Assembly: GCA_016432645.1 (NCBI GenBank)
Contig: CP066698.1
Span: forward strand, 325,062-389,061
Source of the DNA: Candidatus Falkowbacteria bacterium
GTDB taxonomy: Bacteria; Patescibacteriota; Patescibacteriia; Patescibacteriales; UBA12465
Reading direction: 5' to 3'
Length of the DNA stretch: 64,000 nt
Part shown: piece by piece, positions 1-64,000 of the stretch
How the letters are laid out: every line of letters starts with the position of its first letter
Position numbering within the stretch: the stretch's first letter is position 1
Position numbers and translations under genes: made by a program
The notes under the pieces: generated by a model
Databases searched by the model: none
Seen by the model: only the letters and a program-made list of their open reading frames with translations
Told to the model about the DNA's origin: nothing

Positions 1-550
1 GCTTTTTTAGCTGCTTATCATATTCCCGGCGGCATCTTTTAGCCCAGCGCAAAGTACGTTCAACGGCAATTTCTAAATCAGCGCGGGCAAATTCATTGGG
101 CGGACAATCATCCAAACAAACCATCATGTCTACTCCTAATTCAAATTGAATTTGAATGGATTTTTCCGGAGTAAGCTCGTGCCAAGAACCGTCAAGCGGC
201 GATTTAAAGGCCACGCCCTCATCCTTGATTTTCCCCATGTGGCTATTTTTATGAATCAAGGAAAAAACTTGAAACCCGCCGGAATCAGATAAAAGAGGGC
301 CATCCCAATTCATAAACTTATGGATGCCGCCCGCTTTTTTAATATTCTTTAACCCCGGCTGGAGATAAAGATGGAAAGTATTAACGACCAAAGCACGGGT
401 CTTAGTTCTGGTTAAATCATGATTATCGGTTAATTTCACAAAACCGCGGGTGGCGTCCGGCATATAGAAAGGCGTTTTTAAAAGCCCATGAGGGACTTTA
501 ATCTCTCCCCGGCGCAAACCGTTTTTCTTAGTTTTAATTAGTTTAAACAT
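1..550 (-). CDS. tgt: tRNA-guanine transglycosylase (queuine tRNA-ribosyltransferase), N-terminal ~183 codons; the rest lies beyond the window edge
   Basis: Absent from the ORF track because it runs off the edge. My translation of the minus strand from ATG (550-548) gives MFKLIKTKKNGLRRGEIKVPHGLLKTPFYMPDATRGFVK...LLSDSGGFQVFSL...ELGVDMMVCLDDC. From memory this matches the conserved Tgt core (TPxFMP, DSGGFQ, LDxC). Confidence 0.8.
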   Translation of the reverse strand, partial: MFKLIKTKKNGLRRGEIKVPHGLLKTPFYMPDATRGFVKLTDNHDLTRTKTRALVVNTFHLYLQPGLKNIKKAGGIHKFMNWDGPLLSDSGGFQVFSLIHKNSHMGKIKDEGVAFKSPLDGSWHELTPEKSIQIQFELGVDMMVCLDDCPPNEFARADLEIAVERTLRWAKRCRREYDKQLKK

Positions 551-572
551 GAGATTAACTTAAGTGCCGAAA

Positions 573-2585
573 TTATTGAGAAACCCGGCCGGAATTATTC
601 AAACCAGCAATGTCATCATCCTCCAGCTTGGTAGTTTTCGCGCTAGTTTTTTTAGTGATAGTAGACTGCGTCTCGTTATCCAGGGCGGTAATTACCGAAC
701 CCGGAGAAAGAATTAAAATCTTATCTTGATCGGCGGCACTCGGCGTCACGGAAATTGAAAAAGAAGCGTCAACCTGATAAACGGAAACTGGCAGCCGGCC
801 GATGTTCCAAATGACCGCATGGCGCGAACTGTCATAATATAAATTTCCAACGCCGGCAATAACCGAATCATCCCAAGAAACCTGAGCTGGCAGATTCAAA
901 ACCACGCTGGCAGCGCTCAATTCATGTAAATTATTTTTCACGGTCCAATAAACTTTGAAGCTGCTCTTCTCACCCACTTTCGGCGGCAAGGGTCCGGAAC
1001 CGACTGGAGCATTATCATCATTAAAATAGCGGACTTGTTCGCTTAAAATCAAGTCGCTGTTTAGTTTTGTGACAATCACATTGCTTTTATTGTTTTCAGC
1101 GACGGTCTTATTATCAATGCCATACTGCGAGTAAGCGGAAATTTCCAATTTATTGCCAAAGTCGCTTTCTTGATAATTTTTTAATTTAACGGAAAAATTT
1201 ATTTCACCTTCGTCTCCAGGCTTGATTTCAGACAAAGCCGGTAATTCCTGTTTGGTCCAGACAATTTTACCATTTTGAATCTCGCCGTTTTTATCGGCAT
1301 TAATTGAAGACAAATCTAAAAAATAACCATCAACTACCGCCATCAAGACTGCATCTTTAAAACTATTAGCCCCCTGATTGCTATAGTTTAAAGTATAATT
1401 TAAAGTATCGCCAAAACTGGCTGCCCCATTATTTTTGGAACCATTTAAAAACAGGGTTAAATTCAAATCGCTTTTTACAATTTCCGGACTCAAGGTTTTT
1501 TCCCAGAAAGTGTATGTTTGCCCATCCGCCAGCTTCTTTTCTAATCTAATTATTAAATCGGTTTTTTCCGGCTGATTCTTGAATAAATAATTAAAGGCTA
1601 GTTTCTGGCTGGCGGTTTCGGAATTTAAACCGGAGACTAACCAGTTACCGGCTCCCTCGCTGATAATTTGCAAGCGGGTGCTGGAACTAGTAGAGGCCGT
1701 CGCTGAAGAAACCGTGGAGGAAGCGGCATTTTTATTAGAATCATTAAAACTGCTTATCCCGTCTCCCGACAGAATAAATTTAATATTAAAATCTCCCAGC
1801 TGATTATCATCAACCTGGAAAAAAGAAATATTTATTTCATTATTTTGTCCTAAAAAAGCCGTATTAGAAGACTCGACTCCAACTTGGAACCCAATCCCGC
1901 TAACGACCGTGGCCGCCGAGCTCTCTTTTTTAAATTCGCTCGAAAAATTAAGCGGAATATAAGTCAGGCGCCCGGAAATCACATTAACCGAATCAGCTGG
2001 AGAAATAATCTTGCCGCTTACCAGCAAAGAACCGCTGGCGCCGGAGGCTAAATCTGGCAAATTAAAACCATAATTACCGCTGCTAGGATCCATGGTAGCT
2101 GAAGAAAAAATAAAATTATCCGGATATTGAAGCTCGAGGCGGATATTAGCTAGCGGAAATTTAGTCGGATTATCATATTTTATTTGATAAGAAAACTCCT
2201 CGCCCGCCTTGATATCGTCTGGGGCGACAATGGAAAATTCCAAGCCGCTCATATCATTGCCGCGGTTGAAAAAATAAAAATAAGAAAAATAAGCGGCGAG
2301 CGCCAAGAGCACGACGGTAAATAATTGCTTAAAAATTTTAATCATAAAAATTTGCCGGCGCTTAACGGTCATCTTTTTAACATTAATCAACGCTCCTTTT
2401 TTATCGCTATAGATTTCCGTCAACTTAGAATCGATTTCTTGATGTCTGATTTCCTGTCCAACTACGCGTTCAAAATTTTCCACCTCATTTTCGGTAGGAA
2501 CTGGACGCTCCACGAAGGCTGACAAACCGGAATTGCTTTCCTTATCAATCCTAATTATTTTCTTAACTTTTTTCCCACTGGCCAT
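573..2585 (-). CDS. Membrane-anchored large extracytoplasmic protein with CARDB/DUF11-like repeats, function unknown
   Basis: 670-aa ORF with one N-proximal TM helix (LFTVVLLALAAYFSYFYFF). Segments FSYQIKYDNPTKFPLANIRLELQYPDNF and LNYTLNYSNQGANSFKDAVLMAVVDG resemble conserved-repeat-domain strands. A 15-nt gap to the upstream gene suggests an operon. Confidence 0.5.
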   Translation of the reverse strand: MASGKKVKKIIRIDKESNSGLSAFVERPVPTENEVENFERVVGQEIRHQEIDSKLTEIYSDKKGALINVKKMTVKRRQIFMIKIFKQLFTVVLLALAAYFSYFYFFNRGNDMSGLEFSIVAPDDIKAGEEFSYQIKYDNPTKFPLANIRLELQYPDNFIFSSATMDPSSGNYGFNLPDLASGASGSLLVSGKIISPADSVNVISGRLTYIPLNFSSEFKKESSAATVVSGIGFQVGVESSNTAFLGQNNEINISFFQVDDNQLGDFNIKFILSGDGISSFNDSNKNAASSTVSSATASTSSSTRLQIISEGAGNWLVSGLNSETASQKLAFNYLFKNQPEKTDLIIRLEKKLADGQTYTFWEKTLSPEIVKSDLNLTLFLNGSKNNGAASFGDTLNYTLNYSNQGANSFKDAVLMAVVDGYFLDLSSINADKNGEIQNGKIVWTKQELPALSEIKPGDEGEINFSVKLKNYQESDFGNKLEISAYSQYGIDNKTVAENNKSNVIVTKLNSDLILSEQVRYFNDDNAPVGSGPLPPKVGEKSSFKVYWTVKNNLHELSAASVVLNLPAQVSWDDSVIAGVGNLYYDSSRHAVIWNIGRLPVSVYQVDASFSISVTPSAADQDKILILSPGSVITALDNETQSTITKKTSAKTTKLEDDDIAGLNNSGRVSQ

Positions 2586-2600
2586 ATATATTTAATTATT

Positions 2601-5129
2601 TTATTTTTTTAATAATACGGAAAAATATTTATCAGCATTAATTTTATCAAAAATCTCCCAACCTTTAGACCAAGATAAATTATCGGGATGCTTCCAGAAG
2701 ACTTCTAGCGGCTCAGCGACTTCCAAGCGGCTATGGAACTCGCTGGCAGCTGCTCCCGGCTGTTTTTGCACCAGCAGTGAATATGACCATAAATCTTTAG
2801 AATCAGGATTTAATAAATTATTTAACCTGCTTAAGAAACCGTTATCAGTCTCGGCTTCAAAGAAATTAAATGGCAGCTCATAGCTTAAATTTATTTCCGC
2901 GGTTTGGCCAGGATCAACCATTACCCAGCCGGCAAAAACTGTTTTCCCATCTTCTTGGTATATTTTAGCGCCGCTCGCCGGATCGGTGATGGCCGCCTCC
3001 TCATTGACTAGTAATTTACTATTTTCCCAAGAGCTATCAGGTTCTTCAAAATAAGCGGCGTCAGGAACTTGGAATCCGGAAGCGGATAACAAGCGGCTGC
3101 CTGCAGGCACATAAACCCGAAGCCAATTAACATTCCGCACGCCCGTTAAAATTTCATTTTTTTGGCCGGAATGAATTCTAGTAATTTTAACTTGATTAAT
3201 AATCTTACCGCTAGGGCTAACTTGCGATAACTGTTCAATCTTTTCCACCATTTTCCGATCGGATTTCTGGCCAGCAATATTAGTATTAACTACCATTAAA
3301 TAATCGCGGGGGGCATCTTTTATTTCGCCGCCATAATTACGAGCGCTTACTTCCGATTCTAAAGCCGGATCGGTAAAATAAAACATGATTTGCTTTTCCG
3401 CCAAACTATCCTCAAAGGCGGAAATTATTTTAACCAGACTATCGCGATTTAACTTCTGCGGCAATACTTCCAAAATCTTAGCCATTAAATCGCCGATAAT
3501 TTTTTTAGGCTTATTATCAATATTCTTATCCAAACCCTGTTCCAACGGTACGGAAACCGCAATCGTGGTAGTGGATTCCTTAAAACCGCTAGCTTCTTTA
3601 AAACCAGCCGCCGCTTCGGGATTAGTTTTTTCTAAATTCTTATGTTCAACTACTGTCTGCACGGTTTCCCAAAAATTATTACTATCAATCACTAGCCCGT
3701 AATCTGCTGTCAAATCGATAGGCCCGGTAATCTCTAAAAGCCGTTCAACAACCGTCGGCGTAACACTAATGACCCCATCAACAGTCGGACCGCCGCTCTT
3801 ATCATAAAACCACATCAAATTTTGCGAAGTGCGAACCCAATTAGGCCACCAATTAGCGTCCCAAAAATGCCAGAGGGGGTTAACTAGCCATAAGGGGCGC
3901 GGCGCCTTAACTTTGACGCTCATACCGCCCTCAGTATCATAAGAGCCGCCTCCCGGTACTTCTAAATTTTTAATCTTACCGCCGCTTAAATCCAGAAGCG
4001 CATAACTGCCTAAAAATCCGCCGGAAGCGCGCAGTTCCGAATTATTTTGGAAAATAAGCAAATATCTTTTATCTTTACTCAAACCAAAGACTTCCCTCAT
4101 TTTATCGGCCGCAGAAACAAAATTATCCAAATTAGCGCTTAAACTTTTTGTTTCACTGGCCAGAGTCAAAAATTTAGCTCGATATTCGGCCGGTAAATTA
4201 TCAGGATTTATCTTGCTGATTATCTTGTCTAAATCATTGGCGTCGTTCACTGCTAAGCGTCCATATTTAATAAATCCGTCCAAAGCGCCTAAAAAATTAT
4301 CCGGCTGCTGATTAAACAAGCTATCAGTCGCCAACACTAAATTCTTTCCCAAAGAAGAACTAACTGCTCCGGCCGCTAAAAACCGTTTGCTCTCGGCCGC
4401 TAATTTCATTTTAGGATCTCCGGACAAAGAAGCTAAAAATAATAACGAATCGCTGATAACACTTAAATCTTCCTGGGCCTGCAAAAAACCATTTCCAGCT
4501 TGCGAAAATTCCGTGCTCGCCTCCTGAAAATTCATCGTTGAAACCGAATTGGCAGCGGACACCAAATTATTAAAAGCCATCTTAGAGCTATTCAAAACCT
4601 TATTCTCCAAATTCTTAAAATCTAAAATTTCAAAATAAGCCAAAAGTTTAATCGGAATAATTATAAAAACCAGCACCAAGACAAAAGATAAAATTGAACG
4701 ATACCAAACAACTTTATTTTCTGCCGCCGCTAAGCGTTCTCGGCCGCTGAATTTAAAGCGGGCGTCGAGAATCCGATGCTGTTCCCTAACGGCTGTTTGC
4801 CAAAGATTGTTGGCACTACGGCTCTGAGACTTAAAAGCACGGAACAAACTTTTTTTAAAATTATGCCGGGGGCTAAAAAAATTATTCCACGGCGAACGGA
4901 AACGGAAATGCATTTTAGGAACAGCCGGCAGATTAAAACTGAAAGACGCCTTTGACCTGGGTAATTTATGAGCTAAAGAAAATTTTGGTTTCTTAAATTC
5001 AAATTTCTGCTTCTCGAGCGCGCTAGGATTAGCTGTTGGTTTTAAAGACTGCCTTAAATCCACAACAAAACTAGAGTACCGAGCTCTTTCTAATTCTATC
5101 CGTTTATTTTTATTAGCATCACTAATCAT
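2601..5129 (-). CDS. DUF4012 domain-containing membrane protein
   Basis: 842 aa with one TM helix (ILSFVLVLVFIIIPIKLLAYF). The core YLLIFQNNSELRASGGFLGSYALLDLSGGKI..EVPGGGSYD is the DUF4012 hallmark as I recall it. Its start overlaps the GT4 stop by 4 nt (5126-5129). Confidence 0.7.
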   Translation of the reverse strand: MISDANKNKRIELERARYSSFVVDLRQSLKPTANPSALEKQKFEFKKPKFSLAHKLPRSKASFSFNLPAVPKMHFRFRSPWNNFFSPRHNFKKSLFRAFKSQSRSANNLWQTAVREQHRILDARFKFSGRERLAAAENKVVWYRSILSFVLVLVFIIIPIKLLAYFEILDFKNLENKVLNSSKMAFNNLVSAANSVSTMNFQEASTEFSQAGNGFLQAQEDLSVISDSLLFLASLSGDPKMKLAAESKRFLAAGAVSSSLGKNLVLATDSLFNQQPDNFLGALDGFIKYGRLAVNDANDLDKIISKINPDNLPAEYRAKFLTLASETKSLSANLDNFVSAADKMREVFGLSKDKRYLLIFQNNSELRASGGFLGSYALLDLSGGKIKNLEVPGGGSYDTEGGMSVKVKAPRPLWLVNPLWHFWDANWWPNWVRTSQNLMWFYDKSGGPTVDGVISVTPTVVERLLEITGPIDLTADYGLVIDSNNFWETVQTVVEHKNLEKTNPEAAAGFKEASGFKESTTTIAVSVPLEQGLDKNIDNKPKKIIGDLMAKILEVLPQKLNRDSLVKIISAFEDSLAEKQIMFYFTDPALESEVSARNYGGEIKDAPRDYLMVVNTNIAGQKSDRKMVEKIEQLSQVSPSGKIINQVKITRIHSGQKNEILTGVRNVNWLRVYVPAGSRLLSASGFQVPDAAYFEEPDSSWENSKLLVNEEAAITDPASGAKIYQEDGKTVFAGWVMVDPGQTAEINLSYELPFNFFEAETDNGFLSRLNNLLNPDSKDLWSYSLLVQKQPGAAASEFHSRLEVAEPLEVFWKHPDNLSWSKGWEIFDKINADKYFSVLLKK

Positions 5130-6322
5130 TTTTGTTTTTTTAAAACCTGTTCATAAACCGCGAAGGTTTCACGCGCGCATTCCCACCAACTATAATTTTT
5201 AACTTTATCTAAACCGCGAGCAATAAGTTCGCTCCTAAAGTCGGAATTATTTAAAATCTGCTTGATTTTAGCCAGCATATCATCATCATCCTCGGGATTA
5301 AAATAAACCGCCGCATCTCCCAGAATTTCTGGCAAACTCGCCCGATCAGAACTGGCGACTGGACATAATTTAGCCATCGCCTCTAAAGGCGGCAAACCGA
5401 ACCCCTCATACAGTGAAGGAAAAACATAAGCTCTAGCGGCCTGATAAATTATTTCCAACTGGGCGTCCGGAACATAGCCTGGAAAAACCACCGGGCTATT
5501 AATATTTTCTTTCTGCCATAAATTTAAGGATTTAGCATAATCATGTATCCGGCTATAGAAAAAATCCTCCTTACCGACTAAAACTAATTTTAAATCAGGA
5601 ATCTCGGCGCGCAAGCGGGAAAAAGTTCTAATTAGAGATTCTAAATTCTTGTGCGGATAAGCATTGCCGACATAAAGCAAGAAATTATTTCCGAGATGAT
5701 ATTTTTCTAAAGTTTCCCGGCTATCCAGCTTGGCAACAAACAAAGAATCACGTCCCCGCTTTAAATTAGCCACGCCTTCGTAAGTGACCGTAATTTTTCC
5801 AGCAGCTTCCGGAAAATTATATATAATATCGCGCTTAGTAAATTCGGAAACAGTAATTACGCGGCGGGCTTTTCTAAGCGCCGTTTTAGTGACCAAGCGG
5901 TAAGCTAAATTTTTAAAGTAGTAAATAAAGCTGCTCTTAGTAGTAGCGCGCACCGTCGGAAAATGAGTCAAAATCAAATCGTGCAGCGTCATAACAAACT
6001 TAGTCGGCGTTAAAATCGGAATATTAAAATGAGGAAAATGCATTAAATCTAAATGTTCCCGCCAAATATAAAACGGGAGCTTTAGCTGCTCGCTCCAAGA
6101 ATACCAAGGAATATCGATTAACACCTTCTTAACGCGCGGGCTGGAAGAAACAAATTCATCAAAATTGCTCGGACTTAAAAATATCACAAAATCAAAACCT
6201 TCAGGAGGATTAATCTCCTGAGCGTCATTTATCATGATTATATTATCAACCACCTCTTGAGTGTAGCGGCCTAAACCTTTGCCGACCGGCCCATAGAAGC
6301 GGGCATCAATCCCAATTTTCAT
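5126..6322 (-). CDS. Glycosyltransferase family 4 (GT-B, RfaB-like)
   Basis: 398 aa with the C-terminal GT4 signature FPSLYEGFGLPPLEAMA and an N-terminal MKIGIDARF..GKGLGRY start typical of GT4 enzymes. Confidence 0.85.
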   Translation of the reverse strand: MKIGIDARFYGPVGKGLGRYTQEVVDNIIMINDAQEINPPEGFDFVIFLSPSNFDEFVSSSPRVKKVLIDIPWYSWSEQLKLPFYIWREHLDLMHFPHFNIPILTPTKFVMTLHDLILTHFPTVRATTKSSFIYYFKNLAYRLVTKTALRKARRVITVSEFTKRDIIYNFPEAAGKITVTYEGVANLKRGRDSLFVAKLDSRETLEKYHLGNNFLLYVGNAYPHKNLESLIRTFSRLRAEIPDLKLVLVGKEDFFYSRIHDYAKSLNLWQKENINSPVVFPGYVPDAQLEIIYQAARAYVFPSLYEGFGLPPLEAMAKLCPVASSDRASLPEILGDAAVYFNPEDDDDMLAKIKQILNNSDFRSELIARGLDKVKNYSWWECARETFAVYEQVLKKQK

Positions 6323-6355
6323 TTTTACTTTATTGATTAAACGCCGATTTTCTAA

Positions 6356-7801
6356 TTAAACAAAGGGCAAATTATCCGGGGGCACGGAATTATCCTCTTC
6401 CAGCGGAGACAAAGATTTTTCTGGATAAGAATTGCGCTGTTCTTTATTCTCTAAGAAAATACCGGTCTTCAAAAAACTGTCATCAACGGTAGTCAGCTCG
6501 GAAGCTAGCGGTAATGATGATGGCGCATCCGCTTTTCGCCCCGGTGCTTTTTGAACCAGCGAAGCTTTAACATTGGCCTCCACCGGAAAATGCCATAAAG
6601 TCGCCAGCTCTTCAATATTAAGTATTCCGGCACTGATACCGCGGCCATCCGAACGAACAGTATAGGCGTGGAATATTTTATTCTTTTTTAAATTCAAACG
6701 CGGCACCTGGCGGAAATAAACCGTTTTAGTCATCGTCTTTTTAACATCCGGCTTTAAATTATTTAAATCTAAAGAGGCAAATTGCTTCATATAGCCGACG
6801 ATGCCGTTAGCCACTTTGGCCTTATTCATGACATCTTTTTTGGCGACATAGACCACTCGAATTTTAGCCTCAAAAGACAGCTTTGATAATTTTTCATGAA
6901 CGCCCTCTATCCGCCTTTTTTCTAAAGGAGTTAAATCCATCATAGTTTTTTGCTTTTCCTCCTTCTTACTGGATTCAACATCGCCCCAAATACTATATAA
7001 AATTTCACTGGCATTACCTAAAGCCTCTACCCCCTTCATCGCCAAACCAGGCTTCGCCTTTGCTTTCCTGCCTAAAATTTTATCGATTTCTTTTTCCGCC
7101 TCTTTCACCCAATCAAAACCTATCGGAATTACTAAAAATTGAATCCAAAGCTGTTCGCCCTGGCGCAAAGAACCGCAAAGATCCATTAAAGCGGCCATCG
7201 GGTCTTTAAACTGCGTTTCGCTCGGGCCCATTTGATGCTCAAATTCTTTATAAGTCTTAATCGGATAAACCCAGGAAGAGGCCTGCATAAATTCCGTTCC
7301 CCAGACGTCATATTCTTCATCTGGATAATGCTGCGGGACAGCATCGGTGTAGTCATCGACAACTGAAATTTCCGCGTCCGGATACTGAGAATAGACCGAA
7401 GACTCAATCAAGTTTTTATATTCCGCCGGCGTTCTAATCAAAAACTGGGTATAGCCTTCAAGGCTGACAATTTCATAACTGAATGATTTTTGATATTTCC
7501 CTTCAAACCATTTTTCAAAAAAGTTAATAGAACCATGGGCGCCGGCTAAATAGGTGAACATATTTTCAACCGCTTTTGGCGACTGTTCATTGCCTTTAGG
7601 AATATCGATAGCTAGTAAAACATTTTTGTGGGTCTCTGACCATTTTTCTCGAATCCATAGCAAATAGACCTGGATGGTTCCATAAATAAAAAAGATGCCG
7701 ATTATTATCCAGCCAAAATTGCCCAAAAAAGCCCAAAACATCAGGTCTGGAGGCAGGCTTAAAAATTTGTCGATACCCGCAGTATTAATAACGATATCCA
7801 T
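6356..7801 (-). CDS. Conserved membrane protein of unknown function (N-terminal TM hairpin plus large cytoplasmic domain)
   Basis: 481 aa with TM region FWAFLGNFGWIIIGIFFIYGTIQVYLLW. Motifs LLAIDIPKGNEQSPKAVENMFTYLAGAHG and NIEELATLWHFP resemble, from memory, the non-ATPase N-terminal module of CPR VirD4/TraD-like proteins. No Walker motifs are present. Confidence 0.45.
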   Translation of the reverse strand: MDIVINTAGIDKFLSLPPDLMFWAFLGNFGWIIIGIFFIYGTIQVYLLWIREKWSETHKNVLLAIDIPKGNEQSPKAVENMFTYLAGAHGSINFFEKWFEGKYQKSFSYEIVSLEGYTQFLIRTPAEYKNLIESSVYSQYPDAEISVVDDYTDAVPQHYPDEEYDVWGTEFMQASSWVYPIKTYKEFEHQMGPSETQFKDPMAALMDLCGSLRQGEQLWIQFLVIPIGFDWVKEAEKEIDKILGRKAKAKPGLAMKGVEALGNASEILYSIWGDVESSKKEEKQKTMMDLTPLEKRRIEGVHEKLSKLSFEAKIRVVYVAKKDVMNKAKVANGIVGYMKQFASLDLNNLKPDVKKTMTKTVYFRQVPRLNLKKNKIFHAYTVRSDGRGISAGILNIEELATLWHFPVEANVKASLVQKAPGRKADAPSSLPLASELTTVDDSFLKTGIFLENKEQRNSYPEKSLSPLEEDNSVPPDNLPFV

Positions 7802-7845
7802 ATTCGGTTTATCTTTTTGATATTAAGATTTTATCATATTTTAAG

Positions 7846-7880
7846 AAAAAAAAGAAACCTAATCGGTGACGATTAGGTCT
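7846..7880 (-). terminator. Intrinsic terminator downstream of the 7908..8948 gene
   Basis: On the minus strand, a 9-bp stem ACCUAAUCG/CGAUUAGGU (7857-7865 / 7870-7878) is followed by a U-run (A-run 7846-7853 on the plus strand). Confidence 0.6.
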
Positions 7881-7907
7881 CTTATAAAAAGCGTTAATTT
7901 TTAGATT

Positions 7908-8948
7908 TTATTTCTGCCATTCCTTAAGCCCATAAGTGCCGCGGCTGATTAAAACATAGCGGCCGTCAAGAATTAATTCATTATGGACGGTAGCGGCGTT
8001 AGCCTTCTTTTTATCAAATTTAATATCGTTAATTTTATTGGCAATTTCAGTAAAATGGAGCGGCTTGCCTTCATGTTTTAAGATTAAATAAATTTTATCA
8101 TTGACGGTTTTAGGCTTAATTTCCTGCCAATCAGCAATCCCCCATTCGCCATATCGATTCTGTTCTAAATTCTTAACGGCTTGCATTAAAGAATATAAAA
8201 CTTTGTTGCCATTTATTAAAGCAGCCTTATCGGGAAAAACTTGGCTCTTGAAGACGGATTCGATATCTAAACCCTCAATCTTGTCTTGCAGCTTCTCTTG
8301 GTGCTTATTATAAGCATCCAGTTTCTTTAAAATCTCCAATAATTCTTCAGTATTTAAAGTTTTCTTTAAACCCTCGACTTTATTCAATAAATCATCAGCT
8401 AATTCTTCTAAATGGGCGACTTCGTTATTTTTAAACTTAAAAGAGGGGGTAAATCGATCGTTGTTATTGACTAATTCTAAATCATCGCCCATCAGCTTAG
8501 AAATCAAAAAATTAAAATGATTTTTATATGATTCCCGGATTTTTTCATCATTAGCTTGGCCCGATTTCTCTGAATTTAACTCTAAGGCAATAACTGTCAA
8601 AATATCTAATAAATAATCGCGTCTAATAAGACCGCCGTGTTCGGCTAATAATTTATGGACCGCTTGTTTAAGATCGGAGATATAACCTTCTAGGCTCTCA
8701 AGCTTCTTGATTTTTCGAATACTAGCGGCTTCAATTTGTCTGACGCGCTCACGAGTCAATTTATGCAAACTGCCGATTTTTTCCAAAGTCTCGCTTTTAT
8801 CACCTTTAAGGCCGAAGCGTCTGGTTAGAACGTCTCTTTCTCTTTCTAATAATTCAGAAAACAAAGAATTAACGATATTAATCGCATCCAAACGTCCGAG
8901 TTCTTCAGATTTCTCTTCTTTAATTATCTTTTCGAGTAAATTTTCCAT
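7908..8948 (-). CDS. DNA-binding protein with a sigma-70 region-4-like HTH (N-terminal) and a HARE-HTH domain (C-terminal)
   Basis: RFGLKGDKSETLEKIGSLHKLTRERVRQIEAASIRKIKKL is a region-4-type HTH. The C-terminal IYLILKHEGKPLHFTEIANKI...VHNELILDGRYVLISRGTYGLKEW matches the HARE-HTH pattern (as in the RpoE-delta N-domain). No sigma regions 2 or 3 are seen. Confidence 0.65.
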   Translation of the reverse strand: MENLLEKIIKEEKSEELGRLDAINIVNSLFSELLERERDVLTRRFGLKGDKSETLEKIGSLHKLTRERVRQIEAASIRKIKKLESLEGYISDLKQAVHKLLAEHGGLIRRDYLLDILTVIALELNSEKSGQANDEKIRESYKNHFNFLISKLMGDDLELVNNNDRFTPSFKFKNNEVAHLEELADDLLNKVEGLKKTLNTEELLEILKKLDAYNKHQEKLQDKIEGLDIESVFKSQVFPDKAALINGNKVLYSLMQAVKNLEQNRYGEWGIADWQEIKPKTVNDKIYLILKHEGKPLHFTEIANKINDIKFDKKKANAATVHNELILDGRYVLISRGTYGLKEWQK

Positions 8949-9029
8949 ATAAAAAAATAAAGCTTTTAGTTTTATTTAAGTATCAGCTTATTGAAGCTTT
9001 ATTTAATTTATCATATTATTTTATATTAG

Positions 9030-9986
9030 TCAAGCCTTAAAAGAACGAAAAATGGCAGGATATTCTTTTAAATTAAATTGCTCTAATATAAGCGAAAAAA
9101 TAAATAAAATACCGATTCGCGCCATAATTATTAACTGGCTGATAAAATTCTCGTGTAAAAAATGTTTGACAAAAAGAAGGTGTTGGTTCTTAAAGGACCA
9201 GGCTCTTGTTTGCCGGCTTAAGCGGCGTCTTTCTTGAAAACGACCCCAAAAACCTTGGCCAAAAGACCCGGCAGTCCGATCATGATAGACGAGAGCATCG
9301 GCTACCAAGCGTGATTCAAAACCCGCTTTGCTTAAGCGATAAGCTAAATCGCAATCTTCTTTATACATAAAAAAACGGGAATCAAAGTAGTCATGATTAG
9401 TCTTAACTTTTTCCAAGGCGCTCATCCTATATAAAGCAGCGGCGCCCGACGGCCCCAGAATAGGCGCCGTATCATACTGCCCCTCATCAAGCTCTCCCTG
9501 CCCTAAATCCCTAAATTTTAAGCCTGATTTCAACACTAAACCGCAGGAATCAAGCTGTTTGGTTTTTGCTTGCTTGGCGAAATCCCAGCGTAAAATCTTA
9601 GGGCTAACCGAGGCAATTTTAGAATCGCTGCTTATTTTTACTAATAGTTTTTGAATGGCATCCGGCTCCATAATCGTATCCGGATTAAGCGCTAAAAAGT
9701 AATCGGCCTGCAATTTTTTAGCCTGCCTAATCATAAAATTATAAGCGCGGCTAAAACCAAGGTTTTTATTTCTGGTTAATCTAATTAATTCTTCAGGATT
9801 CTGCTTAATAAAGTATTCCAAGGATAATCGGTTAATATTGTTATCCGAACTGCTATTATCAAAGGCAAAAATTAGCCTTTCTTCAACTGGTAAAAAAGCC
9901 AAAGCCGCTCTAAGGCTAGGTAAAAAATCACCTAAATATTTGGCGCTAGCATCATTATAAGTAATAAATCCGACCACAATTTTCAT
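9030..9986 (-). CDS. Glycosyltransferase family 2 (rhamnosyltransferase-like)
   Basis: The ORF track starts at 10025, but MKIVVGFITYN (ATG at 9986) is the typical GT2 start. Also present are FDNSSSDN, LALNPDT (DxD-like) and a YKEDCDLAYR-type segment. The longer start would run through the divergent promoter. Confidence 0.8.
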   Translation of the reverse strand: MKIVVGFITYNDASAKYLGDFLPSLRAALAFLPVEERLIFAFDNSSSDNNINRLSLEYFIKQNPEELIRLTRNKNLGFSRAYNFMIRQAKKLQADYFLALNPDTIMEPDAIQKLLVKISSDSKIASVSPKILRWDFAKQAKTKQLDSCGLVLKSGLKFRDLGQGELDEGQYDTAPILGPSGAAALYRMSALEKVKTNHDYFDSRFFMYKEDCDLAYRLSKAGFESRLVADALVYHDRTAGSFGQGFWGRFQERRRLSRQTRAWSFKNQHLLFVKHFLHENFISQLIIMARIGILFIFSLILEQFNLKEYPAIFRSFKA

Positions 9987-9989
9987 ATA

Positions 9990-10018
9990 TTGACAAAAAC
10001 GAAGAAATAGTATATAAT
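9990..10018 (+). promoter_or_regulatory. Consensus sigma-70-type promoter: TTGACA-N17-TATAAT
   Basis: TTGACA at 9990-9995, a 17-nt spacer, and TATAAT at 10013-10018, read directly. It lies about 70 nt upstream of the 10089 ORF. Confidence 0.7.
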
Positions 10019-10088
10019 CAAACAATAAAGTATTTTACTTTATTAGTTAAGTTCTTTTTAAAAACAAATTACAAAAAAATTTTGTATC

Positions 10089-10418
10089 ATGGACAAAGCA
10101 CAAAATGGTTTAAATGGTCATGCCACAAATGGCATGAAAAAGGTTTTAGCAGACGAAATCGCGGACAACGAAGCCGCTCAAGTGATGGATGCCATCAGGG
10201 GACACTTGCCCAAGCTCAAGGGGAAAAGTAAAGAAAAAGTGATTCAGGGGGTCACAAACTTCCTGGAAAACAACCTGAAACTGACGCATGTCAAAGTTAA
10301 CGTTGTGGAATTCGATAGTGAATTCCGAATTTTTCCATCCTTCAGTCTCAACGGCTCAGTTGTAAACAGTCCGGGGAAGATCATTCACCAAAAAGTCGCC
10401 GCCGCCGTCTATAGCTAA
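10089..10418 (+). CDS. Hypothetical small protein (109 aa)
   Basis: The ORF sits between a perfect consensus promoter and a strong terminator. No family is recognised and no SD precedes the ATG. By eye it uses more G/C-ending codons than its neighbours. Confidence 0.5.
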   Translation: MDKAQNGLNGHATNGMKKVLADEIADNEAAQVMDAIRGHLPKLKGKSKEKVIQGVTNFLENNLKLTHVKVNVVEFDSEFRIFPSFSLNGSVVNSPGKIIHQKVAAAVYS

Positions 10419-10444
10419 AATCAAAAACTTTTAAAAAACGAAAA

Positions 10445-10476
10445 TGTGGGATTGGCTCTTCAATCCCACTTTTTTT
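10445..10476. terminator. Intrinsic terminator shared by convergent genes
   Basis: Stem GTGGGATTG/CAATCCCAC (10445-10453 / 10461-10469) is followed by T7 on the plus strand, with an A-rich tract upstream. It lies at the 3' ends of the 10089 ORF and rmlA. Confidence 0.7.
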
Positions 10477-11200
10477 ATATCAACATTTTGCCGTCTAATT
10501 TTTCTTTGGCAAAATTTTGGGCTTTTAAAAGACTATCAAAAGTTCCGGCGTCCAGCCATTCACCATTTACCATGGCCACTTCTAGTTCGCCTTTTTCCAA
10601 ATACCAATTATTTACATCGGTAATTTCTAATTCCCCACGTGCCGATGGTTTCATATTTTTAGCAATTTCTACTACCCGATTATCATAAACATAAAGTCCG
10701 GTGACCGCATAATTGCTTAAAAACTCCTGCGGCTTCTCCACAATTTTTTCCGCTTTCATATCCGCGCCGAACTTAACCACGCCAAATCTCTCCGGATCAG
10801 GTACTTCTTTAGCAAAAACCTTAGCGCCGCCCTTAAAATTTTTTAAGTCTTCCGAAAAATCATCTTCAAAAATATTGTCGCCCAGAATCATAGCGACACT
10901 TTCATCGTCAATAAAATTCTGACCGATAATAAATGCCTGGGCCAAGCCTTCCGGTTTGTCTTGAATTTCATAAGTAAACTTAACGCCAAACTCTTTGCCG
11001 GAACCAAGCAAATTAAGATAATCCCCTGCTCTTTCCGGCGCGACAATAATCATGATTTCTTTAATGCCGGCTTGAATAAGAGTATTAAGCGGATAATAAA
11101 TCATCGGCCGGTTATAAATCGGCAATAATTGCTTGCTAGTAATCTTGGTAAGCGGACGCAGTCTAGTGCCGCTGCCGCCGGATAAAATTATCCCTCTCAT
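10475..11200 (-). CDS. rfbA: Glucose-1-phosphate thymidylyltransferase (short form)
   Basis: MRGIILSGGSGTRLRPLTKITSKQLLPIYNRPMIYYPL is the canonical RmlA N-terminus. 241 aa. Confidence 0.9.
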   Translation of the reverse strand: MRGIILSGGSGTRLRPLTKITSKQLLPIYNRPMIYYPLNTLIQAGIKEIMIIVAPERAGDYLNLLGSGKEFGVKFTYEIQDKPEGLAQAFIIGQNFIDDESVAMILGDNIFEDDFSEDLKNFKGGAKVFAKEVPDPERFGVVKFGADMKAEKIVEKPQEFLSNYAVTGLYVYDNRVVEIAKNMKPSARGELEITDVNNWYLEKGELEVAMVNGEWLDAGTFDSLLKAQNFAKEKLDGKMLI

Positions 11201-11204
11201 ATAT

Positions 11205-12065
11205 TTATAGATTATTTAAATATTCTCGCAGCGCCTCTTGATAGGGGCGTAATTTTTTAACCTTATTATTTTGCAGAACGGAAAATTTAGGACGTCTGGC
11301 CGGCCGCGTTAAATCTTCGCTGCGAATCGGCCTAACGGCTACTTTTTGTTTTAATAATTGAAATAGCTCCAAAGCGCCCTCATACCAAGTCACCGCCCCT
11401 TCGTTTATTAGGTGATAAATGCCATAAACAGCCTTAGAAGAAATTAAGCGGGCCGTAGCGGCCGCTAAATCGGGCGTATAGGTAAAGCAGCTAAGTTCTT
11501 CATTGACTACCGTTAATTCTTTATTATCTTGCGATAATTTAAACATAATGTCAAAAAAGCTAGGCTTAGCTTGCGGACTGCCTCCCTGAGGACCAAATAA
11601 CTTAGAGGTTCTAATTAAATAATATTTCAAACCATTTTCCGCTTGTTTTAAAATTTCCCGCTCGCCTAAAAATTTACTCTCGCCATATTTATTTATCGGA
11701 TTAGGCGTATCATTTTCGGAAAATTCTTTTTTAGTTTCCAGGCCGTTAAAAACATAATCGGTGGAATAATGGATTAACAGAAAATTAAATTGCAAAGCTA
11801 ATTGCGCTAATCGCGCCGGCAACTCACAGTTAAGAGCCAGGGCGGTTTCATATAATTTTTTATCTTCACAATTATCAACTGCATTATAGGCCACGCAATT
11901 TATTAAAATATCCGGCCTGATATCTTTGAGTATATTTAAAAGCGCGTTCTCATCAAGAACATCAAAATCAACCCGGTCAAACACTGATAATTCGTGATCG
12001 CGTTCTAAAGTTTGCGCTAGTTGTGAACCGAGATTGCCCAATCCTCCTAAAATTACTATTTTCAT
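11205..12065 (-). CDS. rfbD: dTDP-4-dehydrorhamnose reductase
   Basis: MKIVILGGLGNLGSQL Rossmann start, a YSTDYVFNG catalytic-region motif, 286 aa, and adjacency to rmlA. Confidence 0.85.
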   Translation of the reverse strand: MKIVILGGLGNLGSQLAQTLERDHELSVFDRVDFDVLDENALLNILKDIRPDILINCVAYNAVDNCEDKKLYETALALNCELPARLAQLALQFNFLLIHYSTDYVFNGLETKKEFSENDTPNPINKYGESKFLGEREILKQAENGLKYYLIRTSKLFGPQGGSPQAKPSFFDIMFKLSQDNKELTVVNEELSCFTYTPDLAAATARLISSKAVYGIYHLINEGAVTWYEGALELFQLLKQKVAVRPIRSEDLTRPARRPKFSVLQNNKVKKLRPYQEALREYLNNL

Positions 12066-12073
12066 AAATTATT

Positions 12074-13360
12074 TTATAAGTTCCATTCTTTTCCCTGGCG
12101 AACAAGCAGCTGAGCTGCCTTTTCCGGCTCGGCCATTAATTCTTTGACAATTTTTTCCAAGCGCATTCCCTGCGATCCTTTGATTAGCATCACGTCACCC
12201 TCTCTAACCCGATTTTGCAAGAAATGTCCCGCCTCCTCCGCATTATCAAAATAAAACAGCTGTTCATCATCGCTGCCGGCATCCTTAGCTCCTCTAATAA
12301 AATCACGGGCGCGCTCACCGATGGCCACTAAAAAATCAATTTTTTCCCGACAAACCTTTTGGCCAACTAGTTGATGACCCTCTTCGGTATAAGCGCCAAT
12401 TTCCAGCATATCGCCTAAGACGGCGTATTTATGAGCCGAAGTATCAATATTAATTTTGCTTAAAATATTAACGGCGGAAATAGCGGCTTCCGGCGAAGAA
12501 TTATAAGTGTCGTCAATTATAAAAGAATGCTTTATTCCCGGAAGCAAATTCATTCTTCCCGGAGGCAAGCTAAAATCACTTAAGGCGGCAGCAATTTCAA
12601 CTAAATTCATCTTAAAATATAAGCCGACGGCGGCGGCAGCCAAAGCGGCATAAATTGCCGGCTCCGACATGACATTCTTTAAAAATACCGGCACGATTGA
12701 ACCCTCATCATTTAGTTTAAAATGGATTCCCGATAATTCATAAGAATCGCGAGTAAAATTATAATTAATATCCTGGGCCTGTAAATTGGCACTATTTTTA
12801 AGGCCATAGCTTAAAATCTTTGCCCGGGAAATTGCGGCCATGTCTTTAACGTCTTCGCTGTCATAATTTAAAATCGCCAATCCCTGCTTATCAAGCTTTT
12901 CAATCAACACTTGCTTTTCTTTTTTAATATTTTGCAAACTGCCAAAATATTCTAAGTGAGAATAACTGACGGCCGTCACAATCGCCACATCAACTTTAAC
13001 GATGGAAAGCAAATACTCCATGTCGCCGGGACGATCAACCCCCATTTCTAAAATTAAAATCTCGGGATAATTTTTATCTTTAAAAATAAGCAATTTCAGC
13101 ACCTTATTAAAAACCGACAACCAACCGATTAAATTCGCCCCTGGTGATTCCGTGCCAATAATAGCTAACGGAACGCCAATTTCGTTATTGTAATTTTTTA
13201 AGCTGGCTCGGACTTTAAATTTCTTGTTTAAAATATGATATACCGCTTCCTTGGCACTACTCTTGCCGATAGAGCCGGTAATACCAACAATCTGCGGCTG
13301 ATATTTTTTAAGCAGCAGCTTGGCGGCAATCTTCAGTTTTAATTTTAAAATCCGGTTCAT
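12074..13360 (-). CDS. murF: UDP-N-acetylmuramoyl-tripeptide--D-alanyl-D-alanine ligase
   Basis: VGITGSIGKSSAKE P-loop, EMGVDRPGDMEYL and DDTYNSSPEAA motifs, and a position downstream of ftsI. Confidence 0.85.
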   Translation of the reverse strand: MNRILKLKLKIAAKLLLKKYQPQIVGITGSIGKSSAKEAVYHILNKKFKVRASLKNYNNEIGVPLAIIGTESPGANLIGWLSVFNKVLKLLIFKDKNYPEILILEMGVDRPGDMEYLLSIVKVDVAIVTAVSYSHLEYFGSLQNIKKEKQVLIEKLDKQGLAILNYDSEDVKDMAAISRAKILSYGLKNSANLQAQDINYNFTRDSYELSGIHFKLNDEGSIVPVFLKNVMSEPAIYAALAAAAVGLYFKMNLVEIAAALSDFSLPPGRMNLLPGIKHSFIIDDTYNSSPEAAISAVNILSKINIDTSAHKYAVLGDMLEIGAYTEEGHQLVGQKVCREKIDFLVAIGERARDFIRGAKDAGSDDEQLFYFDNAEEAGHFLQNRVREGDVMLIKGSQGMRLEKIVKELMAEPEKAAQLLVRQGKEWNL

Positions 13361-13363
13361 ATA

Positions 13364-15319
13364 TTATCTAGTCTTAGGAACGGCATAATAGTTTAAAATA
13401 AAATCGGCAATCTCGCGCCACAAAGGCGCAGCGGAACCTTCGGCAAATTGAACATCTTGAGGACGGTCAATTTTAGTCAGCATCACAAAAACCGGATCTT
13501 CAATCGGTGCAATGCCAATAAAAGTATGGATATATTCATTGGCGCTGTAACCGCCAATAGTCGCCACTTGCGCCGTTCCGGTTTTAGCGCCAATATAATA
13601 ACCTTCAATAGCCGCTTTTTTAGAATGTCCTTGTTCAACCACATTAACCAACATGGCCGAAACAGTGGCGGCGGTTTTTTCGGAAATTATCCGGCCGGAT
13701 TGTTTAGGCGCAGTATTTTCAATAATTCCATTAGCTTTAACAATACTTTTAACAATATAAGGCTTCATCATCATTCCCTTATTAGCAATTGCTTGATAAG
13801 GCATTAGCATCTGTAACGGAGTAACGGCCAACCCTTGCCCGAAAGAGGCTGTGGCGGCGTCAATGTTGCGAATCTTATTTGTTAATAAATTAGCAATGCT
13901 GCCAGGACTCTCTGAGCCTAATTCAACCCCAGTTTTCTCGCCAAAACCGAATTTTTTTACATAATCGGCGAACACTTTAGGGCCGACTTGATTCATGGCA
14001 AAAATAGCTCCGGTATTTAGAGAATTATCCAAAACGGCAGTCATGTCAACCACTCCGTGCGGTCCATGAGTAGAAAAATCGGAATTTTTAATCGGCTTGG
14101 GCCAACCGTCAATCATTATCTGGCCCTTATCATTATACGTAGTAGATGGCGAAACCTTTCCTTGATCAATCGCAATCGCCATCGTCACAGTCTTAAAAAC
14201 CGAACCCGGCTCATACTGATAAAAAATAGCCGGATTATTATAATAGGAAATATTCTTAACATTCTTATAGTCATTAGGATTAAAATCAGGAACGGAGCAC
14301 ATGGCAATAATCGCCCCGGTTTTAGGATTCATCACAATCACCGAGCCGCCGCTAGCGCCATGTTTGTCTACGGCCTCCTGCAATTTCTGGCAGGCCATAA
14401 ACTCAATATTGCGATCAATGGTTAAAATAATATCACTGCCGGCTTCCGGCTTAATATATTCACGGTCATTGACAATCATTACGCTGCCCGCGCCGCCTTT
14501 TTCAGTTTTAAGAGAACCATATTTTCCAAATAACTCTTCATTAAAAAATTCTTCCAAACCATACTTGCCCTGCCCTTCGCCATCGTTATAAGTCACAAAA
14601 CCTAAAAGCTGAGAAGCGATTTCCTTTTCCGGATAAAAACGATAGGGCTGCAAATCAAAACCTAGGCCAGGAATATCAAATTCCTTAGTGGCATCATTCT
14701 TATAAACTAATTGGCCGAGCTTGAGTTCCAATTCCTCCGGTTTAACCGTGGGCGCGGAGGAAGTAGAGTTGGCATCGGCTGATAAATAAGAATATAGTTT
14801 TATTAATTCCTCACCATCAAGCTTGCTGACTAAAGGCTCATAGGGGTCGCCTGGCTTATCGGTCTTTTTTAAATATTTGGCAATAATTTCTTCTTTAGTG
14901 GAGGTGGAAATAATAATTTCCGTACCGGTCGCCTGCTGTTTCTTCAATTCTGCTTCCAATTTAGGCTTGTCAAAAAAATTATATAACTTCTCCGCCAGTA
15001 CCGCCGGGTTAATAACTTCCAAGGGGACAATAAAAACTTCCGCAAATTCCTTATTGGTGGCCAGCGGATACAGCTTTTCGTTGCCATCCTGCGACCGCTC
15101 GCCAAAAAATATTTTCCCTCTTTCCGGAACTAACTTGCTATAAATTTGATGCTGCGACGAAGCCATCGCTGTGTACATGTCAAACTGGCCGATTTGCACG
15201 CTATATAATTTATAAATGAGAGACCCGATCAATAAAAAAATAACCGCCACGACAAGACGTAAACGATTATTATTTACCGCGATATTCGAACGGTTTTTGT
15301 GCTTAGTGTCTCGCCACAT
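13364..15319 (-). CDS. ftsI: Penicillin-binding protein 2 / FtsI-type transpeptidase
   Basis: N-terminal TM helix, SxxK (PGSVFKT), SxN-like (LDNSLNTG) and KTG (GAKTGTAQ) motifs, within the dcw context. Confidence 0.85.
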   Translation of the reverse strand: MWRDTKHKNRSNIAVNNNRLRLVVAVIFLLIGSLIYKLYSVQIGQFDMYTAMASSQHQIYSKLVPERGKIFFGERSQDGNEKLYPLATNKEFAEVFIVPLEVINPAVLAEKLYNFFDKPKLEAELKKQQATGTEIIISTSTKEEIIAKYLKKTDKPGDPYEPLVSKLDGEELIKLYSYLSADANSTSSAPTVKPEELELKLGQLVYKNDATKEFDIPGLGFDLQPYRFYPEKEIASQLLGFVTYNDGEGQGKYGLEEFFNEELFGKYGSLKTEKGGAGSVMIVNDREYIKPEAGSDIILTIDRNIEFMACQKLQEAVDKHGASGGSVIVMNPKTGAIIAMCSVPDFNPNDYKNVKNISYYNNPAIFYQYEPGSVFKTVTMAIAIDQGKVSPSTTYNDKGQIMIDGWPKPIKNSDFSTHGPHGVVDMTAVLDNSLNTGAIFAMNQVGPKVFADYVKKFGFGEKTGVELGSESPGSIANLLTNKIRNIDAATASFGQGLAVTPLQMLMPYQAIANKGMMMKPYIVKSIVKANGIIENTAPKQSGRIISEKTAATVSAMLVNVVEQGHSKKAAIEGYYIGAKTGTAQVATIGGYSANEYIHTFIGIAPIEDPVFVMLTKIDRPQDVQFAEGSAAPLWREIADFILNYYAVPKTR

Positions 15320-15352
15320 AAAAAAATCTTATCTGCCTTAACCGCCGACTTC

Positions 15353-15694
15353 TTATTTTTTAGCAACTACATGGCCACCGGTTGATAAATATTCAATATC
15401 GCTTATTTTAACCATATTTAAGCTTTGAGCCCGAGAGTTTAAAGCATAATATGATTGCAAAGCATCAACCTGCTGTTCATTATCCAATTTTTCCGCCGCT
15501 AAGCTGGCAGATTGTATTTTTAATTCTTGCAAAACAAATCCTTTAACTGTCAAATCGCTGATATTCAATAAATGGCAAAAACCCAAAGAAAAAATTAACG
15601 CGAACAGCGACAAATTAAAAATTCGCAGATTCAAAGAATGTTTAACGGTCCGCGGTTTTAACTGTCCACTATAACAATTTACCATTTTGGTCAT
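15353..15694 (-). CDS. ftsL: FtsL-like cell-division membrane protein
   Basis: 113 aa with a single TM helix (LSLFALIFSLGFCHLL) followed by a coiled-coil-like segment. The call rests mainly on position between rsmH and ftsI. Confidence 0.45.
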   Translation of the reverse strand: MTKMVNCYSGQLKPRTVKHSLNLRIFNLSLFALIFSLGFCHLLNISDLTVKGFVLQELKIQSASLAAEKLDNEQQVDALQSYYALNSRAQSLNMVKISDIEYLSTGGHVVAKK

Positions 15695-15728
15695 AGGATT
15701 TATTTTTATATCTTAATTTAAAAATTAT

Positions 15729-16616
15729 CTAATTTTTAGCCGCCGCCCTCAGTTTAGCGCTCCGGGCTCGCGGGTTGGCTTCAACTTCAGCGTCGCTAGG
15801 AACAAGCGGTCTTTTGGTAATAACAGTTACTGCCGGGTTATCTTTTAAAAATCTTTTAACAATGCGATCTTCGCCGCTATGGAAAGAAACAACTACCAGG
15901 CGGCCATTTTTTTCTAAAAGCGCAAGTGCTTGCGGCAAAGCTTCAGCTAAATTTTTAAGCTCTTCGTTGGTCTCCATCCTCAAGGCTTGAAATATTCTGG
16001 TAGCTGGATGGATGCGCCTGCGAAAACGAAACGGGATACGCGCTTCAATAATAGCGACTAGCTCCGCAGTGGTATTTATATTTTTAAGCTTGCGAGCTTC
16101 GACAATAGCTTGGGCAATCTGATAAGCCATTTTCTCTTCGCCATACTCTCGAAAAATCCTGGTTAATTCTAAAAGTGAATATTTATTTACAATACTGACA
16201 GTGGCATTATCTATTTCTGGGCCAAATGCCATATCGAGCGGCCGTTCGCCCTTAAAAGAAAAACCGCGCTCAATATCTTCTAGTTGAAAACTGGAAAGTC
16301 CTAAATCAAAAACCATGCCGTCAAACTTAACTTTCTCCCCGAAAATTTTCGTAGCAATCGCTTTTAAATTTTTAAAATTACCCTGGACTAAATTAATATT
16401 TTTCAAACCCTGTTCCTTGATTTTTAATTCAGCGTTCTTAATCGCATTCCCGTCCAAATCAGTGCTTAACACTTGGCCTTTGGGCCCGATGCCTTTAGCA
16501 ATTGCCAAGGTATAACCCGCGCCACCCAAAGTTCCGTCTAAATACCTTCCACCCGGTTTAAGTTTAAGCAGTTCCAAGACTTCAGCGAGCATGACCGGTA
16601 TGTGTTGATATTCCAT
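15729..16616 (-). CDS. rsmH: 16S rRNA (cytosine1402-N4)-methyltransferase
   Basis: HIPVMLAEVLELL, DGTLGGAGY, FDLGLSSFQL and SFHSGEDRIVK motifs. Confidence 0.9.
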   Translation of the reverse strand: MEYQHIPVMLAEVLELLKLKPGGRYLDGTLGGAGYTLAIAKGIGPKGQVLSTDLDGNAIKNAELKIKEQGLKNINLVQGNFKNLKAIATKIFGEKVKFDGMVFDLGLSSFQLEDIERGFSFKGERPLDMAFGPEIDNATVSIVNKYSLLELTRIFREYGEEKMAYQIAQAIVEARKLKNINTTAELVAIIEARIPFRFRRRIHPATRIFQALRMETNEELKNLAEALPQALALLEKNGRLVVVSFHSGEDRIVKRFLKDNPAVTVITKRPLVPSDAEVEANPRARSAKLRAAAKN

Positions 16617-16617
16617 A

Positions 16618-17049
16618 TTAGATACCCAAATCGCCTAGCTCTTCAGCAATAGCATTACTGTTCTTTTCCGATTCAGTCTTATATTTATTCCAAGCGCTTT
16701 CATCCCAAATTTCCAAATGGTTATATAATCCGGCAACAATCGTTTTCTTTTTTAAAGCGGAAAACTTTCTTAAATATTCAGGCAAAGTTATGCGCCCTTG
16801 ATTATCAAAGTCGACTTCCATGGCTCCCGCTAACATGTGGCGGGCAAAAGCACGGGCGCGCGCTTGACTAAGAGGCAAAGCGGCGAATTTTTTGGCGATA
16901 GCTTCAAATTGTTCTTTGGAATATAAAAAAAGACAGTTGTCCAAGCCTTTGGTTACAACTGCACCCTTTTTTAAGATAGCACGAAACTTAGCAGGAATTG
17001 CTAAGCGGCCCTTTTCATCTAAATTGTGATTGTATTCTCCAATAAACAT
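16618..17049 (-). CDS. mraZ: Transcriptional regulator MraZ
   Basis: The canonical start MFIGEYNHNLDEKGRLAIPAKFR is at ATG 17049. The track's upstream extension to 17148 would run through the promoter. A second DxxGR repeat (FDNQGRITLP) is present. Confidence 0.9.
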   Translation of the reverse strand: MFIGEYNHNLDEKGRLAIPAKFRAILKKGAVVTKGLDNCLFLYSKEQFEAIAKKFAALPLSQARARAFARHMLAGAMEVDFDNQGRITLPEYLRKFSALKKKTIVAGLYNHLEIWDESAWNKYKTESEKNSNAIAEELGDLGI

Positions 17050-17116
17050 GGTTATTCTTGGGTGAAGGAATTTAATAAAATCACCTCCATTCCCCACAAT
17101 TTGCCTTACAAGTTTA

Positions 17117-17145
17117 ATTATACACCACCAGCCCCCTAGGGTCAA
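17117..17145 (-). promoter_or_regulatory. dcw-cluster promoter: TTGACC-N17-TATAAT
   Basis: The reverse complement of 17140-17145 is TTGACC and of 17117-17122 is TATAAT, with a 17-nt spacer. It lies about 60 nt upstream of the mraZ ATG. Confidence 0.65.
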
Positions 17146-17180
17146 CACTTTAATTTACTTTAAAATAAGAGAAAAACTAA

Positions 17181-17209
17181 TAAAAAAAGCCACTTATCAA
17201 CAAGTGGCT
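17181..17209 (-). terminator. Intrinsic terminator after tsaB
   Basis: A perfect 8-bp stem AGCCACTT/AAGTGGCT (17188-17195 / 17202-17209) is followed on the minus strand by a U7 run. Confidence 0.65.
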
Positions 17210-17278
17210 AAAAATATAAAAATTTTATATTAATTTTGGCTCCAAGTTTTCAACAAGTAACGCACAGGCCGTCAAGAC

Positions 17279-17659
17279 TTAAAAAACCGTCTTTTTTGGC
17301 TGGCCGATATTAGGCTCAGAATCATAAACCGGCTCAATCAGCGAATATCCCGAAAAGATTTTATCAGCCTTTTTTGTTTCTTCCGAGATAACCGGAACCT
17401 TTAAAGCATAGCCAAGCGCGTTGGCGGTAACTACACCGATACGCAAGGAAGTAAAACTGCCGCCGCGGCTGGCTACCATAATTTTTTTTATATCCGACAA
17501 TTTGAATCTATTAGTTTTTAATAACTTATCAATTGCCGGCAATAATTTTTCTGCCTGGCGATGAGCAAACTTAAATTTTCTGGAAACAATTTTTTTATTG
17601 TCAATAATTAAAGCAATAACAGTTTCCGCTTGCGAGGCAGTATTTATATAAAGGGTCAT
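17279..17659 (-). CDS. tsaB: tRNA t6A37 biosynthesis protein TsaB, short single-domain form
   Basis: TLYINTASQ...IMVASRGGSFTSLRIGVVTANALGYALKVPV matches the N-terminal domain of TsaB/YeaZ. It is only 126 aa, and its start overlaps the dus stop by 4 nt. Confidence 0.7.
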   Translation of the reverse strand: MTLYINTASQAETVIALIIDNKKIVSRKFKFAHRQAEKLLPAIDKLLKTNRFKLSDIKKIMVASRGGSFTSLRIGVVTANALGYALKVPVISEETKKADKIFSGYSLIEPVYDSEPNIGQPKKTVF

Positions 17660-18654
17660 ATAGTTGTTTGATACTCTTTGATAATTTTCTTTAAATCGCT
17701 GAGGCTTTCTACTTTTACCAATTGCTCGCGCAAACGGCTGGCGCCTGGCAGAGATTTAACATACCAGACTAAATGTTTGCGCAACTCAATAATAGCCCCC
17801 GAGCCTTTTATTTTTTCTTGCAGCTGTGCTTGTTTAAACATTAATTTTAAGGTATCCGCTACCGATAAAGATATTTCTTTATTCCGCTTAATTTCTTGGA
17901 ATAGCCAGGGACGCCCTAATATTCCGCGGGCCAAACCGAGGCCATCAGCCTGGCTGGCTTTCATTATTTTTTGAGCGCCAGGCAAATCATTAATCCCGCC
18001 ATTAGCCAAAATTACTCCGGAAAAATATTTACGCGTTTTTTTTATTAATTCGCAATCAGGTTCACCGGCAAATCCCTGATTAACGCTGCGTCCGTGAATC
18101 ATCAGCGCCGCTAGCGGCAAATCGTTAAGCGTTTTTAAAAATTGCAAAGCATCAACATTACCGGACTTAGCTCGAATTTTAATGGATACCGGCAAATTGG
18201 TATTGTTTAAAACCGCCTCAATAACCGCGCGCGCTCGGGGTAAATTTTTCATCAAATCTGAACCAGCTCCCTGCTTGATAACTTTAGAGACCGGACAGCC
18301 AAAATTAATGTCAATTCCATCAGGCCTTATTTCTTTAGTAATAATTCGAGCGGCGGCGGCAAAATGTTCCGGATTGGAGCCAAAAAGCTGGACAACGTAA
18401 TACTTTTCTTTTTGGCGATTAAAATGCAAAAGTTCTAAAGTGGCGCTTTTTATTTTCTGGCGGCTAGATTTATCTTTAGCATAATCGCTATAATACAAAG
18501 CAGTCGCAGAAGCCATCTCGCTATACAAAACATCGGCCCCAAATTTTTTACAAATTTGCCGGAAGGCGGAATCGGTAAAACCGGCCATCGGCGCCAAGGC
18601 TAAAATAGGCTGTTTTTTCTTTTTTAGTTCCAACCAAAAATTTTTCTTAGGCAT
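17656..18654 (-). CDS. dusB: tRNA-dihydrouridine synthase
   Basis: LAPMAGFTDSAFRQICKKFGADVLYSEM, DINFGCP and IHGR motifs. Confidence 0.85.
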   Translation of the reverse strand: MPKKNFWLELKKKKQPILALAPMAGFTDSAFRQICKKFGADVLYSEMASATALYYSDYAKDKSSRQKIKSATLELLHFNRQKEKYYVVQLFGSNPEHFAAAARIITKEIRPDGIDINFGCPVSKVIKQGAGSDLMKNLPRARAVIEAVLNNTNLPVSIKIRAKSGNVDALQFLKTLNDLPLAALMIHGRSVNQGFAGEPDCELIKKTRKYFSGVILANGGINDLPGAQKIMKASQADGLGLARGILGRPWLFQEIKRNKEISLSVADTLKLMFKQAQLQEKIKGSGAIIELRKHLVWYVKSLPGASRLREQLVKVESLSDLKKIIKEYQTTI

Positions 18655-18655
18655 T

Positions 18656-20071
18656 TTATTTCTTCTTGATTACCGACCCGGTGGCGGTATCTTCAACTAA
18701 ATAACCGGCAGTTTCAATCTCGCCGCGCAATTTATCAGCCGCTACCCAATCATGACGGCGGCGCGCCTCATTGCGCAAGCCAACTTTATTGGCAATTGCC
18801 GCCGGAAATAGCTCGGCGGTATTTACCGACTTAGCGGCCTTTAACTCGCGCGCCTCAGCGTGTAGATTAAATCCCAGCACCCTATCAAAATCTAAAATAG
18901 TCGCTAATTTATCTTCCGGCTTAAGTTTAGCTTTTAAAACAGCCGCTAAAACAGCCAGTGCTTTCGGCAAATTCAAATCATTATTAATCGCCTCTAAAAA
19001 TTTAGCTTTAAATTCAGAATTAACCTTGCCTGTCTTATTGCCCAAAGCCGCGGTTTGCTCCCATAATTTCTGCAGTCCCTGCTGGGCTTGCTTCAAACTG
19101 GCTTCGCTATATTCCATCGGCTTGCGATAATGAACTTGGCAGGCGGCAAAACGATAAGCAAGGGGGCTTAAACCCTTTTTCAAGAGAGCATTATCAATAG
19201 TTAAAAAATTATCAGCGCTCTTAGCCATCTTTTTGCCACCGGTAATATTTAAAAATGCGCCATGCAGCCAATAGTTAAAAAACTTCTTGCCGGTCGCCGC
19301 TTCCGATTGGGCAATTTCGTTGGTGTGATGAATATTAATATGATCAGCGCCACCGCAATGAATATCCAAATTTTTACTTAGATATTTCAAACTAATCGCG
19401 GAACATTCAATATGCCAACCAGGGAAACCGATTCCCCAAGGCGACTGCCATTCCATCTGGCGATTCTTCCCGACCGGCGAAAATTTCCAGAGAGCAAAAT
19501 CAGTTGGATTTTTCTTCTCGGGATTTTTTTCAACTCGCGCCCCTTCTTTTAAAGTTGCCAGCGGCAAATGGCTTAATTTATTATAATTTTTAATTTTAGC
19601 GGTATCAAAATAAAGACCGTCGCTAGTTTTATAGGTAAAACCGCCTTTCTCTAATTTGTTTATTAGCGCAATTTGCTCGGGAATATTATCAGTTACTCGG
19701 CAATATTGGCTCGGACTAGTAATATTTAAAGCGAGTAAATCTTTTTTGAAAGCAGTCTCATAAAAATCAGCAATCTCCCAAGCAGTCTTACCTTCCCGTT
19801 TGGCGCCTGCTTCCATCTTATCTTCGCCCATGTCCATATCGCCCGTTAAATGGCCGACATCAGTCACATTCATTATATGCTTTACGCGATAACTATTATA
19901 TTCTAAGGTTCTTTTTAAAAAGTCCTCAAACAAATAGGTGCGCAAATTTCCGATATGGGCAAAATTATAAACTGTCGGCCCGCAGGTATAAAGGCCGACA
20001 ACTCCCTTTTTTATTGGTTTAAAAATTTCTTTCTGACGCGTTAAGGTGTTGTATAAATAAATTTTTGGCAT
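18656..20071 (-). CDS. cysS: Cysteine--tRNA ligase
   Basis: YTCGPTVYNFAHIGNLR (HIGH region), GWHIECS and KMAKS (KMSKS) motifs. Confidence 0.95.
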   Translation of the reverse strand: MPKIYLYNTLTRQKEIFKPIKKGVVGLYTCGPTVYNFAHIGNLRTYLFEDFLKRTLEYNSYRVKHIMNVTDVGHLTGDMDMGEDKMEAGAKREGKTAWEIADFYETAFKKDLLALNITSPSQYCRVTDNIPEQIALINKLEKGGFTYKTSDGLYFDTAKIKNYNKLSHLPLATLKEGARVEKNPEKKNPTDFALWKFSPVGKNRQMEWQSPWGIGFPGWHIECSAISLKYLSKNLDIHCGGADHINIHHTNEIAQSEAATGKKFFNYWLHGAFLNITGGKKMAKSADNFLTIDNALLKKGLSPLAYRFAACQVHYRKPMEYSEASLKQAQQGLQKLWEQTAALGNKTGKVNSEFKAKFLEAINNDLNLPKALAVLAAVLKAKLKPEDKLATILDFDRVLGFNLHAEARELKAAKSVNTAELFPAAIANKVGLRNEARRRHDWVAADKLRGEIETAGYLVEDTATGSVIKKK

Positions 20072-20074
20072 ATT

Positions 20075-20602
20075 TTAAAAATTAACCGGAATTTGAAAAG
20101 AAGCGTCGTTTTCCGGCAAACCCGAAGGATTATCTTTAGAAACGATTAAATAACCGCTAGTCGCCGTGGTGGCGAATTCTAAAGTTGCCTTAAAGGGTAC
20201 TAAATTTTCGGTCATCCAATCGCTCTGCGCTTCAGCATAATGAGCGGCTATTATCTCGCCATCAGCCGCAACCAATTTAACCGGCAAAGTAGCTTCAAAA
20301 AACCAATTTCCCGGCGCTTGGCCCAGAACTTCCAAAGGAGAGCTAACTATCGCTGCCGACAAAGGCTGAAAAATAGAAACTGTCGGCACGGTGCTGGTGG
20401 CAGTCTGTTCCGGAATAACCACGTCAACTTCATTAGTATTGTCGGTAGTGGTGCTAGCCGGCAGCGTTTGTTCAGAAACAACCAACGGCACTAAATTTTC
20501 ATTTTTATTTTTTTCCTTATCAAAAAGCTGGAGCACTCTTAAAGAAATCGCCGAAACTAAAATTATCGCCACAATAATTAATAAAAATTGTTCTTTTTTC
20601 AT
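20075..20602 (-). CDS. Secreted protein with a Gmad2-type Ig-like domain
   Basis: N-terminal signal/TM (LLIIVAIILVSAISL). The C-terminal LEVLGQAPGNWFFEATLPVKLVAADGEIIA..AQSDWMTENLVPFKATLEF resembles the Gmad2 Ig-like domain as I recall it. Confidence 0.5.
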   Translation of the reverse strand: MKKEQFLLIIVAIILVSAISLRVLQLFDKEKNKNENLVPLVVSEQTLPASTTTDNTNEVDVVIPEQTATSTVPTVSIFQPLSAAIVSSPLEVLGQAPGNWFFEATLPVKLVAADGEIIAAHYAEAQSDWMTENLVPFKATLEFATTATSGYLIVSKDNPSGLPENDASFQIPVNF

Positions 20603-20656
20603 ATTATTAAAACCTAAGAATGTTTAATTCTCTTTTATAATTTTAACACATTAGGC

Positions 20657-20688
20657 AAAAAAAGTCCGCATTCTTTGAAAACGCGGAC
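20657..20688 (-). terminator. Intrinsic terminator after the 152-aa gene
   Basis: Stem GTCCGC/GCGGAC (20664-20669 / 20683-20688) is followed on the minus strand by U7 (A-run 20657-20663). Confidence 0.55.
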
Positions 20689-20715
20689 CAGTGGAAGGCA
20701 GTTGCCAAGGAGGTA

Positions 20716-21174
20716 TTAGGCAAAGGCTTCCTGATAGTTTTTGTGGGTGGACTTAAAGATTCCCACAATTTTTTGTGCTTGCGGACGGCGCATGTAGCTC
20801 ACCATTAGCATAAAATCGCTAATGGCATGCAATTCGCCACTACGAGCCGACTTCAACTCTTCCCGACAAACAGGGTCATTACAGCATAATAGACCGCCGT
20901 TAACAGTGCCAAAATCCGGCAGCAAAAAATTCATAACTTTAGCGGCCTTACAATAAGGACAATCCTTAGTTACATCGATTCCCCGAATTTTTTCTAAGAG
21001 ATTTTCTACTGCCAATTGCAGCTGATTAGGAGTTTTTATCGCCGTCTTATTTTTAAAAGACCGCTGATAAAGTCGGGCGATATGGATTGGGTCTTTCAAA
21101 AAAACTTGCTCCACAGAAAAATTTTTATATACCCCACTCTGGAACACATAAGAATATTCTTGCTTCTCGGCCAT
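20716..21174 (-). CDS. Hypothetical Cys-rich protein (putative zinc-ribbon)
   Basis: 152 aa containing CPYC...CCNDPVC. No family is recognised. Confidence 0.5.
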   Translation of the reverse strand: MAEKQEYSYVFQSGVYKNFSVEQVFLKDPIHIARLYQRSFKNKTAIKTPNQLQLAVENLLEKIRGIDVTKDCPYCKAAKVMNFLLPDFGTVNGGLLCCNDPVCREELKSARSGELHAISDFMLMVSYMRRPQAQKIVGIFKSTHKNYQEAFA

Positions 21175-21249
21175 GACTAAAAGTTTTAGTTAGTAATATT
21201 GTTTGAGAACTAATTTATCTTTAACACGAAACTTGAAAAAAATCAAGAG

Positions 21250-21282
21250 AAAATAAAAAAGGGCAGAGTTTAATCTCTACCC
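21250..21282 (-). terminator. Intrinsic terminator ending the ORF-less transcription unit
   Basis: Minus strand reads GGGUAGAG-AUUAAA-CUCUGCCC (8-bp stem with one G-U pair) followed by UUUUUUAUUUU. Confidence 0.7.
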
Positions 21283-21470
21283 TTAAGTTCTTGGTGAGGA
21301 GGCTCATCTCCTAAACCTTAAACGTTTGACGCGGAACCTGAGTTCCAAATGGGGCTGTTTGCCCACCCAGGAAGCCTTATTTCAAGCATATTTTTTGTCT
21401 TTTCTTATCCCGAAAGGCTGATGGCGTCGGCATTCTTGCATTCTTTATGAACACTTATGAACAAAGCACT
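21256..21470 (-). ncRNA. Candidate structured RNA (about 215 nt): independent sRNA or riboswitch-like leader, class unknown
   Basis: It is bounded by a near-consensus promoter and a strong terminator and contains no credible ORF. Nested helices are visible by eye: GACGC/GCGUC closes a junction holding AGCCUU..AAGGCU, GGGC-AAACA-GCCC and GGAAC-UCAG-GUUCC, followed by AGGAG-AUGAGC-CUCCU. The ends are approximate. Confidence 0.4.
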
Positions 21471-21476
21471 GCGGAT

Positions 21477-21505
21477 AGTATACTACAAAGAAAAATATAT
21501 GTCAA
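21477..21505 (-). promoter_or_regulatory. Promoter TTGACA-N17-TATACT driving the ORF-less unit
   Basis: The reverse complement of 21500-21505 is TTGACA and of 21477-21482 is TATACT, with a 17-nt spacer. Confidence 0.65.
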
Positions 21506-21570
21506 TAGTAAAAACGACTTATAAATATAAATGGCTTTTTTGTCAAATATGAGCAAAAATACTAAGTATA

Positions 21571-21579
21571 TGCTATAAT
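21571..21579 (+). promoter_or_regulatory. Extended -10 element TGCTATAAT, 6 nt upstream of the rnhB ATG (predicted leaderless mRNA)
   Basis: TGC is at 21571-21573, TATAAT at 21574-21579 and ATG at 21586. No SD can fit in that space. Confidence 0.5.
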
Positions 21580-21585
21580 TTCCTT

Positions 21586-22206
21586 ATGTTAAACCTAGAA
21601 ACAGAAAATAATTTTTTTAAACTCGGCTACCAGCTGATTGGCGGTGTGGATGAAGCTGGGCGCGGTCCTTTAGCCGGGCCGGTGGTCGCGGCTTGCGTAG
21701 TTATTGGCCCGGATTTTAAAATAGAACCGGGAGATTTAGAACTGGTTGCCGATTCTAAAAAGCTCTCCGCTAAAAAACGAGAGCTTATCTTCAAGGCCAT
21801 CAGAGAGAAGGTGCTAGCTGTTGAAATTGGCGTCGTGAGCCACGAAGACATTGATAAAATAAATATTTTACAAGCCAGTTTTTTGGCAATGAGGCGCGCC
21901 ATCAAAAAATTAAAAATTGAACCAGATTATATTTTGCTGGACGGCGGCTTTAAAATACCTAAATTAACGAAACCACAGACCGCTATTATAAAAGGCGATG
22001 CTAAAGTTTGGGTAATTGCTGCTGCTTCTATTATTGCCAAAGTCAGCCGTGACTGGATAATGACGGAGGCCGATAAAGAATATCCACAATATTTATTCGC
22101 CAAGCATAAAGGCTACGGAACCAAGGAACATTTAGCGATGATAGAAAAATATGGCCCCTGCCCTATTCATCGCCGTTCTTTTGCGCCAATAAAAGATATG
22201 CCTTAA
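21586..22206 (+). CDS. rnhB: Ribonuclease HII
   Basis: IGGVDEAGRGPLAGPVVAA, DSKKLS and KGYGT..H motifs. 206 aa. Confidence 0.9.
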   Translation: MLNLETENNFFKLGYQLIGGVDEAGRGPLAGPVVAACVVIGPDFKIEPGDLELVADSKKLSAKKRELIFKAIREKVLAVEIGVVSHEDIDKINILQASFLAMRRAIKKLKIEPDYILLDGGFKIPKLTKPQTAIIKGDAKVWVIAAASIIAKVSRDWIMTEADKEYPQYLFAKHKGYGTKEHLAMIEKYGPCPIHRRSFAPIKDMP

Positions 22207-22220
22207 TTCTCAATCTAGTA

Positions 22221-22250
22221 AAACAAAAACCGCCTAACCGGCGGTTTTTA
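22221..22250. terminator. Bidirectional intrinsic terminator between rnhB and typA
   Basis: Stem AACCGCC/GGCGGTT (22228-22234 / 22240-22246) has an A-run upstream and a T-run downstream. Confidence 0.65.
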
Positions 22251-22270
22251 TATTTTACTTTTCAAAAAAT

Positions 22271-24055
22271 TTATCTTTTAGCGCGGGCGCGTTCAACTTC
22301 AGTTAGATACTGCTTGCGCATGCGGATGCTTTTGGGTGTTACTTCCAAATATTCATCATCGTTAATAATGCTTAGGCCTCTTTCCAGGCTTAATTCCCAA
22401 GGCGGAGTTAAAGTAATGGCTTCATCGGAACCGGAAGCGCGGACATTGGTGAGCTTTTTGCCCTTAATCGGATTGACAGCCATATCATTACCCTTGGCGA
22501 CATTGCCAAGCACCATGCCTTCATAAACTTCAGTATTGGGCTGGATATATAAAACGCCGCGATCTTGAAGATTCCATAAAGAATAAGCAAGCGCCTTGCC
22601 GGTAACCATGGAAACCATTGAACCAAGAGCACTTCTTTCAATCTCGCCCGCCCAAGGACGGAAACCTAAAAAATGAGTGCATAAAATTCCTTCCCCGCGC
22701 GTATCAACCACAAATTCTTCACGATAACCGAGTAAGCCGCGAGTTGGAATTGCAAAAATAATCCGAGTCTGGCCATTATGAGTTTTCATATCAGTTAACT
22801 GGCCTTTGCGCTTAGACATTTTTTCAATAATCACGCCGGAAGAAGTCTCGGGAATATCGATACTCGCTTCTTCATAAGGCTCCATTTGAATCCCATTTTC
22901 TTCTTTAATAATTACTTGGGGCTGGGAAACCTGAAGCTCAAAACCTTCCCGGCGCATATTTTCCAATAAGACGGCGATATGTAATTCACCGCGGCCGTAA
23001 ACTTTATAGGAATTGGTGTCAGAGAAATCAATTTTTAAACCGACATTAACTTCCAATTCTTTTTCCAAGCGCTCCTTAATTTGTCGATTAGTGACAAACT
23101 TCCCTTCGCGTCCGGCAAATGGCGAATTATTAACTAGAAAACTTAAGCAGATAGTCGGCTCATCAATATTGATTGCCGGCAACGGCTCTTGGCTGGCGCT
23201 GGCGCAAATCGTTTCGCCAATATAAATATCTGATAAGCCGGCGATTAAAACAATATCGCCCACGGAGGCCTCTGTTGATTCCTGTCTAGCCAGGCCTTTA
23301 AAAGTAAAGAGTTTAGTAACCTTCCCGGAGCGATCTTGATTGGCCAAATTCTTAACCACCACTTGTTGGCCGCTCTGAATCTTGCCTTGATAAATTCTGG
23401 CAATCGCGCAGCGTCCTAAAAAATTATCATAAGCTAAATTAAAAGGCTGGGCGAGTAAAGGTTCGGCTAAAGCCTCAGCACTGGAAGCCGGGACGACATG
23501 GTCTAAAATAGTATCTAAAAGCGGGTTAAGATTATCAACTAATTCATCAGCCTTGAGCCCGGCTAAACCGCCCTTGCTGATGGTATAAACCACTGGGAAA
23601 TTAAGCTGTTCATCATTGGCTCCCAAATCTAAAAATAATTCATAAACCATTTCCGCTACTTCCGCGGGACGGGCGGCTGGTTTATCAACCTTATTAATAA
23701 CCACAATCGGCTTCAAGCCCAACTCCAAAGATTTTTTTAAAACAAATTTAGTCTGCGGCATCGGCCCCTCCTGCGCATCAACAACTAATAAAACAGAGTC
23801 AATGGAACGCAAAACCCGCTCCACTTCGGAACTAAAGTCGGCATGCCCCGGAGTATCAACGATATTTATCTTGGAATCCTTATAAAAAAGACTGGCATTT
23901 TTAGCGTAAATAGTGATGCCGCGTTCCTGCTCAATTGAGTTGCTGTCCATAGTGGTATTGTCAGTAACCATCCCGGTCTGGCGCAGAAGCGAATCGGTTA
24001 AAGTTGTTTTGCCGTGATCAACGTGGGCAATAATCGCAATATTTCTAATATCCAT
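22271..24055 (-). CDS. typA: Translational GTPase TypA/BipA
   Basis: NIAIIAHVDHGKTTL, DTPGHADF and NKVD G-motifs. 594 aa with BipA-type C-terminal architecture. Confidence 0.95.
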   Translation of the reverse strand: MDIRNIAIIAHVDHGKTTLTDSLLRQTGMVTDNTTMDSNSIEQERGITIYAKNASLFYKDSKINIVDTPGHADFSSEVERVLRSIDSVLLVVDAQEGPMPQTKFVLKKSLELGLKPIVVINKVDKPAARPAEVAEMVYELFLDLGANDEQLNFPVVYTISKGGLAGLKADELVDNLNPLLDTILDHVVPASSAEALAEPLLAQPFNLAYDNFLGRCAIARIYQGKIQSGQQVVVKNLANQDRSGKVTKLFTFKGLARQESTEASVGDIVLIAGLSDIYIGETICASASQEPLPAINIDEPTICLSFLVNNSPFAGREGKFVTNRQIKERLEKELEVNVGLKIDFSDTNSYKVYGRGELHIAVLLENMRREGFELQVSQPQVIIKEENGIQMEPYEEASIDIPETSSGVIIEKMSKRKGQLTDMKTHNGQTRIIFAIPTRGLLGYREEFVVDTRGEGILCTHFLGFRPWAGEIERSALGSMVSMVTGKALAYSLWNLQDRGVLYIQPNTEVYEGMVLGNVAKGNDMAVNPIKGKKLTNVRASGSDEAITLTPPWELSLERGLSIINDDEYLEVTPKSIRMRKQYLTEVERARAKR

Positions 24056-24100
24056 AATTTTAGATGCTTTTTAAGCAATGATTAACTGTAATTTTTCAAA

Positions 24101-24132
24101 CAGAAAACGCGACCGTTAGTCGCGCTTTTCTG
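24101..24132 (-). terminator. Intrinsic terminator after hisS
   Basis: A long imperfect palindrome CAGAAAACGCGAC-CGTTA-GTCGCGCTTTTCTG, with the GC-rich core followed by a U-rich tract on the minus strand. Confidence 0.55.
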
Positions 24133-24171
24133 ACAAACTTGTCTCTATAATACATTGATAATCATTTTATG

Positions 24172-25458
24172 TCAAGACACGACCTCTTCTTTACCAGTTT
24201 TCATGTCTTTAATTTTATATTTGTGTTTTTTATTCTCATCTTCGCCAAAAATTACCACTTTAGCGAATCCTTTCTTATTGGCAAAATCCAGCGCCTTACC
24301 AATTTTTTGCTCCTCTAGGCCAGCAAAGACCTGCTTCCCGGCGGCGCGTAATTTTTTAATCAGCTTTTGCGACTCTAAATATAAATCACGGCTTAAAAGC
24401 GGGAAATAATATTTTTCCTGAGCGCCAAAACGATTTTCATCAATTAAATTCCAATTTTCTAAAAATATTTTAGTGACCTCATCTCCGGGAGCAAAACCGA
24501 CAGCTGGAAAATTCTTTTCGCCGAATATTTCCGCCAAGCCATTATAGCGGCCGCCGCCGAACATAGAACGATTGTTTTCCGGATGCTTATCAATCGCTTC
24601 AAAAACTAAGCCATCATAATAATCAAAACCGCGGATAACCGAGGGATCAAATTCTACCAAGCTGCCATAGCCTAAATCGTTTAAATTTTTTATTGCTCCG
24701 GCAATTTCTAAAAATCCGGCGTTATTTTTTAGGGCCGGCAAATTTTTGGCTAATTCCGCCAAACTGGTGCTGGTCATAAATTCTTCCAAAATAGTGCTGG
24801 CTTCCGATTTTAAACCGGCCGCAGCTAATCGTTCGCGGATTGCGCTGAGCGGCAACTTTTTCCATTTATCCAGAGTCCGCACGACCGCCGCTTTATTTTC
24901 CGCTTTTAGTTTTCCGGCACCGGATAATTCTAAAACACCGTCAATCAGCCGGCGGCTATTTAGATGCAAAGCAAAAGAATTTTTTGGCGGTTTAAATTCT
25001 AAAACTAAATCTAAGGCCAAACATAGTATTTCTAAATCAGAGGCTGGGTCGGCGCTGCCAAAAATATCACAATTAAGCTGCCAGAATTCGCGATTCCGTC
25101 CGCGCTGCGGTTTTTCATTGCGCATAAAGTTGGCAATGGAAAAATATTTAAGCGGTTTCGGACTAGCGGCATAAACTTTAGAAACCATGCGCACCACCGA
25201 CGGTGTCATTTCTGGCCGGATAGATAATTCCCGACCACCTAAATCTGAAAAAGTAACGAGCTCTTTGCCGCCGACATCTTCCCCGGATTTAGCGCGATAG
25301 ATTTCCGCGCTTTCAACAATCGGGGTTAAATATTCTTCAAAGCCATAGCGCAAACAAACCCGGCGCCAGCAATCAAAGATATATTTACGCACGGCGAATT
25401 CTGCCGGAATCCAATCCAGAGTGCCCTTAGGCTCTTGTTTTGATAAAACTTTAGTCAT
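24172..25458 (-). CDS. hisS: Histidine--tRNA ligase
   Basis: Class II motifs including FMRNEKPQRGRNREFWQLNCDIFG and GGGRYNGL. 428 aa. Confidence 0.95.
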   Translation of the reverse strand: MTKVLSKQEPKGTLDWIPAEFAVRKYIFDCWRRVCLRYGFEEYLTPIVESAEIYRAKSGEDVGGKELVTFSDLGGRELSIRPEMTPSVVRMVSKVYAASPKPLKYFSIANFMRNEKPQRGRNREFWQLNCDIFGSADPASDLEILCLALDLVLEFKPPKNSFALHLNSRRLIDGVLELSGAGKLKAENKAAVVRTLDKWKKLPLSAIRERLAAAGLKSEASTILEEFMTSTSLAELAKNLPALKNNAGFLEIAGAIKNLNDLGYGSLVEFDPSVIRGFDYYDGLVFEAIDKHPENNRSMFGGGRYNGLAEIFGEKNFPAVGFAPGDEVTKIFLENWNLIDENRFGAQEKYYFPLLSRDLYLESQKLIKKLRAAGKQVFAGLEEQKIGKALDFANKKGFAKVVIFGEDENKKHKYKIKDMKTGKEEVVS

Positions 25459-25587
25459 AAATTTATGATACTATTTTCTTATTTTTTAAGCAAATATCTC
25501 CATAAAATGATTTTATCTTAAAAATATAAAAAAATTAAGCTTAGTTTAAGAGTCGCTTGTTATAATTAGTTAATAAAAAATAAAAAT

Positions 25588-26268
25588 ATGAAAATCTTAA
25601 TTATTGAAGACAACCCGGGAATCGTCCAATTCCTAAAAAAGAGTCTCAGCGCCAAATCATTTCTGGTTGAAGATGCCAGCGACGGCGAACGCGGCGCCTT
25701 TATGGCCCGAACCGGCAATTATGATTTGATTATTCTGGATAATTCCCTGCCAAAAATGTCGGGCCTGGAAATTTTAAAAGAAATTCGCCAGGAAAAAAAA
25801 TATTTACCGGTCATAATGCTGACCGTTAAAGCGGAATTAGACGATAAAAAAACCGCCTTTGATTTAGGAGCGGATGATTACCTGAGCAAACCATTTTTAT
25901 TGGAAGAGCTGATTATGCGCATTGAGGCGCTGCTTAGAAGACCAAGTTATATTGAAAAATCGATAAGCCGGCTTGGTAATTTAATATTGGATTCTAAAAT
26001 TGGCTGTTTTAAACGAGCCGGCAAAGAGCTCTATTTAACTAGGCGTGAACACGGCTTACTGGAATATCTTTTGCGCCGTAAAAATGAAATTGTTTCCCGG
26101 GGGGAAATTTTAGAAAATGTTTGGAACTATAATGCCGACCCCTTTTCTAGCTCAATCGAAACGCACATCGCCAGCCTGAGACGGAAATTAAATCGGGGCA
26201 ACGAACGCAACCTTATCCATACTTTTTCCGGACGCGGCTATAAATTAGCGCTCAAAAAAATGGATTGA
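25588..26268 (+). CDS. OmpR/PhoB-family response regulator (receiver + winged helix)
   Basis: MKILIIEDN..DLIILDNSLPKMSGLE receiver domain and a C-terminal LTRREHGLLEYLLRR...IHTFSGRGYKL winged-helix domain. No histidine kinase is adjacent. Confidence 0.9.
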   Translation: MKILIIEDNPGIVQFLKKSLSAKSFLVEDASDGERGAFMARTGNYDLIILDNSLPKMSGLEILKEIRQEKKYLPVIMLTVKAELDDKKTAFDLGADDYLSKPFLLEELIMRIEALLRRPSYIEKSISRLGNLILDSKIGCFKRAGKELYLTRREHGLLEYLLRRKNEIVSRGEILENVWNYNADPFSSSIETHIASLRRKLNRGNERNLIHTFSGRGYKLALKKMD

Positions 26269-27444
26269 TTAAGGAAGAAATTTTTTCCCCTTAATTTTTT
26301 CCGGTAAATATTCTTGATTGGAATCATCTTGATGCGGCGTATATTTATAATTTTTACCATAATCCAGTTCCTTCATTAACTTGGTCGGGGCGTTGCGCAG
26401 ATAAAGCGGTACCGGCAGATTGCCGCTTCTTTGAACCTCGGCCTGGGCGGATAAATAAGCCTCGTAGACAGCCACGCTCTTAGGGGATTTGGCTAAATAA
26501 GCAACGCAATGCGCCAAGTTAACCGCACATTCAGGCAGGCCGATTTTGTGACAGGCTTCATAAGCGGCAGTCGCCAGCATCAAGGCGCTATTATTGGCTA
26601 AGCCAATATCTTCCGAGGCAAATCTAATTAGACGCCGCGCTACATAAAGTGGGTCCTCCCCCGCCTCCAGCATCCGCGCCAAATAATAAATAGCGGCGTC
26701 GGCATTATTCCCGCGCATTGATTTATGAAGTGCGGAAATTAAATTATAATGCTCCTCGCCCTTTTTATCATACAAAAGTCCGGGCTTATTAATAATATCT
26801 TTAATGAGCTGAGCGGTTATTTCTCCTTGGTGGTTATAAGCGCTTTCTAAAATACCAAGCGCTTTACGGGCGTCGCCATTCGCCATCTGAGAGATTAAGC
26901 CGCTGATTTCTTTATTCAATTTAATATCTAAACGCTTGGCGGCTAATTTGATAATTTTTTCCAAACTAGCGGGCTCTAAAGCTTCCAAAACCACAACTTT
27001 AACGCGCGACAAAAGCGCGCCATTAACCGCGAAGCTGGGATTTTCGGTAGTGGCGCCAATCAGCGTAATCGTTCCATTTTCCACCTGCGGCAACAACGCG
27101 TCCTGCTGTGCTTTATTCCAACGATGAATTTCATCAATAAACAAAAAAGTTTTTTGGCCTAGACGCTGACTGCTCTTGGCGCGATCGACGACGACTTTTA
27201 AATCCTTAATCCCGCTTTCCGTAGCACTGAATTCCACAAACTCCGCCTTGGTTTCTTTGGCAATAATAAAAGCCAGAGTCGTTTTGCCGCTTCCCGGCGG
27301 ACCCCAAAAAATAAGCGAAGGCACCCGGTCTTCTTTAATCGCTTGATAAAGCCAGGTATTTGCCCCGATAATTTTTTCTTGGCCGATGAATTCCGCTAGT
27401 TTTTGCGGGCGGAAATAAGTCGCCAAAGGCATGTTTTCCCACAT
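26269..27444 (-). CDS. rarA: Replication-associated recombination protein A (AAA+ ATPase)
   Basis: LIFWGPPGSGKTTLA Walker A, FIDEIHRWNK Walker B, and the MgsA C-terminal region HYNLISALHKSMRG. Confidence 0.9.
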   Translation of the reverse strand: MWENMPLATYFRPQKLAEFIGQEKIIGANTWLYQAIKEDRVPSLIFWGPPGSGKTTLAFIIAKETKAEFVEFSATESGIKDLKVVVDRAKSSQRLGQKTFLFIDEIHRWNKAQQDALLPQVENGTITLIGATTENPSFAVNGALLSRVKVVVLEALEPASLEKIIKLAAKRLDIKLNKEISGLISQMANGDARKALGILESAYNHQGEITAQLIKDIINKPGLLYDKKGEEHYNLISALHKSMRGNNADAAIYYLARMLEAGEDPLYVARRLIRFASEDIGLANNSALMLATAAYEACHKIGLPECAVNLAHCVAYLAKSPKSVAVYEAYLSAQAEVQRSGNLPVPLYLRNAPTKLMKELDYGKNYKYTPHQDDSNQEYLPEKIKGKKFLP

Positions 27445-27460
27445 AATTTAAATATAGCAT

Positions 27461-27489
27461 TTGACGGCGCAAAAGCAAGCGTGTATAAT
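27461..27489 (+). promoter_or_regulatory. Promoter TTGACG-N17-TATAAT of the csoR operon
   Basis: TTGACG at 27461-27466, a 17-nt spacer, and TATAAT at 27484-27489. Confidence 0.7.
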
Positions 27490-27493
27490 TTTA

Positions 27494-27518
27494 ATACCTA
27501 CACCCCAGGTGTTGGTAT
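27494..27518 (+). promoter_or_regulatory. Putative CsoR operator: 25-bp GC-tract pseudo-palindrome ATACCTACACC-CCA-GGTGTTGGTAT
   Basis: The arms ATACCTACACC and GGTGTTGGTAT are reverse complements with one mismatch. The site lies just downstream of the -10 element. The shape (ATACC...C-tract...GGTAT) resembles known CsoR operators. Confidence 0.55.
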
Positions 27519-27534
27519 AATTATAATTAAACAT

Positions 27535-27807
27535 ATGAGCGAAAACAAAAAAGACATCATGATTAATTTTAAAAAAGCCAAAAGCCTAATGGATAAGTTA
27601 ATATCTATGACTGAAGACGGCGAATATTGCATTGACATCATGCAACAGAATCTAGCTGCTATCGGTCTCCTGAAATCCGCCCACCAAATGCTGATGGCCG
27701 GACATCTTAATACCTGCTTTAAAAATGCCATGGCTTCTAAAAACGAAAAATTAAAAGCCAAAATGGTTGAAGAAATTTTAAAAGTTAATAAATTGGCCGC
27801 TAAATAA
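27535..27807 (+). CDS. csoR: CsoR-family Cu(I)-sensing transcriptional repressor
   Basis: A 90-aa product from ATG 27535; the track's 27403 start would overlap rarA and the promoter. Ligands are C32, H57 and C61, with 25 and 4 residue spacing (the C-H-C Cu(I) signature). Confidence 0.8.
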   Translation: MSENKKDIMINFKKAKSLMDKLISMTEDGEYCIDIMQQNLAAIGLLKSAHQMLMAGHLNTCFKNAMASKNEKLKAKMVEEILKVNKLAAK

Positions 27808-27824
27808 GCGGTTGAAATAAAAAT

Positions 27825-29222
27825 ATGCCCAAGCTTGTCGTTCCTATTTCCGGCCTGCATTGCAAGGCCTGTGAAATTTTAACCGAAGACGCCCTTCGGG
27901 AAATTAAGGAAGTATCAAAAGTTAACGTTAATCATAAAACCGGCCTGGCCGAAATAGAATATGAAGGCGATGAACCTAAAATAGCAGAAATTAAAACCGC
28001 TCTGGAAGAAAGCGGCTACGGCTTGGGAAAAATTAAAACCCGGATTGAAAATAAAAATGGACAAAATTTAAACTGTGATTTAACGGAGACCAGGCATCAG
28101 CCAAAAGATTTTAGCTTTTATATTACCGTGATTGCCGCGGTAGCAATTATTTATCTGCTTCTTAATCGCACGACTTCCCTGCCTTTCGGAGGCTTATTAG
28201 AACAGAATTTTTCTTGGCCGCTGGCGATTATTGTCGGCCTAGTGGCCGGGGTTTCAACTTGTCTAGCGCTAGTTGGCGGCTTAGTCTTAAGCCTGGCGGC
28301 TAACTATGCGCAAAACCATCCCGAGGCCACCAAAAAAGAAAAGTTCCGGCCGCACATCTTTTTTAATCTTGGACGCATCGGCGGTTTTTTCTTTCTGGGC
28401 GGCATTTTAGGAGTTATCGGCTCCGCTTTTAAATTATCACCATTAGCCAATTCACTGATAACTATTATTATCGGTTTTGTGGTTTTAATTCTGGGATTGA
28501 AACTGCTGGAGATTTTCCCGAGCCTCGCTCGATTTGATTTTTCGCTGCCAAAAAAATTCGGCAAAATAATAAAAATCAATGACCCGTTTGTTTTAGGGGT
28601 GCTGACTTTTTTCCTGCCCTGCGGCTTCACCCAAGCCATGCAAATATATGCCCTCGGAACCGGAAATTTTCTTCAAGGAGGACTAATTATGGCACTATTT
28701 GCCCTGGGAACAGCTCCAGGATTTTTAGGAATTGGCGGCCTTAGCGCTCTTGGAGGCAAAAAAAAATCCAGCGCCTTCTTTATGGTCGCCGGCATAATCG
28801 TCGTCGCTTTCGGAATTTTCAATTTAGCCAACGGTTATCGCCTCTTTAAAATCTCTTCCGGTTTTGATTTCAACAAGATAGCCCTGAAAACGGAAGCGGA
28901 AACTAAAAATACAAATTCCAACATTGAAGAGGAGGACGGGGTTAGAATAATCAGAATGAAGGAAACTAATCGCGGTTACTCCCCCAATAATTTCACAATC
29001 CTTAAAGGCCAGCCGGTTAAATTCATTATTGATGCCCAAGCGCCATATTCTTGCGCCAGCGCTTTAGTAATTCCCTATCTTAAAATTCAAACCCAATTAA
29101 AACCCGGCGAAAACATCCTGGAATTTACGCCCGATAAAGTTGGAGAAATTCCCTTCTCCTGTTCTATGGGCATGTACACCGGCCAGTTCCTGGTAGTGGA
29201 TGACAAAAGCCAGCTACGCTAA
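27825..29222 (+). CDS. Three-domain membrane protein: HMA (CxxC) domain + TauE/SafE-like permease + C-terminal cupredoxin-like domain
   Basis: N-terminus ISGLHCKACEILTED (HMA fold). It has about 6-8 TM helices including FFLPCGFTQAMQIYALGTG. The C-terminus FTILKGQPVKFII...PGENILEFTPDKVGEIPFSCSMGMYTGQFLVV is cupredoxin-1-like. Confidence 0.7.
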   Translation: MPKLVVPISGLHCKACEILTEDALREIKEVSKVNVNHKTGLAEIEYEGDEPKIAEIKTALEESGYGLGKIKTRIENKNGQNLNCDLTETRHQPKDFSFYITVIAAVAIIYLLLNRTTSLPFGGLLEQNFSWPLAIIVGLVAGVSTCLALVGGLVLSLAANYAQNHPEATKKEKFRPHIFFNLGRIGGFFFLGGILGVIGSAFKLSPLANSLITIIIGFVVLILGLKLLEIFPSLARFDFSLPKKFGKIIKINDPFVLGVLTFFLPCGFTQAMQIYALGTGNFLQGGLIMALFALGTAPGFLGIGGLSALGGKKKSSAFFMVAGIIVVAFGIFNLANGYRLFKISSGFDFNKIALKTEAETKNTNSNIEEEDGVRIIRMKETNRGYSPNNFTILKGQPVKFIIDAQAPYSCASALVIPYLKIQTQLKPGENILEFTPDKVGEIPFSCSMGMYTGQFLVVDDKSQLR

Positions 29223-29244
29223 ATAAACTAAAGCAAAATATTGA

Positions 29245-31881
29245 CTATATTTTTTTGCTTTCCCGCCGATAGCCGGAGATATGCTTGCCGAGCTCAAAAA
29301 CAAACATAGTTAAAGTGCCATAGATTAGAATGACCGCCCAATCGACAATCCTTAAAGGGACGGTGTCTAATAAACGATTGAGAACCGGCAAATAAACGGA
29401 GGCGGCAATCAGTATCACCCCTAAAAAAGTAGCGCTTACTAAAAATTTATTAGAGAAATGCTTAGTTTTGAAAATTGAAGTATTTAAACCCCTGACCGCA
29501 TAAATATAAAACATTGTACTCAGGCCTAGAGTGGCGAACATCACGCTGCGAGCCAGGTCGATATCCCCGACAAACTTAAAATAATAATAGAAAATTGCCA
29601 GTGCAAAACAGTCCATCACGATAGCATAAAAAGCAATTATTTTTTGCAAAGCCGGGGTCAAAAGAGGCTGCTCGCGATGGCGCGGCCGCTCATGCATCAC
29701 GTTGTCATCAGAAACATCAAAAGCTAAGCTGGCGGCCGGCAAGGGGTCTTCAATTAATTTAATCCAGAGAATCTGAACTGGTAAAATCGGCAAGGGCCAG
29801 CCTAAAATTACGGAAACACCGATAATAATCATTTCTTGAAAACAATCCGTGAATAAATACAAGACAACTTTTCTGATATTGGAAAAGGTTATCCGCCCCT
29901 GTTTAACAGCGGCCACAATTGTCAAAAAACTATTGTCCAGCAAAACTAAATCAGCCGCTTCTTTAGCGACATCCGTACCGCTGCCGATAGCGACGCCGAT
30001 ATCCGCTTTCTTAAGCGCCGGGGAATCATTAATGCCATCGCCAGTCATGGCCACGGTCTTGCCTATTTCCTGGAAAGCGTTAACGATTCTTAACTTATGA
30101 TGCGGGCTAACACGGGCATAAAGCCGGATATCTCTGATACATTTTTTAAGTTGGACATCGGACATTTTATCAAGCTCATCACCATTAAGAACATTATGGC
30201 TATTAATCTCTAAACCGATTTCCTTGACAATGGCGGTCGCTGTCCGCGCATTATCCCCGGTAATTATCACTACTCTAATCCCAGCCTCGCGGCAAGACTG
30301 AATGGCCTGTTTAACATCGGCGCGCACTTGATCGCGCAACGAAAAGAAGCCTACCAAAGTTAGTCCTTCCAAGTCAGCAGCTTCTAAGCGACCGGCCTGG
30401 CCGCTAATTTTATTTTTATAAGCCAGAGCAATTACCCGCGCACCGGTATCAGTGAACTCGGCGATTTTATCGGCTTGTAATTTTTTATCTTTAACTGACA
30501 ATTTCTTTTCCTGGCCGCCGACATAAATTTTAGAAGCCTGCGCCAATAATTTTTCAGGAGCGCCTTTAACGTAAATGACTTCTGGGCCGCCGGCCGATTT
30601 GTTTAAAGTCGCCATTAGTTTGGAATCTGAAGAAAATAGAATTTCATCCAAACGCGGGCTTATCTTTTCCAATTCTTGGCGATATAAGCCAACCCCGGCT
30701 CCAGCCAATAATAGCGCCTTATCGGTTGGATTGCCGGAAACTTTTAATTTTGCAAAATCATCGCCCGGATTTTCTATTAGGCCGTCATTGCATAAAACAG
30801 CAATTTTCAAAGCTAAAGTTTCTTTGGTTAATTTCTCTAAACCATTAGCCGCGATAAACTGGTCAACCAGCATCTCTCCTTGAGTTAGGGTTCCGGTTTT
30901 ATCGGCGCAAATAACCGAAACCGAGCCCAAAGTTTCAGCGGCAATCGCCCGCCTGACTAAACCTTGCTTTTTGGCAAGGTGCTGCATGCCAATTGCCAGA
31001 ATAATCGCCATCGCCGGAATCAAGCCTTCAGGGACTGCCGAGACGACAATTACTACCGAAATCATAAACATGTCAAAAATATTACGGCCGCTGATAACTC
31101 CAATTAAAAAAATTACGATATTGGCCGCAATTAAAAATAAGCCCAGCTTAATGCCAAAATTATTTATTTGTTTCTGCAGCGGCGTCAGCCCCTCGCTGGT
31201 TTCTTTAATTAATTTGGCAATCTGGCCGATCTCGGTATTTTGGCCGGTAGCGGTAACAAGCGCTTTGCCGAAGCCATCAGCCACAATCGTCCCTTGATAA
31301 ACCATATTTTTCCGATCAGCGAGGCTGATTTCCGCTTTTAATTCCTTAATTGACTTATCGACCGCTAAGGACTCGCCGGTCAAGGCGGCTTCATTAATTT
31401 TAAGATCTTTAGCTTCAAAAATTCTGGCATCGGCCGGGACAACATCGCCGGCAGTAACTTCAATTATATCTCCGGGAACGAGAAATTCTTTTTTAATAAT
31501 AGACAATTGATTGTCACGCCAGACTCTGACTTTATGCGTTACCGCTTGTCCTAATTTTTCTAAAGCATTATTGGCTTTCCATTCTTGCAAGAACCCCACC
31601 GTATTGGTAACCATTATAACAACCAAAATTATTAAGGAGTCGCTCTTATGGCCGGCAAAAAAACTAATTGCTAAAGCGGCTAACAGAATAAAAACTAAGG
31701 GGTTTTTAAACTGACCTAAAAATAAACTTAAACCGGTTAGCGCTTTTTTGCGCGGCAATTTATTTAAACCGTAAGTTTTTAAACGGCTTTCAACTTCTAA
31801 AGCCTCTAAACCTGATTGCTTAGCCGCCAATTTTTTAAAAGCAGCAGCTACGCTCAGTTGATAGAATAAAGGATTATTCAT
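29245..31881 (-). CDS. P2-type cation-transporting P-type ATPase (Ca2+-ATPase-like)
   Basis: ICADKTGTLTQ, TGDN and MTGDGINDSPALKKADIG motifs, plus TM4 VPEGL (the PEGL motif marks P2 rather than heavy-metal P1B ATPases). 878 aa. Confidence 0.9.
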   Translation of the reverse strand: MNNPLFYQLSVAAAFKKLAAKQSGLEALEVESRLKTYGLNKLPRKKALTGLSLFLGQFKNPLVFILLAALAISFFAGHKSDSLIILVVIMVTNTVGFLQEWKANNALEKLGQAVTHKVRVWRDNQLSIIKKEFLVPGDIIEVTAGDVVPADARIFEAKDLKINEAALTGESLAVDKSIKELKAEISLADRKNMVYQGTIVADGFGKALVTATGQNTEIGQIAKLIKETSEGLTPLQKQINNFGIKLGLFLIAANIVIFLIGVISGRNIFDMFMISVVIVVSAVPEGLIPAMAIILAIGMQHLAKKQGLVRRAIAAETLGSVSVICADKTGTLTQGEMLVDQFIAANGLEKLTKETLALKIAVLCNDGLIENPGDDFAKLKVSGNPTDKALLLAGAGVGLYRQELEKISPRLDEILFSSDSKLMATLNKSAGGPEVIYVKGAPEKLLAQASKIYVGGQEKKLSVKDKKLQADKIAEFTDTGARVIALAYKNKISGQAGRLEAADLEGLTLVGFFSLRDQVRADVKQAIQSCREAGIRVVIITGDNARTATAIVKEIGLEINSHNVLNGDELDKMSDVQLKKCIRDIRLYARVSPHHKLRIVNAFQEIGKTVAMTGDGINDSPALKKADIGVAIGSGTDVAKEAADLVLLDNSFLTIVAAVKQGRITFSNIRKVVLYLFTDCFQEMIIIGVSVILGWPLPILPVQILWIKLIEDPLPAASLAFDVSDDNVMHERPRHREQPLLTPALQKIIAFYAIVMDCFALAIFYYYFKFVGDIDLARSVMFATLGLSTMFYIYAVRGLNTSIFKTKHFSNKFLVSATFLGVILIAASVYLPVLNRLLDTVPLRIVDWAVILIYGTLTMFVFELGKHISGYRRESKKI

Positions 31882-31965
31882 TTTTACAAAATTAAAAAAT
31901 TATCAGTTAACAACGATTATCTCGCCTTAACTGTCTTTTAATTTTAACATAGGCTCTTCTTTTTT

Positions 31966-32003
31966 AAAAATAAAACACTCGCTCCCTATGCTGGAGCGAG
32001 TGT
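31966..32003 (-). terminator. Intrinsic terminator after the 165-aa secreted protein gene
   Basis: A perfect 11-bp stem ACACTCGCTCC/GGAGCGAGTGT (31975-31985 / 31993-32003) is followed on the minus strand by UUUUAUUUUU. Confidence 0.75.
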
Positions 32004-32044
32004 TTGCCGCTTATCCCCTATATTTCCAAAACTTAATTAAAATT

Positions 32045-32542
32045 TTATTGATGCATCATGCGTCCACCGCCTAAACCCATGCCCATGCCCATTCCATGGC
32101 CGGCGCCTTCATCCAAACCAATGCCGCTTAAAATCGTCCGTGCCTGCTCCATTAAACTATGAGCTTGAACAAACTGAGCAAAATTATCTTTCGTAACTTT
32201 GGCTACTATTGGGCTATTAGCGCCTTCAGCCGCCACCCAAGCGTCATAGTCGCCGGCGCTAAGAGCCGCTTCTACGGCAGTGCGCCTAGCTTCCATGGCA
32301 GCTTGATTAGCGGTTCTGTTGGCATCACGTTCAGCAATTCTGGCCGCTTTTTCTTCATCGCTTAAACCAGCCATATTGCCCGCGCCGCGATTGCCACGGC
32401 CCTCCCAATTGGAATTAGCATTACCATTATCAGAGCTAGTAACTGAATTATTAACAGCCGCATCTGCCGCCAACATCCCGCCGGCCATCAGCGCTAAAGC
32501 TCCGAATACGGCCGCACCTTTTAATAAGTTATCTTTTTTCAT
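32045..32542 (-). CDS. Secreted helical protein with a C-terminal Gly/Met repeat (GHGMGMGMGLGGG)
   Basis: Signal peptide MKKDNLLKGAAVFGALALMAGGMLAADA, an Ala/Glu-rich helical core, and a terminal GMGMGMG tract. Confidence 0.5.
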   Translation of the reverse strand: MKKDNLLKGAAVFGALALMAGGMLAADAAVNNSVTSSDNGNANSNWEGRGNRGAGNMAGLSDEEKAARIAERDANRTANQAAMEARRTAVEAALSAGDYDAWVAAEGANSPIVAKVTKDNFAQFVQAHSLMEQARTILSGIGLDEGAGHGMGMGMGLGGGRMMHQ

Positions 32543-32674
32543 ATTTTTAGATTAATTAACGCTTCGCTTTCCCCTTAGAAAACTGGAAACGTTTAAATTA
32601 TTAATTAGTCGAGTGTTAAGATCTTAACTTTCCCCTCTGCTAATTAATACGCCGAAAAAATAAATTTCTTCATT

Positions 32675-33457
32675 TTAATAGTTAACCTCTATCCTCTCCA
32701 ACATTCGCGGATTTCCTGGAACCGGGGGATGAGGCCCACCATTCATTCTCTTAAAAAATCCTCGGCCGGGCATCATCGGCATAACTTTAAATACTTCAAA
32801 AATATTGTCGGATTTTTTTTCGCCAATAAGCCTTAAAGGTCCTCCGGCTTGGGGCGGGATAACAAAATCATCGCCCTTGATTTTAACAAGCCATTCCTGC
32901 TGGTCTTTATCAATTAATACAAATTCTTCATCGCCAATTTGATCGACAATCACTCCAATTAACCGCCCCTCTTCCGGATTGGACCAAAAATCAACTCGAG
33001 GATTAATCATCTCGCCGTATAAAGGCGCCTTCTGACCAAGAACTTCATCTAATTCCTGGCCGAGGCCGGCGGCATAAAAAATCCCGCCTAAAAAGATACT
33101 AGTGATAACCGCGACCGTAATAATAAGGCCAATAGAATAACGATAACCGGTTTTGGTGTGCTTTAAATTATAATAAACAATAAAGATAAACAAGCCCAAA
33201 AATATCAACCAAAAATAAGGCAAGGTTAAAAGCAGCATTTCACCAAAACTCTTATTAATATCTTGTCTGATAGCAAAATCATTATAGCTGCCGAGATAAA
33301 TCATTACCGAAACTGCGGCGGCCCCAATTAAAAGTGCAAAAACACCAGAGACCCAGATAGCATAATTTTTCAATAAAAAATGCCAGCGCGCCCGCGGTTT
33401 AATTTTTAGCTCCTGTAATTTTTCTAGAATTTCTTTATTAAATATTTCGTTTTCCAT
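32675..33457 (-). CDS. Membrane protein, candidate anti-sigma/partner of the ECF sigma factor
   Basis: 260 aa with about 4 TM helices and a soluble C-terminal domain. A 4-nt gap to the sigma gene implies co-transcription. No zf-HC2 motif is present, so the role is inferred from position only. Confidence 0.4.
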   Translation of the reverse strand: MENEIFNKEILEKLQELKIKPRARWHFLLKNYAIWVSGVFALLIGAAAVSVMIYLGSYNDFAIRQDINKSFGEMLLLTLPYFWLIFLGLFIFIVYYNLKHTKTGYRYSIGLIITVAVITSIFLGGIFYAAGLGQELDEVLGQKAPLYGEMINPRVDFWSNPEEGRLIGVIVDQIGDEEFVLIDKDQQEWLVKIKGDDFVIPPQAGGPLRLIGEKKSDNIFEVFKVMPMMPGRGFFKRMNGGPHPPVPGNPRMLERIEVNY

Positions 33458-33461
33458 ATAT

Positions 33462-34043
33462 TTAAAGCTTATGGTTGGCGTTTAAAAATTTCTTTAATTC
33501 TGCTTTGGCCTTATTCATTCTGGAGGCCACGGTGCCTAAAGGCTTTTTAATAATATCCGATATTTCCTGATAATCTTTTTCTTCTAAATATTTTAAAATA
33601 ATCATTTCTTGATATTTAAGATCGATTTGGGAAAGGGCTTGGCTAATTTCCTGTTTTAATTCTTGCCGCGCCACCTCTTCAAACAAATCAGTCTCCCCGG
33701 CCAGTTCTCTAATTTGGCTTTCTTGAATATCAATATCCAGAAGCTGAGGCCGCGCTTTCCGCTTACGATAATTATCAATGACCTCGTTATGTGCTATTCG
33801 ATAAATCCAGGATGAGAACTTTAAACTATCATCAAAATCATTAAGATTAAGATAAACTTTAATAAAAATATTTTGCAACATATCCTCGGCTTCTTCTAGG
33901 CCGACATTGGATATGCGCCGGATATATCGAAGTAATTTATCTTTGTAGCGATTAACTAAATATGAAAAAACACCCTGGTTTTCCAGAACAATCGCAACTA
34001 ATTCTTCGTCGGTTTTCTTCTCAAAATCAATGTTTTCTATCAT
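33462..34043 (-). CDS. ECF-type RNA polymerase sigma factor (sigma-70 family, group 4)
   Basis: Region 2 (FSSWIYRIAHNEVIDNYRKRK) and region 4 (YQEISDIIKKPLGTVASRMNKAKAELKK). 193 aa. Confidence 0.85.
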   Translation of the reverse strand: MIENIDFEKKTDEELVAIVLENQGVFSYLVNRYKDKLLRYIRRISNVGLEEAEDMLQNIFIKVYLNLNDFDDSLKFSSWIYRIAHNEVIDNYRKRKARPQLLDIDIQESQIRELAGETDLFEEVARQELKQEISQALSQIDLKYQEMIILKYLEEKDYQEISDIIKKPLGTVASRMNKAKAELKKFLNANHKL

Positions 34044-34267
34044 AAATCTCTAAACGAGCCTTTTTTATTAATACGGGGAAAAACAATTTTTCTTCAAATA
34101 ATAAGGAAACGGATACTAACTTTATTATAGCAAGAAAAATTTCTTTCAGACATTAACTAGAATAACCGGCTAATATTTGACTTTTTTTAAAGAAAATTGT
34201 AAATTAAGGAGAAATTGAAAAAATTTCAGAATCGCTTAAGAACATTAACAATCTAAAACTATAAGCC

Positions 34268-35314
34268 ATGATTAAAATTTATTTCAACCCGAATTATCCA
34301 GAACTAATTTTTTCTATTGGCGCTATTATGGCTAATAAAAGCACCAGTGAAAAAAAAGAAGAACATTTAGTAGCTTTCATTGCCACTAACCCCTGGGAAA
34401 TGGATGGCGAGGAAAATGAACTAAAAAAAGAAATCGTAGATCTGGCGGAAGACATGATTGCTAAAGCTGAAGATAACCCCAAAAGCCAGATTGAGCCAGA
34501 AAAAGTGTTTGATGAGATTTCAAAAGACGAAATCATCATTCTCAACATCCACCCCTTAAACCAGGAAGAACTCGCTTATCTAATGAATTTTTTTGAAAGA
34601 CATCAAGATAATATTTCTCTCTGGGTTGACTCTTCTAATTATTGGTCCCCGTCAGTGGTAAACTATCTGAAGGAATATGGCCAGGCACAAATTTTGTTTG
34701 ACAAAGAAAAAAGCTGCTTAGAGCTATTGGCTGAAGCCGGATTCACCATTGAACCAGAATGGAAAGAGGCGGCCAAAGAAATTACCAATCCAACTACCGA
34801 AAATGCGTGGGCGACGCGCTACATTGCCGCACTTTGGGCGGCCAGTATGATAGATAATAACTGCGAAGAAGGCCTAAAAAATTATTTTCAAGCCTTTGCC
34901 CGAGCCGCCGATGAGGTCTGGAAAGTTAAGCGCGACCAAAATTTGGACGATTTAGTTAATGATTTTGTCGCTTGCGATCAAGAATGCCGACTTCTAAAAA
35001 AGGCCTTGGAAGAAACGGCAACTGACCCGCAAGATGATGCCTTCCCTCTTGCTAAAGCGGCTGGCCGACCCATCGGCTATCTGCACTTACCAAACATCAA
35101 CCCGGCTCTGGACTTGAGCGCTCTTCTAGAATTTGGAACTGCTAAATTCCCCTGGCTTTTCCTAATATTCTACAATATCGGCGAGGACTACAACGTTCTG
35201 GCCAATTCTGAAAAAATACCCCTTGACCAAATTGAATCTTGGCTGGAAACACATCAAGAAGAAAAATTGATGCTTGATTTCTTAGAAAAATCAGTAGTAA
35301 AATTTAAAATTTAA
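34268..35314 (+). CDS. Hypothetical acidic cytoplasmic protein
   Basis: 348-aa ORF with an alternative start MANKST at 34328. No family is recognised. Confidence 0.45.
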   Translation: MIKIYFNPNYPELIFSIGAIMANKSTSEKKEEHLVAFIATNPWEMDGEENELKKEIVDLAEDMIAKAEDNPKSQIEPEKVFDEISKDEIIILNIHPLNQEELAYLMNFFERHQDNISLWVDSSNYWSPSVVNYLKEYGQAQILFDKEKSCLELLAEAGFTIEPEWKEAAKEITNPTTENAWATRYIAALWAASMIDNNCEEGLKNYFQAFARAADEVWKVKRDQNLDDLVNDFVACDQECRLLKKALEETATDPQDDAFPLAKAAGRPIGYLHLPNINPALDLSALLEFGTAKFPWLFLIFYNIGEDYNVLANSEKIPLDQIESWLETHQEEKLMLDFLEKSVVKFKI

Positions 35315-35326
35315 AAATAAGCTTTG

Positions 35327-35357
35327 AGCCCGACATAACAAATGCCGGGCTTTTTTA
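35327..35357 (+). terminator. Intrinsic terminator after the 348-aa gene
   Basis: Stem AGCCCG/CGGGCT (35327-35332 / 35346-35351) is followed by T6. The loop is long (13 nt). Confidence 0.5.
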
Positions 35358-35414
35358 TAATCAAATTGCTAAAAGACGAACTTTAACTTATGATAAAGAT
35401 ATAAATTATAAGAT

Positions 35415-35912
35415 ATGCGCGTACCAATCAGAAAAGGCGATTCCCGCTTGGATAAAAAAATTGACCCAGCCATGACCGAGGCTAAATACCAGGAGCTTTT
35501 AAAAAAGCTGGATTTTTGGAAACGCGTTAAACGCCCGCGCGAAGCGGAAGAAGTAAAAAGATTGGCGCTCATGGGTGATTTCTCGGAAAACGTCGGCTAT
35601 CAAGTTGCTAAAGGCCGACTGCGCGGACTCAACGAACGAATTTTAGATTTGGAAAAATTACTGGGACGCGCGGAAATCATTAAAATCCAAAACGATGGGA
35701 CGGTGCAGCTCGGCAATAAAGTAACAATTGAAAAAGGCGGCAAAATTAAAACTTATCAAATTTTAGGAGCCACGGAAACCGACCCGACAAGCGGAACAAT
35801 TTCTTATTCTTCCCCGCTCGGCGCGGCTCTAATGGGAAAAACCGTGGGCGATATAATAAAAATAAACCTCGCAAACAAGGAGGTTTATTATAAAATTTTA
35901 AAAATAGAATAA
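35415..35912 (+). CDS. greA: Transcription elongation factor GreA
   Basis: GDFSENVGYQVAKGRLRGLNERILDLE and the C-terminal ISYSSPLGAALMGKTVGD. The start may instead be ATG 35472 (MTEAKYQELL), which aligns better with the canonical N-terminus. Confidence 0.9.
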   Translation: MRVPIRKGDSRLDKKIDPAMTEAKYQELLKKLDFWKRVKRPREAEEVKRLALMGDFSENVGYQVAKGRLRGLNERILDLEKLLGRAEIIKIQNDGTVQLGNKVTIEKGGKIKTYQILGATETDPTSGTISYSSPLGAALMGKTVGDIIKINLANKEVYYKILKIE

Positions 35913-35918
35913 CGAACG

Positions 35919-36686
35919 CTACTTATTGTCATCGACAAAAAATTCATAACCGCCGATTAAAACAGGTGTGGACAGAAAATACCAGATTATTACATCATCC
36001 AGCGGAAAAATATTGCCAGCCAAATTAATCGGCAAAATATATTCGCCCGGCCACCACCACGAACCGATGATAAGCGAGACGACCTCATAAACAAAGAAAA
36101 CCAAAGCGAAGAATAGTGTCGGCAACCAAGTTTTTTTTAATAATTTGGGGCTGAAATAAAACATGATTATTCCCGGAACCAACAAGATTATCAAAGCTAG
36201 CAGCGCATAATTTACCGCTAGTAAATTAGGGGCAATAAAAAATATAGTAAAAACCGATAAAAACAAGAAGAGATAGCCTAAAATTATCAGGCGAAAACGT
36301 CTGGAAATCCGCCGCTTTAAATCCCTATCTACAAAATATTCATAAAAGGCCAAGACCCAAAAGAAATTTAGAAAAGCAAAAAGAATATTTTCTAAAGGTG
36401 CAATCCCAAACAAACGCGGTAAAATTGATTGCACATCCCAAGCGTCAGCCAAACGAGCCGCCAGCTCTACCGGCGGCGCAAATAAGACGGTCGTTAAAAG
36501 AGAAAATAATAATATTTTAAAACGAGATTTTTTAAGCCATAAAAAATTAATGACTGCCGGCGGGACCAAGACAATAATTATAGATAATAAATAAACCGGA
36601 CGTAAAAAATAAACCAATATACAGGCCAGGGTTACATAGGCGAACAAAAATATCAAGCGTTGTCTTTTAAGTTTATTTAACTTCAT
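35919..36686 (-). CDS. Polytopic integral membrane protein, function unknown
   Basis: 255 aa with about 7 TM helices. The repeated P-L/V-E/D motifs (PPVELAA, APLENILFAF, FPLDDVIIWYF) faintly recall the lycopene-cyclase domain, a low-confidence association. Confidence 0.45.
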   Translation of the reverse strand: MKLNKLKRQRLIFLFAYVTLACILVYFLRPVYLLSIIIVLVPPAVINFLWLKKSRFKILLFSLLTTVLFAPPVELAARLADAWDVQSILPRLFGIAPLENILFAFLNFFWVLAFYEYFVDRDLKRRISRRFRLIILGYLFLFLSVFTIFFIAPNLLAVNYALLALIILLVPGIIMFYFSPKLLKKTWLPTLFFALVFFVYEVVSLIIGSWWWPGEYILPINLAGNIFPLDDVIIWYFLSTPVLIGGYEFFVDDNK

Positions 36687-36711
36687 GTTTGAATCTTAAC
36701 AAAAAATACCA

Positions 36712-36750
36712 AAAAAAACAAAAAAAAGAGGCTATTGACTATAGCCTCCC
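36712..36750 (-). terminator. Intrinsic terminator after the 109-aa gene
   Basis: Stem GAGGCTAT/ATAGCCTC (36728-36735 / 36741-36748) is followed on the minus strand by a long U-run. Confidence 0.65.
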
Positions 36751-36755
36751 CTTAA

Positions 36756-37085
36756 CTAAACTTTAGATCTTACGCGCACCGCTGTTTTGATTTGCGTTTG
36801 TGGTTTTTTAACGCCCAACTTCCAGAGCCGAAGCTTACCATTTTTACCGGCTCGACAAAAAACCTGAAAACTTAAATTAAGTTTAACGCGGTCGCGATAC
36901 AAACGAGTGATGAAAAAATATTCTTCCACCTGATAAACAGAGTGGGGGGTGCCATCGACATCTTCCAAAGACACATTTTCATCAAGCTGACTAAGTGCCA
37001 ACAGGCTGTCAGCAATCACTTTGTTGGTATGAGAGTCTCCAGGCTCTACATACCAATACGTCATCGGTGTTTTTTTCTCTCCCAT
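36756..37085 (-). CDS. Hypothetical protein with a basic C-terminal tail
   Basis: 109-aa ORF with its own terminator and an AAAGGAAAG purine tract upstream of the ATG. No family is recognised. Confidence 0.45.
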   Translation of the reverse strand: MGEKKTPMTYWYVEPGDSHTNKVIADSLLALSQLDENVSLEDVDGTPHSVYQVEEYFFITRLYRDRVKLNLSFQVFCRAGKNGKLRLWKLGVKKPQTQIKTAVRVRSKV

Positions 37086-37142
37086 GATTAACTTTCCTTT
37101 CTTTTAAATGTTCAAAAATATGATAATTAATTATAAATCAAT

Positions 37143-38537
37143 TTAGAATTCAGCGTTCTTCGGGGTACGCGGAAACGGAATCACGTCGCGAATATTGGCC
37201 ATACCGGAAAAATACATAATCGCCCGCTCAAAGCCCAAGCCGAAACCAGCATGCTTCACCCCACCATAGCGGCGCGTATCTAAATACCAATTATAGTCTT
37301 CCGCCTTCATCCCTAATTCCTCAATTCGTTTCTTTAAAACCTCATAGCGTTCTTCTCTCTGGCTACCACCAATAATCTCCCCAATTCCCGGAACCAGCAA
37401 ATCCATGGCGGCTACGGTTTTCCCATCTTCATTCTGGCGCATATAAAAAGCCTTGATGTCTTTGGGATAATCAGTTAAAAATACCGGCTTACCAAAAATC
37501 TTTTCAGTAATATAACGTTCGTGTTCCGTCTGTAAATCAATTCCCCATTTGACCGGATAGTTGAATTTCTCGCCACTCTTGATTAACAAATCAATCGCCT
37601 CGGTATAAGGTAAGCGGACAAAATCAGAATTTAAAATATTATTCAATCTATCCAATAAGCCAGTATCAATAAACTTGTTGAAAAATTCCATTTCTTCCGG
37701 CAGTTCTTTCAAAATATAAGCAATTAAATATTTAATCATCTTCTCGGCTAAATCCATATCGTCTTTTAAATCGGCAAAAGCCATCTCCGGTTCCATCATC
37801 CAAAACTCGCAAGCATGTCTAGTCGTGTTAGAGTTCTCGGCTCTAAAAGTCGGACCAAAAGTGTAAACTCGGTTCAAACCCATGACCAAAGCTTCCGCTT
37901 CTAATTGTCCACTAACGGTTAAACCGACTTTCTTGCCAAAAAAATCCTGAGAATAATCAACTTCGCCACTAGGTAATTTAGGAGCGCCCTTCTTTAAATC
38001 TAAAGTAGTGATATTAAACATTTCACCGGCGCCTTCCGCGTCGCTGCCGGAAATTATCGGGGTATGGATATAAGCAAAACCTTCTTCTTGAAAAAATTTA
38101 TGAATCGCAAAACTTAAAGTTGAGCGCAAGCGAAAAACCGCGGAAAAAGTATTGCTGCGGCCGCGCAGATGGGCAATTTCCCGTAAAAATTCAAAACTAT
38201 GCTTTTTCTTCTGCAAAGGATAATCCGCTTCCGCCAAACCAATAACTGTAATCTTTTTAGCCTTCAGTTCAAATTCCTGACCAGCAGCTGGCGACTCCAC
38301 CAAAACGCCCTCAATTTCCAAAGAAGAACCAATTGTCGTTTTCTCTATTTCAGAAAAATTACTAATATTAGCATCAAAAACGACTTGCAAGCCCTTAAAA
38401 AAGCTGCCGTCATTAACTTCAATAAAGCCAAATTCCTTAGAACTTCTCAGGGTTCTCACCCAGGCACCAACTTTAATTTCTTGGCCAAAGTATTTCTTAG
38501 GTTCGCGATGAAGCGATTTAATATCAATATAAGCCAT
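37143..38537 (-). CDS. asnS: Asparagine--tRNA ligase
   Basis: Class IIb architecture with [25 protein letters not shown] and the AsnRS-typical C-terminus [10 protein letters not shown]. Confidence 0.95.
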
Positions 38538-38630
38538 ATATATGCTAATTACTAGTTAGATTAACAAAACTATATTAATACGAACTTGATTTTTTTTCAA
38601 TACTAAGCCTAATATCGGAGCGCCGCTGAA

Positions 38631-39656
38631 TTAAGCGGAGACTAAATTAATCGGCTTCTTTTTTTGATACGCTAAAATATTTTCAATAGTCATATCCAAA
38701 ATTCTAAGCAAAGCTTCCTCGGAATTAAACGCATTATGTGGGGTAATGATTACCTTAGGGTGTTGGAGCAATAGATGGTTGCGCAAGACTGTTTTTAAAT
38801 CAAATTTCTTATTAAATTCTTTGGATAAAAGCTCTTTCTCTTCTTTAATAAAACCCTCTTCTTCCAAAACATCCAAACCGGCGCCGGCCAAGATGCCGCT
38901 ATCTAAGGCTTTAAGTAAAGCTGAAGAACTGACCAAACCGCCGCGTGAAGTATTAAGTAAATACGCGCCGCGCTTAATTAATTTAATATTTTTACTATTT
39001 ATTAAATGATGAGTGAATTTATTATAAGGGACGTGGAGACTAATAATATCGGAATTGGCCAACAAATATTCCAGCGAAACATATTTGAGTTTTAACTTTT
39101 TAGCCAATTCTTTATTGGGCTTCAAATCATAAACCAGAATATTCATCCCCAAGCTGGAAACCATTTCGGCAAATTTAGAGCCAATGTGTCCCAGCCCGAC
39201 TAAGCCGATAGTCTTTCCTTTTAAATCAAAACCGCGCAGGCCGTCCAAAGAAAAATTACCGGTACGCGCCCGCTCAACTGACGGGACTAACTTTCTGGAC
39301 AAAGCTAGTAATAAAGCCAGGGTGTGCTCCGCCACCGTATTTTCTCCATAAAAAGGAACATTACTGACTTTTATCTTGCGCTTGGCGCAAACGTCCAAGT
39401 CAATATGGTCATAACCGGTGGACATTGTGGCAATCATTTTTAATTTACTTAACTTTTCCAGAGTAGCTTTATCTAAAGAAGAATAGATAAAAGCCGCTAG
39501 AATATCGATTTCTCTCAAACTTTTAATATCTTTCTGCTTAACCTGAGTATTATGAAACTCTAACGTTAAAGCTTTTTCTTTGGCCAAGCGCGCGGAAATA
39601 TATTTCTCCTCCCACTTTTCAAGCTCAAAAAAAGCGACTTTTGTTTTATTAGCCAT
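38631..39656 (-). CDS. D-isomer-specific 2-hydroxyacid dehydrogenase (D-lactate dehydrogenase-like)
   Basis: NAD-binding site GLVGLGHIGSKFAEMV, and catalytic-region motifs NTSRGGLV and ITPHNAF. Confidence 0.85.
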   Translation of the reverse strand: MANKTKVAFFELEKWEEKYISARLAKEKALTLEFHNTQVKQKDIKSLREIDILAAFIYSSLDKATLEKLSKLKMIATMSTGYDHIDLDVCAKRKIKVSNVPFYGENTVAEHTLALLLALSRKLVPSVERARTGNFSLDGLRGFDLKGKTIGLVGLGHIGSKFAEMVSSLGMNILVYDLKPNKELAKKLKLKYVSLEYLLANSDIISLHVPYNKFTHHLINSKNIKLIKRGAYLLNTSRGGLVSSSALLKALDSGILAGAGLDVLEEEGFIKEEKELLSKEFNKKFDLKTVLRNHLLLQHPKVIITPHNAFNSEEALLRILDMTIENILAYQKKKPINLVSA

Positions 39657-39662
39657 ATGTGA

Positions 39663-39695
39663 ATCATTAAATAATTAATGATTATATTATAGCAT
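39663..39695 (-). promoter_or_regulatory. Extended -10 (TGCTATAAT) followed immediately by a 9-bp inverted repeat (AATCATTAA-N4-TTAATGATT)
   Basis: The reverse complement of 39687-39695 is TGCTATAAT. The inverted-repeat arms are at 39663-39671 and 39676-39684, between the -10 element and the dehydrogenase ATG (39656). Confidence 0.4.
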
Positions 39696-39726
39696 AGAAA
39701 ACAAGCCGCTTCTGACTTTTTATCAT

Positions 39727-40923
39727 CTATTCACTTCTTAAGGCATCGACTGGATCAAGCCGGCTCGCTTTAAAAGCAGGATAAAATCCGAAGAAAACGC
39801 CGACTAAAACCGAAAAAGAAAAACCAATTAGCGGCCCGGTCCAAGAAGAGGCCATACTAATCCAATCAAAATAGGAAATAATCGGGATGGCTCCTTGACC
39901 AATCCCCATCCCGATCAAGCCGCCAACCATGGATAAAATAACCGATTCTAATAAAAATTGACTCAAGATGTCTGCTTGCTTACCGCCAATCGCTTTAGCA
40001 ATACCAATTTCTTTAGTTCTTTCCGCCACGGTCACAAACATCACATTCATAATCCCAATTCCCGAAACTAAAAGAGTGATGGCCGCAATCGCCGTCAGTA
40101 AGGCCGTCATGGTTTTGGCAGATTCTTGGGCGGCCGCAACCATACTACCGGCATCCATAATCTGAAAATCATTTTCTTGAGTCGTTTTTAATTTATGTTC
40201 AGTCCGCAGGAGAGAAACAATGCTACTAGTGGCAGCCGCGGTATTATCCACATTATCAACGGTCGTGGTAATCATTACCTGGCCCTTAGAACCAAGGATA
40301 CTTTTCTCGGCGGTCGTACTGGGAATAATGACGGCTGAATCAACGGAAATCATCCCGATACGGGAGCCAAGCTTTTTTAAAACACCGACGATTTCTATTT
40401 TTTTCCCACCGACTGTTATTTCCGTACCAATCGGGCTAGTGCCGTCAGAAAACAAATCAGAAACAACTGTTGAGCCGACAACCGCTACTGTCGTTTTATT
40501 TTCAACATCATCCACCTCTATACCTCTGCCCTGTTCAACTATTAAATTAGAAATGGTAATAAAATTGGCGTCAACTCCAACCACCCCATAACTTTTATCC
40601 GTAGCGCCATAGGAAACCGTAGCATTGCCTTGAATGGCACCGGTTGCCGAAGAAATGTGATCGGCGCTAAGTAATAATTGTGCATCACCAGTGGCTAATT
40701 TGGAACTACTAGTAAATCCTCGTCCGCGATTAGGCATAATGAGAATAGAGTTGGCACTTAAATTTTGAAATTGCGAATTAACTGATTCTTGAGCGCCTTT
40801 ACCAACCGCAAAAACCGCAATGACCGTCGCCACTCCGATAATAATCCCGAGCATGGAGAGAAGAGTTCTTGTTTTTTTGGCCAGCAAGGATTCAAAGGCC
40901 ATTTTTATTATTTCTAAATTCAT
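39727..40923 (-). CDS. ABC transporter permease, MacB/FtsX family
   Basis: 398 aa with an N-terminal TM helix, a large periplasmic MacB_PCD-like domain and a C-terminal FtsX 3-TM bundle (AERTKEIGIAKAIGG). Confidence 0.85.
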   Translation of the reverse strand: MNLEIIKMAFESLLAKKTRTLLSMLGIIIGVATVIAVFAVGKGAQESVNSQFQNLSANSILIMPNRGRGFTSSSKLATGDAQLLLSADHISSATGAIQGNATVSYGATDKSYGVVGVDANFITISNLIVEQGRGIEVDDVENKTTVAVVGSTVVSDLFSDGTSPIGTEITVGGKKIEIVGVLKKLGSRIGMISVDSAVIIPSTTAEKSILGSKGQVMITTTVDNVDNTAAATSSIVSLLRTEHKLKTTQENDFQIMDAGSMVAAAQESAKTMTALLTAIAAITLLVSGIGIMNVMFVTVAERTKEIGIAKAIGGKQADILSQFLLESVILSMVGGLIGMGIGQGAIPIISYFDWISMASSWTGPLIGFSFSVLVGVFFGFYPAFKASRLDPVDALRSE

Positions 40924-40943
40924 ATTAATCGAGCGTCCGAAAA

Positions 40944-41654
40944 TTAATAAGAGCTTTTTAACTGATAATTATGACTAAGCACTTGCCCGTCGCGCAGGAA
41001 GATTATTCGATCGGCATACTTGGCAACTTCAGCAGTGTGCGTAACCATAACGACGGTTTTCCCCTGTTTTTTAAAATTTGTAAAAATCTCCATAACTTCA
41101 ATTCCTGATTTAGAATCAAGTGCTCCGGTTGGCTCATCAGCTAAAATTATTTCCGGATCATTAATTAAGGCGCGACAAATTGCGACGCGTTGCTGCTGCC
41201 CGCCGGAAAGCTCTGTCGGTCGATGATTAACTCGTTCACCCATCCCCACCGACTTTAAAAGTTTTTTAGCTTTTTCCAGCCGCTCCTCGCTCGGCATACC
41301 GGCATATAAAGCCGGCAGAGCCACATTTTTAAGCGCCGTAAATCTCGAAAAAAGATTGAATTGCTGAAAAACAAAACCCATTTTCTTGTTGCGGATAAAG
41401 GCTAGAGTAAAGTCATCCTTAACATCGCCGATATTTTCGCCGTCTAAAAAATATTTCCCTTTAGTAAGCGGATGCAAGCAACCCACAACATTCAGTAGAG
41501 TGGTTTTGCCGCCGCCGGATTCTCCCATAATGGCCACAAACTCGCCCTGCTTAATTTCCAAGCTAATACCCTTTAAAACAGGAATTTCCTCGCCGTTAGC
41601 CAGATAATATGACTTATAAACGTCTTCTAATTTAATGGCAATCTTTCCGGACAT
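40944..41654 (-). CDS. ABC transporter ATP-binding protein (MacB/LolD-like)
   Basis: [12 protein letters not shown] Walker [16 protein letters not shown] signature and [11 protein letters not shown] Walker B. The start [12 protein letters not shown] at 41654 avoids overlap with the MFP gene stop (41656). Confidence 0.9.
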
Positions 41655-41655
41655 A

Positions 41656-43521
41656 TTAATAAACAATAAGCTCGCCGGCATTTAAACCGCTAATAATTTC
41701 GACTTTCTTGCCGTCGGTAAATCCCGTCACCACGGTAGCAAAACTGCCATCTATTTTTTCAACCGACGGATTACCACCCACATTTCTCACCGCCGCTACG
41801 GGAACCGCTAAAACGTCAGCGGCTTCAGAAGTCACAAATTCAATTGCTGCCGTCATTCCTTCCCTAACTTGATTTTCTCCGGTATTAGTCAACAAAACCC
41901 TAACCAAATAGGTTACAATGCCGTTGGCGCTAGTATCGGAAGTCATGGCGATAAAGCTCACTTCCCCCGTTAATTTCACGCCATCAACTGCATCAAAAGT
42001 TACTTGCGCCTTATCACCGACTTTCAATTTGCTAATATCAGCTTCTTCAATATCGGCTTCTATATAAAGAGTGTCGTTATTAATAATAGTGGCCATTGTC
42101 TTGGCGCTGTCGCTTAAAATAATGTCACCCTTCTTATAATTAAGCATGGAAACAACGCCATCGATTGGTGAAGTTAAAGTTGCTTGTTCATAGTTGTATT
42201 TAGCTTTGTCCACGCTAATAGAGGCGGAGGTGAGTTGAGCACGAGCCGAAGCTAAATCAGAAGAGCTAATCGGTGCAATTAAATCTTGATAATCTTGCTT
42301 TGCCTGAGTCAAAGAAATTTCCCGCGATTTAACAGAGTTTTCCGAATTTTTAATATTCTGAGTTGCTTGATTTTTAGTTATTTCTAAATCCTGCTTAGCT
42401 TTGTCATAGGCAATTTGGAATTTTTTCAAACTAAGTTTAGCATCCACTACTGCCTGGACGGAATTATCTAAACTAGAAATAGCAGAATTAATTGACGAGC
42501 GATTGGAACTAACGGTTGATTTAAAACCGTCTAATTTACTCTGAGAAAGCCCGGTAAAGGTAATCGTTGCATCCAGCATCTTCTGCATATTATAAAGATG
42601 ATCTTGGAAGGCGGACAAAACGCTTTCCATTTTAATGGCCACCGCATCAATTTCCGAACTATTACTAGTCGTCAAGGCAACTATACGGCTATCAATATCA
42701 TTACGCAAACTTTTAGCGCGGGCGTAGCTATCTTTAGCCCCCGACAAAGAACTGGAATCCTTGGCACCGAGCACATTTTCAAAGTCATCATTAATTGATT
42801 GTTCATCAACGCCGATGACACTATCGGAATCGCGCAATATTTTTTGCAAAGTAATATTGATTGATTTGATATTAATGGCTAAATCTGAATAAGCACTGCG
42901 TACGATTTCACTATCACTGGCATCGGTATTTAATTTTAAGTTATCCTGAGCGGTTTCTAAAGTATTTTCGGCATTAGCAATATTCTGGGCTTGATTAACC
43001 TTCGTTTGTTCCAAGCTAATTTTTGCTTGGTCCAAAGAAACTTGCGCTTGTTCAATCGCGGCTTTAGACTTGGCAATTTCGCTGGCGGTTGCCGGCTCAA
43101 TCTTAGAATTATAGGTAGCTAGCGCCGATTGATAATTATTGTAAGCGCTACGCAGTTCAAACTCTAAAGTCTCCGTTTTTACCGACGCAATTTTATCGCC
43201 TTTTTTAATTTTATCCCCTTCTTTAACATAGACATTATCAACTTCTAAATTACCGCTTACCGGAAAAGACAATTCTACACCATCTTTAGCAACTACCTTG
43301 CCGGAAGCAGAGACCGAAATTTTCAAATCTTCTTTATTAACCGTATATTTTTTCTGCTGGACAACTGCCGTCTGAGTTTTAGTATTGCGATTATAAAAAT
43401 AATAGCCAGCCCCGGCGGCAGCCAAAACAATAATCCCGATAATCAGAAATTTTTTACTAAAAATAAATCCGAAGAAGCCTCTTTTCGCTTTTTTACTTTC
43501 CTCTAAAATTGACTGAGCCAT
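41656..43521 (-). CDS. Periplasmic adaptor / membrane-fusion protein (HlyD/MacA family) with an unusually long coiled-coil hairpin
   Basis: N-terminal TM helix, a lipoyl-like segment (VKEGDKIKKGDKIASV ... SPIDGVV) and a roughly 300-aa heptad-like insertion. 621 aa. Confidence 0.75.
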   Translation of the reverse strand: MAQSILEESKKAKRGFFGFIFSKKFLIIGIIVLAAAGAGYYFYNRNTKTQTAVVQQKKYTVNKEDLKISVSASGKVVAKDGVELSFPVSGNLEVDNVYVKEGDKIKKGDKIASVKTETLEFELRSAYNNYQSALATYNSKIEPATASEIAKSKAAIEQAQVSLDQAKISLEQTKVNQAQNIANAENTLETAQDNLKLNTDASDSEIVRSAYSDLAINIKSINITLQKILRDSDSVIGVDEQSINDDFENVLGAKDSSSLSGAKDSYARAKSLRNDIDSRIVALTTSNSSEIDAVAIKMESVLSAFQDHLYNMQKMLDATITFTGLSQSKLDGFKSTVSSNRSSINSAISSLDNSVQAVVDAKLSLKKFQIAYDKAKQDLEITKNQATQNIKNSENSVKSREISLTQAKQDYQDLIAPISSSDLASARAQLTSASISVDKAKYNYEQATLTSPIDGVVSMLNYKKGDIILSDSAKTMATIINNDTLYIEADIEEADISKLKVGDKAQVTFDAVDGVKLTGEVSFIAMTSDTSANGIVTYLVRVLLTNTGENQVREGMTAAIEFVTSEAADVLAVPVAAVRNVGGNPSVEKIDGSFATVVTGFTDGKKVEIISGLNAGELIVY

Positions 43522-43529
43522 AAATTTAT

Positions 43530-44165
43530 TTAATTAATAAGCACAAATTCGGCGACTTTTTTATCAGTCACGCTCTGATTAAGCCAAATAGTAATCATTT
43601 TATCGGCCGTAATGTCGCTTAAATTAGCTTCAATCATTTCTCGGCTGCCATTTTCAGAGCTGAATTTTAACATTTTAATACCAACTGGAATTATTACTTT
43701 TTCCTCGCCAGAACTCATAGCCTTTAAGGTTTCCAGCATTTGTGCGCGACTATCGGCAGTTTGCCCGCCCGCTCCTCCAGGACCACCGCCCATCCCCATT
43801 CCCATACCCATGCCAGCGCCTCCTCCAGCAGGAACACCAGTTGTAGTTAAGGAAACACCAGCTTCTTTTTTAGTATTATTATTCTCAGTATTTGTAGCCT
43901 CAGTAGAACTAGCCTGCCTGTTTGGCATTTCAACCTTTAAAACATTAACCTCATTACCTAAGATTGATTTTACTAAACCGCGAATATCGGATGCTCTATC
44001 CGGTTGTCCAAAATCAGGACGATTATTTCTACTAGGATTAAGGGCGGCATTACTCTTGTCAGTCGTAGTGCTTGTTTGGCTATTATCTTTATTAGTTTGA
44101 CCGCAGGCAGTCAAAACAAACAAGAAAAGTAACAAAACAGACGAAAAAGCTAGCTTTTTTTTCAT
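43530..44165 (-). CDS. Lipoprotein with a central Gly/Met/Pro tract (GGGAGMGMGMGMGGGPGGAGG)
   Basis: Signal peptide plus lipobox (LFVLTAC). It is the first gene of the MFP-ABC operon, with a 9-nt gap to the MFP gene. Confidence 0.6.
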   Translation of the reverse strand: MKKKLAFSSVLLLFLFVLTACGQTNKDNSQTSTTTDKSNAALNPSRNNRPDFGQPDRASDIRGLVKSILGNEVNVLKVEMPNRQASSTEATNTENNNTKKEAGVSLTTTGVPAGGGAGMGMGMGMGGGPGGAGGQTADSRAQMLETLKAMSSGEEKVIIPVGIKMLKFSSENGSREMIEANLSDITADKMITIWLNQSVTDKKVAEFVLIN

Positions 44166-44275
44166 ACAATTTAAAATTTAAAATTAAAACCAAGATGGTT
44201 TATACCTAATAATACGCAAGTCTCAAAATTTTCTTCTTTGATTCGCTTAAATTACTTAACGCCAAAGAAAAAAGA

Positions 44276-44308
44276 CCCTCCGTAAAAACGAAGGGTCTCT
44301 CACAAATT
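44276..44308 (-). terminator. Intrinsic terminator after the purM-like gene
   Basis: Stem GACCCT/AGGGTC (44283-44288 / 44301-44306), extendable through the loop, is followed on the minus strand by a U-run. Confidence 0.65.
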
Positions 44309-44326
44309 TAGGTTAAAAATTAAATT

Positions 44327-45529
44327 TTAGTACTCAAACCTCCCGTAGGGGGTGTTGAGAATGACATGGTTTTTGTCGTCGTGGCCAGGTTCAACGGAAC
44401 CGAGTTCTGATAATTTTAAACCACAACTGTAAACCGCCGCCTTAACTGCATTAACAAAGAGAATATTATCTTCGCCTACGATATCCACGCCAATACCACA
44501 ATTAAAGGTGGTAAACATATACTGCCATGGCTGTTTCGTTTCTGCCTGAATGAAAAGGAATAACGGAGAGGGTTCGGGCATATTTTTGACATAGGTTACA
44601 TTCTGACCGACATTGACAATTTTAGTTGCCCCGCCGCCGGTATTAATAGATATCCCATGTAACATTTGAAGAATGCCGCGGTCTTTTAATTCCTGAATAA
44701 TTTCCCGAATCACAATTGCCCACTGACGCGTTGGTGAAAGAATCGCCTCACTAATAGTCGCGCCACCCAAAATTTCTGGTTTAGCGCCGGGATAATGGCG
44801 GCCCTTATAAAAACGGCCGTCTCCCAAATCAGGATATTTTTCATTAAAAACCAAATCCATCGCCCCGCCTCTAAGCAGAGTCATGCCATTAGACATACCG
44901 CCGAAGTTTGGTTTATCTTCCCAAACAGCTTGCCCGTCAGAATGAAGACCAAGAATAATGTCACCGACTTTTGTTTGGCCGATAATGACATCTTCTTTAT
45001 CAGCCCAAGCGCTAACTGCGACGTTGAAAACTCCGGACTTAACCTGATAAGGCAGGTCGGCCGTCTCCCCGCCAAAAAATTTGAGATCAAAACCAAAATC
45101 TTTGTAGATTTTGAGTAGTTCCTGAAAACGTTTTTTAATTTGACGGGTAACAATATCTTTAATGTTAGCATTGCCACAATCAAAGATATCAACGATATGA
45201 ATTCGGCCAAAAACGAAACCGGCAGCCGCAATATCGCTAGTATTCATTGATAAACCGTCATCAACCGTACCAGCAAAAACATTTTCATCGCCGTTTTCAT
45301 AGTAGTCTAAAACCCTTTGGATAAACTTACTGCCATCACCGTCGGCGTGCATTGTTGTCCGTCCGTTAGGATTAGAAGGGTCGTCATTAATGTTCACGAA
45401 AGCACCGGGATACATATTATCAATTATGCTTTCAAAATTGGCTTTAATGCCACTTTTATCAGAAGCGACGCCATACTGTTTGTAAAGATCTTCGCTTTGC
45501 GGAGTCTTGTCTGGATTTTCTTGTTCCAT
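44327..45529 (-). CDS. Divergent PurM-fold protein (AIR synthase-related; phosphoribosylformylglycinamidine cyclo-ligase-like)
   Basis: 400 aa. DGDGSKF (compare DGVGTK), GGETADLP (compare GGETAEMP), LSPTRQW, INTGGG and TFNCGIGVDIV follow the order of PurM motifs, but the N-terminus and several blocks are divergent. Confidence 0.6.
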   Translation of the reverse strand: MEQENPDKTPQSEDLYKQYGVASDKSGIKANFESIIDNMYPGAFVNINDDPSNPNGRTTMHADGDGSKFIQRVLDYYENGDENVFAGTVDDGLSMNTSDIAAAGFVFGRIHIVDIFDCGNANIKDIVTRQIKKRFQELLKIYKDFGFDLKFFGGETADLPYQVKSGVFNVAVSAWADKEDVIIGQTKVGDIILGLHSDGQAVWEDKPNFGGMSNGMTLLRGGAMDLVFNEKYPDLGDGRFYKGRHYPGAKPEILGGATISEAILSPTRQWAIVIREIIQELKDRGILQMLHGISINTGGGATKIVNVGQNVTYVKNMPEPSPLFLFIQAETKQPWQYMFTTFNCGIGVDIVGEDNILFVNAVKAAVYSCGLKLSELGSVEPGHDDKNHVILNTPYGRFEY

Positions 45530-45740
45530 TACTTAAAAATTTATTGGTGAATACTAAAAAATATTAAATTGGTAAATAACTTCCGCTGATATTAACATAA
45601 TAAGTCAACAATTGTCAAATAAATAAAAAATTTGACGTTTATTTATTTTTATATTAATATGTCTCGATACTTAAAAATAGTATTAGAGTTAATTTTCGGG
45701 GCTAATAACCCTATAATCGTTCATTAAAAACTATTAATTT

Positions 45741-46820
45741 ATGCAAAAAGTTCCAATCAACTTACAGGATGACGACTTGTCTCGCTATTTAGCAAAGATG
45801 GGGCTCGTCAGAATTTCTCAAGGCAAGGTGCGCGACACCTGGTCGTTGGAAAAACTTCTGGGACATAACGACTATTTGCTAGTCGTTGCCACGGATCGTA
45901 TCAGTATCTTTGACTATGTATTGAATGCTCTTATCCCCAAAAAAGGAGAAGTTTTGACTGCTTTAACACATTTCTGGCTCAACATGTTGAGTGGATTTGA
46001 AAATCACTTGATTCCCTCGGAATTAGAAAGCGGTTATAACTTTGCCTATGATTTGGCGGAAGATTTTCTTTTTGACCTTCCAATTGAACGTTGCCTTGTG
46101 GTAAAAAATCTAACCGGCAAAATGTATCCAGCAGAAATGATTTTCCGGGCCCATATCGGCGGCTCAGTATATCCAGAATACCAAAAAACCGGAATTGTGG
46201 CTGGTCAACAACTGCCAATTGGCTTACCAAAATGGTCAAAGTTGGAAGAGCCAATTTTCACACCGTCAACTAAAGAAGAGTTTGGTAATGACATCAACAA
46301 AGATGTTGATTATTTCTACAGCGTTATGGAATCCTTAAATTTAAAAGCTGAGGCTGAAGAAGTGGTGCTGATGCTTAAAGAAATCTACGGCATTGTCTAT
46401 AAGTATGCTGAAGACCGTGGAATTTTAATTTTGGATTCAAAATTCGAAGTGGCTGGGAAAATTCTGGCTGATGAAATTTTGACGCCTGACTCCTCTCGTT
46501 TTACCATCATAGAAGACTGGGAGAAGTCTATGGAAGAAGGCCGTGACCCATCTTTTTATGACAAACAACCAATTAGAGATTGGGGGGCAACTGTTCCAAC
46601 ACCATTCTCTGACGGGAAAGGCGGTCTGATTACCGGCTTAAATAAGCTGAAATCAGAAAATCCGGAATACCTGAAGTACATTGAGTTTGCCCAAAAAGTG
46701 GAAGTCCCGGAAGCGGTAATTTCTGCGGCCAGCAAAAGGTACACAACCATCTTTGAGATGATAACCGGAGATACTCTTGAATACTATCAGGTTGAAAAAA
46801 TGGGCGCTTTGTTAAATTAA
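45741..46820 (+). CDS. purC: Phosphoribosylaminoimidazole-succinocarboxamide (SAICAR) synthase, long form
   Basis: GKVRDTW, LLVVATDRISIFDYVL and IPKKGEVLTALTHFW motifs. 359 aa. Confidence 0.8.
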   Translation: MQKVPINLQDDDLSRYLAKMGLVRISQGKVRDTWSLEKLLGHNDYLLVVATDRISIFDYVLNALIPKKGEVLTALTHFWLNMLSGFENHLIPSELESGYNFAYDLAEDFLFDLPIERCLVVKNLTGKMYPAEMIFRAHIGGSVYPEYQKTGIVAGQQLPIGLPKWSKLEEPIFTPSTKEEFGNDINKDVDYFYSVMESLNLKAEAEEVVLMLKEIYGIVYKYAEDRGILILDSKFEVAGKILADEILTPDSSRFTIIEDWEKSMEEGRDPSFYDKQPIRDWGATVPTPFSDGKGGLITGLNKLKSENPEYLKYIEFAQKVEVPEAVISAASKRYTTIFEMITGDTLEYYQVEKMGALLN

Positions 46821-46838
46821 ATCGTTAAACTTTACGGA

Positions 46839-47372
46839 ATGAGAAAAATTGCAATTATTGTTGGGTCTAAAAGCGACTTGTCGCAATGCCATGGGGGCTT
46901 GGAGTTCTTAAAGGAACACCAAAATAGTCACCCTGGTGAAATTGAAGTAGTCGGAATTTACGTCCGCAGTCAACACCGCAATACCCTGGAAACCCAGGAA
47001 TTATTGCGTGAACTTGCAAATATGGAAGTTGATGTCGCCATTATCGGCGCCGGTTGGGCCAATCACCTAACCGGATGCTGTGATGCCTTCTTAAGATACA
47101 CCTTAAAAAATGATCATCTGGTCGTTATTGGGGTTGCTTTTGAAGATAAAGAAAATGAGCGGCATAACCAAGCTGCTTATCTCTCTATAACCGAAGTTCC
47201 GGGAACCCAGGTTATCTTTGAAGATGATGATTTCCCAAACGTTGGTCCACTCGGCTTTAGCCGTGCCTGTGTCTTTGCTGTTGATGAAGAACTTCCGGAA
47301 ATCAAACTCCCTGCTCCGCGTCCAACTATGGATTTAGCGCTGGAAGAAGCTTTGGAAATTTCTCAAAATTAA
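46839..47372 (+). CDS. purE: Divergent PurE-like protein (AIR carboxylase / N5-CAIR mutase family)
   Basis: IAIIVGSKSDL, RSQHRNT (compare SAHRTP) and GAGWANHLTGCCDA (compare GAGGAAHLPGMVAA). No purK is adjacent. Confidence 0.6.
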   Translation: MRKIAIIVGSKSDLSQCHGGLEFLKEHQNSHPGEIEVVGIYVRSQHRNTLETQELLRELANMEVDVAIIGAGWANHLTGCCDAFLRYTLKNDHLVVIGVAFEDKENERHNQAAYLSITEVPGTQVIFEDDDFPNVGPLGFSRACVFAVDEELPEIKLPAPRPTMDLALEEALEISQN

Positions 47373-47405
47373 TCACAAAATTAATCGCCGAAAAGCGATA
47401 AATAG

Positions 47406-47433
47406 AAGGGTTGCCTAACAGCAGCCCTTTTTT
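47406..47433 (+). terminator. Intrinsic terminator after purE-like
   Basis: A 9-bp stem AAGGGTTGC/GCAGCCCTT (one G-U pair) is followed by T6. Confidence 0.7.
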
Positions 47434-47473
47434 AATATTTAACAAAAAATTTATTGCGCGATAAATCAAAAAA

Positions 47474-47482
47474 TGTTATAAT
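47474..47482 (+). promoter_or_regulatory. Extended -10 element TGTTATAAT upstream of the fibre-like gene
   Basis: TG at 47474-47475 and TATAAT at 47477-47482. Confidence 0.5.
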
Positions 47483-47488
47483 TTGAAA

Positions 47489-47513
47489 GTCAGCTACAAT
47501 AAATGTAGCTGAC
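47489..47513 (+). promoter_or_regulatory. Perfect 10-bp 5'-terminal stem-loop in the predicted 5' UTR of the fibre-like gene
   Basis: GTCAGCTACA-ATAAA-TGTAGCTGAC starts 7 nt after the -10 element, at about +1. An A-run follows rather than a T-run, so it is not a terminator in this orientation. Confidence 0.5.
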
Positions 47514-47544
47514 AAAAAAAATAAAAATAACCCGAGAGTAACTT

Positions 47545-50500
47545 ATGAAAAAATCCTCTCTTTATACAAATTTTCACGCCAATCAACTGAAGATGGCTAT
47601 CTTTTTGATTGGTTTTTTATTAATTGCAATTCCAGACAAAACCAATGCTAAGTTAATCACTGTCGGCACCGCCTCCGATATTGTAAGTTTTGGGAATAAC
47701 GTCGGCGTTGGTTCAACCGCCCCTAACCAAAAACTGCATATATTCGATAAGGTTTCCAGTTATGCCACAATAAACATCGAAGGGCCAACGGATACAGCCG
47801 ACAAGGGCGCGGCCATTCTTTTTAACGAAGGAAACGGCGCCACTCAATGGGATGGCGGTCTTTACGGATTTAAAGTGGCCTATGATGGAGGCAATAATTA
47901 TTTATTTTTTGAAGGATTTGGCAATGGAACCAGTGCCGGAAAACATTTAAATATCCTGCGTACAGGCAACGTCGGCATCGGTTTAACTAACCCGGGGACA
48001 AAATTAGATATTACCGGAACTCTTCGTAATTCTCTTGCGACCACTCATTCCTTACTCGGCGGAGCTGGCAATGTAATAATCATGGCCGATAACGATGGAT
48101 CATTATTCTCAGCTACTCCAACAGCTTTCACCGCCTCTATTAACGTCAGTACTTTATATCACATTAAGAAGTGGTTTACTCCCCAAACTGGACAAACAAT
48201 TAGTTCCAGCGGCACAACGGTGACGATGCTCAATCCCGTATCCAGCTATCAATTTTCTTCCAGCATGGTTGGCTCCAGGTTAACAATTAACGGTGAAAGT
48301 CGGGTTATTACCGCTTATACTTCAACTTCAGTAGTCACAGTTGATTCAGCTTACAGCACGAACTATAGTGGCGTGTCCGATACTCTTTGGGGTGTTTATA
48401 GCAAGGCCGTAGAAATTGCTAGCGATGGCTCGGTTTCAACTTATTCAGAAACTGGCAGTATGGCGATTAGAAAGCGCTCAGGGGACGGCAATGTTTATAT
48501 TCCAGCCCTATTAGACTCCACTAACAACTACTATCTTCCTTCTTCAGTTCTCTATTTAGATAAAGACTTTCCAATAAAATGGTCAAACTCAACAAGCTAC
48601 AGCGCCAGTTCAGGCAACGATGTCGGTTTACGTAGAACAGCTACTGGAACCTTGGAAGTTTATAATGGCACCAGCACAACCCCAGGAACAGTAGCCGACT
48701 ACAGAGATTTGAATATTAGAAGTTTCAACCCGGCTGGCGGCAATATTGGCATTGGAACCACAACCCCGTCCAATAATAAACTAACCGTTGTTTCCGACCA
48801 AAGCGGGGGCGGAGTAATAAAAGTCCAAAATACCAATATCGCCTCTTGGTCGTCATACGAAATGTTTGATTACGCCGGAGTTCATAAAACAAGTTTTGGC
48901 TATGCTAATCCCAATGCACCAACAGTCGCGGGCCTAGCTCATTTTAGTACTTCCGATGATACTCCTTTTATTATTGCTATCCACGATTTAGAAAAAATTA
49001 GATTTACGACTGAAGGATATATCGGAGTTGCTCAAACTAATCCCAGTCGACCACTCCATATTTCTTCTACTTCCACCGACCTCGTAGCGGCCGGGAACAA
49101 CAACTCAATGGTAATGATTGATGGATTAATGAACTCAACTAGCAGACAACAGTCAGGCATAGTTTCTAGTCCTTATATCAACCCACCGTCGGCCTCAACC
49201 CAAACTTACATCGGTCTTAACTTCATTCCCAATTCCGATTCTCCATATGTTTCAGGTGCCCAAATAATGGGCTTATATGGAGGCGCATACTACTATGGCA
49301 CTAGTACTCTCGGATATGCCTATGGAGGAATTTTTAAAAATTTTGCCAGTGATACCTCCACTATAACTAGAAGTTACGGCGTTTTTATTGATGATGCTTA
49401 CAGGGCGGCTGGCGCTCACATAACTAATAATTATGGCTTATGGGTGGAAAACCAGACTGCCGGCACTAATAATTATGCCATCTATTCTGAAGGAGGAAAA
49501 AATTATTTTGGCGGTAACGTTGGCATTGGAACAACAACACCCTGGAGCAATCTAACAGTTCGCGGCGTTACTAGCGCCCCATCAATCGTCCGAGGAGCAG
49601 CATCAATATTTAGCGTTGCATCTGCCGATGGTGTAGAATTTGCCTTCACAACTGCTACCTCTTCCCCCTGGACTGCTTCTATCCAAGTTAGAGACGTGCC
49701 TGAAGGAAGCGGGGATTTAGCCTATCCTTTAGCCCTAAACCCTGTCGGTGGAAACGTTGGGATTGGAACAGCAGCGCCTAATCAAAAATTAGATATCGCA
49801 GGAAATGTTCATATTAGAGGTGCTGGGACCTTATATAATAATGCTGGGGCCGCCGAACTTCATATTGGTTATGGCATTGCCTCTCCCGGCACTGTCGGCA
49901 GCGTAGCTAGATTAGCGCTTCAGCCATACGGCCACACTGGAGGACCATGGAAATTTGTTACTAGGGACACTGCCGGAGCTGCTTATTTAGATTTTGATTA
50001 TTCATCTCTTCATGCCTTAACATTAGACTCATCAGGAAACGTCGGAATCGGAACTCAGTCACCTAACGTAAAATTATACGTTTCTGGCCAGAGTGTCACT
50101 TTTTTATCAGCCACCAGCTCCAACACAATGTTAATGGGCAGAAATTCAACAGAAAATCTTTACATATATCAAGATGATACTAGCGTGACTTTCGAATCAG
50201 TCCAAGATGAAAATACTGCCGGCTTCGGTAATATGATTTTTAAAGTTGACAATGATGGAACCGCTGATGGTTATTTTGCTTTCCAAAATAAAGCCGCTAC
50301 GAACTTCATGAGAATAACGGCTACTGGCAGCGTTGCCATTGGCACCACTGCTCCGGTCTCCAGATTATCAGTAACAACTTCTACTTTCCTGGATAATACC
50401 CACGCTATTTCTTTTGGTGATAATTTAAACTATTACTACGGTATTGGTATTGCCGGCGGCTCCGGCACCGAAGGAGTTGGTATTTGGGGCGGCTCGGAAG

Positions 50501-50874
50501 GCACTGATAAATCCTTAACTAATCCCAATCTTTTTGTTAAAAGGGGCGGTAATGTTGGCATTGGCACAACAGCTCCAGCAGCTAAACTAGATGTCGCCGG
50601 AACAACAAAACTAGGGACTGCCGGCGGTGCTTTTACCGCCATGGGAACATGTACCATCGCTTCGACCGCAATTTCAACTACAAAAACAAATTATACCTGT
50701 ACCGGCGTTCCCGCCTCAACCGCTGTGGCCGTAAATTGCAGTGGCGCAAACACTCAGAGTGGCGCCGGAACTTTATATTGCCGTGCCACTGGAACAGCCG
50801 ACCAGGTTGCCTGCAATACTTCAGCCGCCAATACCACGGCGATGACCTGGACTTGTATGTGGATTCAGCCGTAA
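47545..50874 (+). CDS. Giant secreted/surface fibre-like protein with nine G-N-V-G-I-G-T-x-x-P-x-x-K-L-x-V motifs and a Cys-rich C-terminal module
   Basis: 1109 aa with N-terminal signal/anchor MAIFLIGFLLIAIPDKTNA. Motif copies include GNNVGVGSTAPNQKLHI, GNVGIGLTNPGTKLDI, GGNIGIGTTTPSNNKLTV, GGNVGIGTTTPWSNLTV, GGNVGIGTAAPNQKLDI, GNVGIGTQSPNVKLYV, GSVAIGTTAPVSRLSV and GGNVGIGTTAPAAKLDV. All 6 Cys residues lie in the last ~70 residues. Confidence 0.6.
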   Translation: MKKSSLYTNFHANQLKMAIFLIGFLLIAIPDKTNAKLITVGTASDIVSFGNNVGVGSTAPNQKLHIFDKVSSYATINIEGPTDTADKGAAILFNEGNGATQWDGGLYGFKVAYDGGNNYLFFEGFGNGTSAGKHLNILRTGNVGIGLTNPGTKLDITGTLRNSLATTHSLLGGAGNVIIMADNDGSLFSATPTAFTASINVSTLYHIKKWFTPQTGQTISSSGTTVTMLNPVSSYQFSSSMVGSRLTINGESRVITAYTSTSVVTVDSAYSTNYSGVSDTLWGVYSKAVEIASDGSVSTYSETGSMAIRKRSGDGNVYIPALLDSTNNYYLPSSVLYLDKDFPIKWSNSTSYSASSGNDVGLRRTATGTLEVYNGTSTTPGTVADYRDLNIRSFNPAGGNIGIGTTTPSNNKLTVVSDQSGGGVIKVQNTNIASWSSYEMFDYAGVHKTSFGYANPNAPTVAGLAHFSTSDDTPFIIAIHDLEKIRFTTEGYIGVAQTNPSRPLHISSTSTDLVAAGNNNSMVMIDGLMNSTSRQQSGIVSSPYINPPSASTQTYIGLNFIPNSDSPYVSGAQIMGLYGGAYYYGTSTLGYAYGGIFKNFASDTSTITRSYGVFIDDAYRAAGAHITNNYGLWVENQTAGTNNYAIYSEGGKNYFGGNVGIGTTTPWSNLTVRGVTSAPSIVRGAASIFSVASADGVEFAFTTATSSPWTASIQVRDVPEGSGDLAYPLALNPVGGNVGIGTAAPNQKLDIAGNVHIRGAGTLYNNAGAAELHIGYGIASPGTVGSVARLALQPYGHTGGPWKFVTRDTAGAAYLDFDYSSLHALTLDSSGNVGIGTQSPNVKLYVSGQSVTFLSATSSNTMLMGRNSTENLYIYQDDTSVTFESVQDENTAGFGNMIFKVDNDGTADGYFAFQNKAATNFMRITATGSVAIGTTAPVSRLSVTTSTFLDNTHAISFGDNLNYYYGIGIAGGSGTEGVGIWGGSEGTDKSLTNPNLFVKRGGNVGIGTTAPAAKLDVAGTTKLGTAGGAFTAMGTCTIASTAISTTKTNYTCTGVPASTAVAVNCSGANTQSGAGTLYCRATGTADQVACNTSAANTTAMTWTCMWIQP

Positions 50875-50932
50875 TCAAGCAGTAAAAACTGAGATAAATA
50901 ATTAAATAAATCAATATCTATAACGTTATCCT

Positions 50933-52366
50933 ATGCCTAACATCCAAGAGACTCCGGATTCTCAAATCGGAGTAATCAAAAAAACCAAAAGCGTCTTTCT
51001 CGCTCCCGTGAAATCAAAAGGGGTTTTAGCCTCGGTAGGAGTGGTGTTAATTGCTCTTGTCGCTCTGATATTCGTAAATTATTTTTCCCTCATGAAAACT
51101 CGCCAGGAATTACAAAATTATTCAGCTATCACCGCAAATCTGGAAAATGAATTAAAAACCATTTCCAAGAGGTCTACTTTAGTTTCCAGCTGGCGCAGTT
51201 TTGGCGACAGTTTCTCTTCATACGCTTATGTTTCCAAAGAGGAAACTGATATGTTTTTTGATGAAAGAGTTACTGCTTTCAGTTTTCCGCCGGTCTATAG
51301 TTTTAATTCCGTTTCTGGATGCGAAAATGCAAGCTGCGATTTAAAATCAAACTCTCTAGTGGCCACGGACCAGGATAGCAGCCAACAAATAAGCAAAGTC
51401 CCCGCCGAATTAAAGGATAAAAAAATTATTTCTTCCAGCCTTAATAAATTAAATTCCCTACAAGTGGCCTCCTTTATTGTCGCTGACGGCCAGGAAGAAA
51501 GGGCTTATGTTTATTTTTTTGATGGCAAAAAATTTACCCCGATTATCACCGCTAACACGGAAAATCAAATAATCACCAAATATAGTCGTGGTGGTGGCGC
51601 CATCGTAGCTGGTGGCGACGACAAGGATTTTATTATTCTCTATATCGGTTATGAGGGCTTAGGTTTCCATTATAAAAATGGGCAATTAAAAAATATTTCT
51701 GATTTCTTTGGCCTGAGAGTGGCTGACAATGGCTTCAAACCATACATAATTAAAGATGGTAAGGATAATAGTGCCGTTTGGTATATTTTAAGCTTAAATA
51801 GCAGTAAACCAAAACTCATAAAACTCTGGCAAAATGGAACACCGGAAATAGTCGGCGCCGTAGATTTAAGCAATGTTTTTGATGATACCGAAGGAGCCTT
51901 AGTCGCTTTTGCCTCCGGAGATAAGGCGCAAGAAATTAAATTTATCTTCAAAAAAGACGGCAGCACCAATGTTAATGCTCCCGCACAAATTTTAATTCCC
52001 GGCGCTTCATCACAGACAGAAGTAAAAATGCCTGCTTCCCTGTCACCTTATGAGTTAAGATTATTCTCAGACAAAGGCTTTGATAATACGATTGATCGTT
52101 CTGTAGTATCAGTAAATCTCAACGAAGCGCAAGGAGCCGTTACTAAGGCTAAAATAAACGAAATCGGCGTCAACGGCGAAGTAAAGTTATTCCTTTCTAA
52201 TTCGGATAAGATATTTGTTGAAACCAAAGAAAATGAAGAAATTAGCTTTTCTATGCATGGCCGCGACTTATTCTGGAGAACTGATTTCCCTAAGGGCCAG
52301 AGCAGCCAATATTCTCCCTGGTTTGATAATATCAACTACTTAGACTATTATTTACAAGTCGATTAA
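50933..52366 (+). CDS. Membrane-anchored hypothetical protein, probably co-transcribed with the fibre-like gene
   Basis: 477 aa with a single TM helix (VLASVGVVLIALVALIFVNYF). No terminator occurs in the 58-nt gap after the 1109-aa gene. No family is recognised. Confidence 0.5.
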   Translation: MPNIQETPDSQIGVIKKTKSVFLAPVKSKGVLASVGVVLIALVALIFVNYFSLMKTRQELQNYSAITANLENELKTISKRSTLVSSWRSFGDSFSSYAYVSKEETDMFFDERVTAFSFPPVYSFNSVSGCENASCDLKSNSLVATDQDSSQQISKVPAELKDKKIISSSLNKLNSLQVASFIVADGQEERAYVYFFDGKKFTPIITANTENQIITKYSRGGGAIVAGGDDKDFIILYIGYEGLGFHYKNGQLKNISDFFGLRVADNGFKPYIIKDGKDNSAVWYILSLNSSKPKLIKLWQNGTPEIVGAVDLSNVFDDTEGALVAFASGDKAQEIKFIFKKDGSTNVNAPAQILIPGASSQTEVKMPASLSPYELRLFSDKGFDNTIDRSVVSVNLNEAQGAVTKAKINEIGVNGEVKLFLSNSDKIFVETKENEEISFSMHGRDLFWRTDFPKGQSSQYSPWFDNINYLDYYLQVD

Positions 52367-53586
52367 TTACTCCCGGCGATAAACCCCGTACTCCAGGCGA
52401 CTTGCAGATTAAAGCCGCCAGTCGGGCCGGCAATATCCAATACTTCCCCGGCTAAATACAGATTAGAAATTATTTTAGAGCTCATTGACTTAGCATTGAC
52501 TTCCTCCAGACTAAGGCCGCCGACAGTAACCATCGCTCTATCATAACCGGAAAAATTAATAATTGTAAGTTTAAAATCCTTGATACTTTCAAGGATTTTT
52601 TTTCGCTGGCTGCGACTAATAACCTTGGATTTTAAATTTTCATTAATACCAGAAGTATTCAATATAAAAACAGCTAATCGCGCCGGAATAATTTCTTCCA
52701 GACTATTTTTAACAAATTTATTATCTTTAGAAAAAAGTAAAATTAATAATTTATCTAAATCTTCTAAAGTAATCTCCGGCTGAAAATCTAGGCGCAATTC
52801 AAAAGTTTGATGCTGATTAAAATCCAAAAAACGGCTGAGATTTAAAGCCGCCGGACCGCTCAGCCCAGAAGCGGTAAAAATTACCGCCCCCTGCTCTACC
52901 GCTAACTTTTTATTAGCCGCGAGTAGACTAAGACTAACATTATTTAAACTTAGACCTTCTAACTCTTTAACCTTGGAGTTATTAACTAGAATGGGCGCTA
53001 AGCCGGGATATAGCGGCATTATCGTATGACCAAGATTTTTGAGCCACCGATAAGCATCGCCGCTGGAGCCGGTTGCCGGATAGGACTGGCCGCCAGTGGC
53101 AATTAAAAAGCGGGCAGCACTTATCTCTTCCCCGCTAGACAAAATAAGCTTCTTAATTAAATTATCTTGAACAACAAAATCTTTAACTTCACATTCCGTC
53201 CTAATTATTCCGCCGGCCGCTTTTATGTCTCTAACAAAAACGCCCAAAATATCGGCCGCCAAATTACTTTCGGGAAAAACTTTATTATCAGCCTCAGTTT
53301 TTAAACGGACGCCGCGGCTGGCAAAAAAATCCATTATTTCTGAAACGCCAAAGCGGCTGAATATCGGAATTAAAAATTTAGCAGCCGGGCCATAGCTTTT
53401 AGCCAGTACGCGATAATCTGGAATATTATTAGTGATATTACAGCGCCCACCGCCGGCCAGCAATAATTTAACTCCCAGACGCTTGTTCTTTTCCAGTAAT
53501 AAAACCTGGCGCCCCTTTTCAGCCGCTTGCAAAGCGGCCATAAGTCCGGCCGGACCGCCACCGATAACCACTAAATCATATTTCAT
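52363..53586 (-). CDS. NAD(P)/FAD-dependent oxidoreductase, HI0933/BaiN-like flavoprotein
   Basis: YDLVVIGGGPAGLMAA dinucleotide fold, GGGRCNITN, and the C-terminal LYLAGEVLDIAGPTGGFNLQ. Confidence 0.85.
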   Translation of the reverse strand: MKYDLVVIGGGPAGLMAALQAAEKGRQVLLLEKNKRLGVKLLLAGGGRCNITNNIPDYRVLAKSYGPAAKFLIPIFSRFGVSEIMDFFASRGVRLKTEADNKVFPESNLAADILGVFVRDIKAAGGIIRTECEVKDFVVQDNLIKKLILSSGEEISAARFLIATGGQSYPATGSSGDAYRWLKNLGHTIMPLYPGLAPILVNNSKVKELEGLSLNNVSLSLLAANKKLAVEQGAVIFTASGLSGPAALNLSRFLDFNQHQTFELRLDFQPEITLEDLDKLLILLFSKDNKFVKNSLEEIIPARLAVFILNTSGINENLKSKVISRSQRKKILESIKDFKLTIINFSGYDRAMVTVGGLSLEEVNAKSMSSKIISNLYLAGEVLDIAGPTGGFNLQVAWSTGFIAGSN

Positions 53587-53607
53587 ATTTATGCGCTTAA
53601 ATGGCCT

Positions 53608-54903
53608 TTAGTAAGCTTGATTTTTCAGACTTTCTAAGTCTTTTTTAATAGCTTCAACCAGTAATTCCGGAGTAGCAAATTTTTCCAGCTCCCTGATTTT
53701 GCCCAAAACCTCAACTTGAAGATTTTCGCCGTAAATATCACTCGAAAAATCAACTATTAAAATTTCCAAAGAAACTTCTTCTTTAAAAACATCCTTAAAA
53801 CCAAAATGCATCAAACCGGAATATGACCGATTATCAAACATTATCTTAACGGCATAAACGCCGTGGACAATATCTAAATCGGTTTTATCCAAATTGGCGG
53901 TCGGATAACCTAACAGCTTGCCTCGCCCCTGGCCATGGATTACTTTTCCGGAAAAAATTATTTTTTTAGTCCGGCCTAATATGGAGATTTTATAAAAAGC
54001 TAAGAGTAAAACGGCTAGTGCCGTCAGCTGCATCCAGTTCAAATAATTATGATTAAAAATATAATCCAAAACTAAAGCCGAAAATGGCCAAAATAATTCC
54101 AAAATAGTCGCTGCCGAAGCCGGAACGCGCCGCAAACCAAAATAATAAATAAACATCGAGCCGGCGCCGCTGGTTAAAACGATTAAACCCAAGAGGCTCC
54201 ATTGCTTAATACTCACTAGTGGCAAAGAACCAAAAGAACCGCTAACCAAAACTAGAATGATTGCTAAAATTGAAGTCAAGCCAAAACGCAAAGCGGCCAC
54301 TGCCTTATAATCTAGATGGTTAGAAATCCGTTTGCCAAAAACGGTTGATGAACCAAAAGCAAAAGCAGCAATAAAGGCGAATAAAGCACCATTATGGAGC
54401 CAGTCAATTCCCCAAAAATCAGCGCCCAAATTAGCAAACGCGATAAAATAAGAAGCGGCGATGGCGGCGATGGCCCAGCCATAAAACTTTTTCGGAAGCC
54501 TCTCACCTAAAATTAAACGCGCTAAAAGCAGAGCAAAAATCGGCTGTAATTTTTGAAGAATAACCACGGTCGCGAAACTGACTTCCCCGTCCATCGCGGC
54601 AAAAAAAGCTTTAGTGATAAAAACTGTTCCAATTAAACCACCAAACAAACTAACCCAACCGAGAGCCAGCCAACTTTTATGACTAAGGGTTTTTATCTTC
54701 GGCCAGAAAATAAAAACAAAAGGCGAAAGCACGATAAAACCGAGAAGATGTTCCAGCATAACCACCAGCTCGGCCGGTAAAACATAGAACTGCGGTCTAA
54801 TGAATAAACCGTCAATGCTCCAAAATAAAGCGGCGAGCATAATCGCCACCGAGCCGGCTAATTGTCCGGGCTTAAATTTTAACCTTAAATTGCTTGCAGA
54901 CAT
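53608..54903 (-). CDS. Fusion protein: EamA/DMT-family transporter (N-terminal ~300 aa, ~10 TM) + riboflavin kinase domain (C-terminal ~125 aa)
   Basis: The C-terminus GKVIHGQGRGKLLGYPTANL...HGVYAVKI...GLMHFG...LEILIVDFSSDIYGENLQVEVLGKIRELEKF is the RibF kinase domain (PTAN motif). The N-terminus is a double-EamA membrane domain. Start MSASNL at 54903 avoids overlap with the DUF1294 gene. Confidence 0.75.
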   Translation of the reverse strand: MSASNLRLKFKPGQLAGSVAIMLAALFWSIDGLFIRPQFYVLPAELVVMLEHLLGFIVLSPFVFIFWPKIKTLSHKSWLALGWVSLFGGLIGTVFITKAFFAAMDGEVSFATVVILQKLQPIFALLLARLILGERLPKKFYGWAIAAIAASYFIAFANLGADFWGIDWLHNGALFAFIAAFAFGSSTVFGKRISNHLDYKAVAALRFGLTSILAIILVLVSGSFGSLPLVSIKQWSLLGLIVLTSGAGSMFIYYFGLRRVPASAATILELFWPFSALVLDYIFNHNYLNWMQLTALAVLLLAFYKISILGRTKKIIFSGKVIHGQGRGKLLGYPTANLDKTDLDIVHGVYAVKIMFDNRSYSGLMHFGFKDVFKEEVSLEILIVDFSSDIYGENLQVEVLGKIRELEKFATPELLVEAIKKDLESLKNQAY

Positions 54904-54911
54904 GTATTTAA

Positions 54912-55202
54912 TTATTTGTTTAATAAGTATAAATATATTAACCAGGCGGCCGCTAAATTTTGCAAAAATAATAAGGGGATGCCTATTAAGAAATACCATT
55001 TCCTGGTTTTATGGCGAAAAACGAACATTCCCAGATAAACACCCAAAGCGCCAAAAGCAGATCCTAAAAAGAATAGCAAGCCTTCGGAAATTCGGGAAGA
55101 GCCAGGATTGGCAGATTTTAATTTATCCAAAAACATCAAGAAAAAAACGATTAAATTAGTAGCCAGCAAAAAGGCTAAGATTAGAAGCAAAGTATTGTTC
55201 AT
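54912..55202 (-). CDS. DUF1294 family small membrane protein
   Basis: LMFLDKLKS..RISEGLLFFLGSAFGALGVYLGMFVFRHKTRKWYF matches the DUF1294 pattern (RIxE...FRHKTxKxxF). Confidence 0.75.
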   Translation of the reverse strand: MNNTLLLILAFLLATNLIVFFLMFLDKLKSANPGSSRISEGLLFFLGSAFGALGVYLGMFVFRHKTRKWYFLIGIPLLFLQNLAAAWLIYLYLLNK

Positions 55203-55243
55203 TTTTTTAATATTGCCTTATAATTATAGCATAATTACCATAT

Positions 55244-57022
55244 ATGCCCATCCTCCTGCAGGTGAACAACTTAAGCAAGGAATACAGCGGCCAAAAAATA
55301 TTTTCCGGCCTGTCTTTTACTATTTCCGAGAAACAGAAAATCGGCGTTATCGGCCGCAATGGCGCCGGCAAATCAACGCTATTTAAAATAATTAGCGGTG
55401 AAGAACAGGCGGATAATGGCGAGATTATCATTCATGAAGAAGCCAATATCGGCTATTTGAAGCAAAATCCAGATTGGCTGGATACGGAAAGTGCTCTGGA
55501 CTATTTAATTAGGCACAGCGGCCGACCGGAATGGCGGGCGCGCCAGCTGGCCAGTAAGTTTGAATTAGACGCCGAAAAGCTCGCCCAAACCGCCAGCGGG
55601 CTCTCCGGTGGCTGGCGTATGCGCTTACGTTTAACAGCGATGCTTCTCAAGGAGCCGAATCTCTTCTTGCTAGACGAACCGAGTAACTATTTGGATTTAA
55701 ACACCCAGATTCTCTTAGAGGATTATTTAAATTCTTATCGCGGCAGTTTTTTAATCATTTCCCACGACCGTGAATTTTTAAAAAGAACCTGTAAAGAAAC
55801 CATTGAAATTTCTAAAACCGGCTGCTACCACTATCCCGGCAACATTGAAGCCTACTTGGCTTTTAAAGAACAAAAGTTGAGCACTCTTATCAAGGCGAAT
55901 GAGAGTCTGGAGCGCCAGCAACAACATTGGCAGGAGTTTGTTGATCGCTTTCGCTATAAAGCTTCTAAGGCTAAACAGGCGCAAGCGGTAATCCGCAAAA
56001 TTACCAAACTGGAAGCTAAAAGAATAACTATCGAGCATGAAGCCGGAATTACCCGCATCATCATCCCGCCAATTGCCCGTAAGAATAATTTTGCCTTAAA
56101 GATAAACGACCTCAGTATTGGTTATGACAATCAAAGCATCGTTACAAATATTGATTTTGACTGCCGTTCCGGAGAAAAATTGGCAATTTTAGGGCTCAAC
56201 GGCAGCGGTAAAACCACTTTAATAAAAACATTGACCGGAAAATTAAATCCTTTAGCCGGTTCATTTCGTTTAGCCGCCAACAGCCGCTTAGCTTATCATG
56301 GCGAAGAAGAAATAGCTCAAATGAACGGCCAAGAACAAGCCGGCGATTTCTTGCGCCGCATGGCCGCCGCTGATTTAAAAACGGAAGCAGTTTTAAAAAT
56401 GGCTGGAGATTTTTTATTTTCCGAAGAAAATTTAAAAAAACCGATTTCCGTCCTTTCCGGCGGCGAACGCTCGCGCTTATTGCTCGCCGGACTACTCTTA
56501 TCTAAACCGGATATTCTGATTTTAGATGAACCGACTTGCCATCTTGATTTTGAGACCACTGAAGCTTTAGCCGGCGGCTTGCATAAATTTAACGGCACCG
56601 TAATTTTTGCCAGCCATGACAGAACTTTTGCCAGCCTCATCGCCACCGGGATTGTGGAAATAAAAAATGGCCAAGCCAAAAGAAAGCATGAAGATTATGA
56701 AGATTATGTCATTAATCTAGAAAAAGAACTGGCCCAGAAACGTGCTCTAGAAAAAACTAAATTACCGGAAATAAAAGCGGAGCTAAAAACCAATGACCGA
56801 GAAAAATATTTAGCTAATCGCGCCCGCCAAAAAGAAATTCAAACTCTAGAAAAAGACCTAGCTAAAATGCAAGCTTATAAAACCGAGCTCTTGGAATATT
56901 TTTTGGAACACTACGAAAACTACCGCCCGGAAAAAGTAGCGGAACTAGAGGAGCTCAAGCGCCGCATCGCCGATAAAGAAGATCTATGGCTAATGCTAAA
57001 TGAAGAAAATAAAGAAAACTAA
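55244..57022 (+). CDS. ABC-F family ATPase (two ABC domains, no TMD; translation-factor-like)
   Basis: Two Walker A sites (GRNGAGKST, GLNGSGKTT), two signatures (LSGGWRMR, LSGGERSR) and a charged coiled-coil C-terminal extension. Confidence 0.9.
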   Translation: MPILLQVNNLSKEYSGQKIFSGLSFTISEKQKIGVIGRNGAGKSTLFKIISGEEQADNGEIIIHEEANIGYLKQNPDWLDTESALDYLIRHSGRPEWRARQLASKFELDAEKLAQTASGLSGGWRMRLRLTAMLLKEPNLFLLDEPSNYLDLNTQILLEDYLNSYRGSFLIISHDREFLKRTCKETIEISKTGCYHYPGNIEAYLAFKEQKLSTLIKANESLERQQQHWQEFVDRFRYKASKAKQAQAVIRKITKLEAKRITIEHEAGITRIIIPPIARKNNFALKINDLSIGYDNQSIVTNIDFDCRSGEKLAILGLNGSGKTTLIKTLTGKLNPLAGSFRLAANSRLAYHGEEEIAQMNGQEQAGDFLRRMAAADLKTEAVLKMAGDFLFSEENLKKPISVLSGGERSRLLLAGLLLSKPDILILDEPTCHLDFETTEALAGGLHKFNGTVIFASHDRTFASLIATGIVEIKNGQAKRKHEDYEDYVINLEKELAQKRALEKTKLPEIKAELKTNDREKYLANRARQKEIQTLEKDLAKMQAYKTELLEYFLEHYENYRPEKVAELEELKRRIADKEDLWLMLNEENKEN

Positions 57023-57048
57023 AAGACTGGGCCAAGCCCAGTCTTTTA
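57021..57048. terminator. Intrinsic terminator (usable in both directions)
   Basis: A perfect 9-bp stem AGACTGGGC/GCCCAGTCT (57024-57032 / 57036-57044) with a 3-nt loop is flanked by AAAA and TTTT. Confidence 0.7.
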
Positions 57049-57054
57049 AATACG

Positions 57055-57125
57055 CACGGGATGTAGGTGCCGCCCCTACGCCGTCAGTTTTGGAGACTGA
57101 CATACTACTGTTATACTAATCCCGC
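57055..57125 (-). other. tRNA-like cloverleaf with a tRNA-Trp(CCA)-type anticodon arm but non-canonical D and T loops (degenerate tRNA, pseudo-tRNA or tRNA mimic)
   Basis: Minus strand reads GCGGGAU-UA-GUAU-AACAGUA-GUAU-G-UCAGU-CUCCAAA-ACUGA-CGGC-GUAGG-GGCGGCA-CCUAC-AUCCCGU-G. It has a 7-bp acceptor stem (G1-U72) and 5-bp anticodon and T stems. The T loop GGCGGCA lacks UUC and the D loop lacks GG. The tRNA-Tyr in this same window has the canonical GGTTCGAATCC. Confidence 0.35.
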
Positions 57126-57773
57126 AATATTAGGTAAATTTTTACATCTCTCAATGATTAAAAATACCTCTTTTAATATTCTACTATCTCCATATCTAAT
57201 TGACAAGCATCCTTTATAGCCTTCCTTTTTATTTATTCCAGTATGGGGTTTATTATATATGGAAAATTGATTTTTGGAAATACCTGTTATTTTAGACCAG
57301 AAATTTAACATTTCTTCTTTATTGTGATACTCATGCAAATGCAATAGGGCGTGAAATTTTTCCTCTTTTATTATAAATGATTTTCTCATTAAAAACATAT
57401 AAACCCTGATCATTGCGGGGTCTGAATTAATAAAAACCAACCTATTTTTAGTTTTAGCACCCTCGCCCCAATACAAAAGAGCCAAAAAGAGCTTATAATC
57501 ATCTATACCATATTGTCTGTTTTTAAAAACTCCGCAACCAGAATCAATCTCAGCTAATATTTTCTGCTGCTTAGTGCATATAGTTTTTTTACCATTATCG
57601 CGCCCATCGTCGCCCAATTTTTTTATTCTTAATTTAGCTTGGGTATCCAAAACCACCGACCGCGCCCATACAGAAGCTGTGCTCTTAGAAACATCCAAAG
57701 CTAAACTTATTTCTCTAAAAGAACAGCCCTTCGCTCGCAGTCTTAAGGCTTTTTGTTTTAATGATTTTTTCAT
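57111..57773 (-). CDS. Free-standing HTH + single-motif LAGLIDADG-like protein (homing-endonuclease-like)
   Basis: N-terminal HTH (GCSFREISLALDVSKSTASVWAR). The central KLFLALLYWGEGAKTKN fits the LAGLIDADG helix-acidic pattern, followed by a beta-rich region. The last 5 codons overlap the tRNA-like element. Confidence 0.45.
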   Translation of the reverse strand: MKKSLKQKALRLRAKGCSFREISLALDVSKSTASVWARSVVLDTQAKLRIKKLGDDGRDNGKKTICTKQQKILAEIDSGCGVFKNRQYGIDDYKLFLALLYWGEGAKTKNRLVFINSDPAMIRVYMFLMRKSFIIKEEKFHALLHLHEYHNKEEMLNFWSKITGISKNQFSIYNKPHTGINKKEGYKGCLSIRYGDSRILKEVFLIIERCKNLPNIAGLV

Positions 57774-57779
57774 ATCTAC

Positions 57780-57788
57780 ATCATAGCA
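57780..57788 (-). promoter_or_regulatory. Extended -10 element TGCTATGAT, 6 nt upstream of the ATG (predicted leaderless)
   Basis: The reverse complement of 57780-57788 is TGCTATGAT and the ATG is at 57773. The geometry is the same as at rnhB. Confidence 0.4.
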
Positions 57789-57820
57789 AAAACCATATGA
57801 AAAAAGTTAAACAAAACTTA

Positions 57821-57849
57821 AAATAAAAGACCGCCATAATCTGGCGGCC
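57821..57849 (-). terminator. Intrinsic terminator ending the rubrerythrin-desulforedoxin operon
   Basis: Minus strand reads GGCCGCC-AGAUUAU-GGCGGUC followed by UUUUAUUUU. Confidence 0.65.
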
Positions 57850-57888
57850 ATTTTATAGTCGTGCCTAAATAATTATTAAATTGAACGC

Positions 57889-58029
57889 CTATTCTTCCCC
57901 GTCAAATCCTTCTTTCTTAATCCGCATCTCTTCGTCGCAGCAAACTAATTTGCCGCCGCCATCCTTGGTAAATTTGACTTCGTTGCCGCAAATGCGGCAA
58001 AAATAAACTCTGTCTACTCGGCTGCTCAT
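57889..58029 (-). CDS. Desulforedoxin-like small iron protein (46 aa)
   Basis: Only the last 46 codons of track ORF 57889..58341 are credible. MSSRVDRVYFCRICGNEVKFTKDGGGKLVCCDEEM matches the desulforedoxin / Dfx N-domain pattern (YxCxxCGxxV....GGG.LVCCG..M). ATG 58029 lies 8 nt after the rubrerythrin stop. Confidence 0.7.
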   Translation of the reverse strand: MSSRVDRVYFCRICGNEVKFTKDGGGKLVCCDEEMRIKKEGFDGEE

Positions 58030-58036
58030 ATATTTA

Positions 58037-58564
58037 TTAGTAAGTTTCCTCAAAGACTTCAAAATGAGCTTGCGGGTGCAAACAAGCCGGACAAACCTCT
58101 GGAGCCTCTTCACCTTCATGAATAAAGCCGCAATTAGCACACTTCCAACGCTTAACCGTCTTTTTCTTAAAGACTTCCCCATTCTCAATATTTTCCAATA
58201 ACTTACGATAGCGAGTTTCATGTGCCTTCTCCGCCTTAGCAACATTATCAAACAATTTAGCAATTGCTTCATGACCCTCTTCGCGCGCTTCCGCCGCCAT
58301 ACGCGGGTACATCTCGGAATTTTCATAAAGTTCGCCTTCAATCGCCGCCTTTAAATCAGCCGGCAACTCGCCGATTAATTCTAACTGCTTAGCCCAAAGT
58401 TTGGCGTGTTCTTTCTCGTTTAAGGCCGTCTCTTCAAAAATATTAGCTATTTGGACATAACCCGCTTTTCTGGCGATAGAAGCAAAATAATCATATTTAT
58501 TGCGCGCCATTGATTCGCCGGCAAAAGCGTCTTCCAAATTTTTCTTGGTTTTAGGTCCTAACAT
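58037..58564 (-). CDS. rbr: Rubrerythrin (diiron four-helix bundle + C-terminal rubredoxin-like CxxC...CxxC)
   Basis: NLEDAFAGESMARNKY, EKEHAKLW and the EGELYE..MYP second ExxH region, followed by KCANCGFIHEG..APEVCPAC. Confidence 0.9.
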   Translation of the reverse strand: MLGPKTKKNLEDAFAGESMARNKYDYFASIARKAGYVQIANIFEETALNEKEHAKLWAKQLELIGELPADLKAAIEGELYENSEMYPRMAAEAREEGHEAIAKLFDNVAKAEKAHETRYRKLLENIENGEVFKKKTVKRWKCANCGFIHEGEEAPEVCPACLHPQAHFEVFEETY

Positions 58565-58572
58565 ATTTTTTA

Positions 58573-59688
58573 TTATTTATTTTTATGTTTCTTAGTTTTT
58601 TCCGGAGACTCTTGCGATTCTTTACTTTCAACTACTGCTGGCGCCTCACAGAATTCCATTTGATAAATATGAAATACGGAAGCGGCAATCGCAATAATAA
58701 GCGGACCCAAAACTACGCCCCAAAAACCGAATAGGGTAATTCCGCCTAAGATAGAAAGTAAAACAAAGATTGGGTTAACCTCCGCCTTCCCTTTAATCAT
58801 GTAAGCTCTGATAATGTTATCAATGGTACCAATTACTAAAAATCCCCAAAGCAGAATAAAGGCTCCCTGCCAAATATCACCTACCAATAAATAATAAATA
58901 CCAACCGGGATATAAAATATCATTGAACCTAAATAAGGAATCAGAGATAAAATAGCAATCAAGACGCCGGCCAAAAATGGTGGAAATCCGACAATGGCAA
59001 ACCCGATAGCACCGACCGCCCCTTGAGCAATGGCTGTCACAAAGGTAGAAATAAAAGTCGTGTAGCTAACCGCCCGAAATTTTTGAAAAATTTCAATATC
59101 ATATTTATCAGGCAGCGGCGATAGAAGCATTAATTTTTCCAACATTTTTTTGCCATCCACAAAAAAGAAAAACATCGTTAAGATTATCATCAGCAGTGAA
59201 ACAATAAAATTTGTAGTTTCTTTGACGGCAATAGTTGCCCCGGAAATCAGCCAATTACTGGAACTCTCAACTATTCTTAAAACGGTATTCTTAAAGGTCT
59301 CGTGCTTTTGGGCAAAACTGATAATATCAAAATTATCCAAAAAGCTATATTTAAACGCTTCGGTTTTGAAAATATCATTAACATCATGATTGTTAAAAAA
59401 TTCCATTGTCTGCGAATAAGCCGTGACTGATTTTTCGCCGGCATAAATAAAAGCCTTAACTAAAGGCACGACAATCACCAGCATTAAAAATAGACACATT
59501 AGCAGTGCCGCTAAATTGCGGCGGCCTTTCAAGCCTTTAACCAAAAGTTCATAAGGGCGATAAAATATTGAAACCAGAATTACCGCCACAAAAATCTCTG
59601 TTAAAAATGGTCGGAACACAAAATAACAGCCGATTAAAACCAAAAACACCAAAATCAGCAGAAACGGTTTGGTTAAAGTTTTTGACAT
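58573..59688 (-). CDS. AI-2E family transporter (PerM/UPF0118)
   Basis: About 8 TM helices, with a typical C-terminal-half pattern (LIPYLGSMIFYIPVGIYYL, GFWGVVLGPL). Start MSKTLTKPF is at 59688. Confidence 0.8.
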   Translation of the reverse strand: MSKTLTKPFLLILVFLVLIGCYFVFRPFLTEIFVAVILVSIFYRPYELLVKGLKGRRNLAALLMCLFLMLVIVVPLVKAFIYAGEKSVTAYSQTMEFFNNHDVNDIFKTEAFKYSFLDNFDIISFAQKHETFKNTVLRIVESSSNWLISGATIAVKETTNFIVSLLMIILTMFFFFVDGKKMLEKLMLLSPLPDKYDIEIFQKFRAVSYTTFISTFVTAIAQGAVGAIGFAIVGFPPFLAGVLIAILSLIPYLGSMIFYIPVGIYYLLVGDIWQGAFILLWGFLVIGTIDNIIRAYMIKGKAEVNPIFVLLSILGGITLFGFWGVVLGPLIIAIAASVFHIYQMEFCEAPAVVESKESQESPEKTKKHKNK

Positions 59689-59751
59689 ATTGATGTTAAT
59701 TTTTGGCCGCGCTCCGTAAAATCGGAGTGACAAGAAACGGACAAAAAATTA

Positions 59752-59907
59752 TTATTTAGTCTCCTTATGAATAGTGTGCGCCTTGCATTTATTGCAGTAC
59801 TTTTTCATTTCCAAGCGCTCTTTCAAAGTTTTTTTGTTTTTGTGAGAATGGTAGTTAGTAGTTTTACAAACAGTACATTCCAGCTTGATCATGTTGTCTT
59901 GGGACAT
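59752..59907 (-). CDS. rpmG: 50S ribosomal protein L33
   Basis: [45 protein letters not shown] (CxxC...CxxC zinc form). The track's TTG start at 59940 is unlikely. ATG 59907 or the internal MIKLEC are both possible. Confidence 0.85.
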
Positions 59908-59985
59908 ATTTATTAGTTCATTATTCTTACCTCCTAACAATATATAAAAACTCGCTAAAAGTCAACTATCATTGGTAAAATTGGG

Positions 59986-60882
59986 CTATTTCTGGCAATA
60001 ATCGCAATAATGAGTGCCTCGACCGGCTAATTTGGTCTTAATAAGCGGCTGCCGGCATTTTGGACAAGGTAATTTCCCGCGGCCATAGACCTTGAGCAAT
60101 CGCGAAAAATTCCCCTTCTTCCCTGCAGAATCTACATAATTATTAAAGGTCGTCCCCCGACTAGCAATCGCTTTTTTAATGACTTTATTGATTTCTTGAT
60201 AAAGCTTCTTAACCTCCAGCGCCTTTAAACTGGCGACTATACGCATTGGCTTAATGCCGGCGGCAAACAAAGCTTCGTCAACATAGATATTCCCCAAACC
60301 AGCAATTATTTTTTGATCCAATAAAAAGGCTTTGATATTCTTTTTTTTATTTTTTAACTTCCCCTCCAAGTAGGCGGCCGATAGCCCCGGAGTAAGTGGT
60401 TCTGGTCCGTAGCCGGCCTTTAAAATTCGAGCCAGTTCTAAATCATTAACAATTTTCAAGTAACCGAACTTGCGCAAATCATTAAAAAATAATTTTGTCC
60501 CGCCTTTAAATTCAATTACCGCCCGCGTATATTTATTAGGCAATTCCCCTCCCACGGAATCAGCAAAAGAGTTGCCGCCCAAACTGTGGCCACCGCCAAT
60601 TTTTTTGGCTCCGGCTGCCAATATTAATTGACCGGTCATCTTAAGATGAATCAAAAGATAATTCTGTATTTCAGTCTTTGTCTTAGACTTAATTTTTAAA
60701 ATTAATAATTTCCCAGTCCGAGATATTTCCGCGACTTTATGACCCTTTAAGGCCCCAACAAAAAAAGCCGCCTTATTTTTTGCGGTTTTTAAAAATAGTA
60801 GTTTAACGGCGCTAATCTCTTGACCTACAATACTAGAGGCCAAATCACGCCGGATAGTTTCCACTTCCGGAAGTTCTGGCAT
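59986..60882 (-). CDS. mutM: Formamidopyrimidine-DNA glycosylase
   Basis: The obligatory N-terminus MPELPEVET is at ATG 60882, with a C-terminal zinc finger CPKCRQPL...GRGTHYCDYCQ. The track's upstream extension is rejected. Confidence 0.9.
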   Translation of the reverse strand: MPELPEVETIRRDLASSIVGQEISAVKLLFLKTAKNKAAFFVGALKGHKVAEISRTGKLLILKIKSKTKTEIQNYLLIHLKMTGQLILAAGAKKIGGGHSLGGNSFADSVGGELPNKYTRAVIEFKGGTKLFFNDLRKFGYLKIVNDLELARILKAGYGPEPLTPGLSAAYLEGKLKNKKKNIKAFLLDQKIIAGLGNIYVDEALFAAGIKPMRIVASLKALEVKKLYQEINKVIKKAIASRGTTFNNYVDSAGKKGNFSRLLKVYGRGKLPCPKCRQPLIKTKLAGRGTHYCDYCQK

Positions 60883-61191
60883 AAACGTAGTTTTAAAATG
60901 CAAGGAGAAGAATAATAACAATCGTTAAAGACAGGAGTCCGATAGCGAACATCTTAGCTAAACCGACGCCAATTTTATCAGGATTAATGATTGCCATATA
61001 AAGATATTATAGCTCTTCAAAAATAAAAAAGGAAGACTAATATTTGTAAATAACTTTATTTTAATATCATTCAAACTACAAAAGTCATAGTTTTATCTAT
61101 TGACATAATCACGATATGCTGATATCGTATAATGTTACTTTTATATAAGAAGTAACTGAACATTAACATAATAATTAAAGGAGGATATATC

Positions 61192-61923
61192 ATGGATGCA
61201 AAAATCATTAGAGGCAACCTTTTAGGTGCGCCGATTTCAGGAAATTATGTGAATATTGACAATGCGGACGTCGGAGTATTATTAGGAGCCGCAGCTGGCC
61301 TGGCAAAAACCTTATTCATTGCAGGTGCGGCCGCCGGGATTATTCAAACTCTTCTCCATATTTACGCTAATGTGGAGACAAAAGAGGAAGGCGAAGAAGA
61401 AAGAGTAAAAAGGGAGGAAAATGAAAAAAAAGAAAAAGCAGGACAAGAACTCATCCCATGGGGGACTTTAGTGCAAGTAGTAAGCTGGCGACCTAAAGGA
61501 CTAAGAAAAATAAACCGTAAATTTTGCGGCACTTGTCTAAACGAAACCATTACTATCGCCTGCGATTCGCACAATCTGATTATCCCGATTAGCCAAATTA
61601 GAGGATATCAGAATTCTATAAAAGAGCACTTCAAATTATTTAGCCTGAGGCGGCATTTTTACCACGAAGCTAAAATTACTCTTTTTGACGGCTCTATTTA
61701 CAGGGGCAAGATAGAATCTCCGGAAAAATTTGATTTTTTAACGCCGATTGGCAATCAATCTATTTTAATTAATGATTTTCTAACGGAAACCTGCATAAAA
61801 AACGTCGTAGTTAAGGATGTTGAATTGCTCAGAGTTAGTATGATTAAGTTCATTGAAGAAAATCATAAAAAATTAGAGGATTACCTCGGAAAAGAAAATC
61901 TTGAACAATTTTTTCGCACTTAA
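61192..61923 (+). CDS. Hypothetical protein (N-terminal hydrophobic helix, Glu/Lys-rich linker, C-terminal globular domain)
   Basis: 243 aa with a strong SD (AAAGGAGGATATATCATG) and its own terminator. No family is recognised. Confidence 0.5.
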   Translation: MDAKIIRGNLLGAPISGNYVNIDNADVGVLLGAAAGLAKTLFIAGAAAGIIQTLLHIYANVETKEEGEEERVKREENEKKEKAGQELIPWGTLVQVVSWRPKGLRKINRKFCGTCLNETITIACDSHNLIIPISQIRGYQNSIKEHFKLFSLRRHFYHEAKITLFDGSIYRGKIESPEKFDFLTPIGNQSILINDFLTETCIKNVVVKDVELLRVSMIKFIEENHKKLEDYLGKENLEQFFRT

Positions 61924-61935
61924 CAAAACGATCAA

Positions 61936-61967
61936 ACAAAAAAGACCTAAAAAATAGGTCTTTTTTA
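61936..61967. terminator. Bidirectional intrinsic terminator (243-aa gene / tRNA-Tyr)
   Basis: Stem AAGACCTA/TAGGTCTT (61942-61949 / 61955-61962) has an A-run upstream and T6 downstream. Confidence 0.7.
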
Positions 61968-61975
61968 TTAAAATG

Positions 61976-62059
61976 TGGGCCGAGTAGGATTCGAACCTAC
62001 GAAGGCACAAGGCCAGCAGATTTACAGTCTGCCCCAGTTGACCGCTTTGGTATCGACCC
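61976..62059 (-). tRNA. tRNA-Tyr (anticodon GUA), type II with long variable arm; CCA not encoded
   Basis: Minus strand reads GGGTCGATACCAAAGCGGTCAACTGGGGCAGACTGTAAATCTGCTGGCCTTGTGCCTTCGTAGGTTCGAATCCTACTCGGCCCA. It has a 7-bp acceptor stem (one U-G pair), anticodon loop CU-GUA-AA and a canonical T arm GTAGGTTCGAATCCTAC. Confidence 0.9.
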
Positions 62060-62118
62060 GTTTATATTTGTTCTTATGATAAATAAAATATTTCTTTCTG
62101 TCAAACCATAAGAAACAA

Positions 62119-62487
62119 CTACTTTTTAATGCCCTCGATGAGGACGCGGACCAAGCCATAAGCGGAGAAAATGATAGCGAGTCCAATGGCCGACCAGACA
62201 ATTGTGTCCCGGCCTTTCTTAACTTTATCGGCACTACCGGAAGAAGTCATCCAGGTTATGCCACCATAAACAAACATAAGCAAAGCAATGGAACCGACAA
62301 CCCCCAGAACTGTGTTAATGATCTTACCAATTAAGGCTTGGGGGGTCTCAATGGTACCGAGAGGGTTGGTTAAACAAGTGCCGGAACCACTGGGGCAGCT
62401 AGGCGTATTATCTGCTAAAACCGGAATAGCAACAAATATTGAAAAGGTTATGAGACTAAGAAAAAGAAAAGATAATAATTTTTTCAT
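62119..62487 (-). CDS. TrbC/VirB2-like type IV secretion pilin (CPR-type small pilin)
   Basis: 122 aa with a signal peptide, a Cys pair (SCPSGSGTC), LTNPLG, and two TM helices separated by a WMTSSGSADKVKKGRDT loop. This is the layout I recall for the T4SS_pilin family. Confidence 0.6.
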   Translation of the reverse strand: MKKLLSFLFLSLITFSIFVAIPVLADNTPSCPSGSGTCLTNPLGTIETPQALIGKIINTVLGVVGSIALLMFVYGGITWMTSSGSADKVKKGRDTIVWSAIGLAIIFSAYGLVRVLIEGIKK

Positions 62488-62523
62488 ATTTTTATATATA
62501 TTTTAATAATAACATTTTTGAAT

Positions 62524-62567
62524 AAAAAAAAGAAGGGGTTGCAACATATTATTGTCACTTCCCCTTC
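62524..62567 (-). terminator. Possible terminator after the 252-aa gene (long loop)
   Basis: Stem GAAGGGG/CCCCTTC (62532-62538 / 62561-62567) is followed on the minus strand by U8. The 22-nt loop weakens the call. Confidence 0.4.
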
Positions 62568-62579
62568 AAACATATCCTT

Positions 62580-63338
62580 CTAATTAACCACCATTTTGAT
62601 GGTAACCAATTCTTTGGATTTTAATTTAAATCTCGGAGTTTCGTAATACGGAGACTTAGTTTCGATACCTGGGGCATCATGGACCAATTTGCCATCGGCA
62701 AATGCAATGTCATAACCATTATTAGTTTGTGAAGCTAATAAATATTTATTGCACTGCTGAGCGCTAACTACTCTAACGGTAAATGGAGTTTCTCCTTTTA
62801 CATCAATGTAATAAGTGCCTTTAGTAAAAATAGAATCTTTTACCATAGAAATTGACTTGGTCGGTTCCGACTTCACTAGCGGCTGAATGGCAACCGGTTC
62901 TTCTTTATCCTTTTTTGGATAAAAGAGATTATCGATGCTATCCATCATTGCTTTGGCTTCTTCTACTTTTCCTTTTTTAAGGAGAACGGCATATTCGCCA
63001 AGCAGATTATTCTTCTGCCGATTTTTTTCAGCTTCCAAAATCAGGTCAGCTTTAACTTGTACGGAGTCAACTGCTTTGCTAATAAACAAATCAGTTTTTA
63101 AATTCCCCCAAGTACTTTTACTGGCCGTGATGGGCAAATAACTAGTGAACACTGTCCAACCGACAATTGCTATTGCAGGAATGTACAACAAGCGGCTGTA
63201 CTTTTCCGCAAACCAAATAAAATTAATAACTAAAGCTGTCGCCCAGACGCTCCAATTAAAAACTAAATGGCAAACAATTCCAATCACTACGGAGGCAATC
63301 ACTAATTTCCAATAAGATAACTTTATTATTTCTTTCAT
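62580..63338 (-). CDS. Membrane protein of unknown function (3 N-terminal TM helices + soluble domain)
   Basis: 252-aa ORF immediately upstream of the pilin gene. No family is recognised. Confidence 0.5.
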   Translation of the reverse strand: MKEIIKLSYWKLVIASVVIGIVCHLVFNWSVWATALVINFIWFAEKYSRLLYIPAIAIVGWTVFTSYLPITASKSTWGNLKTDLFISKAVDSVQVKADLILEAEKNRQKNNLLGEYAVLLKKGKVEEAKAMMDSIDNLFYPKKDKEEPVAIQPLVKSEPTKSISMVKDSIFTKGTYYIDVKGETPFTVRVVSAQQCNKYLLASQTNNGYDIAFADGKLVHDAPGIETKSPYYETPRFKLKSKELVTIKMVVN

Positions 63339-63346
63339 TTTTTTAT

Positions 63347-63385
63347 CCCCGTCCTTACTTTACTCGGACGGGGTCTCTTTTTTTT
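63347..63385 (+). terminator. Plus-strand-oriented terminator-like hairpin between two minus-strand genes
   Basis: Stem CCCCGTCC/GGACGGGG (63347-63354 / 63366-63373) is followed by TCTC + T8 on the plus strand. On the minus strand the hairpin is followed by A-rich sequence. Confidence 0.4.
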
Positions 63386-63401
63386 GTTTTTAACTAATCA
63401 A

Positions 63402-63944
63402 TTAATGACGAAATATTGCCCTGAAAATTGCGGGCACGAATTCTACTAAAGCATCACTCGCTAAATGGACCGGAAACTCGTTCCACATAGTCTCTTTATG
63501 AGCATGGTTAGGGGTTGTGGCCGATGATGATGCCGGCTCAGAAGACGTTGAGGCTGAGATGTTTGCTTTGTTCCGGGCCACTGAATAAGCGCCAGACCAA
63601 GCAACTAAACGCTCAAACCAAGGATCACCGGCCTGAGCATATTCTCTATCCATCAAACGTTCAACAACAATACCAAACTCTTCGGCGATTTCCTCGCGTA
63701 AAGATAACGGACCATAAATTAAGAAAATAATGGTTAAAATAACCGCTATCTTCCAAATTAAATGATGCCAATGACCGGGAACTTCGGTCGGCGCAATTTG
63801 CGGAGTCGGAATTTTATTGTTGGCGATAGCGTTATCACCAAAAACACTTTTCCAGGCCCTTTTATACCAAGGTTTGGGAGTTTCGGCGGACTTAGCTTTA
63901 GTGGCTGGTTCAGCTGCATTAATACTGGCGTAAGCGTCCGTCAT
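63402..63944 (-). CDS. Membrane protein of unknown function
   Basis: 180-aa ORF with one central TM helix (WKIAVILTIIFLIYGPL). No family is recognised. Confidence 0.45.
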   Translation of the reverse strand: MTDAYASINAAEPATKAKSAETPKPWYKRAWKSVFGDNAIANNKIPTPQIAPTEVPGHWHHLIWKIAVILTIIFLIYGPLSLREEIAEEFGIVVERLMDREYAQAGDPWFERLVAWSGAYSVARNKANISASTSSEPASSSATTPNHAHKETMWNEFPVHLASDALVEFVPAIFRAIFRH

Positions 63945-64000
63945 AACCCGATTATAGACAAGTTCTTGTTTTGAAAACCCGTCATCATTTCGAAACCAAC

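Follow-up and report, generated by a model that had tools for sequence, protein, structure and literature searches.

A covariation-supported RNA family with its own predicted promoter and terminator in a narrow clade of Candidatus Falkowbacteria: a possible trans-acting small RNA

Introduction

Falkowbacteria are ultra-small bacteria of the CPR/Patescibacteria, a group with genomes of about 1 Mb, few recognisable regulators and no growth alone. No description of a regulatory RNA from CPR/Patescibacteria was found in the literature that we searched. The described systems that come closest to the RNA presented here are compared below as they are generally known. The enterobacterial small RNAs (sRNAs) RybB, OmrA/B and MicC have their own promoters and Rho-independent terminators with a U tail; the segment conserved best is the unpaired 5' end, which pairs across the start codon, and the body of the RNA evolves fast. 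SAM-I and cobalamin riboswitches combine a multi-helix junction, conserved loop and junction nucleotides and an intrinsic terminator, and they lie upstream of an operon on the same strand. In the type III loci toxIN, cptIN and tenpIN, a promoter, a non-coding RNA, an intrinsic terminator and a gene of ~150 aa follow one another; the antitoxin RNA is an array of direct repeats of ~34-36 nt upstream of the terminator, and an endoribonuclease of the ToxN/CptN/TenpN type is encoded downstream. In tRNAs and tRNA-like RNAs, four helices meet in a junction, and the final hairpin directly adjoins the 3' strand of the stem that closes it. 6S RNA forms an extended, irregular rod that is closed by pairing of its 5' and 3' ends and opens into a large bubble at its centre.

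Here, we describe an RNA of ~215 nt on the minus strand of a 64-kb stretch of DNA (the window) from a metagenome-assembled Candidatus Falkowbacteria genome, bracketed by a predicted promoter and a predicted intrinsic terminator. All the listed features of RybB, OmrA/B and MicC are shared by this RNA, the unpaired state of its 5' end and the pairing across a start codon being proposed, whereas its body is far more structured, with a covarying four-way junction plus a hairpin, its host belongs to a CPR lineage with no known chaperone or target, and the support for its target is statistical. The listed features of SAM-I and cobalamin riboswitches are found here as well. However, a predicted promoter lies between the terminator and the gene, no antiterminator alternative was seen, no Rfam model matches, the junction has disappeared from related lineages in which the operon is retained, and the range is very narrow. 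Likewise, the order of elements is that of the toxIN, cptIN and tenpIN loci, but the locus has no ~36-nt tandem-repeat array and no toxin family match, and it has a conserved cysS operon and a second promoter. The topology of the junction and the position of its last hairpin are those of tRNAs, whereas D- and T-loop signatures are absent and helix P2 is a long hairpin with a 35-nt loop. 6S RNA was rejected as a candidate because of the branched junction, the free 5' end and the 3' terminator, and the Rfam 6S model gave no match.

Results

A promoter-to-terminator unit upstream of the cysS operon

The gene order around the RNA is bipA, then rnhB (plus strand), a 411-bp intergenic region and then, on the minus strand, a gene for a 152-aa protein, a Gmad2-domain gene, cysS and dus. 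The features that frame the unit are as follows.

21586-22206, plus strand: rnhB, on the far side of the 411-bp intergenic region
21477..21505, minus strand: promoter of the RNA (promoter P1), TTGACA (21505-21500), 17-bp spacer, TATACT (21482-21477)
21255..21284, minus strand: intrinsic terminator T1, 10-bp stem, 6-nt loop and U-run
20716..21174, minus strand: 152-aa Cys-rich gene with its ATG at 21174, first in the operon 152aa-Gmad2-cysS-dus; genomic context of the RNA

The near-consensus promoter TTGACA-N17-TATACT, which had been predicted at 21505-21477 on the minus strand, agrees with the sigma-70 consensus at 11 of 12 positions. It was the best site in 20500-22300 in a consensus scan and occurs once in the 64-kb window, and transcription of the RNA is predicted to start at ~21472-21469. 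In 13/13 lineages with upstream sequence, promoter P1 consists of TTGACA or TTGATA, a spacer of exactly 17 bp, and TATAAT, TATACT or TATATT. The strong intrinsic terminator proposed downstream was recovered at 21284-21255, where AAGGGUAGAG-AUUAAA-CUCUGCCCUU (21284-21259) is followed by UUUUUUAUUUU. The mean pair probability of its 10-bp stem is 0.97 in the folded ensemble of the window and 0.91-0.98 across 12/12 orthologues, and the sequence of the stem varies by lineage while its pairing is always kept. The end of the unit had been placed about 80 nt upstream of the Cys-rich gene, and the U-run indeed ends ~75-80 nt before the ATG at 21174. The RNA and the operon have the same orientation, with the RNA ~75 nt upstream of the operon in every lineage.

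The unit had also been described as ORF-less. A 19-codon AUG frame (MPTPSAFRDKKRQKICLK) exists, yet it meets a stop at codon 5 in two orthologues (L009 and L013), and no ORF was conserved among every AUG frame on both strands of 12 orthologues. A predicted promoter of its own, a predicted terminator of its own and no conserved ORF are the marks by which an sRNA is recognised, and on sequence evidence all three are found here.

Searches of Pfam, NCBIfam, PHROGs and PADLOC with the 152-aa protein gave no significant match (the best PADLOC E-value, 0.025, was to an unrelated model), and its AlphaFold model, with a pLDDT of 46, is too poor for a fold search or comparison. A profile search with the same protein gave 68 clusters, the most distant of which bear ExoX-like_C repeats or a Zn_ribbon_16 domain. 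From these distant clusters, the 152-aa protein looks like an ExoX-like_C-type N-terminal motif followed by a zinc ribbon.

Orthologues are confined to a narrow clade

Homologues of the 152-aa protein in 12 clusters (55-100% identity) were traced to their contigs, further loci were obtained from scans of metagenome and genome collections, and three more lineages were reached via RNase HII homologues. All collected loci are syntenic. About 12 distinct orthologous RNAs of the window type or near it were found at syntenic Falkowbacteria loci (the window, L021, L008, L015, L001, L013, L009, L002, L004/L005/L022, L019 and L007), together with three divergent versions (L011, L026 and L025). In L011 and L026, the promoter, a 5' motif and the terminator are kept, the hairpins are different and the four-way junction is gone. 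L025 has P2-like and P3-like hairpins and is without P1, P4 and the 5' motif. The only body feature common to all versions, including L007, L011, L025 and L026, is a long hairpin with a large purine-rich loop. The orthologous slot of L028, a distant relative, holds a tRNA-Leu(CAG).

The RNA is restricted to one narrow Candidatus Falkowbacteria clade. Between genomes in which the four-fold sites of rnhB are 34-46% identical (near saturation), the RNA is 64-72% identical, far above these neutral sites, and its promoter, 5' motif and core are therefore under constraint. As all loci come from close relatives, linkage to the neighbouring genes is uninformative on function. A viral origin was rejected because the RNA was not found in viral contigs by two scans or by the covariance model R1 (see below) run over 80 chance 15-mer matches.

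The core is a covarying four-way junction with an additional hairpin

The core of the RNA was delimited by the covariance model R1 and hand segmentation and consists of the elements listed here.

21293..21428, minus strand: structured core, the P1-P4 junction plus P5
21428-21424 with 21332-21328, minus strand: helix P1, which closes the four-way junction
21419-21414 with 21378-21373, minus strand: helix P2, with a purine-rich 35-nt loop
21368-21362 with 21353-21347, minus strand: helix P3, with loop CAAACAGC
21346-21342 with 21337-21333, minus strand: helix P4
21317-21315 and 21312-21308 with 21301-21297 and 21295-21293, minus strand: helix P5, with loop AUGAGC at 21307-21302

R1 was built from four sequences and the hand-derived structure. 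It gives a single match in the whole window (21428-21293, 157.5 bits) and a single one at each relative's locus, with no paralogues in the window or in the relatives' loci. Lower scores were obtained for L002 (54.8 bits), L019 (41.3 bits) and L007 (22.5 bits); the model fails on L011 and L026 and gives 9.5 bits on L025, and homologues of the 152-aa operon are present in all three. In the R1 alignment, which was fitted to the structure of the model and agrees with the hand table, 97.6% of cells are paired versus 82.3% in shuffled data. In 22 of 31 pairs, both sides have changed, a count matched by 0/500 shuffles, and pairing falls to 40-56% when the partner strand is slid by 1-3 columns. The folding z-score of the single sequence, -1.8, is unremarkable, and therefore the case for structure rests on comparative data and not on folding energy. 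The orientation of the RNA is fixed because G.U pairs appear only with the minus-strand reading.

The original prediction had drawn a multi-helix RNA, with pairings that were to be checked for covariation in relatives. Its helices GACGC/GCGUC, AGCCUU/AAGGCU, GGAAC/GUUCC and AGGAG/CUCCU are all present, and each is supported by covariation. P1 changes from GACGC/GCGUC to GACGU/GCGUC and, by hand segmentation, to UUGU/ACAA in L007, and P2 from AGCCUU/AAGGCU to GGUGGC/GCCUCC in L019 and ACAUGC/GCAUGU in L007. Similarly, P4 changes from GGAAC/GUUCC to GAAAUC/GAUUUC, GGGAUUUC/GAAAUUCC and UCGA/UCGA, and P5 from AGGAG/CUCCU to GGGAG/CUCCC, AAGG/CCUU and GCAAGGGAG/CUCUCUUGC. The remaining hairpin, proposed as GGGC-AAACA-GCCC, exists, but its register was one base out: covariation supports GGGUGGG/CCCAUUU with an 8-nt loop, and L015, L002 and L019 pair solely in this register. 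Variants of P3 in other lineages are GAGCCGG/CCGGUUU, UAACGGG/CUCGUUG and GAGUGG/CCACUC.

Loops L3 and L5 are conserved above these covarying stems. L3 reads CAAACAGC, CACACAGA or GAUACAGA, with the conserved pattern AnAYAG. In L025, an L3-type loop, CGAUUACAGAA, sits on a different stem, and the P3 loop GAUUACAGAA is kept despite other change. L5 is AUGAGC in nine sequences and AUUAA in L019. We conclude that this is very probably a functional structured non-coding RNA.

Comparison with known RNA families

The 4227 models of Rfam 15 gave no match at the RNA at the gathering threshold and detected two tRNAs elsewhere in the window. When 21150-21600 was searched at E<=10, noise was obtained, with best scores of 12-24 bits against thresholds of 60-111, and searches of eight relatives at E<=1 gave nothing at the orthologous position. 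The RNA had been put forward as one of unknown class, and this holds for Rfam at each of these settings; the RNA is a previously undescribed family. With cysS downstream, a T-box leader was considered, a class marked by a Stem I that bears a specifier loop and by the T-box sequence in the bulge of an antiterminator. It was rejected: the Rfam T-box model gave no match at E<=10, and GGGUGGG behaves like one strand of an ordinary covarying stem, changing to GAGCCGG and TAACGGG.

A second predicted promoter lies between the terminator and the 152-aa gene

Directly after the U-run of T1, a further promoter-like element precedes the 152-aa operon.

21211..21246, minus strand: promoter of the 152-aa operon (promoter P2), TTGATT (21246-21241), 14 nt, TGT (21226-21224), TAAAGA (21223-21218)

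After TAAAGA, 6 nt lead to AGUUCU at the predicted +1 (21211). The same arrangement is present in 14/14 lineages: exactly 14 nt separate a -35 element from TGn, which is followed by TAnnnn, and exactly 6 nt lie between TAnnnn and AGTWCY. The variants of the -35 element are TTGATT, TTGACT, TTTACT and TTGTTT (TTGTTT being read in the L008/L015/L021 set). The length of the spacer is fixed at 17 bp while its sequence varies. These are the signature of a real extended -10 promoter, from which the 5' UTR of the 152-aa operon would be ~19-45 nt long and would exclude the RNA. By inspection, no antiterminator pairing that competes with T1 was found, and thermodynamic folding is blind to an alternative that a ligand would stabilise.

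The original prediction had allowed for either an independent sRNA or a riboswitch/attenuator leader. The evidence leans to the sRNA and disfavours the leader: promoter P2 is conserved after T1, T1 forms with high probability across the orthologues with no conserved competitor pairing seen, and L011, L026 and L025 keep the operon and not the junction. The RNA is thus probably a separate transcription unit and not the leader of the 152-aa operon.

The 5' motif and a candidate target

Upstream of the core lie the following elements.

21457..21467, minus strand: 5' motif GCUUUGUUCAU, proposed as the seed and more widely conserved than any other element
21429..21456, minus strand: linker with window-specific tandem duplications that repeat part of the motif (Tandem Repeats Finder)

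In this genome, the motif extends to GUGCUUUGUUCAU (21469-21457). GCUUUGUUCAU is conserved in 11/14 lineages, with a near variant in L008, an altered form in L007 and no counterpart in L025. All window-type relatives carry it, as do L019, L011 and L026 (there with an inserted GU), and no other RNA segment is common to the window type, L019, L011 and L026. It occurs once in the 64-kb window and in three copies in L004 and L005. The linker of the window contains UGUUCAUAAG twice and AAGAAUGC twice, and L021 and similar relatives are without the ~16-20 nt insertion seen there. Since GCUUUGUUCAU starts at a variable distance of 6-21 nt past the -10 element, it is not a fixed promoter element. Its mean unpaired probability of 0.2-0.72 indicates a middling predicted accessibility. 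As proposed by RNAalifold, GUUCAU of the 5' motif could form a pseudoknot with loop L5 (AUGAGC), which resembles the candidate target site described below. Neither partner varies in nine sequences, and L019, the one lineage with another L5 (AUUAA), has an unchanged motif. RNAduplex gives a different partner in each lineage.

One site in the window stands out as a potential partner of this motif in trans.

10089..10101, plus strand: candidate target in trans, AUGGACAAAGCAC, made up of the start codon and the 10 nt after it in a conserved gene for a 109-aa protein (10089-10418)

The 109-aa ORF has homologues in 11 clusters and is a real, clade-restricted gene; it has a perfect promoter (TTGACA-17-TATAAT, 9990-10018) and no visible Shine-Dalgarno sequence. 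GUGCUUUGUUCAU and AUGGACAAAGCAC form a 13-nt contiguous complement with one G.U pair across the start codon, the best such complement among the 56 translation-start regions of the window. In this post hoc scan, which covered 64 kb of ~1 Mb (6.5% of the genome) and two lineages at the DNA level, shuffled 5' regions of the sRNA did as well anywhere in 5/300 cases (P ~0.017). The duplex has an energy of -19.6 kcal/mol and ranks 45th of 25,569 windows. In the L021 lineage, whose 109-aa protein is 65% identical, the start AUGAACGAAGCA forms 12 bp with the same seed, the wobble being at another position. The N-termini of the 11 homologues read M-[DN]-[KER]-[AVE], and almost all of the codons for these residues can be paired by a U- and G-rich seed. 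Covariation between sRNA and mRNA cannot be shown because the seed is invariant and its U/G content tolerates any target transition. These pairings are suggestive, yet it is rather unlikely that the 109-aa gene is a specific target of the RNA. The sequence ATGRAYRARGC occurs five times in the window versus 0.59 expected; this enrichment was rejected as a sign of multiple targets because two occurrences encode MNKA in frame in the interior of proteins, one is the RNA's own antisense sequence and one is intergenic.

Discussion

The explanation that accounts best for the locus is a separate sRNA gene, restricted to a narrow Falkowbacteria clade, whose RNA would act in trans by base pairing; we consider the chance that it is right to be about even. 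The 5' motif, taken to be largely unpaired, would block initiation by pairing with the start codon of its target mRNAs and the three codons after it (AUG-RAY-RAR-GC). These targets would be mRNAs without a Shine-Dalgarno sequence, of which the 109-aa gene is the sole candidate visible in the window, and the structured body and the hairpin of the terminator would stabilise the RNA or serve as a binding site for a protein. The base-pairing mechanism itself is proposed tentatively, at somewhat less than an even chance. In favour of a seed, L011 and L026 have kept the 5' motif although they lack the junction, and the motif is partly duplicated in the window and triplicated in L004 and L005, whereas it is absent from L025 and changed in L007. 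Moreover, a four-way junction with conserved loops (AnAYAG in L3, AUGAGC in L5) is more elaborate than base pairing would require of an sRNA and may point to a partner, either a ligand or a protein. It is an unlikely extension of this model that the four-way junction is a new sensor or protein-binding domain that would gate the seed, possibly through an L5 loop AUGAGC that mimics the target, with the seed covering AUG-RAY-RAR-GC of mRNAs without a Shine-Dalgarno sequence. If this is true, the RNA would be the first riboregulator to be defined in CPR/Patescibacteria.

Two other readings take the conserved junction as their starting point, and we regard each as improbable, although not negligibly so. 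The RNA could be a cis-acting leader, a riboswitch or protein-dependent attenuator of the 152aa-Gmad2-cysS-dus operon. On this view, a metabolite or a protein, possibly the 152-aa protein with its zinc ribbon, would bind to the junction and thereby determine how much transcription from the strong promoter P1 continues past T1, and promoter P2 would provide no more than basal expression. The constant position and orientation of the RNA ~75 nt upstream of the operon in every lineage suit such a leader, as do its conserved loop and junction nucleotides over covarying stems, which are the usual look of an aptamer, and the retention of the P3 loop GAUUACAGAA in L025 although the rest of the RNA changed there. 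However, a conserved promoter separates terminator and gene in 14/14 lineages, no antiterminator was found by inspection, T1 has a probability of 0.91-0.98, and the junction is absent from L011 and L026 and remodelled in L025 with the operon unchanged, a turnover that is unusual for metabolite aptamers within one family-level clade. The very narrow distribution is also unlike that of metabolite riboswitches, and no Rfam riboswitch or T-box model matched. Alternatively, the RNA could bind proteins or act as a scaffold, as a sequestering sRNA or as part of a small ribonucleoprotein. The junction, the purine-rich P2 loop and the invariant loops L3 and L5 would then be protein-recognition sites, and the 5' motif would be a further binding or processing site and not a seed. 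The purine-rich loop that recurs on a long hairpin in every version, L007, L011, L025 and L026 included, is consistent with this proposal, and so are the loops that stay invariant while their stems covary, the multiplication of the motif in some lineages and the near-consensus promoter, which suggests an abundant RNA. Against it, no partner protein can be named, and the body turns over quickly between lineages.

Two further readings have far less in their favour. Regulation of the adjacent 152-aa mRNA by antisense pairing, in trans or within read-through transcripts, would have the 5' region (CAUAAGAAUGC, GCUUUG and UCCGCAG) pair with codons 6-22 of that gene. Complementary blocks can be seen by eye, such as the 9-nt AUUCUUAUG of the window and, in L019, CAUACGG/CCGUAUG, which looks compensated, and shuffle z-scores reach -3.2 to -4.8 in L004, L015 and L021. 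Yet most z-scores are -0.8 to -1.7 and that of L007 is positive, the site ranks 6th to 1396th among local windows, cognate pairs (mean -16.3 kcal/mol) are no better than non-cognate ones (-14.8 kcal/mol) with scattered cognate ranks, and synonymous sites in codons 1-20 are under no extra constraint. The pairing was rejected for its lack of cognate specificity, the poor rank of its site and the absent synonymous constraint, and we think this reading very unlikely. Slightly less probable still is a degenerate relative of a known element, which could be the remnant of a tRNA or a type III antitoxin RNA that precedes the gene for its toxin. The cloverleaf-like topology of the junction and the tRNA-Leu(CAG) in the same slot of L028 recall a tRNA remnant, but the core was matched neither by ARAGORN nor by the Rfam tRNA model (RF00005), even at E<=10. 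As for a type III antitoxin, the layout of promoter, RNA, terminator and ~150-aa gene is like that generally known from toxIN loci. However, there are no antitoxin-like tandem repeats (only an 8-nt unit x2 and a 10-nt unit x1.9), the 152-aa protein has no significant match in Pfam, NCBIfam or PADLOC, and the locus is syntenic and chromosomal, with cysS in the operon and a second promoter.

The locus offers three testable points in CPR bacteria that have few recognisable regulators: a covariation-supported RNA family with a promoter, a terminator and a structure; a specific hypothesis on a seed and its target; and an architecture of promoters found again in lineage after lineage. Given its narrow clade range, it is a useful new RNA family and not a surprise. 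In addition, the 5' motif may resemble boxA antitermination elements, a likeness that we give little weight.

Region upstream of P1 and the start of rnhB

The rnhB gene (plus strand, 21586-22206) lies on the other side of the sRNA from the Cys-rich gene, and its start is preceded by an extended −10 element, TGC-TATAAT, which is followed after 6 nt by the ATG at 21586 (21571-21588, plus strand). The same arrangement of extended −10 element, 6-nt spacer, and ATG is present at rnhB in all relatives, as in the relative's locus L007, where it reads TGATATAAT-AACTAC-ATG. From this layout, rnhB looks leaderless. Upstream of the sRNA promoter P1 (21505-21477, minus strand) is a block, UUUUUGCUCAUAUUUGACAAAAAAG (21518-21560, minus strand), that is conserved only in the relatives whose sRNA is of the window type. 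This block includes a second TTGACA (21546-21541), with TATAAG 17 nt further on, as well as the sequence GCUCAU, which is complementary to the L5 loop (AUGAGC) of sRNA hairpin P5. The block may represent a tandem promoter or part of the control region of the divergent rnhB gene.

The Cys-rich gene and the shared 5′ UTR element

The 152-aa protein encoded downstream of the sRNA (20716-21174, minus strand) belongs to a small family of 68 clusters at 50% identity, in which Pfam ExoX-like_C repeats or a Zn_ribbon_16 domain occur in the most distant members. Codons 121-152, which form the 3′ end of the gene (20716-20810, minus strand), have unusually conserved synonymous sites, with a modal third-base fraction of 0.82-0.92 versus ~0.72 elsewhere and 0.74 in rnhB. 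Embedded in this 3′ end there may be a signal that serves the Gmad2 gene downstream, or the terminator (20689-20663).

An AGUUCU..AAACAA element is found 37 nt upstream of the ATG of the 152-aa gene (21199-21211, minus strand), and the same element is located 39 nt upstream of the ATG in the 5′ UTR of the 109-aa gene (10089-10418, plus strand), a candidate sRNA target whose promoter is a perfect consensus (region 9990-10101, plus strand). A third match to the pattern, AGTTCCAACCAA (18626-18637), is a looser variant without a downstream ATG. The AAACAA part is not retained in L029, a relative's locus.

Other candidate pairing sites and tRNA loci

The conserved 5′ motif of the sRNA (21467-21457, minus strand) could also pair with AUGAAUAAGGC, which occurs internally and in frame (MNKA) at 6819-6829 and 33508-33518, both on the minus strand. 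The two sites lie within a gene encoding 481 aa and one of the sigma-70 family, and are probably a coincidence of coding bias.

A tRNA-like locus at 57055-57125 (minus strand) scores 46 bits with the Rfam tRNA model, and no tRNA was called there by ARAGORN. Its T-arm is atypical (GGGGCGGCACC), and the locus possibly encodes an unusual tRNA or represents a pseudogene. In L028, a locus of a more distant relative, rnhB and the Cys-rich homologue (164 aa) flank a gene for tRNA-Leu(CAG) (3312-3397 of L028, minus strand) that has a promoter of its own and takes the place of the sRNA.

Follow-up and report, generated by a model that had tools for sequence, protein, structure and literature searches.

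The window under study, a 64,000-nucleotide stretch of DNA, comes from a MAG of Candidatus Falkowbacteria (Patescibacteria/CPR) with a tiny genome; Falkowbacteria are uncultured. It contains, on the plus strand, the gene HY931_01880, which codes for a 1109-aa protein referred to below as the fibre, and, 58 nt further on, a gene for a 477-aa single-pass membrane protein referred to as the partner (Table 1). In agreement with an earlier note on this DNA, no plus-strand terminator-like site was found in the gap between both genes, and they are probably co-transcribed. The only strong terminator-like site found on this strand is a hairpin that ends the upstream purE unit, so that transcription of the fibre gene begins separately. 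A promoter-like site downstream of the hairpin, nearly invariant across the five syntenic loci, was not listed by a consensus scan because its -35 hexamer is weak. In the adjoining inverted repeat, comparison of orthologous loci showed that the stem ends (GTCAG/CTGAC) are kept and that the interior is variable.

Table 1. Features of the fibre locus, in positions of the window
Feature	Position	Strand	Remarks
Terminator-like hairpin	47404..47431	+	11-pair stem followed by a T-run; after purE; kept in 5 syntenic loci
Promoter-like site	47454..47482	+	TTGCGC, 17-nt spacer, extended -10 TGTTATAAT; read from sequence
10-bp perfect inverted repeat	47489..47513	+	GTCAGCTACA-ATAAA-TGTAGCTGAC; predicted mRNA 5' end; from sequence
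Fibre gene HY931_01880	47545..50874	+	1109 aa; secreted tail-fibre-like/MAT-like protein
Signal peptide	47545..47649	+	aa 1-35; predicted cleavage TNA/K; agrees with the -3/-1 rule, by which it was judged
Motif copy 1	47689..47736	+	aa 49-64; degenerate, GNNVGVGSTAPNQKLHI; collinearity junction with orthologues
Motif copy 2	47965..48012	+	aa 141-156
Conserved core M2-M3	47965..49014	+	aa 141-490; collinear in 6 of 7 relatives compared
Motif copy 3	48739..48786	+	aa 399-414
Motif copy 4	49015..49062	+	aa 491-506; degenerate, EGYIGVAQTNPSRPLHI
Motif copy 5	49513..49560	+	aa 657-672
Motif copy 6	49750..49797	+	aa 736-751
Motif copy 7	50035..50082	+	aa 831-846
Motif copy 8	50326..50373	+	aa 928-943
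Motif copy 9	50548..50595	+	aa 1002-1017; immediately precedes the tip; aligned with the final Bd2133 capping loop (8OND)
Cys-rich tip domain	50644..50871	+	aa 1034-1109; six strands, six Cys; AF2 pLDDT 65-83
Partner gene	50933..52366	+	477 aa; N-in single-pass membrane protein; β-propeller-like plus β-sandwich ectodomain
Partner transmembrane segment	51023..51091	+	aa ~31-53; hydrophobic stretch after a K-rich N-terminus

At its N-terminus, the fibre shows a basic n-region and a hydrophobic stretch (aa 17-29) ahead of the cleavage site, an arrangement of the Sec type; the residues on either side of this site, Ala (-1) and Lys (+1), are invariant in all orthologues. The protein is rich in G (12.0%), T (11.8%), S (10.5%), A (9.5%) and N (7.3%), and nine copies of the motif GNVGIGTxxPxxKLxV, two of them degenerate, were counted. 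The strict pattern G[NS][VI][GA][IV]G, which the fibre contains seven times (aa 141, 399, 657, 736, 831, 928 and 1002), appeared on average 0.0097 times and never more than twice when the residues of the protein were shuffled 20,000 times. Motif count, composition and N-terminus are thus in line with the signal/anchor sequence, the nine motifs and the Ser/Thr/Gly/Asn-rich character described earlier. An AF2 model of the full-length monomer, built on a 21-sequence alignment, reached a pLDDT of 39.8, and is uninformative for the shaft (about 35-45); a Foldseek search of this model against the PDB returned nothing significant, the best hit being the AP22 gp53 fibre tip (E 0.42), followed by H-type lectins.

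The shaft proved homologous to phage tail fibres, S74 proteins and the Bd2133 MAT fibre, as expected for the fibre-type protein that had been proposed. It matched the PHROG tail-fibre families 9942 (E 1e-20) and 18345 (E 9e-17), and PDB entry 8OND, the Bd2133 fibre (E 1.5e-6), to whose capping loops the motif aligned; a 'chaperone of endosialidase' protein of the Synechococcus phages S-CRES1/2 was 31% identical over 96% of aa 657-1033 (E 2e-21). The motif is thus shared with tail-fibre and S74-associated proteins, as stated in the earlier note. S74-chaperone phage fibres and tailspikes such as the K1F endosialidase and T5 pb1 (PF13884) have homologous shaft modules and the motif, many homologues of the fibre carry PF13884, and partner-adjacent fibres of other genomes do end in it. 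The 1109-aa protein differs from these phage fibres in its signal peptide, its housekeeping context and the absence of an S74 domain: it had no Pfam match at E<=1, while a neighbouring-type fibre in L026, used as positive control, matched PF13884 with an E of 1e-19. By this homology, the nine capping-loop motifs would delimit β-helix-type shaft modules, which are expected to form an intertwined homotrimer.

The PHROG matches and the similarity to phage S74 fibres could also be read as the signature of a phage or prophage tail-fibre gene, or of a remnant thereof. However, the protein has a Sec signal peptide, the purC/purE and HI0933-like housekeeping flanks are syntenic in five genomes, no phage genes were found near the locus, and no relatives of the tip domain were found in IMG/VR, all of which makes a present-day phage or prophage gene, or a remnant of one, very improbable. 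The locus is chromosomal and not a prophage, with purE upstream, and the 1109-aa gene probably encodes a Sec-exported cellular fibre of the phage-tail-fibre/Bdellovibrio MAT type.

The likeness to the MAT fibres of Bdellovibrio bacteriovorus (Bd2133, 8OND; Caulton et al. 2024, PMC10769870), an organism living on other bacteria, extends over several properties. Both kinds of fibre have a signal peptide, a length of about 1000 aa, a repeated capping-loop motif (GNVGIGxxAPxxKLxV in Bd2133; V-G-G/N-pi-x-x-P-x-x-x-L on the β-helix modules of MATs in general) and a non-S74 β-sandwich tip that folds alone; both occur as several paralogues per genome, evolve as mosaics and are cellular rather than viral. 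The MAT criteria of a signal peptide, the capping-loop motif and an alternative, independently folding tip are thus all found in the Falkowbacteria fibre. In contrast, its tip belongs to another fold family, its mosaicism concerns the order of shaft modules with a constant tip, and it comes with a dedicated membrane-anchored partner gene, none being described for MATs. The hallmark of MATs, a conserved N-terminal anchor domain of ~130 aa, is not evident either: among the fibre orthologues only ~25 mature residues are conserved, after which the first module is relocated or replaced. Patescibacteria are absent from the table of MATs in other lineages given by Caulton et al. (2024), and we found no literature on the motif string or on MAT-like fibres in CPR.

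The six cysteines of the fibre (aa 1036, 1052, 1065, 1079, 1090 and 1104) all fall within the last 74 residues, in keeping with the earlier claim, and this tip, a separate small β domain, is the sole confidently folded part of the AF2 monomer, over aa 1030-1109. It belongs to an unannotated family of C-terminal domains, comprising about 100 clusters almost all located at the extreme C-terminus, whose profile had no matches in PDB, Pfam or PHROG. The Cys pattern is CCCCCC in 63 members and CCCxxC in 32, and no member has Cys4 without Cys5 at the aligned residue. Since these two cysteines are retained or missing as a pair, a disulfide is indicated, and at least one disulfide in the tip is supported by this covariation. 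Of the disulfide-locked distal knob originally proposed, the separate β domain (AF2) and at least one disulfide (covariation) have thus gained support. We picture the end of the fibre as a small, self-folding β-sandwich tip of about 75 residues that would be braced by two or three disulfides.

The earlier note also implied a hypervariable knob, an idea that had to be rejected after comparison of the orthologues. Tip identity was 87-93% for all but one of the six orthologues and 67% for the remaining one, which places the domain among the best-conserved parts of the protein, while content and order of the shaft modules vary. A conserved tip on a variable shaft is the reverse of the usual 'variable tip', and the tip could hence recognise an invariant structure or form the proximal end. 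In the latter case, the Cys-rich domain would be a cell-proximal anchor or sorting module rather than a distal tip, which would suit its being the most constant end beside a varying N-terminal module; it is, moreover, common to the C-termini of proteins whose N-terminal architectures differ, and in this respect resembles C-terminal sorting domains. Against this, 56 of 70 full-length tip carriers have signal peptides and five have N-terminal lipoboxes, indicating that the N-terminus is at the cell, and the C-terminus is distal in MAT and phage fibres. Many carriers also have a separate conserved N-terminal domain (F.FEGRL), which is absent from the 1109-aa fibre and which gave two matches when used as a query. 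Furthermore, the tip family is present in at least one diderm bacterium besides the CPR lineage, and as diderm and CPR envelopes differ, a shared anchor target is unlikely. We consider a proximal anchor quite improbable, and a distal tip remains our preferred reading.

With regard to the shaft, whole-fibre identity among orthologues is ~70%, and the orthologues differ by relocated and replaced whole modules with junctions inside the motif. For instance, aa 49-158 of the fibre map to aa 738-847 of the relative P0002, and aa 650-751 map to aa 44-145. The exception to the collinearity of the core is P0018, in which only the start of M2 is retained. The body of M2 (aa 186-398) was found also in ~820-aa paralogues and had no match in Pfam, PDB or PHROG (searched as a profile in the latter two). 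In close relatives, diversification would thus proceed mainly by moved, swapped or replaced shaft modules joined inside the shared motif, with the signal peptide, the central core (aa 141-490) and the tip as fixed parts. The tail-fibre genes of phages and R-type pyocins are mosaics that exchange modules at conserved boundaries, and the same mode of diversification is seen here; however, the junction in our case is a structural motif kept at the protein level only, and shaft cassettes are exchanged instead of the receptor-binding tip. That the motif might act as a DNA-level repeat providing long recombination homology was rejected because its copies differ in synonymous codons. The locus also offers a clear case in nature of a fibre diversified by shuffling of its cassettes at a structural motif.

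The partner was modelled by AF2 with a pLDDT of 83, and one long helix (residues 29-77) contains the membrane segment; the β-propeller-like ectodomain is predicted to face outward. Its family is unannotated. That the partner is dedicated to the fibre, as the earlier note held, was borne out by its homologues (25-91% identical), which lie beside motif-bearing fibre genes in 28 of 28 GTDB loci recovered and again adjoin such genes in further metagenome loci. The label 'pseudopilin PulG' carried by one homologue in JGI was discarded, given that the protein has a transmembrane helix but no class III signal. The best fold matches of the partner were, by Foldseek, glycoside hydrolases and sialidases of propeller-plus-sandwich build (E 4e-4 to 1e-3, TM only 0.19-0.26). 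A further set, with E from 7e-8 to 2e-4, comprised a phage tail fibre, a ConA-like lectin protein and Caudovirales proteins that are uncharacterised. All of these matches are weak, with TM-scores of about 0.2. Searches against Pfam, NCBIfam and PDB HMMs linked the partner to no GH, lectin or PDB family, and membership in the five- or six-bladed GH43/GH32/sialidase propellers was accordingly rejected.

These fold matches, together with a second fibre locus in the same genome that has no partner gene, would fit a partner that acts on its own at the surface, as a lectin, as a glycosidase-like protein or as a second receptor for binding, and only accompanies fibre genes. Yet, besides the low TM-scores and the lack of HMM matches, homologues with as little as 25% identity still adjoin fibre genes, and the partner is 81-91% identical among relatives with rearranged fibres, a housekeeping-level conservation that fits a self-directed better than a host-directed role. 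Hence, an independent neighbour is worth keeping in mind but is not what we expect; the partner may rather tether the fibre or help to assemble it at the membrane.

Tail-fibre assembly chaperones of the Tfa/T4 gp38 type are encoded just downstream of fibre genes and act in the cytoplasm. The gene order is the same here, with an accessory gene directly 3' of a chaperone-less fibre gene, but no sequence or fold similarity of the partner to these chaperones was found, and the Falkowbacteria protein far exceeds them in size, is anchored in the membrane and has an external domain. As the surface element by which MAT fibres are held has yet to be identified (Caulton et al. 2024, PMC10769870), the dedicated partner is a concrete candidate for such a role in the Falkowbacteria lineage.

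Taken together, we propose, with a probability of roughly 60%, that the locus encodes a Sec-exported cellular MAT-type fibre with shuffled modules, a disulfide-braced tip and a membrane partner, which would serve in host attachment. The fibre would project from the Falkowbacteria cell surface with its tip distal and bind a surface structure of another cell, the host, which makes fibre and partner a candidate host-attachment device. A general envelope or adhesion structure (an S-layer-like coat, or one for aggregation or particle attachment) would likewise be large, secreted and Ser/Thr/Gly/Asn-rich, might be expected to have a conserved rather than a diversified tip, and would be compatible with the several other fibres of the same genome. 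Nevertheless, among characterised proteins the nearest relatives are fibres with which phages and a bacterial predator bind receptors, the partner-adjacent fibres bear swappable tips of adhesive type (S74, Fib_succ_major, Cys tip), and neither an SLH domain nor any other that binds the wall turned up in the fibre, so that a role outside host recognition appears unlikely.

How the ultrasmall cells of CPR/Patescibacteria recognise and hold their hosts is largely unknown, type IV pili being the only well-supported players. Under the host-attachment reading, the phage-derived fibre of this Falkowbacteria genome is of one kind with the prey-recognition fibre of Bdellovibrio, and the new parts are an unannotated, disulfide-braced tip domain common to different phyla and an unannotated, conserved membrane partner. 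More tentatively, and with considerable doubt on our side, the pair could be the cell-borne counterpart in Patescibacteria of the phage fibre-baseplate module, in which the conserved β-propeller partner would dock or assemble trimeric fibres with exchangeable cassettes and tips (Cys tip, S74, Fib_succ_major or a 'YRLxGxRxDW..WPT' domain); if so, this apparatus would define the range of host cells open to attachment by the episymbiont. Cupredoxin-fold accessory proteins might then also belong to the cassette in its commoner form, and cupredoxin-like genes are usually present at the loci with partner and fibre.

The nine spaced GNVGIGTxxPxxKLxV motifs that the earlier note had read in the 1109-aa fibre protein were recovered, seven of them in the strict form G[NS][VI][GA][IV]G (aa 141, 399, 657, 736, 831, 928 and 1002; chance mean 0.0097, maximum 2 in 20,000 residue shuffles) and two, at aa 49 and 491, in degenerate form. 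Just over half of the protein (51%) consists of Gly, Thr, Ser, Ala and Asn, and all six cysteines lie, as had been claimed, at the C-terminal end (aa 1036–1104 only). Signal peptides and topology were assigned by rule; here, an n-region is followed by a hydrophobic stretch (aa 17–29) and a site between TNA and K, with the A–K junction invariant among relatives. No match to the fibre was found in Pfam or NCBIfam. Two PHROGs tail-fibre families were matched (9942, E 1e-20; 18345, E 9e-17), and the sole PDB sequence match was to the Bdellovibrio Bd2133 tip region (8OND, E 1.5e-6), in which GNLGLGTAAPTSALHV and GNVGIGATAPTAKLEV align with fibre motifs. Furthermore, aa 657–1033 aligned at 31% identity and 96% coverage (E 2e-21) with the "chaperone of endosialidase" protein of Synechococcus phages S-CRES1/2, and the S74 chaperone domain (PF13884) is present in many of the 281 database homologues. 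Recurrence of the motif in tail-fibre-like and S74-associated proteins, stated in the earlier note, was thus borne out, and with these matches, homology of the shaft to the shafts of tail fibres and of Bdellovibrio mosaic adhesive trimer (MAT) fibres is well supported. We put the probability of the fibre identity at about 0.85. From shaft homology, the fibre would be trimeric; the AF2 monomer model of the shaft was unusable (mean pLDDT 39.8).

A bacterial predator carries MATs on its surface as phage-like fibres, whose end is formed either by the S74 chaperone or by another tip fold, the non-S74 tips folding independently (PMC10769870). The window fibre shares three of their features, namely a signal peptide, the capping-loop motif and an independent non-S74 tip, and would work like a MAT or tail fibre. 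MAT-type fibres were listed for Oligoflexia, PVC, Alpha- and Deltaproteobacteria, the FCB group and OP3, a list from which Patescibacteria are absent (PMC10769870). NCBI labels some Patescibacteria homologues "tail fiber domain-containing protein", and our literature search returned nothing on MAT-like fibres, the Cys tip or the partner in CPR. The fibre itself belongs to a known kind; what is new is the combination of the partner family, its cassette with fibre and cupredoxin genes, a Cys tip that crosses phyla and the shuffling of shaft cassettes.

Both the fibre gene and that of its partner, a 477-aa single-pass membrane protein, were confirmed, and the 58-nt gap between them holds, in agreement with the earlier note, no terminator-like site on the + strand. 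The fibre is identical to HY931_01880, encoded on a 977-kb contig of a Candidatus Falkowbacteria MAG. Its gene is flanked by housekeeping genes: on the upstream side lie purC and purE, and on the downstream side a convergent HI0933-like flavoprotein gene, one for an EamA-flavokinase fusion and one for an ABC-F protein. Four other related assemblies share the order purE–fibre–(optional ~120-aa membrane protein)–477-aa protein–HI0933-like; this conserved order and the Sec-type signal peptide led us to reject a prophage gene in favour of a chromosomal one. The optional gene encodes one membrane helix and a low-complexity tail (L001, 7593–7952; L005, 11273–11638), its position being occupied in the window by just the 58-nt spacer. 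The stop codon region of the partner and the 3′ end of the convergent HI0933-like gene share 4 nt (52363–52366), and there is therefore no room for a terminator between them. In the 10-bp hairpin upstream of the fibre gene, the stem ends GTCAG/CTGAC are constant and the interior is variable.

Table. Features of the fibre locus (window coordinates) and residue blocks shared by the fibre and its orthologue P0002.
Feature	Position	Strand	Remarks
Lipoprotein-like ORF	43530-44165	-	211 aa
purE-fibre intergenic region	47373-47544		89% conservation over five genomes, above several adjacent coding genes
Strong terminator-like hairpin	47404-47431		closes purE unit upstream of fibre
Promoter-like site TTGCGC-17-TGTTATAAT	downstream of 47404-47431 hairpin		conserved; extended -10
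10-bp hairpin	47489-47513		downstream of purE terminator-like hairpin
Fibre gene	47545-50874	+	1109 aa
Partner gene	50933-52366	+	477 aa
EamA-flavokinase ORF	53608-54999	-	463 aa
Collinear block	fibre 1-64 = P0002 1-64
Relocated block	fibre 49-158 = P0002 738-847
Collinear block	fibre 140-668 = P0002 129-657
Relocated block	fibre 650-751 = P0002 44-145
Collinear block	fibre 825-1109 = P0002 824-1108

Only the final ~80 residues of the fibre were folded confidently in the AF2 monomer (pLDDT 65–83, six strands), which parallels the independent folding of MAT non-S74 tips. Hypervariability of this knob, a check proposed earlier, was not observed, the tip being 87–92% identical in five of six orthologues and 67% in P0003. 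When 1.84 billion cluster representatives were searched exhaustively with phmmer, 100 clusters were recovered (67 with E<1e-10), almost all matching at the extreme C-terminus. Cys1, Cys2, Cys3 and Cys6 never vary in the alignment; the pair Cys4 and Cys5 (C1079 and C1090) is kept whole in 63 members, while 32 have lost both residues, mostly to Ala plus Val/Met/Ile, and no member of the alignment has Cys4 without Cys5 at the aligned residue. This covariation indicates a putative C1079–C1090 disulfide in a buried position. The proposed disulfide-locked knob is hence supported for this bond; the remaining four cysteines probably form two further bonds. Conservation is lowest in the C1–C2 and C3–C4 stretches, which could be exposed loops. 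All carriers of the tip are fibre-like and rich in Thr/Ser/Ala/Gly, some having other shaft repeats instead of the GNVGIG motif. Signal peptides in 56 of 70 full-length carriers and lipoboxes in 5 would put the N-terminus on the cell side, with the tip distal. One carrier, P0215, has a different N-terminal domain and a diderm context (ExbB, MotB/OmpA and heptosyltransferase genes), so the family crosses phyla. No match to the tip was found in Pfam, PHROGs, PDB sequences, PDB folds or IMG/VR.

The fibre was cut at its motifs into signal peptide, modules M1–M9 and tip, and set against six orthologues and one orthologous locus. The signal peptide, M2–M3 (aa 141–490) and M9–tip recur, and M1 and M4–M8 are relocated, swapped or replaced. 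A cut-independent diagonal analysis agreed, with all breaks inside the shared motif (Table). The L012 orthologue (partner 91% identical) has its M1 placed between M5 and M7 and lacks a counterpart of M6. The motif copies differ in synonymous codons; a DNA repeat was therefore rejected, the motif being kept as structure. Joints fall at the motif either because it provides short micro-homology or because only recombinants joined at domain boundaries survive. Flanking genes are 65–95% identical among the compared genomes, and the fibre is 67–76% identical and rearranged.

The partner begins with a K-rich N-terminus and a single hydrophobic helix, from which a long helical stalk (modelled helix 29–77) leads to a beta-rich ectodomain with four-strand groups (aa ~165–340) and then a beta-sandwich (aa ~373–475); AF2 modelled the protein confidently (pLDDT 83, pTM 0.75). 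It had no match in Pfam, NCBIfam or PDB profiles. Fold matches were weak (TM about 0.2), both in the PDB (propeller-plus-sandwich glycosidases and sialidases, E ~4e-4) and in BFVD (uncharacterised Caudovirales proteins, a ConA-like protein and a Vibrio phage tail fibre, E 7e-8 to 2e-4). Among close relatives it is 81–91% identical, the level of the best-conserved housekeeping neighbours.

The partner-fibre link rests on more than local synteny: all 28 partner loci in GTDB species genomes (25–91% identity), titled Falkowbacteria, Patescibacteria group, Paceibacterota or, for some TPA MAGs, doubtfully Gammaproteobacteria, have same-strand fibre-related genes, as do further metagenome loci. The usual cassette consists of a "...SYRLxG[KR]RxDWxxWPT" fibre, 0–3 cupredoxin-like proteins and the partner, often followed by a second fibre with a terminal S74 (PF13884, E 1e-19) or Fib_succ_major (PF09603, E 3e-28) domain. 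The window's clade has a simplified cassette in which the fibre carries the Cys tip and cupredoxin genes are absent. In most genomes, the upstream fibre ends in a ~150-aa domain without Pfam annotation, "TIDPLY.I.G.NYSTFA ... SYRLxG[KR]RxDWxxWPT.A.DQ" (e.g., L026, 2256–6866; L027, 4875–8735; L037, 4511–8059), replaced in the window's clade by the Cys tip. One to three ~230-aa cupredoxin-like genes (PF13473) lie between fibre and partner in most loci (L008/L026, L010, L014, L016–L036; e.g., L020, 2274–5587), the type-1 copper motif C..PGH...GE.G.M being kept in some and its Cys and His lost in others. Third-party MAG titles reading "uncultured Gammaproteobacteria" (one "Atribacterota") on contigs with this Patescibacteria-type cassette (L016, L019, L021–L026, L031, L034–L036, L039) look unreliable.

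In the mechanism that we propose, Sec would export the fibre, the signal peptide would be removed, and trimerisation outside the membrane would give a long beta-helical fibre whose distal tip may bind a conserved ligand on another cell, with exchangeable shaft cassettes changing length, flexibility or lateral binding surfaces. The odds of such a host-attachment role are roughly even. The partner would be co-transcribed and membrane-anchored with its beta domains outside, and its conservation resembles that of a protein facing the cell's own components. Because the fibre itself lacks an anchor, we infer that the partner is the best candidate for a tether or assembly factor, a docking or assembly role to which we give somewhat less than an even chance.

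A second fibre locus of the same genome (L040) holds pseudopilin genes, three fibres, a LamG protein, a cupredoxin and a separate small S74 protein (174 aa), and no partner homologue. Three pseudopilin-like genes (GFTLVE/GFSLVE N-termini) lie directly upstream of the fibre row (1744, 1690 and 836 aa), a gene order that may point to a pilus–fibre link. In the window, the EamA-type transporter fused to a flavokinase (riboflavin kinase) domain, both called from syntenic loci, suggests possible coupling of riboflavin uptake to phosphorylation. Finally, the lipoprotein-like ORF, with an LTAC lipobox and a GMGMGMGGGPGGAGG low-complexity stretch, adjoins genes of the MacB/ABC/periplasmic-adaptor type, which were identified in the syntenic locus L005.

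Follow-up and report, generated by a model that had tools for sequence, protein, structure and literature searches.

A DMT permease fused to a riboflavin kinase: a probable riboflavin uptake protein of Patescibacteria

A single open reading frame on the minus strand of the 64-kb window (the whole stretch of DNA analysed here, 64,000 nucleotides, to which all positions refer) joins, in this order, a ten-helix double-EamA permease of the drug/metabolite transporter (DMT) superfamily, a linker of about five residues and a monofunctional riboflavin kinase. We consider it probable that the protein combines a riboflavin uptake permease with a cytoplasmic riboflavin kinase and so takes up the vitamin with immediate phosphorylation (metabolic trapping). 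In such a mechanism, riboflavin would cross the permease and would be phosphorylated at once to FMN by the ATP-type kinase on the cytoplasmic face. Since FMN is charged and presumably is not a substrate of the permease, the vitamin would be trapped in the cell and the inward gradient would be kept. We infer that riboflavin is the substrate of this particular protein, that transport is directed inward, that the vitamin is trapped or channelled between the two domains and that the host is a riboflavin auxotroph. The fusion protein probably serves its small-genome Patescibacteria host as the gateway for flavin cofactors.

Much of microbial diversity belongs to CPR bacteria and DPANN archaea, which are believed to obtain most of their vitamins from other cells. 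To our knowledge, the vitamin transporters of both groups are almost all annotated merely as generic “EamA/DMT family” proteins. If the proposed function is correct, riboflavin would enter CPR and DPANN cells through members of a large DMT clade, always with a riboflavin kinase that is adjacent, co-regulated or fused. The fused form would be, within the literature searched, the first case of a covalent link between a vitamin transporter and its substrate-trapping enzyme; it would offer a compact model for the coupling of transport to metabolism, a simple one-gene means of riboflavin import and FMN synthesis, and a clue for growth media of uncultured CPR lineages.

The fusion gene and its occurrence

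The gene occupies positions 53608..54903 of the minus strand, starts with an ATG at 54903 and codes for 431 amino acids plus the stop, as judged from the ORF list, the sequence and Pfam matches to EamA (twice) and Flavokinase. The two EamA repeats scored 99.4 bits (cut-off 28.2), and the Flavokinase domain (PF01687, amino acids 314-428) scored 105.6 bits (cut-off 19.6). An earlier analysis of the same DNA from its letters alone (the sequence-only reading) had proposed a single ORF with an EamA/DMT permease and a C-terminal riboflavin kinase; Pfam, the homologues and the AF2 model all bear this out, and the peptide motifs quoted in it are indeed present, with GYPTANL encoded at 53890-53910. That the coding strand of the fusion ORF is the minus strand is an addition to that reading. 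A longer version of the gene, starting at 54999, was considered and rejected, since it would run into the upstream DUF1294 gene and disagrees with the sizes of the homologues (406-451 amino acids, most of them about 420-435).

The domain search and taxonomic survey recommended in the sequence-only reading placed both Pfam domains above their cut-offs and found the architecture in 25 GTDB species genomes, all of which we read as Patescibacteria, despite labels such as Falkowbacteria or Komeilibacteria on some of them. Both domains are present in all of the at least 120 listed homologue clusters (defined at 90% identity), which come from independent samples and sources, and about 20 more representatives of the fusion, with identities as low as 33%, were retrieved at the 50% clustering level. 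Long contigs bearing the fusion include CAYYDR010000001.1 (678 kb), CAZTUJ010000001.1 (626 kb), ERZ21878242 contig_1 (911 kb), FLOH01000015.1 (831 kb) and CAZVQS010000002.1 (572 kb).

A one-base error could in principle produce an apparent fusion, and related organisms do carry separate neighbouring permease and kinase genes, 41 of 50 such pairs being co-oriented in the set of 81 loci described below. There is nevertheless only a negligible probability that errors of sequencing or assembly united two separate genes into the single ORF. The identical in-frame junction recurs in the at least 120 listed clusters, in the 25 species genomes and in the more distant representatives, and the two domains evolve in step: family members that are more identical to the window protein in one domain are also more identical to it in the other (r = 0.90). 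The frameshift or assembly error against which the sequence-only reading had cautioned is effectively ruled out by this recurrence.

Predicted structure and topology of the two domains

The permease part (amino acids 1-309; 53977..54903, minus strand) was delimited by hydropathy, AF2 and Foldseek. Hydropathy detected ten transmembrane segments and the AF2 model of the fusion protein (pLDDT 88.4, pTM 0.82) contains ten helices, spanning residues 12-309, followed by a β-barrel, which agrees with the approximately ten helices estimated previously. Lysines plus arginines number 3, 3, 4, 3 and 2 in the even loops and 1, 1, 0, 1 and 0 in the odd loops, i.e., 15 versus 3 in total. By these positive-inside counts and with ten transmembrane segments, the N-terminus is predicted to be cytoplasmic, as is the C-terminus and, therefore, the kinase; the cytoplasmic orientation that metabolic trapping calls for is thus supported by the predicted topology.

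With two tandem EamA repeats above the gathering score, ten helices and a DMT fold, the permease part belongs to the 10-TMS type of DMT/EamA proteins. Foldseek matched it to DMT transporters of known structure, namely 5y78 (TPT), 9gsl (SLC35B1), 7paf (LicB) and 5i20 (YddG), with target-normalised TM-scores of 0.63-0.75. The ten-helix fold is common to these proteins and the window protein, but their identity to it is only 12-17%, their substrates are different and they carry no fused enzyme domain. Foldseek retrieved no PDB entry matching both the permease and the kinase parts of the AF2 model. Residues that are invariant in fused as well as unfused members of the clade include W28, D31, T97, Q117-K118-x-Q120-P121, R206, Y254 and E269.

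The linker (amino acids 310-314, GRTKK; 53962..53976, minus strand) connects the end of the tenth transmembrane helix, at about residue 309, to the first β-strand of the kinase (residues 315-322 in the AF2 model). The riboflavin kinase domain itself (amino acids 315-431; 53611..53961, minus strand), recognised by PF01687 and Foldseek, consists of a β-barrel and a C-terminal helix. Direct reading of the sequence locates the PTAN motif of the kinase active site (P334-T335-A336-N337) at 53893..53904 and the codon of Glu380 at 53764..53766, both on the minus strand; in E. coli RibF, Glu380 falls on the “LEVHLLD” segment of the alignment. We take Glu380 to be the counterpart of the catalytic Glu of riboflavin kinases, presumably E268 of C. 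ammoniagenes FADS. With the motifs GQGRG...GYPTAN and E380, the glycine-rich flap, PTAN and the catalytic Glu are all there. Of 134 fusion proteins, at least 95% keep G323, G327, G332, T335, N337, G348, Y350, G368, E380 and Y391, and at least 80% keep P334 and A336.

The window kinase is 33% identical to the C-terminal half of E. coli RibF, and Foldseek matched it to the riboflavin kinase (RFK) modules 3op1, 5a8a (rmsd 2.6), 1q9s and 1n06. It shares its Pfam family with the modules of bacterial bifunctional RibF/RibC proteins (C. ammoniagenes 5a8a, S. pneumoniae 3op1 and T. maritima 1mrz) and with eukaryotic RFK (1q9s and 1n06). The fold is the same (rmsd 2.4-3.7 over about 125-135 residues at 30-37% identity), and the PTAN motif and the catalytic Glu are kept on both sides. 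Since the catalytic residues are conserved and the fold matches solved riboflavin kinase modules, the kinase domain is likely active.

Two features set the window kinase apart from its known relatives. Unlike soluble RibF or RFK, it is anchored to a membrane permease, and, unlike RibF/RibC, it has no N-terminal FMN adenylyltransferase (FMNAT) module, so its product can be FMN at most and not FAD. In agreement with the sequence-only reading, Pfam found no FMN adenylyltransferase (FAD_syn, PF06574) match in the fusion protein, NCBIfam RibF models aligned to it only by their C-terminal ca. 120 positions (approximately 170-316) and far below cut-offs, and the N-terminal (FMNAT) half of E. coli RibF used as query found no match in the window.

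One could envision that the C-terminal domain is instead catalytically inert and senses flavins or nucleotides to gate the permease by feedback. The linker of about five residues would permit direct allosteric contact, and RbkR sets a precedent for the regulatory use of the riboflavin kinase fold; yet RbkR itself is still an active kinase (PMC5397151). Moreover, the catalytic and substrate-binding motifs (flap, PTAN, GxY and Glu) are conserved in at least 95% of the 134 members, Pfam and tblastn revealed no other riboflavin kinase in the window, and unfused relatives are paired with an ordinary small kinase gene. A sensor-only role is thus very improbable.

Flavin-related genomic context of the permease clade

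Four separate genomic links support riboflavin as the substrate of the DMT clade to which the permease part belongs; they are not fully independent of each other, as they share loci and derive from a single sample biased towards kinases. First, members of the clade are fused to ATP-type PF01687 kinases. Second, in four clusters (P0143 and P0271-P0273), the same clade is fused to the archaeal CTP-dependent riboflavin kinase PF01982; the PF01687-type and PF01982-type kinases have no mutual sequence match. Third, in contigs of Aenigmatarchaeota and Woesearchaeota, the transporter is encoded by a stand-alone gene that comes right after, or shares 4 nt with, a HTH+PF01982 gene of the type of RbkR, an experimentally characterised riboflavin kinase/regulator (PMC5397151). 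Fourth, 17 of 81 related loci have an FMN riboswitch directly in front of the transporter gene, with scores (68-101 bits) at or above the Rfam gathering score, and a profile built from these 17 aptamers detected 8 further sub-threshold FMN elements. One of the 17 loci (L040) contains a fusion gene (P0130); the riboswitch-bearing relatives are only 31-44% identical to the window protein in the permease part. The proposal of the sequence-only reading that the fusion is a DMT riboflavin importer coupled to phosphorylation is thus supported, at the level of genome comparison, by fusions to a second kinase family, RbkR operons, adjacent kinase genes and FMN riboswitches.

The set of 81 loci consists of L040 and 80 metagenome loci, and the locus scan was run with a 5-sequence alignment. 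Eight of the loci contain fusions, and in 50 a separate kinase ORF lies beside the transporter gene (23 downstream, 18 upstream, 7 divergent and 2 convergent); these ORFs are 94-280 amino acids long from stop to stop, most of them 110-155. Similarity to a full fusion protein determined the ranking of the 80 metagenome loci, which enriches for kinase-containing loci. The resulting 72% kinase adjacency is thus a maximum, and the minimum of kinase association is 37% (57 of 154 relatives). In L075, L080, L084, L096, L109 and L115, the riboswitch separates the permease gene from a kinase gene that is divergent or upstream. Most aptamers are followed by a hairpin and a U-run or abut the start codon. 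Such platforms fit FMN-off control, which is expected for an importer, as it is for biosynthesis genes.

The same platforms bear on the direction of transport. Many characterised DMT/DME proteins are exporters, clade members have weak NCBIfam matches to the exporters YedA and YddG, and in one protein (P0173) a permease of the same type is fused to a HAD-IB phosphatase-like domain, which could suit dephosphorylation-coupled export. The permease might then export riboflavin or FMN, e.g., for extracellular redox chemistry or detoxification, with the kinase preparing or sensing the exported molecule. However, an exporter would be expected to be ON under excess FMN, while terminators or platforms occluding the start codon are typical of FMN-off control, and phosphorylation prior to export would waste ATP and create a charged species. 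In addition, the hosts belong to the CPR and DPANN organisms with small genomes (contigs of 0.57-0.96 Mb), and such organisms generally have no vitamin biosynthesis. Export of flavins is therefore decidedly improbable.

EamA proteins are highly diverse in substrates, and it can be argued that the permease carries another metabolite and that a housekeeping riboflavin kinase became attached to it by neutral gene fusion. Some close stand-alone homologues from bacteria (L033, L034 and L037) have neither flavin neighbours nor a riboswitch, and one unfused member of the clade (L038) is located near an NMN-adenylyltransferase-like gene and FolB. A neutral accident would, however, not account for independent fusions to two distinct kinase families, for operons with RbkR in two phyla of DPANN archaea, for neighbouring kinase genes in four different orientations and for FMN riboswitches specifically in front of the permease gene, even when a kinase gene lies next to it on the other side of the riboswitch. 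We regard such an unrelated substrate as improbable and retain uptake of riboflavin as the preferred reading. The CTP_transf_like gene of L038 was also considered as a RibL-type FAD synthase and rejected, since in NCBIfam it matches archaeal-type NMN adenylyltransferases, with scores under the cut-offs.

A tighter form of coupling, group translocation, appears rather doubtful. In this case, the kinase site would be docked on the cytoplasmic mouth of the permease by the linker of about five residues, riboflavin would be handed directly to the kinase and released only as FMN, with an obligatory coupling of transport to phosphorylation within one polypeptide. Such a principle, akin to that of the PTS, would have evolved independently on at least two occasions, with an ATP-type and a CTP-type kinase, in CPR bacteria and DPANN archaea, both of them radiations of ultra-small cells.

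Known systems and the gene neighbourhood

A DMT riboflavin transporter, RibN, is said to have been described by Garcia-Angulo et al. in 2013 in Rhizobium leguminosarum, Ochrobactrum and Vibrio. A passage of PMC10557607 cites RibN as an EamA-domain (DMT) membrane protein, in line with the sequence-only reading, which placed it in the same superfamily, and a passage of PMC4418817 states that RibN imports riboflavin and that its gene was found via an FMN riboswitch. RibN and the window protein share the EamA/DMT permease architecture; no RibN-named NCBIfam model matched the window protein or the clade members. An FMN riboswitch upstream of the gene is common to RibN and members of the window clade, but not to the window gene itself. 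RibN stands alone as a permease and has been reported from Proteobacteria only, while the window protein is from Patescibacteria and carries a fused kinase.

Archaeal RibK/RbkR (Rodionova et al. 2017, PMC5397151) offers a parallel to the window architecture through the RbkR-type operons and the PF01982 fusions of the same DMT clade. The RbkR kinase itself is CTP-dependent, belongs to PF01982 and has no sequence match to the window kinase, and the published RbkR regulon includes RibU and the MFS transporter RibT but no DMT transporter (PMC5397151).

In mechanism, though not in structure, the proposed function resembles that of Pnu systems. Uptake by Pnu facilitators (PnuC with NadR; PnuX/RibM for riboflavin) is made one-way by intracellular phosphorylation of the vitamin, which is the same metabolic trapping logic. 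The Pnu transporter fold is unrelated, as the membrane part of the window protein matches only EamA in Pfam and DMT proteins by structure. Furthermore, transporter and kinase are separate proteins in Pnu systems, whereas those of the window are covalently joined by about five residues. The riboflavin transporter ImpX is related to RFT2/SLC52 and not to DMT. The searchable full-text literature contained no description of a fusion between a DMT/EamA protein and a riboflavin kinase, nor of the clade as a flavin transporter, which matches the sequence-only reading, whose author was aware of no characterised transporter-riboflavin kinase fusion.

Pfam searches and tblastn with E. coli RibF revealed no riboflavin (rib) biosynthesis gene, FAD_syn domain, separate ribF or second kinase in the 64-kb window; the Pfam scan covered every non-nested ORF of at least 90 amino acids except 10089-10418 and 27498-27860. 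FMN- and FAD-dependent enzymes are nevertheless encoded there, namely Dus and an HI0933-like protein. An FMN adenylyltransferase, which would carry out the step from FMN to FAD, was found neither in the window nor near any of about 120 loci fetched. No FMN riboswitch was detected in the window, either at the Rfam gathering score or with the profile from the 17 verified aptamers, and none was detected at close relatives of the window gene.

The fusion gene appears to be co-transcribed with the genes of a DUF1294 membrane protein and of an FAD-dependent HI0933-like enzyme. The latter, a flavoprotein of the HI0933-like/aminoacetone oxidase family (52363..53586, minus strand; PF03486, 269.6 bits; TIGR00275, 414.8 bits), begins 21 nt past the stop codon of the fusion and is a probable co-transcribed flavin consumer. 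Its position immediately downstream and on the same strand is as the sequence-only reading had it, but the arrangement is conserved only among close relatives. The gene directly adjoins the fusion in L004-L009 and L011, stands next to it in divergent orientation in L024, is separated from it by 7 kb in L010 and is missing from the other loci. We considered it as a conserved partner and rejected this role, since adjacency is limited to relatives with at least 78% identity plus L024 and is not clade-wide.

On the other side, 8 nt upstream of the fusion, lies the gene of the small DUF1294 membrane protein (54912..55202, minus strand; PF06961, 66.7 bits), which is the probable first gene of the fusion operon. 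A DUF1294 homologue is found upstream of the fusion in L004-L009, L011, L014, L015, L018 and L028 and also adjoins the unfused clade member of L038. In L015 and L018, another gene is located between the two; it was inspected as a possible flavin enzyme but actually codes for a Gly/Arg-rich CxxC zinc-ribbon protein. Shortly before the start of the DUF1294 gene, a consensus scan picked out a promoter-like site (55223..55250, minus strand), TGGGCA and TG-TATAAT separated by 16 nt, which agrees with the consensus at 10 of 12 positions, includes an extended -10 TG and is a candidate by consensus match only.

The transporter-kinase gene and its neighbours

The ORF that the sequence-only reading had placed at 53608-54903 was confirmed on the minus strand: it starts with an ATG at 54903, ends with a stop codon at 53608-53610 and encodes 431 aa. 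A longer start, at 54999, was rejected, as it overlaps the upstream gene and homologue lengths (406-451 aa) give it no support. By Pfam, the protein contains a pair of EamA repeats, at 99.4 bits against a cut-off of 28.2, and Flavokinase at aa 314-428, at 105.6 bits against 19.6. No FAD_syn domain was detected in the protein by Pfam, in agreement with the earlier remark that the FMN adenylyltransferase (FMNAT) domain of FAD synthetases is absent, and NCBIfam RibF models aligned only over their C-terminal ~120 positions, far under the cut-offs. When the two halves of E. coli RibF were used as queries, the FMNAT (N-terminal) half matched nothing anywhere in the window, while the kinase half was 33% identical to the window kinase. 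The latter is an ordinary member of PF01687 which, unlike bacterial RibF, has no FMNAT partner.

As had also been noticed, an FAD-binding flavoprotein gene (HI0933-like/TIGR00275; 52363-53586, minus strand) lies directly downstream, 21 nt from the fusion gene and on the same strand. A gene for a small DUF1294 membrane protein (Pfam; 54912-55202, minus strand) ends 8 nt upstream. Since a promoter-like site (consensus match) just precedes the DUF1294 gene, all three probably belong to a single operon. The HI0933-like neighbour is retained in close relatives of the fusion only. Of the 25 genome loci, 11 (L004-L009, L011, L014, L015, L018, L028) have a DUF1294 homologue upstream of the fusion, and in locus L038 one lies directly downstream of an unfused relative; DUF1294 may be an accessory subunit. 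In two loci, DUF1294 and the fusion are separated by a gene (L015 9174-9896, L018 9307-9846) whose Gly/Arg-rich product has paired CxxC motifs and ends in a Lys-rich tail.

Flavin users encoded near the fusion are the FAD-dependent HI0933-like protein of the putative operon and the FMN-dependent Dus (17656-18654). No FMN riboswitch was found in the window, and its ORFs of at least 90 aa (10089-10418 and 27498-27860 left out) yielded neither a rib gene for biosynthesis nor an FMNAT nor a further kinase. The window itself thus gives no direct clue to the permease substrate.

Conservation and predicted structure of the fusion

A search of 5.8 billion proteins retrieved 556 relatives, and both Pfam domains were present in all 120 matches listed (60-93% identity). 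The named homologues among these come from Patescibacteria (CPR), Falkowbacteria or Parcubacteria MAGs and are labelled just "EamA family transporter" or "riboflavin kinase". Scanning of one genome per species located the fusion in 25 genomes, including Falkowbacteria and Komeilibacteria, and ~20 further representatives at the 50%-identity clustering level retain it, down to 33% identity. In 134 full-length fusions, the identities of the permease and kinase parts to the window protein co-vary (r = 0.90); therefore, the protein evolves as one unit. Given the recurrence in homologues and genomes and the co-varying domains, an assembly artefact joining two genes is excluded. Among small-genome contigs (0.6-0.7 Mb) with the CPR-type gene (L010, L012, L015, L023, L027), several are recorded as "uncultured Gammaproteobacteria" and one as "Saccharimonadales", and one protein (P0039) is labelled "Proteiniphilum sp."; wrong taxonomic labels or contaminated bins are the probable cause. 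One 251-aa protein, P0247, consists of nothing but two tandem, nearly identical Flavokinase domains.

Hydropathy analysis revealed ten transmembrane segments in the window protein, with 3, 3, 4, 3 and 2 Lys+Arg residues in the even-numbered loops and 1, 1, 0, 1 and 0 in the odd-numbered ones. Both termini, and hence the kinase, are predicted to be cytoplasmic. In an AlphaFold2 model (92-sequence alignment; pLDDT 88.4, pTM 0.82), the chain forms ten helices as far as residue 309, then a beta-barrel at 315-404 and a C-terminal helix. Because the permease-kinase linker is very short (~5 residues), direct hand-over of substrate from permease to kinase is plausible. Foldseek matched the membrane part to the DMT structures TPT, SLC35B1, LicB and YddG and the C-terminal part to riboflavin-kinase modules of S. 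pneumoniae and C. ammoniagenes FADS and to human and yeast RFK; no solved structure spanning both parts was retrieved.

The glycine-rich flap, the T and N of PTAN, GxY, Glu380 and Tyr391 are intact in at least 95% of the family, which argues that the kinase is active and neither a relic nor solely a sensor. That the C-terminal domain serves as a non-catalytic sensor is unlikely, given that these catalytic residues are conserved and that no other kinase was found in the window.

Flavin links in the wider permease clade

The decisive evidence on the substrate comes not from the window but from the clade of fused and stand-alone permeases related to its permease part, where flavin-specific fusion, operon and riboswitch links are found. 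In P0143, a permease part 36% identical to the window protein is joined to a C-terminal PF01982 domain, the archaeal-type CTP-dependent riboflavin kinase; the same architecture occurs in three more clusters (P0271-P0273) and is represented by locus L030 (6001-7287). Since PF01687- and PF01982-type kinases have no sequence match to each other, the two fusions count as independent: this permease clade has joined a riboflavin kinase on at least two occasions. Among the stand-alone relatives of P0143 are DPANN archaeal proteins. In three contigs, an HTH+PF01982 gene comes immediately before the permease gene and forms a tight operon with it (L032 4339-5942, L035 4330-5948, L036 1834-3377), with a 4-nt overlap in one; these are from Aenigmatarchaeota, a 1.1-Mb contig of the same gene order and Woesearchaeota. 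The HTH+PF01982 architecture is that of RbkR, a characterised riboflavin kinase/regulator, whose published regulon comprises RibU and an MFS transporter and no DMT protein (PMC5397151).

A distant fusion, P0130 (35% identity, 572-kb contig, locus L040), has a complete FMN riboswitch 60 nt upstream (L040 7823-7940; 68.2 bits versus the Rfam gathering score of 66.2, E ~1e-13). A metagenome scan seeded with permease motifs alone yielded 154 relatives, and the best 80 of them together with L040 formed a sample of 81 loci. Eight of these carry fusions; a separate kinase gene lies just downstream of the permease gene in 23, just upstream in 18 (often with overlapping stop and start codons), divergently in 7 and convergently in 2, overlapping cases of either order being classed by hand from coordinates. 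The permease is alone in the remaining 23, ~10 of them on truncated contigs. Because the best 80 were ranked by similarity to a whole fusion protein, which favours kinase-bearing loci, the resulting 72% kinase adjacency is an upper bound, the floor being at least 57/154 (37%). The separate kinase ORFs are mostly 110-155 aa long (range 94-280, stop-to-stop), and no FMNAT-domain homologue was found in any of the 81 loci.

An Rfam scan of all 81 loci detected FMN riboswitches in 17 (68-101 bits), all on the coding strand directly before the permease gene (for example, L112 1294-1413, L071 1352-1478 and L084 1270-1394 among the 16 besides L040), in some loci separating the permease from a divergent or upstream kinase gene. 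With a profile derived from these aptamers, eight more elements, below the Rfam threshold, were recovered at the equivalent position; around the window gene and its close relatives it found none. In most cases, a GC hairpin and a U-run come after the aptamer, or the aptamer directly adjoins the start codon, a layout that, judged from sequence, is that of FMN-off switches of riboflavin import and synthesis genes. Where relatives of one riboswitch-linked stand-alone permease carry a name, it is Candidatus Roizmanbacteria; therefore, the unfused riboswitch-controlled module is also a CPR feature. FMN riboswitches directly upstream of DMT permease genes occur in Roizmanbacteria-like and other CPR bacteria.

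Proposed function and further observations

The proposal that the fusion couples import to phosphorylation is supported by independent comparative evidence: PF01982 fusions, RbkR operons, FMN riboswitches and kinase neighbours. A permease for an unrelated substrate, to which a housekeeping kinase became attached by accident, cannot account for these four separate kinds of flavin linkage and is improbable. An exporter, which we consider slightly less probable still, would be in keeping with the habits of the DMT family and with P0173, in which a permease is fused to a HAD phosphatase, and is at odds with the off-type riboswitch layout and the small host genomes. P0173 (574 aa) is a clade member with a HAD-IB phosphatase-like domain in place of the kinase and a weak match, far under the cut-off (23.6 bits), to a phosphatase model of riboflavin metabolism related to YcsE; it might transport flavins coupled to dephosphorylation, or be unrelated.

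The evidence best supports a riboflavin importer that phosphorylates the vitamin with its cytoplasmic tail as it comes in. Riboflavin would enter through the permease, the kinase tail would convert it to FMN, and FMN formation would trap it. Riboflavin as the cargo of this particular protein, inward transport, accumulation driven by phosphorylation and a host unable to make the vitamin are inferred. The fusion may be a vitamin group-translocation device. The proposed working principle is that of Pnu-type facilitators and their partner kinases (PnuC with NadR, PnuX/RibM), but the fusion has a different fold and its kinase is covalently joined. The nearest named transporter, likened here by description, is RibN, an EamA protein (PMC10557607) whose gene was found through an FMN riboswitch (PMC4418817); RibN is stand-alone and has been reported in Proteobacteria only, whereas the window protein is fused and patescibacterial. 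A literature search of partial coverage returned no account of such a fusion, nor any that links this DMT clade to flavin transport; in public databases, proteins of this architecture can be seen under generic names. On the proposed reading, the known pairing of a riboflavin transporter with a riboflavin kinase here takes the form of one protein. The proposal gives a role to a large transporter clade of CPR and DPANN whose annotation is generic, and it is directly testable with one cloned gene.

No FMNAT of the RibF N-terminal type was found beside any of ~120 permease/kinase loci (the window and L001-L120), despite FAD-dependent enzymes encoded nearby. The hosts of two unfused relatives (L038 5001-7467, a CPR lineage, and L039 1646-2581) read UGA as a sense codon: the genes have 13 and 9 in-frame UGAs, respectively, where relatives have Gly, a pattern that fits genetic code 25. 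Downstream of the L038 permease gene come DUF1294, a gene resembling archaeal-type NMN adenylyltransferases, and FolB; together they look like a small cluster related to vitamins.

Elsewhere in the window, ORFs 47545-50874 (plus strand, 1109 aa), 50933-52366 (plus, 477 aa), 44327-45529 (minus, 400 aa) and 6356-7801 (minus, 481 aa) have no Pfam match; the 477-aa ORF is convergent with the HI0933-like gene, with a 4-nt overlap. A small protein encoded at 62119-62487 (minus strand) matches the type IV secretion system pilin/TrbC-VirB2 families (45.3 bits) and is of interest as the CPR organism may attach to host cells.
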